A stretch of DNA of 63,474 bases, the filler included, from Dugesia japonica (taxonomy: Eukaryota), in assembly GCA_001938525.1 (NCBI GenBank). It is 5 parts of 5 records of this genome, joined end to end, with 100 filler letters (N's around TTAATTAATTAA, not from the genome) between each part and the next. Parts side by side here need not be neighbours in the genome. Positions count along the whole stretch, not along the records: positions 27,646 to 43,452 come from MQRL01513608.1; positions 43,553 to 54,578 come from MQRL01212318.1; 3 more parts are not named here. The stretch is one strand, 5' to 3'. The notes below the pieces were generated by a model, which ran no database searches, had not been told where the DNA came from, and worked only from the letters and a program-made list of their open reading frames with translations. Each line of letters begins with the position of its first letter. Within the stretch, counting starts at the first letter, position 1. Positions 1 to 63,474 of this stretch are shown here, in pieces. The position numbers and the translations under genes were made by a program.

Positions 1-328
1 CCTAGCCAGTGGTTAGACCCTGACGTCTTGAATTCAATGTAACTGTCAATTAATAATAAATATTTAATTATTAGCACTGACTTGACTTTCCGTATAAATA
101 AAAGAAGTTAAATAATAGAATTGGTTTAGATTGTCTAAACGTTACTGGGAAAATAGAGAACCCGAACCAAAGGTTTATTGGCGGGTACTTCCCATCAAGC
201 GAGAAGTCAACCACAATAAACTGAAAACCTACCTTAGGGACGGTAGGGTATTAAATTCTTGAAAGGGTTCCACTGAGGACTGTTTTTTCCCCAGTCACAA
301 CATTTTCCACTCAGGTGGAACCCCAACA
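1..328 (+). mobile_element. 3' end of a long LTR (TGTTGGGG...CCCCAACA family), including the last 13 codons of the LTR-encoded ORF
   Basis: Ends in CTCAGGTGGAACCCCAACA and is homologous to the reverse complement of 40751-41030. Reads PSQWLDPDVLNSM* (1-42), followed by AATAAA at 55-60. Confidence 0.85.
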
Positions 329-440
329 GTAATATGGTCTATGATATTTAAAGGTTCCATAGTAATATGGTCTCTGATATTTAAAGGTTCCATAGAAATA
401 TGGTCTATGATATTTAAAGGTTCCATAGTAATATGGTCAA
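328..440. repeat. 33-bp minisatellite, ~3.4 copies (AGTAATATGGTCTATGATATTTAAAGGTTCCAT)
   Basis: Direct tandem units visible, ending just before an N gap. Confidence 0.9.
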
Positions 441-599
441 TTATGTTTNNNNNNNNNNNNNNNNNNNNNNNNNNNNNNNNNNNNNNNNNNNNNNNNNNAT
501 ATTATAAATAATAATTTTACTTAGAATACAAATAATATACTGATTTCATTAATTATAATAAGACATTATTATAATTATAATAATAAAAAGACAAAGAAT

Positions 600-1415
600 A
601 ATTTTACTTAAACATATAGATATTAACAATGATTTTCCTCGGGAGAGCAACCGTTTCCTCAGACGAGCAGCTTATATTATTGAGCCAAGGATCATCTAAT
701 TTCGGATCATATAATAGTATGAACCCCGGAGCATCGAATAGTGTGTTCAGGGAGCATCTTATGTTATGTGTAGTCAAGAGTACAAACCCAAAAACATCTC
801 GTAGTTTGAACCCTGGAGCATTTAATATTAAAGCCACTAGCTGAAACTTAGCTTAACTACCTAAAAACTAGAAAATCCTGGATAATTTAAACAAATATAG
901 GCTTTTCTATCGATTTTAGAAACCCATAAAAAATAATTAATTTCAATTAATTTAAACAAAATTTCTCACGTAAATCTTGTAATATTAATGTTTCCACGGT
1001 GCAACTAATATTACTATCAATATTACCCAGGAGCGACTAATGTTAATGTTAATTATGTTCAGATGGAACTTAGCTTAACAATCTAAAAATTTTTGTTAAT
1101 TAAAAATAGGCTATTTTTCCAATTTTTCATGAAGAAACTAATAAAAATCTATAATTTTACCTAATTTAAACAAAAAAATCCTTAATTTAACTTAATTTAA
1201 ACAAAAAATAAATAATTTCATTTCAGTTAAACAAAAAATCACAAAAGCCCTTCAATTAAAACAGAAATGAGTATTAAATAGTAATCATGCAATCGTTACA
1301 CAAGCGTTACGTAACAATGACGTTACCGTTACATAATCAATACACACATAAAATTTCGACCAATCAAATCTCAGTGTTACTAAAGCACTTACAAAATTCT
1401 CTTGAGACTACAACA
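600..1415 (+). repeat. Dispersed repeat, probably the 3' part of another long LTR family
   Basis: Shares TTCCTCGGGAGA, GGAGCGACTAAT and ACCCATAAAAAAT...TTTAAACAAA motifs with 62620-63300. Ends in ...TACAACA. Confidence 0.4.
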
Positions 1416-1729
1416 ACTGAAATCGAAAGTTAATTTAATATTAATATGCTTGTTTGGACATTTTTGAACATGAAATAAACCGTTATTTGTTCGGTTCATC
1501 TTCTGTTTTTGTTCCGAAATAAATTACGGTTTATTCAACTTTATTTTCTGATAATTACTGACACCGTAATTCCTGTTTTTTTTACCACATGATAAAAATA
1601 ATTTTCAAGTTTACTGTTTTTAATTTATTATAAATTTATTCTATTAAAGTTATTTGTTTGCTATTAAAAATAAATTATTTACTCGTAGTTATTCAGAATC
1701 TATAAATTATTATAGCGAAATAATTTATT

Positions 1730-1962
1730 GTTTTACAATTGCAATTATTGCGAGAATAATTGTTGAAAGTAACCATTGATCGTTTTGCAAAATTCATTAA
1801 AATAAAAGCTACGATCAAAATTTGTTTTTTTGGTTGTTGATTATTATTCTATATTTCGACCTTGTCTTAGTCAGGAATTGACTTTTACAAAAGTCGAAAA
1901 ATAGAATTATTATCATAAATCAAATAAACAAATTTTTATCGAAGCTTTTATATTAATGAAAT
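1730..1962. mobile_element. Palindromic MITE-like element
   Basis: Imperfect inverted repeat TTCATTAAAATAAAAGCTACGAT...ATCGAAGCTTTTATATTAATGAA. Related copies at ~11520-11655, 35103-35280 and ~55140-55232. Confidence 0.7.
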
Positions 1963-1967
1963 AATTT

Positions 1968-1989
1968 ATTCTTATTCTTATTCTTATTC

Positions 1990-2038
<49 letters not shown>

Positions 2039-2088
2039 NNNNNNNNNNNNNNNNNNNNNNNNNNNNNNNNNNNNNNNNNNNNNNNNNN

Positions 2089-2157
<69 letters not shown>
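1968..2157. repeat. (TTATTC)n/(ATT)n microsatellite spanning an N gap
   Basis: Simple repeat visible directly. Confidence 0.95.
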
Positions 2158-2158
2158 G

Positions 2159-5080
2159 TCGGCGAAAAAAATAATATTGATTCTCGTCTGGTTTATTATA
2201 ATGACGTAGTTTCTACAAATTTGATCAATCAGGTTGAGAATCTCATGAAGAAAATCATCCCAGATATGGCAAAATCTGGATTTCAAGAATATTTAGAGAT
2301 CAATAATAATAGAGAGTAAAAATAATAATATATGTAATGATAGCGATAAAATATCTAAGATCACTACTGATAGGATGAATGGACATTCTTCTAATTTTGA
2401 CTTTATTTTTCGAATACTCACAAAAGGTGAGAAAAGAAAACTTTTTGACTCATTTCCTAATTTTTTAACATTAATTAAAATGAAAGAGTCTTTTCACAAA
2501 TATAAGACAATTAATGATGAAATTTAAAAAAATTTTAATTTAAATGATTATATTAAAATTGATAACTTTCATCATCTATTGAATAGATTCTATTCTATAG
2601 AAATTTTAATTTGTTGTGTAGCAATTATAAGGTCTGAAGGTTCTAAGACTAGTAAGCCAAAGATTCTAAAAAATATGTATCTAATCGAAAATAAAATTGT
2701 TGAAATAAGTTGCTGCAATGATTTTGTTCTTGTTCCACAATCTATTTTATTTTCTTTGTCGAGTGGATTAGCCTCGACTATTTTAATTCAAAACCCACAG
2801 CATAAATAAAATAAAACTAATAAAATTCTTAAATCTTTAATTAAAAGTAGTAAATTACCAAATTTTTTAATAAAATCAAATATTAAATTTGAGAATGACA
2901 ACTTTGTTTATTTTAATTTATTAGATAGATCACCTACTAGTAATAATAGTTCGACTAATAATAAATTAGTACCTTTATCTAATTTTGAAACTCAGAATCT
3001 ATCTGATAACTTCCCTCTTTTTAAGAAGTCGTTGAAAACAAAGAAACTCTAAATTCATCTACGGTTAAATTGATTGAAACTCTTAAATAAAACATGAGTT
3101 CTTAAATGATATTTTCTTTGAAAATGGTAAATTTGTTCGTTTTTCGAAATCTTCATTTTCATCCGTTGGTTTTCCGAAAGGTTCATCAAACATTATGTTT
3201 GACTTGGGATAATTTAGTTTGATTGAAATGCATCATAATGATGATGAATTAAAATCTATTCTATCCATTTCGAACAATGATAAAAATTAATTGAATTGAT
3301 TTTTAAAACTGTTTAAAATTAAAAAATTCCAAAAGATTTTGTATTCATTAACGTTTTGGAGAATATATGTTAAACTACTTAAGAAATTGTTTACTTATTA
3401 ATTCAATTATAACATTTAAGGAAGCAGAAAAAATGGATCTTGGTAATCTTGAGAGCTTTGTTTCTATTTTAATTGATAATTGAGTCAAATACGTATTTTC
3501 TGTTATTTGCAAATTATTCGCATCAGCCTTGACACGTAGATTAACTGATTGCACAAAGTGTAACAATTTATTACATATAGGTCAAAAAGGAGGTTCTGAA
3601 CACAAAGGTTGAGTTGAACATAATTTCATTTTATCTTCTGCATTTGAACATTCAAAAAAAGAGATAAATTATCATGTAACTATTGCATGGTTAGATATAA
3701 AAGATGCTTATGGTAGTGTATTACATGAATATTTGTAGTTTATTCTTCGTGTTATGATTTTATTAATATTCTAAAAACTGTTAATCTGATACAAATAGTT
3801 TCTATAGCTGTGGTCCTATTCTTACAAGCAATATTACAATTAAAAAAGGTGTTAAACAAGGTTGTCCGCTATCTATGATTCTATGTTCCATTGCTATGAA
3901 TCCTGTTCTTGAAGCTACTAAAACATGTCAAATATCAACTTTCATGATAAATATTTGGGGAGCGGGGTGTATTGATCTTCTTGATGATTACCATTGTCAA
4001 AGTATTGTACAATTCTTTAGATTATTTAATACTGAATGTGACTATACTAAAACAATTAATCATGAGTCTCTTATAATTGCTGCTTTATCAATATTAGGAA
4101 TAAAGGTATCAACTTTATCTCCAAGGTTTGAGTGGATTGATGGTAAAGCCAGTATTAAAAATTGCAAAGGGAAAAAACAAGATTGATGCGTCTGCAAACT
4201 GTAATTGAATACTTTAAAAGAGTTCATGACATAGCCATTCCATTTGCAGTTGAAATGAATGAAACACTATTGCATATTAATATNCCAAATGGAACGGTTA
4301 CTGTAAACAGTGACTCCAGAAAACAAGTTGTCTTTCTACTACATAAAATAATATCTAACTCTTACTCAATAATTTTGCAGAAAAGTAATAACAGTAACAT
4401 TTTAGCTGATGCCGTGCGTCTAGACTTCAACAAACTAATCTTTCGCAGTGTTTTAAGCGAATTTGAATGTAATTTTATACAGAAAGTACAAATACACTTT
4501 CGATAAATGCTCGATTACATATCATTACTTCTGATGAAAGACTATGTCAACGATGTCATTCTCACCATGAAACAATGTCACATGTCCTATAAAGTTGTGA
4601 TATTAACAAATCATTAGGAACAAAGCGTCATAATGCTGCATTGAAATAATTGTTCAATATTTAAAATCCCCGATTTAATAATCGTAATTGATCGCACTTG
4701 TTCTTTGGTTATAGATTCATTAGAACGCGTTGATATTATGATTACTGATTCGGAAAAGAAAAGAGTATTTCTGATTGATGTAAAATGCCCTATTGACTCA
4801 ATTGAAGGCTTCTTAAAAATAGATTAAGGGAATAAAATGAAATTTGATAATTTAAAAAACAAGATACAATTAGCAAAACCTGGTTACTATATAGAATTAT
4901 ACACCTGTGTGATAGGATCTTTAGGAACTCTTCCACTTGAGACTTACCAAGTCATTCAGAAAATGGGTGTACCAAAGAGTTCAATAAATAAATGTTTAAC
5001 AAAATGTGCAGTCTTCAATATAAAAAATTCTGCACGTATTTGGTAATTTCATGTATCAGGAACATACCTGAACTTTTAAA
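2159..5080 (+). mobile_element. Degraded non-LTR retrotransposon with RT, CCHC knuckle and restriction-like endonuclease (NeSL/R2/Utopia-type)
   Basis: RT motifs QKGG..EHNFIL, IAWLDIKDAYGSV and KGVKQGCPLSMIL (3570-3910). Knuckle CQRCHSHHETMSHVL.SC, KRHNAA, RVDIMITD..VFLIDVKCP and VIGSLG (4540-4930). Many stops and frameshifts. Confidence 0.85.
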
Positions 5081-5329
5081 ATATTGTTTATTTGTTTATA
5101 CATAATTTGAATCTTCTTCTATTTTCAAAATTGAAAATTACAATAGAAAATAAAATAATTCTTTATTAAAAAAAAAGATTTAATTTGTTAATATTTTTAT
5201 TTTAATTCAAATGTATGCAATGTACGAAAAAAATAATGTTGATTCTCGTCTGATTGATTATAATGATGTAGTTTCTAAAAATTTGATCAATCAGATTGAA
5301 GCTTTAATGAGTTATAGATATTGTAAAAG

Positions 5330-6220
5330 CCACTTACCGAAAACAGTTACCGAAAGTTATGAAAATTGAATCATTTTGAAGCAAATCAAATCAGAAACAT
5401 TGACTATTCCCAGCAGAATTCAGCTTCCAAAGAATAAAATAACAAGCTTTATTTCATAAATAAATCTTTTATTAGTGTGATGATATTAATTAAATAGGAA
5501 CTTAAAAAATTTAAATGCTTCATAGAATTTCAAAATTATATTTCTTAGAAGCTAAATATTATTAACTTCAGGCGCATAACCAAGAGAGAAACTGAAGGCT
5601 TGTGTTACCCTTAAATTTGGAAAGAAAATAAAAAATTATTGAATCNAGAATAAAAGAATATTAATAAATTCCTAAAAATGATCTTATTATGACTATTTTA
5701 TGGTCCTTATAATACTGTATTGAGATAATAATACCAGGAACAAAATTTTTTGAATAAAGACAGTATTTTACATGTCTCTATTTTTGTCATCAAAATTTTA
5801 TAAATTATCATTGGGAAGCAAATAACTGAAACTTTACTTGAAAAGTTTCCTAATTCTGGTACGAATCGAAGAACTAATTTAATATTATAAAGTTTAATAA
5901 AGGAATAAATTATTAATATTAAGTTTAATATTTGATTTAAAAAGTAATAAAAAATCATGATTTTTTAACAGCCCTTCCCGATTAATTTTACCATTATTAT
6001 ATAAAATATTTAAAATAATTTTAAATTTGACTTACTTACTGAATTGATAACCATAGTCAGGTCTATGACAAAAATTTATTAAAAATAACCAACAACATCC
6101 AATAATGAAAATTCCACCGGACAACAAAGTTGGAATAATTTTCAATTTATTCCAAATAATATAATCGGAAAATTGTGATAAATATGTAACTAATATTGTA
6201 AAAAACAATGTCAAACCTAT
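5330..6220 (-). pseudogene. Possible decayed multi-exon membrane-protein gene
   Basis: Hydrophobic exon-like segment ~6040-6218 (GLTLFFTILVTYLSQ...LLSGGIFIIGCCWLFLINF) bounded by TATAG and GTAAGT. Further hydrophobic segments with stops lie downstream. Family not recognised. Confidence 0.3.
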
Positions 6221-6399
6221 ATTTGATAATCAAAAATAATTATACAATTCTCTTCATTTTAAAAATTATTTTGAAAATTATTGGCATGTAAATATTAATT
6301 TTTGTAATTTTTTCTTTAAAAAGTGTGAATCATAATTTTTCAATAGGTTTTACTAAGAAATTTGATTTGTATAAAATATAATTGACAAATAAAAAGAAT

Positions 6400-7000
6400 A
6401 AATTTAGCAAAAATATCAAACAAAATTTAATTTATTAGTACCAAGGTAAAGTTGATTGCTAAGGTGTTTGAGTGTGCAGAAACAGTAAAGTTGAAGACAA
6501 GGTAGTATTACGAAAGTTATAAACCTCGGAGGCAATTTAGGAAACTCTAGTTTGACTAGGTCAAGTAGAGAAGAAAAAGGAACAAATTAGGTGATATTTG
6601 GCTAAAAAAAAGCTATGAGTACATAGAATACAGAATCAAGACAAGAATACACTAGAAAAACAGACAGAAATGGAAAAGGACATGAGATGGAGTGTCGGGG
6701 ATGTAGTAAAAAATCACATGAAAACTTAGTGCCAAAAAGGTAAAGGTAGAGAGTATTGGATGTGCTGACGATGAAGTCATCTAAGAAAAGATTGTCCACA
6801 GAAGGAAAAAATGAGACGTTTTGGATGCGTAGAAATGGGACATATGAGAAGAGAGTGTTTAAAAGGGAGATGTTTTTGACGTGGTAGGAGCAGTCACAGA
6901 GCAACAGAGTGATGAGTATATGAGGTAAGAAACGGAAAGATTGACAAGATAAAAAAAGGGAATAGAAAAATCGGTATGATTATTTTAATGCAGTAGAAGT
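6400..7000 (+). mobile_element. Gypsy gag remnant (degenerate zinc knuckles)
   Basis: CRGCSKKSH..C-like knuckles near 6690-6900 and purine-rich gag-like composition. Confidence 0.5.
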
Positions 7001-7019
7001 ACAACAGAAAATAAATCGG

Positions 7020-7360
7020 CGAGAAGATGAGATAAATGAATCCGGTCCAGAAATATCTATTGCAATACTTTGAAAATGTTCTTTTTCGGATATAATCTGT
7101 AATGGTGCTTTAAGTCTTCCATTAATATATTTATGTGTATTACACTGTTTACATTTTTTATAGTTATCGTGAAAGTGCAATAGCAGTAATATGTTCATAA
7201 CCTTTTCTAAACCCCATAATTATATCAAAGATTTCCGGTTCGGCTTTACATAAGCAGTATATAACTTGAAGACAAACATATATTGCCCGAAGGTATTTTC
7301 TTGTGATACAGTACTGTCTCTGACCTTTTGTTAGTGTCGTCAGTGCATAGTTAGTCAATC
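7020..7360 (-). mobile_element. Gypsy RNase H/integrase fragment
   Basis: LTKGQRQYCITRK; CKQCNTHK...PLQIISEKEHFQSIAIDISGP. Confidence 0.75.
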
Positions 7361-7361
7361 A

Positions 7362-7660
7362 TTTTTATGTTTATTTGATTGCTTCCTTTGAATACAATTT
7401 AAATTACATAAATTATTTTTTATGATAGACTGTTGAAAAGTTTAGAAATAAAATAGATTTCCAAATCAAGTCATTAATAGTAGAGTGATAATAGCACACT
7501 AGAACAACACACATTCAGTACCCCCCAGGATTAGTGATGTCATGAAACTTAACCCTAATGCATTTAGTTGATAATTTAAAAATGACATCATATTAAGTAA
7601 TATTAAGTTACTGTTTATTTACGTTCGCAGTGTATTTAGTTGGAAAAAAGAATTTGTACC
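7362..7660. repeat. Dispersed non-coding repeat (probable non-autonomous DNA transposon)
   Basis: 7362-7470 matches 15390-15500. 7500-7655 matches the reverse complement of 16130-16290. Confidence 0.65.
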
Positions 7661-8399
7661 CAAATTATGTCATTAGATTAATTAAATCGGTGAAATTTGA
7701 TTTTTTAAGGATTAACTGTTGTTAAATTTTTCAGACTTTTTTAGGTGGCGAGTAAAATTTATGCGCAATTACATAACTTTTAATCGTATTTTGAATGGTT
7801 TGGCGAATTATTTTCAGATTTTAGGCATTGTGGTAAGGAAAATCTTTTATGCTTTTTAAACATCAATATTTCTTCATGCTTTTTAGTTGGGAAAAAAAAT
7901 TTATGGGAATTTTTATAGGAATCTGGGCGAACAACACATGTTGTTTAAATACTATGAAAATTTAAAAATATTTTTAAATCAATTTTTTATGGGAATCCGA
8001 AACAACCCAAATTTCAAAAACAATTTTTACAACTTTTACAACATTTATATTTTTACATCAATCTACTAAGAAATTTAAGTCGATCATTTTTGATTTTCTC
8101 ATTATTTTACGCCAAATTTTTGGAAAATCGTTTTCTCAAAATAAGTCAACAAAAAGTCTATTAGATTCCAAATATGTCAACATAAAATTGTCAAAGTTAA
8201 TCCTCAATAAAATAAATGAGATTTTGTGGTGAAAAAATATCAAAATTCAGATTTTAGCGCTCAAATCTCTGCTATCAGATAACTTGTATGGTTTCAACTC
8301 TGGTATAATTTAACTCAAAAGGAAAAGGTGACTGTACAAAGTTAAAATGTCATCTAGGTAAAAATGCTTCCTAACGAAAATATCCAGCTGTCTACTGAC

Positions 8400-11060
8400 G
8401 GGATCCAAATTTTGCAATCTTTTGTTTTTATTATATCTTCTATTAATCGAAACTTTTTACATGTTCCATTTTATATATCATTCTTTATCTGTTCAATTTC
8501 TTCTACGTTACTTTACCTGAACCTGATATACCATTAATTGCTCTCGTCTTTATTTTTCTTTCCTTTGGATTTTCATGATCTGTTAAGCATTGTATACATG
8601 TGGCACAATTCATTCTCGACAGCATATCTGCATTCGTATGTTCCGTACCTTATCTAAATTCCAATACTATATCTAGGTTACAAAGAAAATTCATCCAAGT
8701 CTGAAATCGCGGAGTAATTGGCTTGTTTTTCTTTTCCATAAATGCTATAAAACCAATATGCAATGACTTGTTCTAAACCTCTTTCATCTATTTGCGACAG
8801 AACTGCTTCGATGGCATCAAAACTCGCATCTGTATTTAGTACAAACATCTTTTTAATATCTGGAAGACTCAATATCGGTGGTTTTTTTAATGCCTCTTTC
8901 ATCTCATTAAAAGCTTTGTCTCAGCTTTTAGACCACGCACATTTTGTATTATTACGCTTTATAGCTCTTCCAAGTTTCTAGCTTTCTTTGAGTAATTATT
9001 GATAAACCGTCTATAGTAATTGGATATTCCTAAAATGCTTCTCAAGTTTTTCACACATTTAGACATTTCGAACTTTTTTATTGCTTTAAATTTTGTTGGA
9101 TTCAATTCTTGTCTATGACATGTCCTAAAGATTTGATTTCTGCTTGCAATAAATGACATTTTTCCGGATAAATTCTCAATCCTGATTCTTGAATTCCTTT
9201 GAAAACTTGGTCTAAAATTCTATAGTGCTGCTCTAAATTTTCTGAAAATATCAATTTATCATCCATGTATACCATCGTTTCTAGACACTTCCTAATACTT
9301 TTGTCATTAATTATTGAAACGTTCCAAATGCTGCAGCAATACCGAAAGGCAATATTGTAAAACAATACTATCGATTTTTCGTAGAAAAATGCTGTTTTCT
9401 CTTGTGAATCTTTATGAAACGGAACTTGATAATGTGCATTACTCTAATCAACAGTACAAAAATATTTTGCAGCACTCAAATTTTCTAGTATTTCTTCTAC
9501 ATTGGGCATCGGAAATGTCTGTCTCTCTGTGATTGTACTTAGTTTTCTAAAATCAAGACATAATCTAACGTCTTTCCTTTCTTTTTTCCAAACACATATT
9601 AACGGAATGTTCCATTGCGAATTAAACTTCCTAATAATGCCATTCTCAAACAAATTCTTAATTGCTTCATCTATCTTATTCTCTAAATGCATTGATTGTT
9701 TCCATGGTTTCGTATTTATTGGTTCTCCATTTGTGATTATTGGATGTTCTGCCATTATTGTTCTGCCGATATTCCAGTTGTCTGCCATGAATATACCTTT
9801 ATGGATCATTATAACTTTCTCTAAATTCTCATTTGGCTTGTTAATCAATATTTTTATTGCTCTCTGTACTCTCTCTTTATCCGTTGCATTACGTCCATAC
9901 TTTGCTTCTATATTACAAAGATACATTTCATTATCCTTACATTTAGTCTCTTTCAGCAGTTGGAATCCAAACTGTTTCTGTAATTCTATTTCTCCTATTA
10001 GATCTGGATGTATCTGATTCACCACATTAATTTAACTGTTTTGCTTTTATTTTCGAGTTCCCCGTCTACTTTTATCGTACCTACGACTTCGAGCGGACTA
10101 TTATTGGCACATCTTAAATTTTCTTCACTTTTCAATATATTGACTTTACTCAATCTTTCTCAAACTCATCATATTTACTCTTGCTCCAGTGTCTAATAAG
10201 AAATCAAATTTTACGCCTTGTATTTCAACCGTTATACTTGGTCTACCTTGCACCTTGTCATAACTTATCTCTTGTCGCTTTATTTCTTCTATCGTCAATA
10301 TTTCATTGTCGTCTTCTCCATTTATATCATTGATGATGTCTGATTGACCTCTAATCCTTTTTTCTTTACAAATTTTTAAACTTTTTTTTACATAATTGTA
10401 CTTAAATACTCGTTTATCTTTCATTCTTTTATTTATATTATTATATATACTGTTTTTACTATAATTACCAATATTGCGATTTTTGGGATACTTAATTCAA
10501 CGCTCTCCAAATCTGGACTTCGGTCGGAGCTTGACCATCTGAGTATTCATCTTGATAATTATTTGACACGTCATTACAATAGTGATGTTTGTCTTCTCTA
10601 CATGCACAATCTCTTCCATTTTCCTCAATTGACTTAACATGGCCTCTATTTCTTTCTGTGTAATTATTCGTATTGTTCGAATAATATCTTAGTTTGCTGT
10701 TTTCAAATTCTTTTCTGACGTGTTCACTTCTGATAATTAAACTGAGTATTAATATGTGTGTAACAGTCATCTATGTGCTGTCCTTTCTTGTTTCATCTTG
10801 AGCAACTACCTTTGGTACAGTCTATTCTTAAGTGTTGTTTAGATCCACAAACAATTTTTTTTCTTTCTGGACCATTTCTGCTTACATGACCTATTTTGTT
10901 ATAGGTCCAACACATATTTTCTCGTTTTTTGTGATTTCTGTTCTGTTTTATCCCTTCATTACGACTCTTGTTGAAATTTCTTCGTTCTGGACTTCTGCGA
11001 ACTGCATCTCTGTAGTTACGAACTACATTTATTTCTTCAGTTTTTACTTCGTCTTAAAAN
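8400..11060 (-). mobile_element. Ty3/Gypsy gag-pol remnant (gag knuckles, protease, RT, RNase H)
   Basis: FLLDTGARVN protease; RLCLDFRKL and VYMDD RT; LNTDASFDAIEAVLSQ RNase H. Multiple frameshifts. Confidence 0.92.
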
Positions 11061-11125
11061 NNNNNNNNNNNNNNNNNNNNNNNNNNNNNNNNNNNNNNNN
11101 NNNNNNNNNNNNNNNNNNNNNNNNN

Positions 11126-11188
<63 letters not shown>

Positions 11189-11220
11189 GTTATTATACTT
11201 AATAATATTATTATCGTTAT
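11126..11220. repeat. (ATT)n microsatellite
   Basis: Simple repeat beside an N gap. Confidence 0.95.
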
Positions 11221-14135
11221 TATGAAGGGTTTCTGAAAAATAATTTTGACCTGAATTGTGACTAGCAATGGTGTTAAGAATCTATTAAATCATCTTTTAT
11301 TAATTCCTAGTTAAAATATCATTTTATTTTAAACAGTTATTTTCATTATGTTATTATAAACAATAATTTTAGCCAGAAGAATTTGAAATAGTTAATTATA
11401 ATTTTGCCTTTCTAATTTTTTCATGGTGATAAAGTATCAATAATTTCAAAGAAATTATAATTATAATTTCAATGAAAGAAAGTTAATTAAAAAAAATATT
11501 TCTCTTTTAACAATAAATATTCATTAAATAAAAAGGTCATTTTCTTACAGAGACAAAGTCGAAAATTCAAAATACTATCAAGAATAAAAAAAATAAAATA
11601 TATATAAACAAAGAAAAACAATGTTTCGATCGAAGCTTTTAATTTAATGAAATAATAATTTTAAATTGAATTTCTGGTTTCTCACAAAAATGTAGTATTG
11701 TAATCAATCTTTAATTCACGACAAGTAACTAAACAATTGAGTATTAATCATAAATTAGTTGAAAAAATCGAAAAATTTACATATAAGAGTTTAAAAATTA
11801 TTCATATGTTATCGTAAAAAAATTACATAACAGACTTTTAAAACATCAAAACATTTTTTAAATGCAAATTGATTTAAATAATTATTATATAATATATTAT
11901 GTAAAAGTATAAAAGTAAAAAATTATTTAAAGAAATTAATTTGAAAAATTATTAAAATATGTATTTTTTAAATAGAAAATCGATATATTTGAAATATTTT
12001 ATTTTGATGAATTGAAAATTAAATTTAAAATTTCTTCGATTATTTGTTTAAATACTATGGATTATTCTTCATAAAAACTTATGAAAAGTTGTGAGATTTT
12101 GAATTTAACTAATAATACAGATGCAATTTATATTTCAAAAGTACCATTTAAATATGAAATGATAAACTCTTAACTGTTTATTTAGAAATTTATTAATTGA
12201 TATGAAATACAGATATCAGTACTCAGTAATTTTCAACATTAATATTATTAAAATTTATATTTTCAGAATTTTCCATAAAATTTATATATTATTTGAATCA
12301 AATTTCACAAATTGTAAAATAGGAATTATTTATAATATTTAAACAAATTAATCTTAAAATACTTGAATATTAAAATTGAAAATATTTAATTTCTTAATTA
12401 AAAATCCAAAAAAAAATGATTTTTACTGTAATATAATTTCAAAAAAGATTTCAATTTTAAAAATTCACAAAACTTAATTAATTTACAAGGATTTATAAGT
12501 TAATAAAATCTTTTAACATGAACTAATTCTTACAAGTAATAACACTTTATAGGTTATCTTAGCGCAATATAATCTGTGAAAACGTTATTTTATTTCTCAG
12601 AAAACATGAAACTTTTTTAGATAAAAATCTATACATTTTGTTTATTATATTTTGTGTTTGTTTTCGTATATTTTATACAACAACAGCTGGACGTATCAAT
12701 ACTTTTGTTTTTCTTTTGTATATTATTCCACCTTTTATTTTAATTTATTACTTCTATACATTGTCTTAGTTAAATTTGCATATCTATCAATATTTATATT
12801 ATATTTAAATTCATTTAAATAATTAATCCATACGAGTTCTAATTGCAAAAACAAAGAATAAAAAATATATTCATAGAGCCTAAAATTTTTTCCATATATA
12901 CAATTTTATAATTTTTTGTCTAAGAATTTATTGGAATTCTATTAATTTTAAATAGGACCTATATTGTTGTAATCGTGAAAGAATAAATCGTATCTTGTAA
13001 CAAATATTAATCCAGGTTAAATTACTGAAAGTAGGAAGAGTGGACATGTATAGAAATACGTTAATTTATACTGGATTTCATAATTCTGCCTATGTGGTTT
13101 TGTAAATTCACATAGCTCCATTGGATATAATTATTAATTAACAAACTAAATAATTTGCTTCTAATGAGTAAAGCTTCTAAGTAAAGCTATCTAAAGAATA
13201 AACAAAGAATAAATTACTACTGGTATAAAGGCTAATTAAACAAGTCATTTCTACTTGTTTTTGATTAATGCACTAGTTTATCATTGTTATTCTTTAAAGT
13301 CAAATTGGTGTTTATTCAATTGTTTATCAGTTAGTTTTTGTATCCGAAGTGGTCTAACCCTTGCACAGCAAGCAACGCTATCTTTAGCAAGGGTCCTAAA
13401 ATAAATTTTCTTATAAGCTGTTAAAATCTAGAAATTAATGTTTATGATTCACTGGTGTTTCATTATGTAATAGCATTTTTTATAAGATACACAGTTTATC
13501 CGTTTGAACTTAACTCTAATATCTGTTGAAGTTGTTAAGTTAAGAAAGATTTTTCGGTTTAGAATCTAAATAATTGAATAAAAACAAGATTTTACCCTAA
13601 TTACGCTAAACGAAATTGTAAATTATAATAACTTTAAGAAATAAAACTTATAAAAGTTTAGCACTAGAGTAAAATATTTTTTCGAAAATTTTAGTAGTTA
13701 CATTAATTTTATAATGTAAAATAAATTAAAAGGATCAATATTACTAAGTTTTTAATTTGACAATAAAAATATAACATCTTTGTTTAACTATGTCAATATT
13801 AATTAGAGGAATTTTTTTTCAGCTTAATATTTCTAATAATAATAACATTTGACAACTTAAAAAGTGAAGTATTTAAAATTATTTTTGTGAAAATAAATTC
13901 CGAATAATTTACATTAGATTTATCAGATGAAATTGCAGCCTCAACGTGTTTAATACAGTCAATGTAATAAATATTGTTATTTATGAAATGTAATTGGTTA
14001 TTCAATTCAATTGTTACACGCCAACATAATTAATCTGTGCATGTGTGTGTACAATATGAATTAATTTCAATCTTTATAATAAAAACAAAGCTTAATACAT
14101 CGTGTTCGTATTTGATTTTATCATAATCATAAAAT

Positions 14136-14849
14136 ATGGGTGAGATGGATCTGGATGAATATCTGAAAACGAATGTGAAATCGTTCGATCTAATTGGATT
14201 CCGGGGCCGAGAATTTGTATCTAAACTTATTATTCATATGGAGAAAAAAGCTATCAATAAAAAAGAACGAATTCATATCGATCCGAAAATATCTCATATT
14301 GGCATTGTCATTGAGGGTAAAGATCTATTTGAATTCCATGAATCACTATCAGAAACTACCAACCATACGGTTGAAGCCGGAAAAGTCTATGTTTTTGAAT
14401 CTACAGCAACAGGACCAATTATCGATAGGGTGAAAGATGTTTTCGGAAAATATTTTTTCGGTGCACAAATCAGAGATTTGAAAAAAGTTATCACCGGTTA
14501 CAATGGAAATATTTTTCATTCTCAAAAACTCTTTGAAGTTAATCGTGATCAAATAAAAGATTTCGTACTATTTATCGAAGAATATAATTATCGACCATAC
14601 GAAAGGTCATTTCGATCTATGTTTGGCAATTTTTGTCGTTGTCTTGAAATTCATGAAAACACAGACAGTGTATTTTGTTCGGAATTAGTTACACTCGCCT
14701 TAAAGAACTGTGGAATTTTAAATGAAAATGTAAATCCAGAAATGGTGGTCCCATTAGATTTCTATCCTGATCCAAACAATGAAGGAAAAACTCTTGATAT
14801 CGATGGAGAAATTCCTTTGATTTATGACAACCCGGTCCTCTTAAAATAA
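14136..14849 (+). CDS. Permuted papain-like NlpC/P60 (YiiX/YebB/poxvirus G6R-type) cysteine hydrolase, 237 aa, intronless
   Basis: Uninterrupted ATG-TAA ORF with an AAAT-ATG context. DLIGFRG, SHIGIVI (catalytic His), VFES and FCSELV (catalytic Cys) occur in permuted His-before-Cys order, followed by P.DF. AATAAA overlaps the stop. Confidence 0.85.
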   Translation: MGEMDLDEYLKTNVKSFDLIGFRGREFVSKLIIHMEKKAINKKERIHIDPKISHIGIVIEGKDLFEFHESLSETTNHTVEAGKVYVFESTATGPIIDRVKDVFGKYFFGAQIRDLKKVITGYNGNIFHSQKLFEVNRDQIKDFVLFIEEYNYRPYERSFRSMFGNFCRCLEIHENTDSVFCSELVTLALKNCGILNENVNPEMVVPLDFYPDPNNEGKTLDIDGEIPLIYDNPVLLK

Positions 14850-15869
14850 AATGCTTTGTTGAAAATGCCAGTGAATGTTATGTGTAATATAAATTGTTTG
14901 AATTGTTAAATTTTCAGTGTAAGTAACATCTTTCTCAATCAGTTTTTATGTTAACGAATATCAGAGTTGTTTTCTTTATTAACTCGATTACTTACTAATA
15001 TTTAAACAAATAACCATTTATAAATCTGAAATTAAAATTTTCGATGAATACAAATATTAAATCAAATGAGATTTTTTATAATAATGTTGTAAATGTTTGT
15101 GATCATAATTTATTGATTGGTGCAATTTTTATAAATTTTTTAATAAAAATTTTCAAAAATTATTTTTTATAAATTTCCAAGATTCGCAGATGAAATCATT
15201 TTACTATTTTCAGTGTATCTAATTTGGACATTTTATTTTTATTTCAAATTATATCAATTTTGATGTCATATTTTTAAATAAAGAAATTAATTTTGATCAA
15301 GTAATTTCAGTATTATAAATTATTTATTATTATACTATTGTTGGCAACTATTTGAATGTAAAATACAGCCTATTGTATATTTAGCCAATTATTTTTTGTT
15401 TATTTGATTGCTTCCTTTGAATTTTGATTGAACTTACAAAATTTATTTTTTGTGGTAGATTGTTGAAAATTTTAGTAATAAAATAGGTCAACAAATCAAG
15501 TAAATAATAATTATTATTATTAATATTATTTTTATTAATATTATTATTATTTGCAATAATATTATTATTATTAATTATTGTTATTAATGTTATTANNNNN
15601 NNNNNNNNNNNNNNNNNNNNNNNNNNNNNNNNNNNNNNNNNNNNNNNNNNNNNNNNNNNNNNNNNNNNNNNNNNNNNNNNNNNNNNNNNNNNNNNNNNNN
15701 NNNNNNNNNNNNNNNNNNNNNNNNNNNNNNNNNNNNNNNNNNNNNNNNNNNNGAATAATTGTTAGACTTAACCATTGATCGCATTTAAGATTTCATTAAA
15801 ATTAAAATTTTAAATTTTTTTACAANNNNNNNNNNNNNNNNNNNNNNNNNNNNNNNNNNNNNNNNNNNN

Positions 15870-15881
15870 TTAATTAATTAA
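15870..15881. other. Artificial six-frame-stop contig linker (also at 27590-27601, 43497-43508, 54623-54634)
   Basis: Identical TTAATTAATTAA flanked by 44 N on each side, four times. Confidence 0.95.
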
Positions 15882-17094
15882 NNNNNNNNNNNNNNNNNNN
15901 NNNNNNNNNNNNNNNNNNNNNNNNNTATATATATATATATATGTTTGTGTGTGTCTGTACATGCTAAGAAAGTAATAGAATAATAAGTCATGAAACTAAA
16001 AAATACTACCGAAGTTTAGGTAAAACGTTTATAAAAGATCAGTGGCAATGACGGAAATAACATTCGTGATTAAATACGTCTTTACTTTTTGTAATTTTTG
16101 TAAGTATAAACTTAATATTATTTTGTGTGTAAAAAATTTTCCCAACTAAATACACACGGGAAAATCACTCTAAATTAAGTAATATTACCTAATGATGTAA
16201 TTTGTGATGTAATTTTTAAATTCCCAACTAGATGCATTAGGATTAAATTTTATTACATCATGGGGGGTTACTGAATGTGTGTGGTTCAGACCCCCACTTT
16301 CCATCTACTAATTATTAAATTATCTTTTTATAAATATACATTGTTATGCATTGTTATGAATATNNNNNNNNNNNNNNNNNNNNNNNNNNNNNNNNNNNNN
16401 NNNNNNNNNNNNNNNNNNNTTTGACAACTTCCCTTACCAATATTAATTTTTGAACTGACATTATTTTAAATTGTGTATAATTCTATTCACGATATTTTTA
16501 AGTTAATATAGAACATTTAAGACGATATTTATGTCAACATGATTAACGACTACAAAACCCGTGATACCTAATTATGAAAATATGTGATTATTTTTACATT
16601 AATTCTTGAAAAATATTAAATTATTATAGAAAAAACTTATTTATTTAAGAAAAAATAAATACTTCGTTATTATTAAAAATATTTTGGAAAAACACTTTAA
16701 TTTTTCAGTATTTTATAAGTTTAAAATTTTTTACATAAATTTTGCCATTTAGGTTTAAATTTATTGCTCAATTATTTTGCTAATTTGTGAAATTTCTGTG
16801 GACAGGATTTACGAAATGTTTAAAATCTTTAAAAACTTTAATGTAACGTTATAATCGGTTTTCCGTTTTTAATACAAATTGAAATTGTACTTGTAATATT
16901 CTGAAGTTATAATTAATTGTTATTTAAAAAGTATATAATTGTTTCAATAAAAATTTAACAATAACAATTTAATAATTATTTGAATTATTTAGCATTTACA
17001 ATATACTTTTGTTTTCATTATTTATATAAATTGTTTAAATTTACTGTGTTATAAGTATTAAATTTAAAAGTTATCAATCCAATAATCTTTAAAT

Positions 17095-21773
<4,679 letters not shown>

Positions 21774-22476
21774 CTTTTATATTATTTTTATGCTGATTAT
21801 TCAATTTTGTACAGTCTCGTAATATAAATAATTGGCTCGCATTTTCTTTTGAAGCGTTGGTTTTAAGTTAAAATGACTTTTATAGTTCGTAGTTAAAGGA
21901 AATTTTACGGGTTTTTCGTTATAGATATTTAATTAAATTAATTTTATTTTTTTGGTTACGAGTAATAAAGGTTCAGGTAAATAATAAAGCATGCTTATTA
22001 GAAAATTTACTTCAAACAGTTTGCTGTTCTTTCACATGAAAATAACGCCGCTTCCCGACCGATGTTCTCGATTATTACTGGTATCACGTACTAGTAAATT
22101 TATTACTAAAGCAAACTTATACTAATTAAGTCTTAATGTTTATGTGGGGTAATATTTACAGGAAATGATAATTATTTTGACAAATAATACGCGATATACA
22201 ATGAGGATGTGATTGTATTTGTTTTGTAGGTTTTTTAAACAAAACATTATCCTAATTCAAGAACTACTTGAATCTACTACTTTTTAATCTGGAATAGGTA
22301 GATTATTTATCTTTATCTTTTGCGTTGTTTTTGCCTGCCTGTTTTATATTTTTTCGATTTTTTTATTTTCCTTAATTTCTTTACTAATCATACTAATACT
22401 GTAATTTCCTCATTGAGGAAATGTTTACCTAGTAAACACTATTTCATTAATTTCGGATTTTAAGTGTATATATAGA

Positions 22477-22704
22477 TGTTAGATTTGGAAATAGAGTTAA
22501 GCGTAAAATAATATTCTAAAACCAAAATGATATTGTAACAAATATATATAGCTTTTGCGGAATCAGTTATGCAATAATGTCTGACCACTAAAATCATACA
22601 CATTCAAACAGTCAATCACGCATTCACCTATTATCACATACATATGTCGATTTACTATTTTTAAAGGTCAATATGAAATTATATATTAGTAGTCATATCT
22701 AACA
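22477..22704 (-). mobile_element. Gypsy 3' LTR (228 bp)
   Basis: TGTTAGAT...ATCTAACA 8-bp inverted termini, preceded on the minus strand by the PPT-like AAAAGGGTAGAA directly after an integrase C-terminus. Confidence 0.8.
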
Positions 22705-24240
22705 TTCTACCCTTTTAAAGTGTTTTAACCATTCAATATTTCTTATTATTTTCTTACCATTGGTAAGTTCTAATCATGTATTTTTTTATTAATAAGTTCT
22801 AATTTAAAACTCCTATCATGCATTTTCTCTATAATTATTCCTGGTCCTTCATATCTGTTTTCATTTTTACGTGGACTTTCTCTTTTAATTAAAACTTCTT
22901 GACCAATATTAAATTTTCTAACTGTATTATTCTTTTCGAAATTTTTGGAATTTTCATAGTTATTTAAATTGATTATTATTCTTTTACGCTTTCATTTACA
23001 TTGTTTTTATCATTCCCAACAATCCATTCTTTGTGTAAATTTTTCCCAAAAACTATTTCAGCTGGAGATACATTCATCGATCTCTGAATTGTGGTCAACA
23101 TAAATTCTATTTCTGGTTAAATTTCGGCACAGTCCTGCTTTTTCTTATCCTGTAAGCTAATATGAATTCTATGTCTTATAGTTCGAAATTCTCTTTCAAT
23201 TACTACTATGATGATATGGACTGGATTACACAATTAAATTCCTTAGCTACTTGTTGGAAAAGATTTGATTCAAATGATTTTACCCAATCAGTATGTATTA
23301 TTTTCGGTGCACCATATTTCAAAATCCAATTTTTTTTAATATTTTAACATTGTTCATTTCATCTTGATGTGAAATTGCATTAAAAGTTATAAATCTACTG
23401 AAGCTAAAACGTATTGTTTTCCATATAATGTTTTCTTTAAAGGACCACAAAGTTTTCATGGCAGCTTTTGGTCAGCATATGACTTGACTTGTCGTAATCT
23501 TTTCAATTCGATCCTGGTCTCCTTCTGTTTCCTACCAGGGTCATTGTCTCATTTTTTGCCATCATAATTTCGATTTTCCGCGAGTCTAATTTCATACACC
23601 CGATTTTCTGGTCATCTAACTTTTGGTGATCGAGTGTCTATTCTAGTTTGTTTAACTACTTTCACAAAGCTCATAATATTATCCGAATCCCCATTGTTTT
23701 TTTGCTTTATTTAGTAGCTTCAGTGTTTGTTTAATCTCATTTACTTTCAGAACTTTACGCAATATAACTTCTTTCTCAACCCTTTTGTTTTCTGCAAACT
23801 ACTTTACTGTTAATTTTATTTATTTTTTTTACTCTTTATTTAAGAATAACCTTTCTTCACATTCTTCTACTTTTTGATATACATATCAATATATTCTTCT
23901 CGTCCTCTGAAATCTAGAATTTCCCTAATTTGTTTTATTATGTCCTCTTAGCTTAATTTCTCTACGCCAACGTCCTTAGAAACCTTTTGCTTACTACAAT
24001 GTTTATTCAAAATTTTCTGAGAAAATCTATTTCTATCATGCGAGTAACTAATCTTTCTTGCTTTCTCTTGTTAGTGATTCCTTTTAACTCAATGTATAAG
24101 TCACTTTACCCACGAATAGTGTCTATAAAGAATACACTTAAAGAATGAACTTTTCGACATCATCATGTCTTCCCAATACTTCGGGAATCAACCGGTCTGT
24201 TATGCAGTCCGTGTTGACCGCTGCCACAATACATACCGGA
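22705..24240 (-). mobile_element. Internally deleted Gypsy remnants (integrase C-terminal half, gag 5' part, tRNA-Leu-type PBS)
   Basis: KYGAPKIIHTD.VKSFES and RYEGPGII integrase motifs. TGTGGCAGCGGT at ~24218-24229 (minus) is complementary to the tRNA-Leu 3' end. Confidence 0.7.
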
Positions 24241-24609
24241 CAATTAAACATTTTCACATTCCGATAAAATTTATTAATCTATCAAAGAAATATGATTTAT
24301 ACAAGATTATAAATATATAGAATTACAAAAAACTTATAATGCATAAAAATAGACAAAATATAATTTCAAATATAAAAATATTAATATTACATACATAAAA
24401 AATAACTAATAATAACAATATTAACTTAAAATATTCCTAATATTTAATTATTTTCTTATAATTTTTTGGGAATTGCGGTTCCCTTCTTCCAATATGTAAA
24501 ACGATTTAAAATGGCAAAAATATCTATTATATAAAAATATTTAATTTAGTTTTATTTTAATAGTCATTCAATAATTTATTTACTAGTTTTTAAGATACAT
24601 ACAAAATTA

Positions 24610-24973
24610 TTAATGTGAAGGCTGTTGCGGTTTTTCCTTAATTAATTTCTTGAATTGAGAAATGGATCTCGACAAAGCAACGCGCATATCATGCTCAAAC
24701 GCTATCGATATTTTTGTTTATATCGTCTTCTTATGTGAAAACTTATCGTCTTAAGTGTGATGCATTATATCAAATGAATTTATAACTTCCATAGCTCGTT
24801 TTCCAATAAAGTGGTGGGTTTTTCTCAAAGAAGATCAAAACTCTCCAAATGTTTTTGAATCGAAACAAATGTTTTGAAATTTACGAATTAAAATTTAATT
24901 TGAAGTCGGTGAACCCCAAAAAAATCATCTATTGACTGCTGAGGGTTTACGGAGCACAGGTTAAGAAACCCTG
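24610..24973 (-). mobile_element. hAT (Buster/Charlie) deletion derivative: terminus plus transposase C-terminus
   Basis: Minus strand begins CAGGGTTTCTTAACCTG and encodes ...EHDMRVALSRSISQFKKLIKEKPQQPSH*, typical of ZBED5/ZBED8/FAM200-type transposase ends. Confidence 0.8.
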
Positions 24974-25456
24974 TCCTAGATGAACGTAAATGATTAAAAT
25001 GATTATATGAAAGATATACAGTGCAGAACTTCCAAAGCTTAGAAGTCAAACAATTTATTCTAGTTTTCATCCATCTTCAAAGCATTAAAATATTAGCATA
25101 AATTATTAGTCCTGATTAGTTTACTAAATCTTTTTTTTACTAAATCGTCAATAACTGCGTAATAACAATGCCGTTGAGGTAAATGAGTTCAAAAGGAAAT
25201 AATTAATGTATAAATAATATATATTTAAAAGAAAAAAATTATTGACTATATACCTTGAAGGGTAACAGTGATTACCTCACCAAGCGAGTCCTTAGAATTT
25301 TATAACTGCAATATTAAGAACAGTCATGGAATTTAACAAAAATTCTTTAACTATGTCCTTAAAATTAAAGGATTTGAAGATTATTTGATAATTGATCTAT
25401 CGAATTTCTGCTTTTATTTCGATGTCTAATAGAAACGTCTTTCAGATAAAGTAAAG

Positions 25457-26450
25457 TGTTGGAATCGGATTATTTCCTCTGATTTAATAGTTTAATTATA
25501 CGTTGGGATGAAAAACCGGATTACAGAAAATAAAATGGCGTAAGTAAACGCGAAATTTTAAATATTGTCATAAGAAACGAAAATGTGATATTCAGACTTG
25601 AGAAGGATATAGTTCAGGTGAAACGATAGGAAAAAGAAAGTGGACCAGGAAGTTGAACTCATACAGAATCTAGAATTACGATAGGAACAACGAAGAGAAA
25701 TGATAATTAAAGGAAGAAAGGCGATAATAAAGGTAACCATCAAAACAAAGAAAATAATAATCACAGCTAAGCAGGTTTTCATTAGTCAAGAATAAAGAAA
25801 GTCGATTGAATGAATAATCAAAGAAAGGAAAATAAATTAAATAAATTAATCAATAAAAGAAAACAGCGAAGTTAAATTAATTCTAGATCAAAAAGAAAAA
25901 TAAACATCAAATTAACTTTTATGAAGAAATAAAATAAAATTATTTATTTAAATAAAATGAATCATATGAAGTAAAATGATTTTTTTTGAAGCAGAAAATA
26001 AATTATTTGTCAAAAAAATAAGAAAAATGAAGGTTTTCGCTGGCAGTCAAGAAAATTATGCAATAGAAAAATTTGGGGAGTTCAAAAATGCAAGTTAGAA
26101 AATCGTAACAAGATCCAGAAGGAAGTTATAAGGATATGAAGGTTGACCAACAGAACCCCAGTAATTTTTTTTTAATTTTAAAATTCTGACCAATAAAAAA
26201 AAATCGTGTGATAAATTAAAATAATGGGCCAAAATAATGCCAAGAACGATTATTAACCAACAGAAAGAATAAGGAGTGTAAAAGAAAACCGGTATAAATA
26301 CCTATGCAATTTTCCAGTAAAATATAGCAAATTTTAATCCAGTTTAGCAAATTCAAGTTAATTTATCAAATTGACCAGACCAGTCCAATTTACCAAATTA
26401 CTGAAATACAGATTTCATTGGAAAAAGTGTAGAAGTAAAGAATTGATCCA
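25457..26450 (+). mobile_element. 5' (U3) part of a long LTR with CCAAT-like boxes and TATA
   Basis: Starts TGTTGG and is homologous to 32051-32720. Repeated ACCAAY boxes, with TATAAATA at 26293. Confidence 0.6.
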
Positions 26451-26739
26451 AAGGTGAATTTAACGGTAATTTCTTGTTAATTACGCGCAACGATTTTCGA
26501 CTCGCAAATGGAAGGCTATGGAGGATCTTTAGAATCACTAATGGTTATCGCCGATGCTCCATTACAATTATTGTGCTTGCTACGGGTCGGGATTCAGGAC
26601 ATATTAGTTATATTAATTGTCATATTTATGAAATATATGTGTAACAAGTAAACTTTGACGTATTTAATATAGTTTACGAGTTCAGTTCTTTTGTCTTCCT
26701 TATTAAATTCAGTCTAAAATCCTACGTTAATATAAAAGC

Positions 26740-27170
26740 AAAATTCAAGAAGATGAGGATGATAATGATCCGATTATGGATAGTAATGAGATTGATGATA
26801 TTGATGAAATTGACACATTTGATAATTGCATGGATATAGCAATTTTAAGTATTGATGCAATAGAGCAAGAAATATATTATCGCGATCTATTAGAGAAGTC
26901 AAGGAAACTTGTTAGCTTTATCAAAAAATCTACTGTTCGCATTAATGTGTTTCTAGGCAAAGTAAGAGGAAATAGGCCACGAGATAGAACGGCATCTCGA
27001 TATTAAGCAATTCGTGAGACATTAATTGAATTTCAAGCATTAAACATGATTCAAGATTTTGATTTTAAATTTAACAACGGAACCTGTAAAATTAACTGTC
27101 AATAATCCCAGTTGCGAAGTAGCAACATTAGTAAGCGCCAAAATAAATTTGCAATTTATGCTTGTGCTCC
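26740..27170 (+). pseudogene. hAT transposase fragment
   Basis: LLEKSRKLVSFIKKSTVR..EEIGHEIE.HLDIK and EPVKLTV...ATLVSA resemble hAT core helices. Frameshifted. Confidence 0.65.
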
Positions 27171-27645
27171 ATAAAGATTAATTACCAGAACATTTCTCTG
27201 GATTATGATCAGTGTATAAGGGTCTCAAATTGGAATGTACATTATTCAAAAATACAGTTTAGCGAAGTGAAAACATACAAAAACTATATAACGTAATTCT
27301 TTGTATTAAACCAACGTCTACATATGTGTTTTCCGTATGCAGTAACTTTTGCACCAAAATAAAATCGCGCTTTTCTGATAGATCACTTCAAGCTCTTGTG
27401 TTTTTAAACTACTATTATAAGAAGTAGAAATGTAATATAAATGGTGTTTTTTTCTATATGATAAAATGAAATGTTATAAACAATAAAATGTTATCTTTTA
27501 CTTTAAGAAATTTGAGAAAAATAAAAAACAGTAAAAACAGCTGTTNNNNNNNNNNNNNNNNNNNNNNNNNNNNNNNNNNNNNNNNNNNNTTAATTAATTA
27601 ANNNNNNNNNNNNNNNNNNNNNNNNNNNNNNNNNNNNNNNNNNNN

Positions 27646-30500
27646 TTAATGTTAAGAATAATGACAACACGTGTTTTATTTATAGCATTCTTGCTGTTCT
27701 TAAACAACATGAAATTTGACAAAATCGACATTGTGTTGCAAAATATAAGGATTATATGTCAGAGTTAGTATTTGAAGAGTTTAATATGCCAATGAAACTT
27801 GTAAATATCCCAAAATTTGAGAAACAAAAGCCAGGATATGCAATCAAAATCTTTTTCTGGAACTCAGAATCAGTTCAAGATAATGATAATATAATCATGA
27901 AGCATCCAAACTTGGATATTATTCACCGGTCAAAAGTGGAAGATGGGCAGAAAATTAATCTCTTGTTGCTTGAAGATGGAGAAAATTACCATTACACTGA
28001 AGTGATAGATTTAAATAGACTTATGAATAGAGACATAAAAGAAAATGGAGTGCAAATTTGATTAATCTGGTGTCAAAATTGGTTAAATGGATTCAAGAAT
28101 AATATTGCTTTGGAGACACATAAAGCACTTTACAGCAAAATGCAAACTGGTACAACTATGTACAAAATGCCAACAGAAAAAAAATTAATATTCAAAGATT
28201 ATTCAAAAACGATGACTCCATCTTTCGTGATTTATGCTGATTTTGCGTCAGTTTTAGAAAAGGATCTAATTTATCATCAAAAACATATTCTAATTTCAGC
28301 TGGACTTTTGTTGGTAAATAATTATACCAACGAATTTAAATACAGTCAATTTATTAGACCAGACTGTGTTTTGGAATTTTTATTGAAATTACAAGAAATT
28401 AGTAAGGACATCGTATATCCATATTATATGGAAAATAGCAAAAAGGATATGGAAATAACTGTAGAAGAAGAAATGTCATTCAAAGCAGCAATATCTTGTT
28501 ATTTATGTAACAAATCAATAGTAAAACTAGTTTGTGACTATGATCATTTTACTGAAAATAAATAGATCCAGCATGCAGTAAGTGTAATATAAGCAGAAAA
28601 ATTAAATATGAATTGCCTGTTGTATTCCACAATCTGAAATGATATAATCTCCACCATATTCTCAAGTATGATCTCAATCAATTCCCAGAATGAATATCTC
28701 ATTCCTACAATGTATTCCTACAACTCAAAAGTTCTTATGTCTTACTGCACATGCATCAAAAAACAACAATAAAATTCATTGGCTCATACCAGTTCATTAA
28801 TTCATCATTAACTTCTGCAGTCCAGTCAATTAAAACTACTCCTTTGACATCAAAAGAATTTAATGGTGATCGTATTATAAAGTCAAAAGGGATTTTTCCA
28901 TATGATTTCACCACAAGCTTAGATGTTTTAATAGAAGCAATGTCAATGCCACCGAGATGGGATCATGTGAGTGAACAAGAATATGTCAAAGCAGTTCAAA
29001 TATTGGAGATCACTAATTGTAAAAACCTACTGGATTATATGATGGTTTATCTTAAGCTCGATGTCTTTTTGTTGGCTGATTTCTTCCTACAATTTTGATA
29101 CAAGTCTATAGCTGACAATAAGTTGGAACCATTGAATTTTCTCAGGATACTAGGCATTTCATGGGCATCTGCATTGATGACTCTTAAAGAACCAATTGAA
29201 TTATTAACGGATAATTACATGTATAGATTATTTGAAGGGGGTATTAGAGGAGGGCTCACGTTTGTTAACAAATATTTTGTCAAAAGTGATGAAAACACGG
29301 ATATTCTATAAATTGATATTAATAACTTGTATGGGTGGGCTTTAAGTGAAAAATTGCCCTATAAAATCTTTGAGTGGATATATTCGGGATTGGATGCAAT
29401 ATTAGAAGAATGCAGAACATGTGATTTATATTCGGTATCATATGGTTATACTATGGAAGTGGATATAGTAATTCCGAAAGAATTACATGAATATTTGAGT
29501 GATTTACCTGTCGCAGTCAAACATCAAAGTCCTCCAGAATCAAAGGTGAAGAAAATATTGCTGACACATTATCTAAAGCAGAATTATGTGGTACACTGGA
29601 GGATACTATAAATGTACTTACAATTAGGTGTACATGTTACAAAAATACATAGGGCTGTGAAATTCAATCAGGACTACATCTTTAAAAATTACATTGATGA
29701 GAACACAAAAAAAACATCAGAGAGTAAATCGCATTTGGATAAAACTACTATATGACGTTGAATAATAGTCTTTATGGTAAAATAAAACAGTGGAAAATTT
29801 ATAGAAAACGTTAAATTTAAGATTATGTAACTCAGCTAAAAGACTTATGACTTATGTTTCAAAACCATATTTAAGAGAAAACAATCAAAATTGATGATGA
29901 TTTGATTGCTGTTATACTAAACAAGGAAATAGTTTGCTTAGATAACCCAAGTTACATAGGGCAGATGGTGCTCGATCTTAGTAAACTAAGAATGTACCAA
30001 TTACAATGTGTAAAACTTGAGAAATATCGAAAGGAGCAGAAATGTGAGATTAGTATAGTAGCTGGTGACATAGATAGTTTCTTTTTAGAAATTAAAAATA
30101 TAAAGCTTGAAAAATTGTTAGGACTCATAGTACAAGATAATCTGTTAGATACATCAAATTATAGGGAAAGTCATCCATTATTTAGAAACAAATTGAACTT
30201 GGTTGTAGGAAAATTTGAGGATGAGAATAAAGGTAAGAAATATGTTGAATGGGTTTTTCTTAGACCAAAATACTATAGTCTTCTTAGTGAAAAGGAATCA
30301 ATGAAGGTAAAGGAATTATATTAAAAGATAGTGACTAAACATGCCAGTCAAATCGTGTTTGATACAACGAAAATAAGAGAATATTAGTTAATCAGTTCAG
30401 AATAGGGACTATAAATCATCAGATTTATAGTTTTATGAGTTCAAAATTAGCACTTATAAATAATGACGACAAAAGAGTATGGGTAGCCAAGAACTTAAGC
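27646..30500 (+). pseudogene. Protein-primed family B DNA polymerase (Polinton/Maverick/adintovirus-type) with an embedded endonuclease-VII-like zinc domain
   Basis: NVKNNDNTCF, VIYADF (ExoI), CYLC..DYDHFT..ACSKCN, VVFHNLK (ExoII), KGIFPYD, YLKLDV (ExoIII), GIRGG, DINNLYG (A), NNSLYGK (B), AGDIDS (C), GKFEDE, LRPKYYS. Many stops. Confidence 0.93.
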
Positions 30501-31004
30501 AAACCATATCTACATCATACATTACATACAACATAGTACTTTGTCTCAGTGTTTCACGATCGAATCAGCCAATTCAAGTAAATTATTTGATTTATTATTA
30601 TTTCAGTAATTTATTGTATTTATTTTATAGTATCAATGTCATCCAGCTGAAATTCAATCAACAGATATTTACTAAATAAATTATTGTTATCTAAATAATG
30701 TGTTTATTTTGTTATTTATTTATTTTTTTATAATGTAAACTTTTGTTATTTTATTAAGAATATTTTATTTTATAAGTGTAAGGTTAATTATTTTATAAGA
30801 TAAACAGTATTTAAGTGTTTAAATTTAACTTGAGTTTAAATTTTTATTTTATATCCTTTTTTTCATCATTGTTAATAAATTTATTTATCATTGTAAATAA
30901 GTTTAAATTAGTTTCAAATTTTAAATTTTAATTAATTAATATTTGTTATAACTATTATTATTATTAATTATAACTCAACTCATGTATATTCAAAACAACA
31001 TAAA

Positions 31005-31335
31005 TATATTTATCTGTGTTGGGTAAAATAAGTGTACTGTGTTGCGTTAAAATTATTTATCTGTGTTGAGTTGTGTTAAAACTATTTATCTGTGTTGGTT
31101 AAAATAAGCGTACTTTGTTTAGTTAAATCTATTTATCTATGTTGTGTTGTTTTCAATATATTTATCTGTGTTGTGTTGTCTTCAATATCTTTATATGTGT
31201 TGGGTAAAATAAGTGTGCTGTGTTTAGTTGTGTTAAAACTATTTATCTGTGTTGGTTAAAATAAGCGGGCTTTGTTTAGTTAAATCTATTTATCTGTGTT
31301 GTGTTGATTTCAATATATTTATCTGTGTTGTGATT
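31005..31335. repeat. Array of 9 TATTTATCTGTGTTG cores with 29/47/52-bp periodicity
   Basis: Cores at ~31007, 31054, 31083, 31130, 31159, 31188, 31240, 31287, 31316. Inverted partial copy at ~31583-31655. Confidence 0.9.
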
Positions 31336-31715
31336 GATCTAATCATATATTTATTATTATTAAAGTTACTATTATTAAAATTATTATTATAATTAAATAT
31401 GATTTATTAATGAAAGTATTATTATTTATTATTATAATTGTTATTATTATTATAGTTATTATTATTATAGTTATTATTTATTATACAAATTATTATTTAT
31501 TATTATAATTATTATTTATTATTATAATTATTATTTATTATTATTATTAAAATTATTATACAAATTATTATTATTACTACTATCAACTCATCTAAACACA
31601 GCACACTTATTCAACTCTACACAGAAATGGTTTTAAATCAACTCAAAACACACAATTACTATTTAGGAAGCAATACTATACGTTTTGGTCGAGAAATTTA
31701 AAAAACAATTCAAAG

Positions 31716-32044
31716 TGTTCCCGTGCTGCACTACCTTTATCTTCTAAACTAAAAATATTTATATAGCAAATCCTATACAAAAGATAATTAGTTTTTAATT
31801 CTATGACGATCAATATCAAATTCGAAACCATACGATAAAATTAGACCGAAAAATTTAAAAAACCAATTTTTGATATTCGACTTTCCTGAGCAAAAATCGG
31901 ACCGTTCCAACCCGAATTCGAAAATATGTTTCATTTACTCGTAACGTCCAATCAAAATCCTACTTGTCAAAAACATCAAAACAGTCAAAAACAGTCGGCA
32001 GTGGGGATGGGGTTGGGGTTTACTGTTCCCGTGCTGCACTATCT
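31716..32044. mobile_element. Putative Polinton right terminus (21-bp end motif present twice)
   Basis: TGTTCCCGTGCTGCACTA(C/T)CT at 31716-31736 and 32024-32044. Ends in CT, matching Polinton AG...CT termini. A related motif occurs at 62035. Confidence 0.55.
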
Positions 32045-32050
32045 ATATAC

Positions 32051-34620
32051 TAACGAAAGAAAAGAAACGACAGAAATCGTCACGACAGAGAAGACAAAGA
32101 AAATAACAAGCAATAATTAAGTGATCAATTCATTTGGCGAAATAAAAAAAATCAAATTAAAACAATAATTGTAGAGGAAGAAAAAACTTTTAACGAAGTA
32201 ATTATTAAAAAAATAACTAAATTAAATTAAAACTCAATTCGGAAACGAAAATTGACAATCCTATTAATAAATAAAGAAGAAAAGAAAACAAATAATGTAT
32301 TTATTAAATAAAATAAATCATATAAATTAAAATGAATTATTATAAAAAAAGAGATTTAATTTATACAAAAATTTCGAAAAATGAAAGCTTACGGTTAAAG
32401 AAAAACTAGAAGTAAAACAACTTATAATCGAGAAAAAACAGATTTCAAAAATCCAAATCAGAAGACCATAGCTAGATTAGGAAAGAAGTTATAAGGATTT
32501 TTAAATTAACCAATAAAATTCCAAAAATTTCGGAATTATAAATTTGAATAATAATAAGAAGTCAGGTGACAAAATTTGAGTATCTTGACCAATGAAAACA
32601 CGAGAAAAATCAGGCCACGTCTATTAGTCAATAAAAAGAAAGAGAACGCACTAAAATTTAATATAAATACCATTCAATTTCAGGCATCATCATTCAAAAA
32701 ATTTTCAACCAAAAGTTAGCAATTGGACTTATGAACTTAAATTTTGAAGCGGTGAGAATTTGACTAATTTTTTATTTCAACAACGGTTTCCTACACAGAT
32801 AGAAAACTTAAATTAACTAGTTGGCATGGCAACTAACGATAAATCATAGGACTAGTCATGAGATGACTAGTGGTATATGAGTGCGTATAAAATTAATAAA
32901 TATTGGCAGACTAAATAAATCCATCAATAATAAATCAAATGGATTAGTCATGAGATGACTGGTTGCGCACGAGTTCACATAAGATAAGCAATGGTTATCA
33001 GGTGGAATTACTGAAAATCAAGGCGTCATATCAACTTCAATCAACCCGTTGCTTGCTCCAGATCGATCAATCACTCATGTTAGCTATTGTTTTATTTGTG
33101 TAATTTTGCAATTTAACAATTGATACAATTTTACTACTAATATAATTTTCAATAATTGGATTCTTTCTATAATGAATAAGTAATTATTAAACTAAATAAC
33201 GAATTTTCATTAACTAATAATGTAAGTAAAATTATTTTATTAAGGATAATGAATTAGTAATTATTAAAGTTGGTCAATGTTAATATTATAGTTGAATAAT
33301 GTTAAATAACTTTCCACAAATGAAATACGTTTATTAAATTTCTATAAATTATTTATTAATAATACTCATTAATTATTCTATTGATATTGACTTATAATTA
33401 TAGTGATTTGTAATTATCAAATAAATATATTCCCCTGTTTAAGTTAAACAATAATGATTAAACCTTACTTGGTAAATTTTGGGGTACATAGTTTTGATAA
33501 TAAATATAGGAATTGTATCAAGGCTCTAATAATTAATAGTGTTAATCAATAATTAATCATTATAGGATTACCCAGGATGATGATTCATTAAGCAATAGCG
33601 CTAAATTCTAATAATTGTAAAATTAGTCCTCACTAGCAGACAAATATTAGCCAAAAAAGTCTTCAATTGTGCCATAAGTGATTATCCCTACATCAATTCT
33701 AATTAATTGATGAGAATATAACGTTGAGATGGTAATAATAATAAACTCTCGTGTTTCATATGACACAATTTTAAACTCCCCACAACAACTTTTAAAGGTA
33801 ATTCTAATAGTCGAAATTCTCGGAACAACCTTCCGATGATCTAATAATATGATAACTATAAGAGTAACAATGGTCTGATATAATTTTGATTCAGAATGCT
33901 GTTGTCTTCATCACTGACAATAAGGTTTAAGTATGCCTCACAGATTATAGTGAGTATCATGAAATATGGACCCAAACCAAAAAATATGCGAGCACACACT
34001 CAAACTACGGGTTACGAGTCACCGGCTCCATTCCAAAAATCTAGATTTTTGGGACTCTAGATCAAATTCTTCGCGGGGTTTTAAAAAGCCAGACCATACT
34101 AGACTCAACACAAAGTTAAACTACCTAGGTGGAACTGCAACAAACTTTAACTCCGGGCTGAGAGTCATCGTGACTATCATTAACGTATCTAAAGAATGGA
34201 TGCATAAAATTTTCGTTGGTAGTTCTTATGAAGCGTCTATTAGATCCAAGAGCTCCCATGTACCCAATATAATTTTAAAAAAATTAATTTAACCTTAATT
34301 TGTTTGAACAAAAATTATAGAGAATTTTATCTATAAATTTAAATTAAATTTACATAACCCATGATCTTAACACAAGTTTAAAATTTATAGGTGCACTTTG
34401 CTAGGGAAAACGGGCCTAAAATTTATTAATTTTAATTGTTATTTTCTATTGTTTTCATTTGTAATTTTGTCAATATTCTATAAATTTTTGTAATTCTAAA
34501 CAAGTTTATTTGGTTGATATCTTGTTATTTATGATACTGTTATTAATAATAAACAAAACACTTTATCTTTACACCAATTAATTAAATAACGATAAATTTT
34601 GTTGTTAGAACATATACCCA
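32051..34620 (+). mobile_element. Long LTR-like repeat (CCAAT boxes, TATA at 32662, twin hairpins, AATAAA at ~34548)
   Basis: The 5' portion is homologous to 25730-26330. Promoter motifs visible. The 3' extent is uncertain. Confidence 0.5.
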
Positions 34621-35102
34621 CTAANNNNNNNNNNNNNNNNNNNNNNNNNNNNNNNNNNNNNNNNNNNNNNNNNNNNNNNNNNNNNNNNNNNNNNNNNNNN
34701 NNNNNNNNNNNNNNNNNNNNNNNNNNNNNNNNNNNNNNNNNNNNNNNNNNNNNNNNNNNNNNNNNNNNNNNNNNNNNNNNNNNNNNNNNNNNNNNNNNNN
34801 NNNNNNNNNGAAAAGGCGGTAGTCATTATTATTTTATTTAATTTCCACTTCCAATGTAAAATTGGGTGAACTCAACTTATAATAAGACTATGTAATAATG
34901 TTTAAGACACACTAATTTTTGTTAAAATATTGTATATTAAAATAGATCAGTCTTAATATTACAAATTCAAATTAAATTTCTCTTAACATCTATGAAATTT
35001 ATAATTTAAATAAATAAAATTTAAAAATATATATTGTTTATTAAAAATGTACCGTATTCTTTGATTACACGATTGATTGACAACATATTAAGATTATTTA
35101 AA

Positions 35103-35280
35103 TTTCATTAAAATAAAAGCATCGATCAAATTATTTTTATTTTGGATTATATTTCGAATTTTCGGCAGGAATTGACTTTTAAAAAGAATAATTTAATCGA
35201 AACTTTTAGTTTAATGAAACCTCAAAAACGATCAATGGTTACGCCCAACAATTATTCTCGCAATAAATGTAATTGTAAAA
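35103..35280. mobile_element. Palindromic MITE-like copy directly upstream of mago nashi
   Basis: Homologous to 1730-1962. Confidence 0.7.
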
Positions 35281-35352
35281 ATTATTAAAATTGGTTTAAA
35301 TTTTAAATTTGTTTAAATTTATTTTAAAAAGTGATTTTTTGAATAACATAAA

Positions 35353-35898
35353 ATGTCTAACGAAAGGTCCAACGAATTCTATTTACGTTATTATGTTGGA
35401 CACACAGGAAAATTTGGTCATGAATTTTTAGAATTTGAATTTCGCCCTAACGGTTTATATAAAATTTATATTAAATTTAGATTAATTTATATTTTACTTT
35501 AGGTAAATTACGGTATGCTAATAATTCCAACTATAAAAATGACACAATGATTCGTAAAGAAGTAGAAACATTTATTATTATCAAAGAAATTTAATTTACT
35601 TTAGGTATTTGTAAATACAGCTGTTTTAAAAGAGCTGAAAAAAATTGTTGAAAGCAGTGATATAATGAAAGAAGATGACAAATCTTGGCCTTTACCAGAT
35701 CGAGTCGGAAGACAAGAATTAGAGATTGTTAATGGGGATGTACATATTTCTTTTACCACATCTAAAATAGGGTCATTATTAGACATTAATCATAGCAATG
35801 ATCCAAATGGTCTCACTATTTTCTATTATTTGGTTCAAGATTTGAAATGCTTAGTATTCTCTTTGATTGGTTTACATTTCAAAATAAAACCAATTTAA
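35353..35898 (+). CDS. mago: Mago nashi, exon junction complex core, 150 aa. Exons 35353-35452, 35503-35561, 35605-35898
   Basis: [43 protein letters not shown]...[19 protein letters not shown], with two GT-AG introns (50 and 43 nt). Confidence 0.97.
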
Positions 35899-37629
35899 TG
35901 ATTTTAGCTAATAAATTTTAAAATTAATATTTTTATTTCGTTTTTATGATTTTATTGCATATCTAACTAATTATTAAAAGTGGAACTCGATTCTTAATTA
36001 AAATATATCACTTTATGGATTTTATTTCACAATTTTTGGAATATTTAATTGGAATAATTTGCCAGCAATATTATTAATTTTTCAAGATGGATTAAAGTCT
36101 GGAATTCTGGTTATTACACTAAGTCTAAATTATGTTGACAAATTTAATAAAGAAAAATTCATTTTTAGTAGTTTTTGAAAAGATATTTATTTGAAGACAT
36201 TTGCAAAGTTATTAGCTTGTATTCATAAATAGTTTTGGAATAAATTATGAAATAAGATAAAAAAATTTTCATTTAAGTTTTCCCTATTTTCAAAATTAGA
36301 ATTTCGAAACCAAAAATAATTGATAAATTTATGAGATTAATAGTCGAGTTCAATAATTTTTTTAGAAATTATTATGTATTAGATTTCAGAAAATTGTGAA
36401 TCTTGGCTCCTAAATTAACTGGTTTGGTATAGAATAAAAAATTTCTTCTATCTTAACTGGACAAGAAATAATTTTTTAACAAAATTAAAGTTTTTCATAA
36501 AAAGGCTCTTGAATTAATATGGATATTCCGTACGCCTAGATAAACTTGAGATATGGCACGAATACCACCACTAAATTTAACATGTTTTTTCATGTTTTGC
36601 TATTTTCAATATTTGTTTAATAGTTAATTTCACTTAATAAGCTTTTTTCCCTAAATAATTGTTAAAATAAATCAATAAGTTTCGCAATTCCGATTTATGG
36701 TTTTCTAAGTTGTTAAATTATTTTTTGCATGATTTTTATTGATTTTCTGTTTGGATTTATTGATTATTTAACTGTTATTGTAATCTTCGTTTTATTTATT
36801 TTTAATTCTGATCGAGTATTTATTTCGTGTTAAGTTTTATTCTTCGAGTTCTTGGTTATTTAATTAAGTGTTAATGATTTGATTGTTGTTATTCTCGTGA
36901 TAAGGTAGATGTTAGCCCTACAGGTCAAAGACATTTAAAGAGATTACATACACTTTTTCATGTAAAAATCTATATCTTTGCATGCGGAATGAGGTGGTGG
37001 ACATTATTTTCGAGTCTAAAATTCAATCGTGCGTATCGGTGATTTTATATTAACAGTTTGTACAGCCACGAGTTATTAAACCTGTACCAATAGATAGAGA
37101 ATAAAAATCCACGTTCATTGTCCTAAAAAATAATACTTCAAGAGAAAATCATAAAACAAAGAAATTTAAATATGGTTTTCGGTAACATTGTTTATCCGAA
37201 TTGTATCAAATTCTATATCATTAGAATCATAATGAGATGACAGACAAAACATAAATTACAAACTATTTAATCTTTTGAGACTTTGTACAATGTAAAACTA
37301 TTAATTTATCGATTCGAAACTTATTCCATTCGAGAGAGAATTAAAAATTAACTAGATATTGAATAAATGACTACGATCAAAACACGCTTTGGTTATAGCG
37401 GATAAACTAAACGAATGTATTTATTGTAGGGAGGTGTTAGTCCTGCATGGCGAAGACAAAATTTGGAAAAAAATTTGAACAAGTTTGACAATTGTGTACA
37501 CCGTAGGGGAAGGTATCCAAGAGAAATTGTTGTCAACAATTTTTTTAACGATAAATTTAATAAATCAAAATAATTAGCTGATGTATTGTTAATTTGTGGG
37601 GAAGGGATATACATTTGTTGATATAATTT

Positions 37630-37723
37630 TATTAGGGGTTCACTGGAAGTTTGACAATATTGACGAGGGGGAGGGTGGTTAAAATTTTTTTGAAAATTTT
37701 TTACATAATTTATGGACAGCGCC
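37630..37723. mobile_element. PIF/Harbinger-type MITE end
   Basis: GAGGGGGAGGG subterminal tract and TTACATAATTTATGGACAGCGCC terminus followed by TAA. The other end was not found. Confidence 0.55.
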
Positions 37724-37969
37724 TAATGGCAACACCTTTTCTGAATGGGTTTCAGAACTACAAAAGGTCATTTTAGTTTTAGACTAACAACAATAGATAA
37801 TAACAAAATCGGTAACAGTAATTACTATTGAAGAAATTCAAAAGAATTAAGCCAATATACAACATAGTTAATGTAATAAGGGGAACAATTCCACCCAAAA
37901 AATGTTTTTAAAAAAATTAAATTAATAAATAAATTATTTCATTTTTTTGAATTTGATTTGCAAATTTAA

Positions 37970-39220
37970 GAAAATGGATTTAATCCAAATCCAAAGAGAA
38001 AATGTTTCATTTATGATAGTAATAAAATCCTTGTTTCGCACAAATCTGAAAAGAGTTTGATCTTGAAGAAGTAATCAGAATTTAATTAAGGCAGAAAAAC
38101 TTTGATGAAATCACAAAATTTCCGAAATAAAGACAAATTTTTATATTTAAAAGTTTTATATTTAAATAAAAATTTATGGAGAAGTAGACAAAATATAGAA
38201 AAAGTTCTGGGTAAATTAAAATGCTCAGACTATCTGTAAATTGAAAGATAATGCGATAGAAAAGGAGTCAAATGAATTGGTCACAACGATTTTGAGGAAA
38301 TTGAGAAATTCGTGTATGACTCTTAATAACGAAAAATAATCGATTTGGTTAAAGGAAGTTTCTTCTCGGTTATAAAATCACTTCAATCGGAATCAAACTT
38401 AATAATAAAATGGTGAAGAATATTGAAAACTATCTTCCATGGAAAATATGAATAAACATGGCGTACTAAAAAAATTTAAAATAATGTGACAAAGTGCTGC
38501 GAATTCTTCCGGGTATATACCCCTAGAAGATCAAGTATCAAAAGGAAATAAAAATAACGAGACAAGGAGTAAAGAGAAGGAGAGAATTACGAAATCACCA
38601 AAGATTTCCCCAATATAAAATAGAAAAATTATGTCATAAAATATAATTTATTTTGTCTTCTAACATGGCGACCACTCGATCGATCAACCAAAACTTTATG
38701 AAATTGGAGATGATATGTAAGAATTATAATCAAAGAATCAAAAATATGTTTGAAGAAAAAACATTTTGGTGAAAAAGTGATTAAGTACAAATTAACATAA
38801 ACCAAACTCATTGCATTTTTGAATCATTTTTTGGATAAAAGAAGGAAATTGAACGATATCAAATGGCATAAGATTTATTGAAGACAAAATTAATCAAAGA
38901 AGATTTTGTAAATGATGCAGATAGGGTATTGAGAGGACCAACTCAGACCAAATATATTAAGAAAATTTTAATTCATTTGGATTAGAAATCAGATGAACAA
39001 CATATTCATGCTATTGGAAAACCACCTTATGTTGATGTGACCAAGAGATCTAGATTTAATTTCAACGAAAAATTATTTTTACTGAAAAACCAAAATCGAG
39101 ATATGCGAAACAATTTTCAAAATCAAGAGACAAGGTTATTTTCATCCAATTGGAAGAAGTCAATATCAAATGCAATCAAAGAATGGGCTACAATGTTATG
39201 AATATGGACATGTCGGAGTA
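37970..39220 (+). mobile_element. Degraded gag-like ORF of an LTR retrotransposon
   Basis: Purine-rich coding-like tract with many stops, ending in a degenerate knuckle (QCYEYGHV). Upstream ...TAACA-AAATCGGTAACAG resembles an LTR/PBS junction. Confidence 0.4.
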
Positions 39221-40988
39221 ATTTTTTATCATTTTAATTCCTCTTTATTTTTATTTTTCATTTTAATTCTTCAATTGCTGATATTTCTGCTCATTTTTCC
39301 ATTTAAAATCTTCTTTTTCATTTTAAATCCTCCTTAGTTCCTCACTTGAAAAAATTAATTTCTTTTTTATTTTTTAATTCTTCAAAAATTGTATTTCGTT
39401 TTACAATGATGATTAACCTCATAATCATGATCTTATTTGAAAATATATTACTAAATAAATCACAATAAAAATTTCTATCTGTTTTTGTTTAATTTTTAAA
39501 AATATAAAAACAATTAGAATTATTTCTTATTTAAAATACTTTACTAGAATATTTCATAAAAACATTAAAAAACTGTAATGTAATAGCAAACCTTTTTCAC
39601 TTGGCAATTTCTTTTTGCATATGTTACATTCGAAAAATGTGTTTCTTGATCTTGTACACATTTGTGATTGGATGTGACGTCACTCTCGGTTATTTTTAAA
39701 AATCTTAAAAATTAATATTGAAGCACTCATTTTTATAGAGAAAAACTTTTGGTTGAGTTAATAAAACTATCATTAGGCTGTTGTTATTTTATGTGAAAAA
39801 ATAAATAATAATTTTTTGTTTTAGTAAACTTTTGGTTTTGAAATTTAACACTTTATTTAATTCATTATGCATTAGTTTCATTACTAAATATTTTTCTTGA
39901 TTTTTTATTTATTGATTTATTTTTATTTGATAGATTTGATATACTCATAGTAAAATTTTTCTTTTACTTGAACTTGTATTAATTCAAAAGAATTTGTCTT
40001 GATATTAAAAACATAATCTCCATAATAATTTTTTATATATTGTTGAGATTTTTCATCAAAATAATATTTTACGTGAGTATATCTTATCAAATTTGTATAA
40101 TAAAAAAGTCTATTTACTTAATTATTCCATCTTATTTCAGCTATCATAATTCTAGTTTTAGTCACAGTTATGATTTTAATGCTTTATTATTTCAATTATT
40201 TTTTTATGATTTTAATTTTGTTTGGCTCATTATTAAATTAAACTTTTACTTGTATAGTTAACGGTATTGATATTTTCATGTCATATTTTAGTGTCTGAAC
40301 ATGATCCGTATAACCATATCATATCTTATTATATAACCGTTTTATCTTAGCTATTAATGCTCGTGTGAATGTTAGTATCTTGATAAGCGTTGTAATATGA
40401 TCCTTTCACGCTGAATATTTTGTACGTGTTATGATTTATAACTTAGCTATGATAAGTATAGACAGAGAGTAATGCGTATGTTAATGATTATCGTACAGAG
40501 TAACAACATTAAATAATACATTATTTTTCGATTTAACTTTTATGGTGATACAGTAAATTGATTTGTTAGTGTGAATTGGGTATATTTTATAATTAACAGG
40601 ATCGTATTGAATACGACGATCCAGTAACATATNTCAACTATTTTGGAGAAAGTTACTGCCGAAGGAACCGATAATAATCACTGATGGATTCATCACGACA
40701 TGATCCACCAGCTGAATGCTAGGATTTGTTGGTTAGGGAATCAATAGTATTGTTGGGGTCCCACCTGAGCTGAGAGAAAAAATAACGTGGCTGGGGAAAA
40801 CAGCCCTCAGGGGAACCCTTTCAAGAATTTAGCTTACCGCCCCTAGGGTAAGTATTCAGTTCATGGCGGTTTACCTCACTCTTAATGGGAGGTGCACGCC
40901 CACAAACCTTTGTATTTGGGTTCAATAATTTCCCTTATTTTACACAAATTTAAACCAATAATTCTTGAAACATTTATTAATATAGCAG

Positions 40989-41371
40989 TTATAGGTTGTT
41001 TAGCACGCTAGGGTCTAGCCATTGATCTGGGTCGTTTATTGTAAAATTGAAGGCGGCGACATCGTCGTCATCGTTACAATGAATCCAAGCTGGATTCCCA
41101 ATCTGTCGGGAAAGGTCAGAGATGTACTGTTTTAAGNAGTCTATTTTTCTTAACAGTAACTTCTTATTCTCTGCCTCGAGGGCTTTGGTTTGGGTTGCCA
41201 AGTCATTTTGCTTACGAACTAACAAATCCAATTTTTTATGAGTTGATTCCTCTGGTCAAGGTGCTTAAGAAGAGCTTGTTCTGTTTTGCGTTTCAAGTGT
41301 CGTTCTAATAGTAGACGGCGCAGGATGCGGTGACACCTCCTCAAACTAGTTGGAAACACGATACGAGGCAT
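40989..41371 (-). CDS. LTR-encoded ~127-aa basic/leucine-zipper/acidic-tail protein (one frameshift in an A-run at ~41232-41237)
   Basis: ATG in AAAAATG context. ORFs 41219-41431 and 40989-41231 join by a -1 shift, and the Leu heptad register continues across it. C-terminus conserved in the copy at 1-42. AATAAA at 40973-40978. Confidence 0.65.
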
Positions 41372-41690
41372 TTTTAATTGTAAGATTTCTGCAACGGTTA
41401 ATTGTCGGGGATAATAATTGATCGAAACCAAAAATATATAATTTGATGTGGTCTTCTTCTCGCACCTTTGTAGATAATAAAATTAACTTAAGATAAGCTG
41501 AGTTGCAATTTTACTTGGGTTTTCAGTTTAATTTCTACCGAGACGAAATTGATTTTCTTCTAGTAATTGGATTGGAGAGTGACTTTCTCAAACTGAGTAA
41601 ATATAATGAAAATTTTTCTTTGGTAGTTTCTACACAACTATTAATTAATGAAAAAATGTTTTGTTTTTTCTTGGTGAAATCCGAGTTCTC

Positions 41691-41890
41691 TTTTATAGTG
41701 TTTCTTGATACAACCCGGCATCATTATCATTGGGTGGTATTTTTGTCTCAAAATTCCAGTGTTTTATTGGTGCTAGTGCCATAATTCTAGAATTTTCAAA
41801 GAATTTTAGAACTCTGATTGGTAAGTATTTTGAGAGGGCCATGTGATAATTCTTTCTTTGTGTTATTTTTATTTTTAGGCCTCCCATTGG
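41691..41890 (-). promoter_or_regulatory. LTR promoter: three CCAAT boxes and TATAAAA
   Basis: CCAAT at 41886-41890, 41817-41821 and 41766-41770; TATAAAA at 41691-41697. Equivalent motifs in the 52579 copy (TATATAA at 53247). Confidence 0.65.
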
Positions 41891-43559
41891 TCCAATCTTG
41901 TGGACCCTGCAGCAGCCCTCTGGAAGGTGGTAAGTTTTTCTTTCTAGTAATTTTAGTTGCATTTTGATATTCTCGTCCTATATTTTCTTGTCCGGCTTTT
42001 TTCTGATTTCCCTGAGTGAAATTATTCGGATAAAACGAATTTTTTGTTAATTTCACTTCTTTTTTTATTTAAAATTAATTAATATTTCTCCTCTGTTAAT
42101 TGATTGCTTTTATTCCGATTTTCTCGGTTTTTATTATTATTTAATAATTCTTTTTAATTCTGCTACCTACATGGGTGGTTTTATAACACTGAGTTCGTTG
42201 AACCCGTCTTCGATGGTATTTTATTTTTCTTTACTGATTATTTTCCGTTACAAATTTCCCAAATTATAATCGCTTCCTTCTTTGAATTCCATTACACGTG
42301 AGTTTATGGGTTTTACTGTTCATCTTTGCCGATTCTGGATTTTTTGGTTTTATTATCTTTCTTCACAGGTGTTTCACCCCAACAGTATTAATATCACTAC
42401 TGCTAGCATGAAAAAAGATTACGAGCATTAGAGCAATAGGAGCGGGGCAGGAGCAACAACAAAGGTGGAAAGCAGTAGAATTAAGCTGGTAAAAGATGCA
42501 GCTGCACATAAACGAAGGAACAGCTGGTTAGGCAAAACCTATTGCTGTAAGAACGTGTACTCAGTCTTATGATTCAATGCTCTTAGATCTCGTGAAGACG
42601 TTGGTGGATTATCGAGTACTATTATAGCCAGTGTAAGGTTACTACGTAAGTCCAAAGAGTCGGCATCATACCGTTGAAGTGAAGAAAGATGAAAGGTCAT
42701 TATAGTTAGGATTATTCCAAACCCCAATAATTGGGTGTACAAAGGATGCTGTAATTAAATAAATTTTCCGACGTTATACCTAGTCATGAGTTGTTTTTAT
42801 ATTAGAAAGTCATAACAAAAACTAAAACCAACAAAGAGGATTTGATCAAAGATGGGTTACCCCAAAGATTCGTTGGATCCAGGAAAATACGATGAAAACA
42901 TACGAAGTGCTTAAATTTTTGTGGTTTCTAGGACACCATACTTAAAACAGCTTACTAAAGGAACCAATAAATATAGAATCAAAAAGAGCNNNNNNNNNNN
43001 NNNNNNNNNNNNNNNNNTAAACATCAAAAGCCTAGAAGCCAAACAAATCACTATTTTATAACTGCAAGCATTAAATGTTTATTTTAAACGACTCATACAA
43101 CATATTGAGTATACAATAATACAAGATCTTAAAATAATTAGGCAATTGTTTTAATTAACTTCAGATAAAACCAATATTAGGAGAATTAACTAAGCATCTT
43201 TGATTTAACAATAAATATCGAGACTAAAATTGAGAAACCAAGGAAGACCTAAAAGGTCAGCGAAGCTAATAAGAGTACAGAAGAACACCAACAAATTTGA
43301 TTACAAGAGTACAAGTACACTGAAAAAATCAAATCAAATACTAGTAAATTAGAACGCAGAAAAGACGATGACTGCTTGAAACAATTATTCTGTTAAATAA
43401 ATACATCTTAAAAAAATCTAATTAAAATCATAAATATATATATATATATATANNNNNNNNNNNNNNNNNNNNNNNNNNNNNNNNNNNNNNNNNNNNTTAA
43501 TTAATTAANNNNNNNNNNNNNNNNNNNNNNNNNNNNNNNNNNNNNNNNNNNNTAATAAT

Positions 43560-45159
43560 ATTGTTCCTCCCCATCTGATTTGTTGGATCAGATGTTGGAC
43601 GCGTTACACAGGAATGGATATTTTAGCTCGATCGATTTGGGTTATGCATATTACCAGGTAGAACTAGACAAGGATTCTCAAGAGAAAACCGCTTTTTCGG
43701 CAAAACACGGACAATACTGTTTTACTAGGATGTCATTTGGAATAGCAGCAGCNNNNNNNNNNNNNNNNNNNNNNNNNNNNNNNNNNNNNNNNNATCTGAA
43801 GGGAGCAATGATATACATTGACGATATATTAGTTTTTTCAAAGGATGAAGCGAGTCATTAAATTGTAGTAGATGAAGTATTGAAACGGATAATGGATACG
43901 GGGTTAAGAGTTTATCCAGAGAAATGTGATTTTCTAAAACAAGAAATTAAATTTCTGGGACATATTGTGAGCGCAAATCGTAAATTTATTATAGGTTATG
44001 TGGCTAAATCTAGAAAGTTGGAACAATTTTGCAGCGGTGCGGATAATACGAAATTTATTTGGAATGAAGAATTGGAAGGAATATTTCAAGGATTGAAAGT
44101 TGCGTTAATGTCGGCACTAATACTAGCATTTTCTGACTTGAACAATAAATTTACACTGGATGCAGATGCTAGTTTTGATACAATTGGGGCTGTTTTATCC
44201 CAGACTGACAATATGTGAAGAGAGAGAATTATTGCGTATGGATCACATGCAATGACCAGTCACGAGAAAGGTTATTGTACCACAAGGAAGAAATTGCTAG
44301 CAGTATATTATTTTTGGAATTTTTTCAAGAATTATCTTTATGGGAAGCGAATTAGGCTCAGAACGGACCATAAAGTCATCACGTTCCTGTTAGGAACAAA
44401 GAAACCAGTAACGCCACAATTTCAGACGTGGGTGAACTATTTGAGCAGCTTGGACATAGAGTTGCTTTATAGAAAAGGGGAATTGCACAGTAATGCAGAT
44501 ATGTTATCACGACCTGAGTGTGATAATTGTACTCAGTGTCAGATGTATCATGAAAGTGCAGCAAAAGGAAGATTAAGACAAGAATGTTACAAACCGTAGC
44601 TCCGGTGAAAATCGAGGAAGACATAGATAGAAATTCAGAATGGTGTAATAAGAAAGTATCAAGGATACACAAACTGTTGTGTCACGCTGGGGTAGAAAAG
44701 TCAACAGATTACATTAAAAGACAATGACCAAAGATTAAATGTGGAGACAAGATCAAAGAAGTGATTCAAAGTTGCGAACATTGTCAGAGAACAAAAAATT
44801 GGACGGGCTTGACAAAGAAAGTGGTAGTAAAAACAGAAGCAGGTCTTCCAGCAGAAACACTGTGGATAGATATATGTGGACCATGGAGAGAAACATCAGG
44901 AAAGAAAAAATAAAGTAGGCGAGAAAACAGACGAAAACAACAATAAAGATGACGAAAGGAAGAACATGACTAGAAGACACTTTCAGGTTGGGCAGTGGGT
45001 CTTAGTTAGAAGTGAAAGGGGCAATAAAAATAAAGAAAAATTTATTGAATTTTACCGAGTGATAGAAAAGCGACACGAGATGAGATACATGTTACAAAAT
45101 GAACAGGGAAAAAAGATAGACAGGAATGTGGAAGTTAAAAATTTTCTTAAAAGAGGGGA
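43560..45159 (+). mobile_element. Gypsy pol remnant (RT, RNase H, partial integrase) ending in a polypurine tract
   Basis: FSSIDLGYAYYQV, IYIDD, DADASFDTIGAVLSQ, LRTDHK, HSNADMLSR. PPT AAAAGAGGGGA at 45149-45159. Confidence 0.92.
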
Positions 45160-45472
45160 TGTGAGGAATATATGACAAGTGAAAATTTTTGTTGTTTAAA
45201 TATTCCAAAAAATATATAAAACAGTGTTAATTTTTAAATAGTAATTTTTAGGGTAATTAAGAGTAGCAGATCAGTAGTAAGAAATTATTGTAATTTGTTA
45301 ATTGTTGTAATTACTTGTAACTGTGTTAAGTTTTATTAAATTGTAAATTTTATTCGGTAANNNNNNNNNNNNNNNNNNNNNNNNNNNNNGAAGTTAATAA
45401 ATCTTTGATAAATAATTTTAGTTATTATGTTAGATTCAAATTTAGGAAATCTGGAGTTATGTATGCCTCACA
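45160..45472 (+). mobile_element. Gypsy 3' LTR (~313 bp including an N gap)
   Basis: TGTGAGG...CCTCACA termini immediately after the PPT, with internal TATATAAAA and AATAAA. Confidence 0.85.
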
Positions 45473-45845
45473 AAATATATTACTTGATTAAAATTACTTT
45501 TAAAAAAATTTGATCAAACAAATTAACTGTTTAATTTTTGTTATATAAGATTATTCACATCTTTTATAACTACAACTTAAATATAATAAATAAATAAATA
45601 AAAAACTCAATATAAACTCAATATAATTTAATTTCAGTTTTTCACTAAGATAATAAATTGAAAATATTCTATTGTTACTGTTAGGATGTTTTAATATCCA
45701 AAATAAAAATTTTATTTAATAATAATTGAAGAAATTTTAAATAAAAAAAGAAAGTAATTAAAACAATTAATTGTTTTAATATTGCTATTTTGTTAAAATA
45801 AATTTTCACTAGACTTACTTATTACTTATTAATAAATATTTATAG

Positions 45846-48585
45846 ATGGAAATTGCAGAAAGTATAGCAGTGGCTAACATGGCGTTCCACGCAAGTGCGA
45901 CAAAGGACATGCTCATACAAGCTTGGATGCCAAAAATATTTCATAAAATAGATGGCGTTAAGAAGTTTATAATCGAATGCCGAAAGTATTTTTATGCAGC
46001 AAACGTATTCAAAAGTACCAGAAAACTGGTAATTGTAGGCCTACTTGATGATAAATTGAGGAGAAAATTCGAAAAAACCGATGATGGACATGGTTACGAA
46101 GATAGACTAAGACGTAAAGGATTTTGAAAGCATATTGTCATACAGACGACAAGAAGAGGATGTTGACAGCTTTGGGGAAGAAATTGACAAGATGGTTGAG
46201 TTACTGATGGCATACAACGATAAGGAAGAAATGAGGAAAGAACTTCTTATGCATAGTTGTAATAGGGGCGAAATTAAGAAAAATGTGGTAATCCAAAATA
46301 TTAAAGATTCGGACGGCATTATTACGCTTATGTGAAGCATTGATAGAATTGAGGATAAAGAGTCAATAAATGCAATCCGTCCCAGTTACAGAGGAGCCCT
46401 AATGAACAATAACCAACAATACAATAATTTCAAACGCCGAGAGGATTACCAGACAAGCAGAAATCCAAGGCAGATGGACAACAAACAACAAGAGATATTA
46501 TGTTACGGTTGCAATAAGCAGGGCATATAAGAAAAGAATGCCTATCAACACCCATAAGAAAATGTTTCGGCTGCGGATCAACCAAACACATAAGGCGTTT
46601 TTGCACGAAAATAAAATGCCAAAAGTGTACAATTACTAGATATCGAGCAAATGAATGTAAAATGTCAGAGGAAAGGATTCAACAAATAAGTAGACTGGTT
46701 GAGTGTGATAGACGAAAATGGGGTAATAAAGTGGAGTTAAATGATAAAAGGTTAACACAGAAAGAAACATCAAGACGGAACAATGGACGAAATACTATAA
46801 ACACAGTCAGTGACCAATCACCAAACAGAGAAATATATGAAAACGAATACGATGATGACGACAGATTTGGAAGCAAATACAGTGAAAACAGGCACCCAAA
46901 TTGGAGAGCTCCGTCAGAAGACGAGATGATATGAGCCTTATACTAAACACAATGGAAAGTATTACTCGCAACAGAGCCTGCGCGGTGAATACTGTAAGCG
47001 TTAGTGTAAGAGACGATAGAAGTAAAAAGATAAACAGCGAGGATAAAAATAGAGAAGTGGAAATAATGACAGTTAAAAAATGGAAAAGAGTACAGATATC
47101 AGATATGATAGAATGCAAGGTACCCCCAGTATTGAGATGGAAATTTAAGATAAGCCATTCTATTGTATGTTGGACACAGGAGCGAAAATTAACGTGATGA
47201 GCGACAGAGTTCTTAAGGAACTCAGTAATATATTAATACAAAAAGCAGATGTAAAATTACGATGTGCTAACAATAATATACTGGAAACGCTAGGGCAAGT
47301 GTTGGTTGAGACATCTATCGGACAACAAAGAGAAATGGTTAAAAATACGATAGCAAAACAGGTGTGTCCAGACATCATAGGAGGAATTTAGCTACAGCAA
47401 CAATTCGGCTTTGAGTAACAAAGAAGATCATTGGAAGAAAATGAGACACATTGGTGTTTTAGAAGCAAAATTTGGAAGAGTCATATCAGACGAAAAACGG
47501 GAGCAGCAGGTTTTAAAGATAATTCAATCAAACAAAGAAGCAAGAAAGATAATAGTAGCTAATAGACGAGCCTTCGTGGTTGACGATTGAGATATTGGAT
47601 GCAACATGCTCGTGAAGCATAAAATAATAACGAAAAGAGAGTCAATCAACATAAGGCCATGGCGTTAACTGATAAACTTAGAAGACGAAATTGAAAAAAC
47701 ACTACAGAACTTAGAACGGCATCCTCATGAAATTTAATTCAAGCTGGATTATTCCACTAGTTTGCATATGGAATAAAAAAAAGAAAAAGCTGAGATTATG
47801 CTTAGACTTTTGCCAGCTGAACCAATTATCGGAGAGACAAGCATATCCAATGCCAAACACAGAGGAAATGCTAGATAGATTAAACGGAGCCCGTTCTTTC
47901 AACACAATTGATCTGGGCAATGCGTATTATCACTTGAAATTGGAGGAATCGTCACAGGAGTAAACAGCGTTCTCTACCAGAAAAGGTCAATACTGTTTCA
48001 CGAGGATGCCGTTTCAGATTGCAGCAGAGACAGGCGAATTCCAGGAATTGATGACAAACGTACTGGGAAGCACATCTGGAGCTATGGTATATATGAATGA
48101 TATTTTAATTTATTCGGATAATGGCACGGACCATTTCAAGACGCTGGACACTGTACTTAAAGAAGCAGCAAATGCTAGATTACGTATCAACCCCAAGAAA
48201 TGCAGTCTAGAAGTTTCTAGGACATATCTTGGATGAAAATGGCATCCGAACAGATCCTACTAAAATAGAAAGTAGGAAAGAAAAAACTTCGAGAGGCCAA
48301 ACTGTACAAAACAAGTCAGAAGCTTTCTAGTTATGTGTAACTACTACCGGAAATTTATCAAGGGATATTCTGCAAAAGCCAAAGCATTAGAAGAATTATG
48401 TGGCAGAAACAAAGATAAGCTAATATGGACACCGATATGCAACGAGGCATTTCAAGAATTGAAACAGGCTTTAATAAAACACCAGTGCCAGGTTTTCAAG
48501 ACAGAAATAAAGATTTCATATTAGACACTGATGCAAGTTTTAATAGCATCAGGCCTGTGCTATCACAACTGAATGAGAAAAAGAT
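45846..48585 (+). mobile_element. Gypsy gag-pol remnant (gag with three CCHC knuckles, protease, RT, start of RNase H)
   Basis: CYGCNKQGH, CFGCGSTKH, MLDTGAKINV, RLCLDF, IDLGNAYYH, VYMND, LDTDAS. Confidence 0.92.
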
Positions 48586-48589
48586 TTAA

Positions 48590-48679
48590 AATTAAAGAAT
48601 TTGAAAATGTTTTGGCGAACCAGCTATCATCTGTTCACGAACCATCAGTGGTTCGCGCATCACAGTTTGTGAACCCCTG
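48590..48679. mobile_element. hAT-Charlie-type terminal fragment
   Basis: Ends CACAGTTTGTGAACCCCTG (reverse complement CAGGGGTTCACAAACTG). Confidence 0.6.
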
Positions 48680-49059
48680 ATTTAAATATTAATATTTAAT
48701 TGTTTTTTTAATTTAAATATTTATGAACTATTTTATTTTGTGTTTTGATTGTTACATATATACTGCTTTTCAAAGTTTTGCCCAATTACCGAGTACAAAA
48801 GTGAATATATTTGAAAGTTTTTCAATAGAATTTCTGATAATGCCGCTTGCCGCTTTTGCGGTTAACTCCTTGGATGCAATAGCTTTTCAACGACAGGTTT
48901 ACATCGCCATCTGATTAATGTTCATCATTTGAAAAGAAAGATAAAGAAATCCGCGCAATTTGCCAGTGATAGTACATCTTAAAATCAAAAATTACATACT
49001 ATCCATCAATTTTTGTTACCAAAAAACTTGGAAATTGGAATAAATTGTCACTACACTCA

Positions 49060-52000
49060 AACTTGCTTTCGTACAGAGAATAAAATGGTATCAAAGATGC
49101 TAGTTATTTGTTCAGATAACAAAAAAGTTGAAGAAGAGGTTACTTTGCGGAAACGGCAGAATATAGAAGAAATTGAAGAAACAATAACGTTAGTCGATTG
49201 AGTAGAGAGAAACAGAGATCCGGCCAATGCAGTTAGAAGTTAAGCGAGAGTTTCAAATCAAAATTATCAGAAAACTGTTAATAATATAGTGAATAGACAT
49301 GTAGATCAAAGAAAGGAAAAACGAATTATTGAATGTTGGTTATGTCAAAAGATCGGTTATAATTAAGCAAATTGTCCGACGAAAAAAGTGTTAGAGTGTT
49401 GGACTTGTCATAAAAAATGGCATATAAGTCAATATTGTCCAAATAAAAAACCAACAAATGCTTTGGTTGTGGAAAGGATGGCCAAATTAGAAAGTTATAT
49501 GAAGAAGTGAGGTATAAACGATGTGTAAATGCTGTCATAGGGCAAGAGTACTGCATAAATTTGAAAATGAAAAGAATAAGTGAGAAATTTATGACTGCTA
49601 GCAGAATAAGAAATCAATATAGTCGAATACGTGCGATTGCAGATGAAGATGTCAATACAAACGATGCATATAAGGCAGTGTATGAAAGTGATTCGGAAAA
49701 GCAGTGCCCAAAGGTCAGGGCTCCATAAGTAGAGCAGTTTGTTGGAGACATCCATTATTAAAAAAAGTTAATGAATATCTTCAAAGGATAGAAAATTGGG
49801 ATGATATCGGGAAAGTTACAGAAAAAGTATACGAGTTCTTAGAACGGGAAAATTTTGAGGATGATACAAAAGAAGAATGGGTTGGAGCAATTGAAAAAGA
49901 AAAGAAAACAAATATTTTGTATCATAAATTCCATGGCAGACCAAGTGTTACGGTATCAATTCAAGGAAATAAAGTTGAAAGTCTATTAGATGCAGCGGCT
50001 CAAATTAACGTTATGACTTTGAGTTGTTTTAATAATTTACAAGACCTACATTTAGAAATGAGTGATGAAAGATTACGTTGTGCAAATAATAGTACATTTG
50101 AAATTGTTGGGAAAGTTAGAACTGGAGTGATAATTCATGAAGTTTGCAAAAATATTACTTTCTTAGTTAAAAGAAGAGTGACACCAGATCTGATTGGATG
50201 AACAGATATGCAGAAGACCTTTGGATACCAGCTTGTATAAAACGTCTATAGTAAACCGGATGAAAAAGTTGAAAATTACATTATTAATATTAAAGCAAAA
50301 TTTTGGAAACAAATTAAAAAAGAAGAGCGATTGACAAGAACCTTAAATACTTTGAGGATGAAAGACGTTGAACAGTTATTGAAAATAATTAGAAGTAAAG
50401 AAGCTGTTTTTATGGGAGATAAATAGGACGTAGGACTCACACATCTGACAAAACACAAAATAACTACAAGTGGTGAACCAATCAATTTAAAACCGTACAG
50501 GCAACCAATGAACTTAGAGGCCAAAATTGAAGAAGCTATTCAGAACCTTTTCGAGAATAATATTATCAGGAAATGCAACTCTCTATGAAATAACCCACTG
50601 ATTTTTGTTTGGAAAAAGGAAAAGAAGGACATAAGAATATGTTTGGATTTTAGACGATAGAATGCAGTAACAAAAAGGCAAGCATTTCCGATACTTAACG
50701 TTGATGAAGAAAAATAATTCAGTTCAATAGATTTTGGGAAATTCATACTATCAGGTCAAGCTCGAAGAAGAATCTCAAAAAAACGGCGTTTTCAAGGAAG
50801 CATAGACAATATTGTTTTAATAGAATGCCATTTAGTATCGCAGCTGCATCAGGTACATTTCAGAAGATGATGACAAAAATGGATGACGGAATCAATGGAG
50901 CCATTTTTTATCTCGATGAAATTTTGAAATTTTTGAACAATGAAGATCGACACTATGAAATAATTGACAAAGTATTGACGAAAATAATGTAGGCTGGTTT
51001 AAGAATTAATCCAGAAAAATGAGAGATTCTTCAAAGCGAAATCAAATTTGTTGGACACATAATTAGCAGGGATGGTGTCAGAACTGATCCGTCTAGAATA
51101 GAAACAATAAGAACATTTGGGAAACTTAATTGTGTGAAAAAAGCTGCCAAGTTTCTTAGGAATTTGTAATTACTACAGGAAGTATTTAGAAAATTATGCA
51201 AGAAAGTCAAGGATTTTAGAACAGTTGTTTAGCGGACCAAGCACCAAGAAATTAGAATGAACAGATGAAATAAACGATACCTTTGAGAGTCTGAAGAAAG
51301 CGCTAATGACTGCGCTTACATTGTGTTTTCCAAACATAAACAAAGAATGTTTATTAGATACAAATGCCAGTTTCGATACAATCGGAGCAGTATTGTCATA
51401 GAAAGATAAAGAAGGAAGAGAAAGAGTTATTGCCTATGGATAACACTCAATGACGAGTCATGAAAAGGGATACTGCATTACACGAAAGGAGTTATTGGCT
51501 GTGTATTATTTCTGTATTTATTTCAAACATTACTTGTACAGTAGAAGATTTACTCTTAGAGCAGATCATAAAGCTCTAATCTTTTGATGATGACGAAGAA
51601 ACCATTCACATTACAGTTCCAGACATGGATTATTTATCTGAGTAGTTTAGACATGGTTTTAGAATATAGCAAAAGAGTTCAACATAGTAATGCAGATATG
51701 TTATTTAGACCAAGATGTGAAGTATGTGTACAGTGTCAAATGTCACATGAAAATGCCAAACAAGGAAGATTAAAACAAGAATACTGAACACAATTGAAAA
51801 AGAAAAAAAAGACCAATCAACGATTTCTGAAGAAATTATATAATCAAGAAAATTAAAATTCCTATCACAAAATTCATGAAACAATAGAAGAAATACACAA
51901 ATTATTATGTCATGTAGGATTTGAGAAGGTGTACTTATATATGAGAAATAAATATATCGCAAAGAATTTGTGGAGCTAAATACAGAAGATAGTTTAAAGT

Positions 52001-52578
52001 TGTGAAATTTGTCAGAATACCAAAGTAATGATGACAGCAACTAAAGATAGGACAAAGAAGTTAGAAGCTACAGATTGGTTTGAAGTTATATTTACTGATA
52101 TATGTGGGCCAATTCGAGAAACAAGTGGACAGAAAAAATATATTCTTGGAATAATAGACCAGTACAGTGAATATCTAGTTCTTGTAATAGTGCCTAAACT
52201 AGACGAAGAAAAAATACGAAAAGCTAGATATTAAACTTCACTTTTTGAGTCCCTATCATCACAATGCAAACGGAAAAATTGAGAGACAGTTCAGGAAAAT
52301 TCGAGATTTAATTAATGCAACACTTCAGGAGAGAAGGACAACAGATTGGGTAGATATTTTACCCGAAACACAATTTACGATGAATGCAACAAAGCAGAAG
52401 ACGACTGAAAAGAGCCCAGCTGAGATCATATTTGGAAAGAAAATTAGCAGAGAAGAGTGATACGAGTCAGACGTTTCAGAGAGAAATAAGGAAAAAATTT
52501 CAGAAGTGACTACTAATAGAGAATTCAAAGTGGGCGATTTTGTACTCATCAAGGTAGAAACAAGAAATAAAAGCCAAG
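49060..52578 (+). mobile_element. Near full-length but degraded Gypsy gag-pol, interrupted in the integrase C-terminus by an LTR insertion
   Basis: Gag knuckles, LLDAAAQINV protease, RT (FYLDE), RNase H, integrase (TDICGP, SPYHHNANGKIERQFR). Confidence 0.92.
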
Positions 52579-53560
52579 TGTTGGGGTGAAACACCCATTA
52601 AAGAAGGAAAATAAACCCAAATCGGCAAAGAAGAACAGCAGGGCATTATAATGCCCATAAAGAAAACCAAAAAGAAAAACAATCATGATCAGGGAGGTCA
52701 TAATGGAAAAAACCAGAAAAAAAATACAATGAGAAACGGATACGACAAACCATATAAAATAAAATTAACCTATATCAATACTGAAATTAAAAAGAATTAT
52801 TAAATTCACAAGAAAAAATTAAGAAAACATTAAAGAAAAATAATTAATTAACAGAAAAATATCAATTAATTTTGAATTAAGAAAGAAGGAAAATTAGTTG
52901 AAAATCCGTTTTACCCGAATAACTTCGCTCCAGAAGATCAGAAAGAATCCGGGTAAGAAAATACAAAAAGAAAATATCAAGACGCATCGAAGATGCCAGG
53001 AAGAAAAAACTCATCACCATCCAGAAGTTTGCTGCAGGGTTTTCTTAATCGGGCCCATAAGAACTCTAAAAATATAATTAAAACAAAGACACAATTGTCA
53101 TGTGTCACTCTAAAAATAACTGCCAATTGCGGCACCAAAACTCAAAGAAAATTCTAGAAAATTGGCACTGGAACCAATAAAATCAGAAAATTTCAGTCTA
53201 AAAATAACCCACGAATCTGGAAGAAGTTGGGGTGCGCAGAAAATCCTATATAAGAACCCCGGAAGTTTAGAACAACAACAACAAAAATTTCTTATACGAT
53301 ATTGTTATTGAGTGATTTACGTGAAGTAACTTGGTAAAAGAAATCACATTAGAAACCTTTTCAAGCAGGATCGAATACTAAATTGATAAGTTTAAATTGG
53401 TAAGATCGAGACCACTGATAAGTTAATTAATCCGAATCATTACTAGAATTAAAGAGGAAATTAGTTCAACTACTCTAGAAGACCAATTTTCAATAGAAAT
53501 CGTTAGCCAGTTTGCCTGAAATCTACTCTCGTGTCAGAAATTAACCCGTTGCAGAACCAG
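52579..53560 (+). mobile_element. 5' part of the TGTTGGGG LTR family, truncated before its ORF
   Basis: Starts TGTTGGGGTGAAACACC and is colinear with the reverse complement of 42384-41389, including CCAAT, TATA and TTAACCCGTTGCAG. Confidence 0.82.
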
Positions 53561-56059
53561 TCTAATTGATAACCGAGTAAGGATTTGTTGTTCAAGATGT
53601 GTGCTATTTAATGAAAATGTTAATAGTAATTTAATAAATAAAATTTGATTCTATTTATCAAAAGTTTTAAATTAATTTTAGAAAAACATTAAATAGGAGA
53701 AAGTACACCAAATGTTGCGTCGTGTACCGATAATTCTCTGTAGACCTATGACCTTAATTATGCACACCTCACTTATAAACAAAGTACACAACTGATAGCC
53801 CTTGTTTCGCCCTGCATTGAAATTCACATAATAACTGAACCACTTCATTGGCAGTAAATTCTGGAGCATCTTTATTATATAATCAATTAACATCCGACAT
53901 AATTTCGTCAGCACTAGTCTTATACACCTCGCACTAACTCGTTTACAATGCATGCCTACCACGATATCCTCACACACGGAATACAGCAATCACCAGATCG
54001 CAACTATATGAGTTAAATTAATTCGTAATTGGTTTAACAACCTTAAAAGTGTTGTCAAGGGAGACATAAATAATCATGATTCAAATAATATTGTTTTATG
54101 AATATAATTTTTTATTGAACATGAATTTTTATTCAGTTATGCTTTTAGGATAGCGCTATTTAAAATCAGACCAAACTTTATCTATAAAATGGAATCGTTT
54201 TTTCTTCGAAATTGCAAAACCAAATATTCCGGTTTCAAAGGTTGTGAATAAATATCTATAGGAAATAACTGATTTACGTTGAATTGTATCAAAATTTTTA
54301 AAATTTCCGTCTAAGTCGTTTTATAAATTTGATAAGAAAAATATGAAGAGTATCGTTAGCGGAATGTATAAAATTATTAGAACAAGATTTGGTGTAGATC
54401 TAACAGTGTATAATAATTTATAGAAAATTTGTATCTATTATGATGTAGATTTTGAGATTAATGATGTTACCAAGAGTATGGCAAAATATCAAGTTGAGTG
54501 CAATAAAAACATTTTCGTTAAAAATATTATTCTCATAAAGGAGAAATGGTGGGAGCAGAAAATTCACTTAAAAGTGTTNNNNNNNNNNNNNNNNNNNNNN
54601 NNNNNNNNNNNNNNNNNNNNNNTTAATTAATTAANNNNNNNNNNNNNNNNNNNNNNNNNNNNNNNNNNNNNNNNNNNNTCTCTTCATTTTTAGATTTTTC
54701 ATTAAGTAGAATACTTATTTTCTTTTTTTTATTGAGATAACGTATTTCTTTATATTTGTCAAACGTTTCCTGATATACTTTATTAAGAGGAAAAGGTATA
54801 GGTTTATTTAAACCAAGATAACCGTTTTTTGATCCCGAATACTTTTGCGTTAGTAGAAATATATGCAAAAAGAAAAATGTTGCTTACAAAATTACATCCA
54901 CCTTTAGAAACATATCAAATGGAAAGAAATTGGAAAGACAAACATAAATTTTCATCAGAACAACATCACATTACATGGAAACCATTTGGAAAAGACTAGA
55001 TTTCTACACTTCACATTAAGAAATATTAATCAAAGAAAATAAATATAAAATCAATATAATTTATAATAATTAAAATAATTTACCAAATAAAATACAACAA
55101 AAATAAACAAATTCAATATTATTTCTATTTACCGTGAATCAATCATTAAGTTAAAGTTAATTGTAGAAACATTAAATAATTAACAAACAAAGAAGAAAAA
55201 CAATATTTTGATCGAAGCTTTTAATTTAATTAAATTTAATTTATTTAATATTTTTTTTCAAATAAATTAAATAAATTAAAATTGAAAATATATTTTATAT
55301 AAATAAATTTGTAATAAAAATTATTTGAAAATAGTAGATTTTTAGAAATATAAGTTAATTTTCAAATTATTTTGGCTACGTATGAAATATGTATTTTTTG
55401 AATAAACAAAATAAATAAATCGTTATTTTGTTTTAAATAAAATTAATAATCTATATATAATCCTTTACTGCCAAATATTATTTATTTATTAAATTATTAA
55501 TTATTAATTAAAATAATAATTGAGTTTCTTTGATTACTTTTACAAAAATTTATTTCATCGATAATATAATTTAATTTTAGAAAGCAAGAAAACCAAAATT
55601 CGAAGTAAGATTTATTTATAAATAAAATTATTAATGAAATATTTTGTTTAGTAAATCAGGGTGTACTATTTTATAATGGGAGATTTATTTACAATTGAAC
55701 ATAAGAAAAACATTTTATATATTTTTTAAAATTAATTAAATAATTTTTGAATCAACTTTTATTTTATTCTTTAATTAATTCTCTAATTATAATTTAATTG
55801 AATCTCTAATTTAAATTAGTTATAATTTAATTAATTGTCAACATGTCATGTGTAATTATCATTTTATTTAATCGCAGATATTACAACGCTTCTATCACTT
55901 TCTTTCTTTAAATAGTTTTTGAATTAAACAATATTTTAAATGAAAAATTATAAGTAGTTTAAAAATTAACATTTAAAAGTAAAATATAATTTGAAACTAC
56001 ATTTAAAGAGTTTTTCTTAAAAATTAAACATATTAATAAATTATAATTAAAATTAATTT

Positions 56060-58400
56060 CCAGTATTTTGCCTGTTTGTATTTCTTAATTATCACCTTCA
56101 TTCACGTCTTCATTTATCAATATTTGTCCGTAATGTGTTTCTGTTTTTTGTTCTTCTTTCTATTTTGATCCAATTGAAATATTCATTTTGTTCGTTTGAA
56201 TTATGTAGATTCTTTCTTAATTTCTCATTTAGACTTTATTATATTTTGGACTTCTTAATAAATTGATTGATGCTTGATTGCCTGATATAGAGAATATTTG
56301 TACTGTGTTGCTAAAGATAAAAAAGCAATAATGAAAGGAAGAAGTATTGTCAACGCTTCTGATACTTCATATACTGTATTATCCAAACTTGTGACAGATT
56401 GTTGAAGATCACTTTTAAGTTTTATTCTAGCACATTTGTCTGGAAAAACTATAATGAATTTGGATCATTAGATATAACATATCTACATGGATCTATCATC
56501 ATTATAGAACCTGACAATGTCATCGATATTGTTAGTGATTTCTTTGAAAGATAGCAAGAACATACCGATATTCCAGAAATCACCAAAAATCATTTTAAAT
56601 GTCTTATCGATTTGTGTCTGTTCTTTGATAGCATTTTTATCATTAAGCAAAAATGTTGTCTGACAATGGGTAACAATCTGCACCATATTCTGGCAAAAAG
56701 CTTTATGAACTTCATTAGAAGTAAAACTATTCTCAAAGCCAAGAAAAAAATAGTTCATATTTATAAACGAAATTTTCTTTGTTACTAATTTTCCGTTAGA
56801 TAATATTTTNNNNNNNNNNNNNNNNNNNNNNNNNNNNNNNNNNTTAACTTCAGAGAAATTAATTAACCTTTAAATTCCATTTCTGGAAACTTTAATCCAA
56901 AATAAATCTGGTGAATTATTAACTACTCAATTATATATAAAAGCATTTCACAGTGGAAATATATTAACTTGGAGTAATATATTTTACTACCATAAAAAAT
57001 AAAGTTGGTATAATCTAAGGTAAACTCTACACTTTTTCAATTTATTCGAAAGATGATTTGCTTTGGTAGACAAACCTTTAATTGCAAGTGACGTTTTAAT
57101 TAATTTGGGTGATTTTATGACAGTTTTTCAGGATTCTTTTCTAACCTCGCCCATTTTTTTTATAATTTCTTTCGAAAGTAACATTCCTATTTGAATCTTA
57201 TATCTTTCTTTTTTGTTATTTCACAAATATTATAAAAACAGTAATATCTAAATACAGTGTTATGATTGTTTTTTCAGAGACAAAAATGAACTTCTTTTAA
57301 ATTTACATCTGTAATTCAAGCAAATATTTCACTTGGTTTCTTCTCTAATGTCATTTTAAAGTTTTATTTAAATAACTTAATTTATTATAGATAATCTATA
57401 AACCAAAAAAAGTTGCTTAATTAGAGAAAATTAACTATTCTCATAAATTATTTTTAAATATAGTATATAATTTATATAATACAGAGTAAATAAAAATAAA
57501 TTAAATAATTTGCTCTGAGAAGTCGAATCGAGAAATTTTGATCATTAATTTCCTCGGTATGGTAATCTTTAGATAATTTCATGGGAAAGTCCAATTTGTT
57601 TGAATTTTGAGAAAAATGGGATAAACCCGAGAATTTTAGGAATTTTTGAAAGTCTTTCTTCTCAATTAAGAACGAAAGATACATTATTCAATCGACAAAC
57701 ATTAGGCAAAACCGTCAAACTTCATTTTGTCAAAGAGAAATTTAAAAAACTTGGTAACAAATCACAAAGTTGCTTAACCGACACAAAGAAAAAATTATTT
57801 TATATAATTTGCGTATAGAAACGTTTTTGCTGATCAAGAATATATACGATAGAAATTTATCAAATCAGGTGACTTACTTTCAACATACTCATGGTTTTTA
57901 CAGTAATGAAAGTTAATAGAAAAATGTATCTCAACCCAATTTACACTATTATTCATTTTCATTCTTTGCGTTTTACTAAATAATAATCTTTTCAAATTTT
58001 CTACAGTATCAAACATTAAGCTGTCTATTATAATATCGCTAGTAAAAAATAAATTAACTTGTATTGTTATATCTAACTACTTATACTTTTTAGTTTCATC
58101 TTTAGAAGTAACAGTTTAAAACCCTTTTCCTTTGTTATCAATTATTAGTTCATTTTAAATTGATTTAAATAATTCTTAGTAATTCTTAGATTGATTGTAA
58201 ATTGGCATGAGTGAACATACAAATGTGAAACCCATCATGGCTACTTCAAAACTACCATCCATCTAAGTTGAATTTTGAAGCTGAAGAATTATTAACAGTG
58301 TTATTGGGATGTACGACTATTACTCGATAAAAGTATATATAAATCATTTGATTTCTTCTGAATTTTCTTCTTGATTAATTATTTGTGATGCTAGTACCCA
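56060..58400 (-). pseudogene. Degraded intron-poor coding sequence of unknown (possibly mobile or viral) origin
   Basis: Several collinear minus-strand ORF pieces (56483-56758, 57834-58016) with Cys residues and a hydrophobic segment near 56330. No family recognised. Confidence 0.25.
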
Positions 58401-58429
58401 ACTTCGTATTTCCTATAGATAAAACCTTA

Positions 58430-59510
58430 CATATTATTGTTTATTCTTACCAGTTCTCTTTGATTCTATACCTTTTTCTATTCTAAATATATCAATAGCA
58501 GAATGTCTTGTGATTATTGTTCGTAAAATTTTCCTTGAATGATATTGTATTCATAATCTTTAATAACATGCATGTCACATTCTGTTTCGTCTAAATTTTT
58601 ATTATTTAAAACACTTCATCACTTCATGTACTACTGGAATTTTTGATGCCTGGTAAAGCTGATATTTTCAAGATTCTCACAGTACAACAAAATATTTATT
58701 TTTTTTATGCTTCAACTGTTCCAACCAATTCAACTTTTCTCTCATCCGCAAAATTTTCACTCTTTAAAAATCTGTATACTNNNNNNNNNNNNNNNNNNNN
58801 NNNNNNNNNNNNNNNNNNNNNNNNNNNNNNTATTATTGTTTATTCTTACCAGTTCTCTTTGATTCTATACCTTTTTCTATTCTAAATATATCAATAGCAG
58901 AATGGCTTATGATTATTGTTCGTAAAATTTTCCTTGAATGATATTGTATTCATAATCTTTAATAACATGCATGTCACATTATGTTTCGTGTAAATTTATA
59001 TTATTTAAAACACTTCATCACTCCATGTACTACTGAAATTTTTGATGCCTGGTGAAGCTGAGATTTTCAAGATTCTCACAGTACAACAAAATATTTATTT
59101 TTTTTCTGCTTCAACTGTTCCAACCAATTCAACTTTTCTCTCATCCGCAAAATTTTCCCTCTTTAAAAATCTGTATACTTTTTCTCTAACTTTCCTGATA
59201 TTATCCCAGTTTTCGACTCCATGAGGATAGGAACTAACTTCATTTAACAATGGATGACTCAAACCAACTTATCTACTGATAGAGCACTTCCTTTTGGGTA
59301 TTTTCTTTCGGAATCACTCTTATATACTTCCTTATATCCATCATTTGTACTAACATCTTTATCTTCAATCGCATGTACTAGATTATATCGGTTTCTCGAT
59401 CTTTCTGAGATCATAAATTTCTCAAGTGTTCTTTTTATTTTCAAGTTTGTGTAGCACTCGTCTGCTATATGTCTATCATTACAACATCGTTGACACCTCA
59501 ATTCTTGAAA
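58430..59510 (-). mobile_element. Gypsy gag-end/pol-start fragment (partly duplicated across a gap)
   Basis: CQRCCNDRHIADEC knuckle; homologous to 49500-49960. Confidence 0.8.
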
Positions 59511-59519
59511 TAACCTTTT

Positions 59520-61500
59520 ATTATGGTAAAAGATAATATTGGGAAATTCATCAAGCGGTGCGAAGTGTATCTTAAAGCTAAAAACCTCACCCAGATGAAA
59601 CAGCAGGGGAGATTAGTCTTTGGTTTTGCTAGATAAAGATTTGTTGGAAGAATATGCAAAAACGTTAAAAAAATTTGAAGGTTTTCAGACTCGTTTAGGA
59701 TGACATTTGTAAATTAGAAAGATATTATCAAAGATTTTCAAATTTTGATTAACTACACGAGTTAAAATGAATAGATTTAAATTTATTTTAAAAATCTAAA
59801 AAATGTAGTGGAAAGATTATTTACAAAAAAGGGATTTTACAAAAGAGAAAACAGGGCAAAACTCTAGAATACTACCAAAAAATAGTTTAAATATAAACAG
59901 ATGCAAAACTTTAAAATATTACTAAGGCAAAGGTATTATGAACAACCTAATAAAGATTAAATACTAACTTAAGTAAAAATGAAATATAATTGGGAAAATT
60001 AATAGAATAAAATAAAGTACCGTAAAGGAAATTTTTAAAAAAAACAGAAGTAAAACTAAAATACTAACCTGAGACAAAATTAAATATTATCGAAGCAAAA
60101 TTTTCCAGACATAAACAAAGAATTTATATTAGGCACAGATGCCAGTTTCAATACAATTGGATCACTATTGTTACAGAAAGATAAAGAAGGAAGAGAAAGA
60201 GTTTTTGTCTATGGATCACACTCAATGACGAGTCATGAAAAGTGATACTGCATTACACGAAAAGAATTATTAAAGTTTATTATTTATGTATGCATTACAA
60301 ACATTACTTGTACGGTAGAAAATTTACTCTTAGAACAGATCACAAAGCTCTAACTTTTATGATGACGACGAAAAAACCAATTACGTTGCAATTCCAGACA
60401 AGGATTAATTATCTGAGCAGTTTAGATATAGTTTAGGTATATAGAAAAGCTATTCAACATGATAATGTAGATATGTTATCTAGACCAAGATATACGATAT
60501 GTGTACAATGTCAAATGTCAAATGAAAAAACTAAGAAAGGGAAGATTAAAACTAGAATAGTTAAAAAGGAAAAAGAAGATCATTTAAACATTTCTAAGGA
60601 AACAGATTTGATCAAGAAAACGAAAATTCCGGATGATAAACTACATGAAACTATAGAAGATATGCACAAGTTATTATGTCATGCCAAAGTTGAAGAGGTG
60701 TACGAATATTCGAGAAACAAATATATTCCACATAATTTGTGGAGCCAAATACAAAACATAGTTTGTACTTGTGAAATCTGACAGAAGACCAAAGTATTTA
60801 CAACAGCAACTAAAGAGAAGACAAAGAGTTTAGAAGCTACCAACTTCTTTGAAGTGATATTCAAATATGTGGTTCTAGACAAGACTAGGAAACCATACGA
60901 AAAGCTATTTTTGAAAAGTGTATTTTGAGATTTGGATATCCGAGACAGATAAGACTCAATTCTAGAAAAGCTTTTGAATCCAGAGTTATGAGAGAATTTT
61001 CACTGAGACTAGATATTATACTTTGCTTTTTGACTCCCTATCATCATAATGAAAACAAACTAATTGAAAAACTGTTTGATTTAATTTAATTAATTAATTA
61101 GATTTAATTAATGCAACAATTCAGGAAAAAAAGACAACATATTGGGCAGATCTTTTACCGGAAATAGAATTTACAATGAACCTAACAAAACAGAAGACGA
61201 TTGGAAAGAGACCGGCTGAGATTGTTTTAGGAAAGAAATTAGCAGTTGAAAGTGTTACCTTAAAAAGATAGACCTTAAAAAACATTTCATACGTGTATAC
61301 TAAAAGAGAATTCAAAGTGAGCGATGTTGTACTCATCAAGGTAAAAACAAGAAATAAACGTCAAGACAGATTTGAAGACCATTATCGAATAATTTAGAAA
61401 ATTCATGAAAGGTGGTATGCAGTACAAAAAGAAAATGGACAGCGATTAGAAAGAAATGTCGAAAAACTTAGGAGGTTTCTTACGAAGTGAGATATGCGGA
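59520..61500 (+). mobile_element. Gypsy remnant: gag fragment, RNase H and integrase
   Basis: TDASFNTIG, LRTDHKAL, MLSRP, HKLLCHAK..CEIC, TPYHH, LPEIEFTMN. Degenerate PPT/LTR start near 61485-61500. Confidence 0.88.
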
Positions 61501-62034
61501 AATAATTATTACTTAATAATCTCAGCCAATAGCCATTAAGTTATATGAATATTAATATTGGAATTTTTGTATTTCAATATTATTTATCTTATAAAACATG
61601 TATTGTAATATTAAAGTAAATAATGTCTAAAAATATTAATAGTGATTTGCAAAATAGATTACAAATTAAAGATCTAGCTAACTAATATAATATAAAATAA
61701 ATATACAATTTTATACAATAATATTGCATACAATTTCAATTATTGTTCTGGTATATTTGATATTTATTCAAACTTTTATTTGGAATAATTATTGAGTGAA
61801 AATTGTTTACATTGTAATCTGATTTTGCGTGGCACATGCTGCTTATAAGTTTTCCAAATTTTCAATGAGACAATTGAAATGTTTAATTTACTTGAATTTA
61901 AAGTTATTTGAAGTTACAACAAATTATTTTCTTAATTTCACTTAAAACACACTATTAATTAAATCACTTAATTCCATCGCATCATGTTAAAATTGAAGTT
62001 TGGTGAATTCATATTTCATACCAGATTATTAGGT

Positions 62035-62260
62035 AGATAGTAGCGCACGGCCGCAGTACCCACTCACATGGGGCATAAAAATTCTTTGCGGCTTAAGAAT
62101 TTTGATGAATTTTAGTGAAACGATAATATGTGTGCATGTGATTACGTAATAGTGATGTATAATTTTTATGTATTTAAGGGTACGATAAAAATAGATAAGC
62201 TGTGTGCATATGATTACGTTATTGCGGCTTAAAATTTTTACATGTATTTAACGGGGAAGA
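62035..62260 (+). mobile_element. Probable terminal fragment of a Polinton-like element with internal sub-repeats
   Basis: AGATAGTAGCGCACGGCCGCAGTACCC resembles AGATAGTGCAGCACGGGAACAGTAAACCC (reverse complement of 32016-32044). TGTGTGCAT.TGATTACGT and TTGCGGCTTAA each occur twice. Confidence 0.5.
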
Positions 62261-63474
62261 TTTCATTATGTACTTTTTCTCGTATTTTTTGTGTGTGCCT
62301 ACTTCAATTTTTTTTGTTTACGATTATATTATTTTTATTTATTTTTTGATGAGTCTTATACATGAAATAGATAAGTTCAGTTATGAAAGGACTCAATTGG
62401 AAGTTAACTGTTTTGAGCGAGTACAATTTGAAATTGAATGTGAGCAGTCAGAATAACTGCTCAACTGTACTAACTGATAGATTTAATGTAATAGTATGGA
62501 AATAAAACTGACTATTATTGAAAAAAATGTATGAGAATAAGTAACTAATAATTTATTATTTACTATTTATTTAAAAATTTACAGAATGTGCTCTTTAATA
62601 TTGTATTAATAAGGCAATTAATTTTAACGTTCTCTGCGGAGCGACTAATTTATTGTTAAATTCCATATAGAGAGACTAATTATAATTAAATTTGATTCCT
62701 AAAAAATTCAAAAAAATTAACCATCCTTATGAAATTCCTTAATTACATTGACCATCCCTATGATAATTCTTAATAGATTTTTTATAAAGATTGCCCATAT
62801 CAAAGAAATAAATGAACAAAATTACATATACCGAGTAAATTACTGACTTGTCCAAAAAAAGATCAAATATTTACCAAAAATAATCCAATGATACATTCCA
62901 TCAAATGCAAATCCAATCAACCAATCAGATTTCTTTAAATAAATATTAGTTATTAACTAATTTTACCTTTATATTTCATTGTTAATGTTCCTCGGGAGAA
63001 AGTGCAACATTAAGATAATATTTTTTCGATATTATTTTTATAAGGCTTGACTATTCTAGATTAAAATATTTGGAATCATCGTAAAATTTTCTATAAAATA
63101 GATATTTTGTTGGCCAATTTTGAGGTACTATTTTTTATAAAAACTATGTGTAAAATATTGGAAAAGTCGAAAATGGTTCCACTAAAATTCTCAGCCATTT
63201 GGTATAAAAAGTTTTGAAATCTTAGATACCCATAAAAAATTTAAAATTTAAATTATTTTAAACAAATCGAGTTTGTTCTACGAATTTCCGTAAAAAATCT
63301 CATGAAAGATTTCATCGGAATATTAGAATTGGGTCAATATTGATTGAAAGTTTGCTTACAATTGACAATTATTTTGTTGAAACTTTGTTCATATTGATCA
63401 ATTTTGGTTGAATTTCAGCTGAATGGAGTAGGTTTTGGTATTTTTTGGTTGTAATTTATGGAAAATTTGAGCCG

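Follow-up and report, generated by a model that had tools for sequence, protein, structure and literature searches.

Solo LTRs are usually regarded as non-coding remnants, lending promoters at most. A single repeat in Dugesia japonica (Table 1) raised the question of whether such a remnant can be a gene in its own right. It lies in a window of 63,474 nt, five joined parts of assembly GCA_001938525.1, and was described in an earlier note as a self-contained mini-gene with one ORF between a TATA box and a poly(A) signal. If the LTR of this family were a full gene, the decay of the retrotransposon would multiply a protein gene rather than remove it, and repeat masking would conceal a high-copy protein family.

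Table 1. Positions of the repeat, its parts and its diverged copies, counted along the window.
Feature	Positions	Strand	Details
Whole element	40751..42384	−	1634 bp; TGTTGGGG...CCCCAACA ends
Left GTAT target site duplication	40747..40750	+	4 bp
Right GTAT target site duplication	42385..42388	+	4 bp
Two CCAAT boxes	41766..41821	−	51 bp apart; spacing identical in the 52579 copy
TATA box (TATAAAA)	41691..41697	−	73 bp past the second CCAAT in both copies; predicted start near 41665
Leader without ATG	41372..41690	−	319 nt; likely 5' UTR; corresponding span of the 52579 copy also without ATG
Conserved block ending CAG	41387..41403	−	Candidate splice acceptor or factor site; 17/18 columns common to the 52579 copy
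First reading frame, ATG to TAG	41219..41371	−	50 codons; residues 1–46 basic (13 K/R, 3 D/E), predicted helix
A-rich run at or near the frame break	41231..41237	−	
Second reading frame, stop to stop	40989..41255	−	88 codons; without ATG; one ambiguous base; tail PDQWLDPSVLNNL*
AATAAA, putative poly(A) signal	40973..40978	−	10 nt past the stop
G+C-richer 3' block	40751..40940	−	Predicted hairpins kept in the 1–328 copy
Family member, 3' part only	1..328	+	Cut by window start; keeps the last 13 codons with stop and AATAAA, and the structured end
Family member, 5' part only	52579..53600	+	End approximate; terminus, CCAAT/TATA, ATG-free leader, CAG block

The TG...CA ends and the GTAT target site duplication claimed for the repeat were verified in the sequence, including both 4-bp copies of the duplication. 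The terminal inverted repeat was perfect over 9 bp, with imperfect (gapped) likeness extending to approximately 35 bp. The family was abundant, and the insertion flanks of three of its copies differed from one another. Such ends, with a short inverted repeat and a duplication of 4–5 bp around a single repeat, are those of Ty3/Gypsy solo LTRs, and a decayed solo LTR of this type is the likely identity of the repeat. Against this, none of the four family termini that the window contains was adjoined by a paired LTR, PBS or clean PPT, and the LTR in which the Gypsy element of 43.5–45.2 kb terminates is a different one. An Rfam search and a tRNA scan gave no matches. A search with a 20-nt terminal motif gave three matches in metagenomes, none in viral sequences and two in prokaryote genomes; the likeness of candidates L001–L003 stopped at 20–29 nt, and they were rejected.

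The ATG at 41371 and the AATAAA 10 nt downstream of the stop, at 40978, were found where the earlier note had placed them. The single ORF drawn from 41371 to 40989 was absent: these positions enclose 383 nt, a length not divisible by three, and the ATG frame ends with a TAG at 41221–41219. This copy has two frames instead of one unbroken ATG-to-stop ORF, and the conserved tail PDQWLDPSVLNNL sits in a different frame from the ATG. With its frame broken, this copy gives no support to an intact mini-gene. It is probably dead as a gene, and its value is therefore that of a pointer to its family. In the family at large, a length difference at the break accounted for 167 of 1674 in summed depth in run X1 and 0 of 15.8 in run X7, so that intact copies may not be the family norm.

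The second frame was predicted to form a long helix followed by an acidic-aromatic tail ending PDQWLDPSVLNNL*, and structure models of both protein halves were plain helices. The halves, one from each frame, were queried separately. There was no match for the second frame among one candidate, nor for the first frame among 18 longer proteins. Pfam gave none for either half, the best E values were 0.045 in PHROGs and 0.054 in the PDB, and the Atlas gave no match at 0.9. Two candidates were rejected: a match at E 2e-4 (among 1.84 billion representatives) to a repeat of a beta-helix protein 1607 aa long, as chance, and L006, a 9-residue match in a viral contig, where it falls within an unrelated frame of 295 codons. 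The protein searches yielded no homologue supporting any function for the ORF product. Judged by title, no paper found on ORFs inside LTRs dealt with those of Gypsy LTRs, and the literature searched by title or abstract start had nothing on this element; subscription papers, Repbase or the supplement of PMC6431247 may already describe the LTR.

Evidence for a protein came from the tail. The comparison of 13 codons with the copy at 1–42, on which the earlier note had relied, was exact: nine of the 13 residues are identical, six of these nine by synonymous codons, and the stop and downstream AATAAA are retained in the 1–328 copy. Across these codons 17 of 39 bases differ (pS 1.16 vs pN 0.25; one pair, 13 codons). 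The probability of keeping at least nine residues was 3–5e-5 (approximately 4e-5; 100,000 simulations per sequence), and the other five frames over the tail gave 3–5 identities each. As judged from this codon pattern, the conclusion that the last 13 codons are under protein-level constraint holds. The evidence for purifying selection on the family ORF is strong over these 13 codons of one pair of copies, the stretch compared, and the depth proxy disagrees between runs. In X1 the summed depth of the ORF was approximately 22 times that of the leader and 200 times that of the flank, whereas in X7 the ratio of ORF to leader was just 1.8. The summed depth of relatives was high at 41792–41929, in the region of the CCAAT boxes.

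The TATAAAA was confirmed at 41697. CCAAT boxes were present as well, in a number other than the three claimed: six on the minus strand, four of them upstream of the TATA box. Two of the minus-strand motifs were conserved in the diverged 52579 copy, and the CCAAT-CCAAT-TATA spacing of 51/73 bp was kept there exactly. Single motifs carry little weight because all are common in the AT-rich window (AATAAA 3.1, TATAWA 2.3 and CCAAT 1.2 per kb). Both 319-nt leaders contained no ATG (dinucleotide shuffles, P 0.04 and 0.005; 24 of 2260 stretches in the window were ATG-free), although they were only approximately 50–58% alike. What goes beyond chance is the codon pattern, together with the kept spacing and the lack of ATG in both leaders. 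The motifs lie inside the repeat, with starts and ends predicted from sequence, and their arrangement supports a Pol II-like promoter that is conserved and is followed by a leader free of ATG.

The acceptor-like motif reported in both copies is indeed in the 52579 copy (53541), with one extra base; 18 of 2000 shuffles reached an equal score for the conserved CAG block. A splicing model for the leader was rejected: the two leaders share no conserved donor, and RNA showed no joint. Splicing is also unnecessary, since the leader holds no ATG. The 52579 copy sits inside the integrase frame of another element. No ORF homologue was found in it after the promoter and CAG block, which leaves the idea of an ORF in every solo LTR copy unsupported.

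At the other end of the element, the predicted RNA structure of the last 190 nt was kept in the 1–328 copy. All 41 predicted pairs were kept in both copies, four of them with changes on both sides. The compensatory changes were borderline (53/1000 and 27/500 shuffles); one of five control windows also showed an excess (2/150), and the z of −7.7 for the block is inflated because column shuffles ignore dinucleotides. The last 75 nt folded better than shuffles (0/200 and 2/200 as good), and the whole 190-nt block folded alone did not (22/200). The last approximately 75 nt were also the part most common to relatives.

RNA was checked in two poly(A) runs, a quarter of each being read, without a control gene for comparison. 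Run X11 held 56 matching reads of 13.6 M records and X14 held 7 of 11.6 M. All matches were partial: none was at least 99% alike to the element, the ORF received approximately one related read, and the element showed no splice joint. At this coverage no transcript over the ORF of this copy was seen, and the expression and splicing proposed for it were not borne out. The wider proposal of continued expression from each solo LTR as a gene copy is unsupported, given the broken frame, the near absence of RNA and the ORF-less 52579 copy.

We tentatively read the repeat, at somewhat less than an even chance, as a decayed solo LTR of a Ty3/Gypsy-type retrotransposon, with a small accessory gene that is likely resident in the LTR and has its frame broken in this copy. 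Pol II would start near 41665, and ribosomes would scan the unspliced leader to the ATG at 41371. Intact copies would give one protein of approximately 127 residues with a basic helix, a coiled coil and the acidic-aromatic tail, from a short mRNA ending past the AATAAA, and the structured 3' block might act as a U5/leader signal for full-length elements. Since a single LTR contains promoter, ORF and poly(A) signal together, a newly formed solo LTR could produce the protein. This output would end by mutation or piRNA silencing, and the present copy appears stopped. More speculatively, and modelled on retroviral accessory proteins, the product may self-associate and work in trans for the element, for instance by activating transcription or by antagonizing silencing. 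Given the promoter-like motifs and a tail apparently selected as protein, intact family copies would be tiny mobile genes. A bolder form of this reading seems rather unlikely, namely a Gypsy-type family with a complete selected gene in the transcribed part of the LTR. Recombination to solo LTRs would have spread hundreds of stand-alone copies encoding an orphan coiled-coil regulator over an animal genome. Some of them would still be expressed, with trans effects on the family or on host cells, and the subfamilies would share promoter and structured end and differ in cargo.

Retroviruses offer precedents for a coding LTR, among them the HIV nef overlap, a protein-coding ORF within the LTR, in U3. 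In the part of PMC9412291 cited here, MMTV sag is a U3 ORF under a U3 promoter, so that sag/naf resemble the present case in having a protein ORF within an LTR and an LTR promoter driving it. The ORFs of MMTV and HIV belong to U3, whereas here promoter, leader, ORF and AATAAA follow in order within one repeat; no sequence likeness of the element to sag/naf or nef was found. Flatworm Ty3/Gypsy-linked elements reportedly have 4-bp duplications and internally transcribed solo LTRs, but the internal transcripts of the Echinococcus ta-TRIM/lennie solo LTRs are described as short abortive RNAs, in contrast to the constrained reading frame here (PMC4558846, in part). Orphan accessory ORFs kept family-wide, some of them coiled-coil, are shared with the bdelloid ORF3s (excerpts of PMC5408684) and with the additional ORFs of plant Grande, RIRE2, Retand and Athila (excerpts of PMC7264820). 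According to the same excerpts these ORFs are internal, most of them placed after pol and before the 3' LTR, and would therefore be lost from solo LTRs. Abundant planarian Gypsy elements with accessory domains and PIWI silencing include the giant Burro/GYPSM1 (PMC6431247 and PMC13465017, both in part) and GLT/GLT2 (PMC8532177, in part). The extra domains of Burro are described in those parts as internal, unlike the LTR-resident ORF. The four GLT/GLT2 qPCR primers in PMC8532177 matched the element at 11–13 of 20 bases at best, a comparison of primer sites only, and the repeat may be an already catalogued LTR of Burro or GLT/GLT2.

The order of parts within the LTR could also be read differently. 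It is unlikely that the ORF is real but lies in U3 with its own internal promoter, with genomic RNA starting near the 3' block and the structure of that block linking the AATAAA to a distant cleavage site. In HTLV-1 and BLV, RNA structure connects the AATAAA with a cleavage site far downstream in this way. With this arrangement the 5' LTR would have neither premature polyadenylation nor a long upstream ORF, and it would suit a 3' block that is structured, most common to relatives and the target of nearly all related-element RNA reads; MMTV sag would be its precedent (PMC9412291, in part). However, the reads may land in the 3' block merely because it is the sole block at least 88% alike, the second promoter is putative, and the parallel with HTLV is an analogy.

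We consider it doubtful that the ORF is a relic, either an old captured coding fragment or a frame constrained in ancestral elements only and now drifting in all solo copies of an ordinary LTR. The broken frame, the scarcity of RNA on the ORF and the lack of the ORF in the 52579 copy would fit, as would the 88-codon stop-free run, seen in 5% of shuffles, and the two ORF positions listed, 41076 and 41222, where amino-acid-changing substitutions set this copy apart from almost every X1 relative. Against this, residues were kept between subfamilies despite synonymous saturation, both leaders stayed ATG-free at their low likeness, and no protein search found a donor gene.

It is improbable that the repeat is, instead of an LTR, a non-autonomous DNA transposon of the Ginger type, moved by a Gypsy-integrase-like transposase and carrying a captured mini-gene. 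The TGTNR termini and 4-bp duplication described for Ginger1/Ginger2 in part of PMC2836005 are common to the element, neither PBS nor PPT adjoins a family copy in the window, and a whole gene within the unit would be explained without the R-region problem. However, the same source gives TIRs of 40–270 bp, as opposed to the 9-bp perfect repeat, and targets of CCGG/CCGT or RTATAY, which none of the three differing flanks fits. Unlike Ginger1/Ginger2, the element holds no transposase, and its one-sided structured 3' end better fits an RNA step.

Very improbable, finally, is that offset frames are normal in the family, with programmed ribosomal frameshifting joining them at an A-rich run that fits the slippery-heptamer pattern, or that a homopolymer assembly error hides an intact copy. 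No length difference is listed for most of the X1 depth at the site, and no listed piece identical to this copy spans the break. On the other side, the hairpin after the run did not surpass shuffles (z 0.07 and 0.22), and the length differs at the break in three contigs of X1.

The element at 40751–42384 (minus strand) was 1634 bp long, started with TGTTGGGG and ended with CCCCAACA. It was flanked on both sides by GTAT, in agreement with the 4-bp target site duplication (TSD) proposed in the earlier note. Its terminal inverted repeat comprised 9 perfect bp, with gapped likeness out to about 35 bp. Two diverged family members occurred in the window. The 1–328 copy matched the main copy in 164 of 201 columns across the last 209 nt, and the 52579 copy was 72% alike across the best 433 columns. 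The latter was inserted within the integrase frame of another element, the partner copy of which, at 61279, was uninterrupted. A 33-nt unit in three to four tandem copies (328–448, plus strand) started exactly at the 3' end of the 1–328 copy. Summed contig depth in sequencing run X1, which does not equal copy number, was 9–15 in the flanks, 980–4600 in the ORF, about 10,000 in the CCAAT region and 228,000 at 40757–40825; these depths, the sole view of copies beyond the window, indicate a large family and a far larger set with the 3' end in common. No primer binding site or clean polypurine tract was found adjoining any of the four element-family termini in the window. At 45.2 kb, a Gypsy element ended in an LTR different from the main element, with a polypurine tract of its own.

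The predicted promoter comprised two CCAAT boxes and a TATA box, with spacings of 51 and 73 bp in the main and 52579 copies alike. Neither copy had an ATG in the 319 nt that follow the TATA box (P = 0.04 and 0.005 against dinucleotide shuffles), although the leaders were only 50–58% alike; 24 of 2260 equal-length stretches of the window were free of ATG. By its sequence, the region upstream of the ORF resembles a functional Pol II unit. The ATG-free leader would favour an unspliced, scanned leader over the proposed intron, since loss of ATGs is not required of an intron, no donor was common to the two leaders and no joint was seen in the poly(A) RNA runs X11 and X14. The acceptor-like CAG block was indeed conserved in the 52579 copy (identical in 17 of 18 columns, with an equally good score in 18 of 2000 shuffles) and may serve as a splice acceptor or a factor site; it contains a Myb-type core. 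Downstream of it, neither protein half matched the 52579 copy (tblastn), which appears to be either truncated or bearing other cargo.

The supposedly continuous ORF from the ATG at 41371 to the stop at 40989 spanned 383 nt and proved to lie in two different frames. The ATG frame had 50 codons (stop at 41221–41219), and the frame containing PDQWLDPSVLNNL was open for 88 codons without an ATG; the two overlapped at an A-rich run near 41231–41237. Of 40 listed differences (107 further unlisted), two fell in the ORF; in both cases the main copy departed from 93–100% of X1 depth with a changed amino acid, in keeping with decay after insertion. Protein-level constraint on the last 13 codons held up: between the main and 1–328 copies, 9 of 13 residues were kept despite 17 base changes in 39 positions (pS 1.16, pN 0.25), a denser pattern of change than in the non-coding block behind. 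With 17 changes placed at random, at least nine identities arose in 3–5 of 100,000 trials, and the other five frames gave 3–5 identities. From this one pair and 13 codons, the coding signal at the ORF tail is judged real. The depth of relatives in the ORF versus the leader, a coarse measure, was 22-fold in X1 and 1.8-fold in run X7. The first 46 residues were basic, with a predicted helix. For the second frame, a single-sequence model predicted a long helix (residues 2–31, pLDDT above 90) and a low-confidence tail whose 33 residues included seven D/E but no K/R. Database searches and structure models took each half on its own, and neither had a homologue in any library searched. By analogy, a basic helix, a coiled coil and an acidic-aromatic tail would suggest a self-associating regulator, e.g., a transcription activator.

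The 3' end had a feature absent from the earlier note: in the last 75 nt, the same nested hairpin was predicted for the main and 1–328 copies (such stability arose in 0 and 2 of 200 shuffles). All 41 predicted pairs across 198 columns held in both copies, four having changed on both sides and three on one side. The covariation of the 3' block was borderline (53 of 1000 and 27 of 500 shuffles). Folded alone, the whole 190-nt block was not exceptional (22 of 200 shuffles), and it had no Rfam match.

X11 and X14, raw oligo-dT runs with an identical species label, were matched at 88% likeness over a quarter of each read. They yielded 56 reads in 13.6 million records and 7 in 11.6 million, respectively. 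Every read was partial; almost all fell within the 3' block and about one touched the ORF; the reads listed showed no joints, piled starts or piled ends. Reads of one diverged subfamily crossed 40793–40831 in both runs, and their loose ends in both point to transcription of that subfamily across the 3' block. Expression of the main copy, considered possible in the earlier note, was not borne out, as no read in either run was at least 99% alike to it. The data show silence of the main copy and its close kin in two samples only, since no control gene was compared, members less than 88% alike were invisible and, in normal planarian tissue, Gypsy elements are under PIWI silencing (PMC8532177). Run X7, a guessed RNA run, was rejected as evidence of transcription because it covered promoter and flank in the same way as the DNA run.

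We tentatively favour, at slightly under even confidence, a solo LTR from a Gypsy-type family whose LTR bears an accessory mini-gene, with the ORF in R. It would have been left by recombination. For full-length elements, this would require a suppressed poly(A) signal and a bypassed ORF in the 5' LTR. Neither is needed if the same mini-gene lies in U3 under its own promoter, as in MMTV sag with its U3 ORF and U3 promoter (PMC9412291), an arrangement we consider rather unlikely here. Less probable still, the ORF is a relic. A Ginger-like unit, by the criteria of PMC2836005, is more doubtful again; a one-sided structured 3' end would be more in keeping with LTR signals of the U5 or R-U5 kind than with the terminus of a DNA transposon. 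A programmed frameshift or an assembly error at the break is the least probable reading. A length difference there occurred in three X1 contigs (167 of 1674 summed depth) and in none of X7 (0 of 15.8 depth). Two of 16 listed pieces (3564 further unlisted) spanned the site with one gap each, the gap in the X7 piece not being placed. Thus, some relatives differ at the break, and the data do not make unbroken copies the majority.

Among flatworms, solo LTRs that have 4-bp TSDs and produce internal transcripts are already known (PMC4558846). Accessory ORFs are common in LTR retrotransposons, where they were described in the internal region (PMC7264820, PMC5408684, PMC12786077), as are the accessory domains of planarian Burro elements (PMC6431247, PMC13465017, PMC11410931). 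No description of an entire gene contained in a Gypsy LTR was found in the literature searched (repeat catalogues and two primary planarian papers were outside its scope). At the sites of the published primers, the element did not match GLT/GLT2, for which PMC10954484 has one mention.

The window was AT-rich (19–37% G+C per 2 kb). It contained a mago nashi exon, several pieces of a DEAD-box helicase gene, a polB fragment, probably from a decayed Polinton-like element, and decayed Ty3/Gypsy pieces (protease, RT, RNase H, integrase). This content marks the window as eukaryotic and most probably animal; its composition and repeats would suggest a planarian host, while an exact look-up matched 0 of 10 window proteins.

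Coordinates of other features in the window
Feature	Position	Strand	Remark
mago nashi exon and multi-exon DEAD-box helicase	35605–35898 and 17991–21773	+	host genes
Several nested, decayed Ty3/Gypsy internal regions	43559–52578 and 59086–61500		
Polypurine tract and AT-rich LTR start	about 45150–45160		
Fragmented DNA polymerase B frames, protein-primed type	27720–30324	+	weak DNA_pol_B_2 match
N fillers with central TTAATTAATTAA	15825–15925, 27546–27646, 43452–43552, 54579–54679		

The fillers created false repeats. A 349-bp direct duplication (97% identity, 58432–59179) adjoined a gap and is perhaps an assembly overlap. A 237-aa ORF without introns or a Pfam family was found at 14136–14849 (plus strand). 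Its H and C motifs may be reminiscent of a permuted papain-like amidase. It had 12 relatives in assemblies and metagenomes (23–60% identity), all unnamed or hypothetical, and a viral or horizontal origin is possible.

Follow-up and report, generated by a model that had tools for sequence, protein, structure and literature searches.

The DNA analyzed here is a window of 63,474 nt from Dugesia japonica, and positions are given along that whole stretch. The question raised by positions 40989–41371 (minus strand) is whether an LTR in this genome contains a protein-coding gene of its own and, if so, what kind of protein it specifies. An initial annotation had proposed an LTR-encoded protein with a bZIP-like basic/leucine-zipper/acidic architecture and, by analogy with HBZ and Meq, a role as a dimerizing transactivator or decoy.

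A Coding Sequence inside a Solo LTR

The LTR that contains the segment, its flanks, and its relatives in the window are as follows.

40751–42384, minus strand: solo LTR of 1,634 bp (8-bp inverted ends TG...CA and flanks)
40747–40750, no strand: target-site duplication, left copy, GTAT (flank inspection)
42385–42388, no strand: target-site duplication, right copy, GTAT (flank inspection)
40751–40955, minus strand: conserved LTR 3' end, likely U5 (74–83% identity to the end of the related LTR at 1–328)
1–328, plus strand: related LTR, 3' end, including the final 13 codons and stop of the ORF at 1–42 (sequence matching)
52579–53600, plus strand: 5' part of a related LTR, within the integrase tail of another gypsy element (sequence matching)

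The TG...CA ends carry short inverted repeats and are bordered by a 4-bp target duplication, within the 4–6 bp required of an LTR. The element has many dispersed, diverged copies, and promoter and poly(A) signals are present. No retrotransposon internal genes adjoin it, and no internal region of this LTR family was found within the 63,474-nt window. The two other LTR pieces of the window match it at 72–75%. In the piece at 52579–53600 the promoter, the ATG-free leader, and an acceptor-like block are kept, and the similarity stops at approximately the ORF start; neither a relative of the ORF nor a 3' end was found after its leader. This copy is either cut off there or represents a subfamily without the gene. 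A 91-aa ORF at 53678–53953 is unrelated. The neighborhood and the LTR ends suggest that the family belongs to Ty3/gypsy.

The window is AT-rich (GC 17–37%). Two intron-split host genes, for a DDX42-like DEAD-box helicase and for mago nashi, have exons at 18341–21370 and 35605–35895 (both plus strand). Decayed and partly nested Ty3/gypsy pol fragments appear at 8681–10770 (minus), 43559–45175 (plus), 47149–52578 (plus), and 60101–61500 (plus); they carry protease, RT, RNase H, and integrase, and none is linked to the ORF-bearing LTR. A reverse-transcriptase fragment unlike the gypsy ones, with a weak match to RVT_1 and possibly from a LINE, is found at 3785–4506 (plus). An intact single-exon ORF of 237 aa at 14136–14849 (plus) has 11 relatives at E ≤ 1e-5 (best 60% identity), and two of the five relatives that were scanned weakly match the permuted papain-like peptidase C92 family. 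Broken ORF pieces at 27720–30324 (plus) gave no match in a Pfam scan; by eye they resemble a polinton-type DNA polymerase. A short tandem repeat of ~33 bases occupies 328–438 (plus), directly 3' of the related LTR end. Near the 3' end of the solo LTR, a 38-base motif at 40793–40831 is common to many other elements. RNA reads that match this motif continue into unlike sequence, and its contig depth greatly exceeds that of the remaining LTR. Several LTR families may have conserved it as a signal for integration, packaging, or processing.

The peptides of the initial annotation were located at 41371–40989 of the minus strand, where they are split over two reading frames that had been joined without mention.

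41237–41371, minus strand: ORF, first frame, residues 1–45; predicted basic amphipathic helix and first heptad leucine (translation, family differences)
41231–41237, minus strand: frameshift in a short homopolymer run (translation, contigs)
40989–41236, minus strand: ORF, second frame, residues 46–127 and stop; predicted heptad helix, second short helix, and acidic-aromatic tail

The frame that begins with the ATG at 41371 covers the basic stretch together with L44, the first of the heptad leucines, and closes after 50 codons at a stop at 41221–41219. Leucines L51, L58, L65, and L72, the LKQYISDL stretch, and the acidic tail are all in the second frame, in which an N at 41138 masks codon 79. 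Among 32 of 2,087 pieces, three contigs bridge the frameshift by at least 31 letters on each side, and all three show one gap relative to the window; a length difference at this site is listed in all four sequencing runs. The break near 41237 thus appears to belong to this copy or to its assembly. The frameshift had been overlooked, and the single continuous protein described earlier is not encoded by this copy; the copy at 40989–41371 is dead, and its product would be only a stub of 50 residues.

Selection on the family was assessed using 40 of the 147 listed differences, 32 of which are inside the ORF; the four runs share one species label and were counted as a single source. Silent changes account for 23 of the 32 differences, compared with 34% expected when transitions and transversions are matched (p 1.2e-5). 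Third codon positions hold 20 of the 32, and no new stop arises in the frames of the initial annotation. In the two shifted frames the silent counts over the whole ORF are 4/31 and 8/32. The same pattern is obtained on each side of the break: 11 of 12 differences are silent in the first frame (0/12 and 3/12 in the others) and 12 of 20 in the second (4/19 and 5/20 in the others). The silent share is weaker in the smaller list from run X7 (5/10). In the copy at the window start, 9 of the 13 final residues are identical, and 6 of those 9 are specified by a different codon.

At 80% likeness, the summed contig depth in run X1 has a mean of 3,830 within the ORF and of 102 immediately upstream; the leader is therefore much less conserved than the ORF. 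Three DNA runs yielded 749, 653, and 635 contigs over the 541 bases surrounding the ORF, most of them less than 95% alike, which indicates a family with many diverged copies; the contig depth on this region is not a copy number. A gene of ~127 codons, contained entirely within the LTR of this multicopy retrotransposon family, is under purifying selection, and the excess of silent changes, found in the correct frame both before and after the break, bears out the earlier claim that the LTR encodes a protein. That the pattern is instead a product of chance in a leucine-rich translation of LTR DNA is highly improbable and already largely refuted: the copy is broken, database relatives are absent, the RNA cover is close to zero, and leucine makes up 18% of the residues, but chance does not account for that excess of silent changes in the correct frame of each half, for conservation that falls off at the start codon, or for the silent codon changes in the second copy.

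No description of this ORF was found in the literature searched; Repbase or Dfam may contain an entry for the family. The available portions of three articles on planarian elements (PMC6431247, PMC8532177, and PMC11410931) mention no such ORF. The ORF is an accessory gene in an unusual place that has apparently gone undescribed so far.

Signals for a Probable Transcript within the LTR

The signals that surround the ORF are listed below in the direction of the minus strand.

41729–41896, minus strand: five CCAAT boxes preceding the TATA box, four of them sense and one reverse (shuffles, alignment with a related LTR)
41691–41697, minus strand: TATA box (aligned with the TATA box at 53247 of a related LTR)
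41372–41690, minus strand: leader of 319 nt without ATG, likely 5' UTR and possibly intron-bearing (shuffles)
41389–41394, minus strand: splice-acceptor-like site in a short block common with a related LTR (the frame stays open over the 17 nt that separate it from the ATG)
40973–40978, minus strand: AATAAA, a poly(A)-signal-like hexamer 10 nt past the stop (sequence inspection)

The promoter had been called CCAAT-rich, and this was confirmed: five sites, counted on either strand, fall within LTR positions 400–700, a number reached by 2 of 2,000 shuffles, and the related LTR at 52579 retains at least two of the boxes. We infer that the TATA box at 41691–41697 is the LTR promoter, which would place the ORF in a long R region; a placement in U3 with an internal promoter is possible. 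An ATG-free length of 319 nt was reached by 20 of 5,000 shuffles and by 4 of 356 stretches of the window. In the related LTR at 52579, 341 bases after the TATA box are free of ATG (6 of 5,000 shuffles). An AATAAA is also present in the related copy at the window start, at 55–60, 12 nt past the stop. The order of CCAAT boxes, TATA box, ATG-free leader, ORF, and AATAAA suggests a promoter-leader-ORF-poly(A) unit inside the LTR, and on this arrangement it is likely that each LTR makes a short mRNA of its own.

Loose contig ends accumulate at 41370 (13, 12, 11, and 5 contigs in the four runs) and resemble a pyrimidine tract with a splice acceptor placed immediately at the start codon. Together with the acceptor-like block at 41394–41389, they suggest that the true family protein may differ at its N-terminus, which may be longer or may begin from a split start codon.

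Raw reads from three RNA-seq runs, of which 6–25% each was read, were matched at 88% likeness to 2,301 bases; the runs contributed 2, 56, and 7 reads, most of which, with few exceptions, fall on the 38-base motif at 40793–40831 that is common with other elements. Over the ORF itself, in these portions of the three runs, a single bin of one run reaches an RNA depth of 0.86 and all others are at 0. The ORF is also covered by contigs from runs X7 and X9, which may be DNA, and no RNA record is present among the listed holders of the LTR. The near-absent RNA cover fits silencing and provides nothing positive for expression.

The Predicted Protein

Single-sequence AlphaFold2 models of the two halves, folded separately, are helical up to the break on each side (pTM 0.44 and 0.29). 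A helix is predicted over residues 7–44 (mean pLDDT 72) in the first half. The second half is predicted to contain a helix at ~47–77 (pLDDT >90), a second helix at 81–91, and a loose tail; the gap between these two helices coincides with the X codon and may be an artifact. Arg and Lys account for 9 of the 19 residues in 11–29. No membrane segment was found in the ORF protein (best 19-residue hydropathy 0.46), and neither the nuclear signal K-K/R-x-K/R nor a leucine-rich export motif was matched in it. An LxxLL motif at 17–21 was set aside, since it is expected by chance at 18% leucine.

The proposed basic/zipper/acidic architecture is borne out at its two ends by net charges of +9 for residues 1–45 and −7 for residues 93–127. 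All five heptad leucines are present in this copy when an X is read at the break, and one of the five is reached only across the frameshift. Such a run was obtained in 196 of 20,000 shuffles (four leucines in 1,488 of 20,000) and in none of the 205 stop-free stretches of at least 60 aa in the window. At L51, however, ~85–90% of the family depth is valine (1715/2015, 1482/1660, 1262/1413, and 60/67 in the four runs). The further L-KQYISD-L is also present as described, but L80 and L87 are offset by one residue from the register of the first run. The 'a' positions of the heptads are L, Q, T, N, and K, so that four of the five are polar and one is hydrophobic; the e positions (I, V, A, E, and L) are mostly hydrophobic, and no g-e' charge pairs are present. 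By general coiled-coil rules, these 'a' and e residues would fit a broader bundle better than the dimer of a bZIP.

In bZIP proteins an invariant Asn and Arg precede the zipper with the spacing N-x7-R/K-x9-L. This spacing was not matched for any candidate first leucine, and no Asn occurs in residues 1–41, in agreement with the earlier remark that the invariant Asn is missing. The Pfam bZIP families were matched by neither half nor by sub-pieces, in scans of the halves taken apart, which lowers the sensitivity. Membership among the bZIP factors is thus not supported, given the spacing, the Pfam result, the mostly polar 'a' positions, the lack of a g-e' pattern, and the valine at L51 in the family; the protein resembles a bZIP factor in outline only.

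A match to a gag, capsid, or other structural protein, which would speak against the proposed regulator, was sought in Pfam, PDB sequences, and viral folds, and none was found. The PDB sequences gave five and two weak matches for the searches made, none to bZIP or gag, and the viral fold library gave two, at E 2.7 and 5.2. When the second half was compared with proteins of near length, no candidate was obtained; comparison of the first half with longer proteins gave 18 candidates, none at E 0.1. The sole HMMER match among 1.84 billion representatives (E 2.4e-4) was a bacterial-type repeat protein of 1,607 aa and was rejected as chance. A generic coiled-coil match in NCBIfam (E 0.043, 12.8 bits against a cut-off of 350) was also rejected. 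The tail and the first half were searched in the ESM Atlas, where nothing at or above 0.9 was found for the tail and no usable match for the first half, and none of 424 pattern matches in metagenome contigs was confirmed. Judged by these searches, the ORF protein is without a relative, of known function or otherwise, in the protein collections covered.

Function and Relation to Known Systems

The reading that we favor, tentatively and at somewhat less than an even chance, is that the protein regulates the element's own transcription: it would be a nuclear protein with a long coiled-coil helix and no DNA-reading bZIP, made from a short LTR-internal mRNA. The 5' LTR and every solo LTR would be able to make this mRNA, which would start and end within the LTR. 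The basic helix would provide nuclear entry and contact with nucleic acid or a partner. The heptad helix would form oligomers, and its hydrophobic residues at d and e point to a bundle broader than the bZIP dimer. The acidic-aromatic tail would serve for activation or for cofactor binding and in this way feed back on the CCAAT/TATA promoter. Each of these functional steps is a matter of inference.

Solo LTRs are usually seen as non-coding promoter relics. If the LTR is the whole gene, solo copies could supply the regulator in trans after loss of the core, and repeat-masked annotation would miss it. A more extensive form of the proposal is doubtful. In this form a complete gene occupies the R region of the LTR, and hundreds of solo LTRs are expression units for a coiled-coil regulator, which would act as a feedback switch between short and full-length RNA or would rewire host transcription; the start codon would be made by splicing in most copies.

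The layout also raises the question of how the full-length RNA passes the ORF and the poly(A) signal that its own 5' LTR contains. The upstream ORF and AATAAA would be expected to cut off or block gag-pol RNA, so full-length RNA would need to pass them, and a protein that acts on RNA could serve this need. Such a Rev- or CERV-like factor would be made from a short or spliced transcript, oligomerize through its heptads, and bind the element RNA through its Arg-rich helix for poly(A) read-through or export. It is unlikely, but the splice-acceptor-like features at the ORF start and the Arg/Lys-rich helix of residues 11–29 (9/19) are consistent with it. An acidic-aromatic tail is more typical of activators, the export-signal pattern is absent from the ORF protein, and the RNA folding of the LTR 3' end at 40751–40955 is no better than that of shuffles (z −0.63), so that no structured RNA element stands out there. 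CERV itself has a potential leucine zipper, originates from a spliced RNA, and is required for export, but it is a protein of 517 aa with two further globular domains (PMC10309623, available in part).

A comparably small probability is assigned to a helical adaptor with no regulatory role, which would bind Gag or particles, limit copy number, or counter piRNA or chromatin silencing. Long helices are generic enough for such a protein, and short mRNAs from solo LTRs could supply it in trans; in planarians, piRNAs strongly target LTR elements (PMC8532177, in the portion available). Gag, capsid, and viral-fold likeness is absent, however, and the basic start and acidic tail suit a nuclear regulator at least as well.

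Quite improbable is a decoy of the HBZ type, a zipper that heterodimerizes with host bZIP factors (C/EBP, ATF, and Jun) and redirects or blocks them. The predicted helix appears continuous from the basic part into the heptads in the separately modeled halves, this copy has five heptad leucines (1% of shuffles) and one Asn at an 'a' position, and the promoter is CCAAT-rich. HBZ and KSHV K-bZIP are also without the consensus bZIP Asn and Arg, a feature that the ORF protein shares with them; Meq retains both residues, and the Meq analogy is therefore not sustained (PMC7412551, available in part). Against a decoy, no Pfam bZIP match was obtained and the PDB sequence matches at E up to 10 include no bZIP chain; four of the five 'a' positions are polar, the e positions are mostly hydrophobic, and g-e' charge pairs are absent; and L51 is valine in most of the family depth. 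AP-1 and C/EBP palindromes are unmatched in the LTR, where the one TGACG is inside the ORF and not in the promoter. As described in the accessible part of the same source, HBZ, K-bZIP, and Meq resemble the present protein in being encoded by an element and in having heptad leucines after a basic stretch. HTLV-1 HBZ is antisense and has a C-terminal zipper with a classical leucine run (PMC7412551), whereas the ORF is sense to the LTR promoter. The protein differs from both HBZ and Meq in its central heptads, its polar 'a' positions, and the one leucine that is not kept in the family.

The gene would bring an animal example to the few accessory proteins known from retrotransposons. Coding sequence in or overlapping an LTR, as here, is known from MMTV sag and HIV nef, which are located in the U3 of enveloped retroviruses and have membrane or cytoplasmic products. 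Unlike these, the present ORF follows the TATA box, and its product has no membrane segment. The additional ORFs of the plant and fungal LTR retrotransposons Grande, RIRE2, Retand, and Boty are likewise conserved orphan accessory ORFs whose origin and function are unknown, as reported in the portion of PMC7264820 at hand. CERV of the C. elegans Ty3/gypsy element Cer1 is similar as an accessory protein with a potential leucine zipper; it is nuclear and made by splicing (PMC10309623, same portion).

The nearest layout is that of sORF1 of the Drosophila MDG1-group Ty3/gypsy elements 412, Mdg1, Stalker, and Blood, as described in the part of bioRxiv 10.1101/2025.03.14.642691 that was available. 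No database match links the two proteins, and the likeness is one of layout. MDG1-group sORF1 specifies ~110 aa, its short transcript ends right after it, and its product is nuclear. It is located outside the LTR, in the interval that separates the 5' LTR from gag, with sORF2 following it, whereas the present ORF is inside the LTR. Both are small sense ORFs near the 5' end of the element, under purifying selection and with an early poly(A) signal, and the sORF1 layout is a precedent that was counted in favor of a nuclear regulator made from a short transcript.
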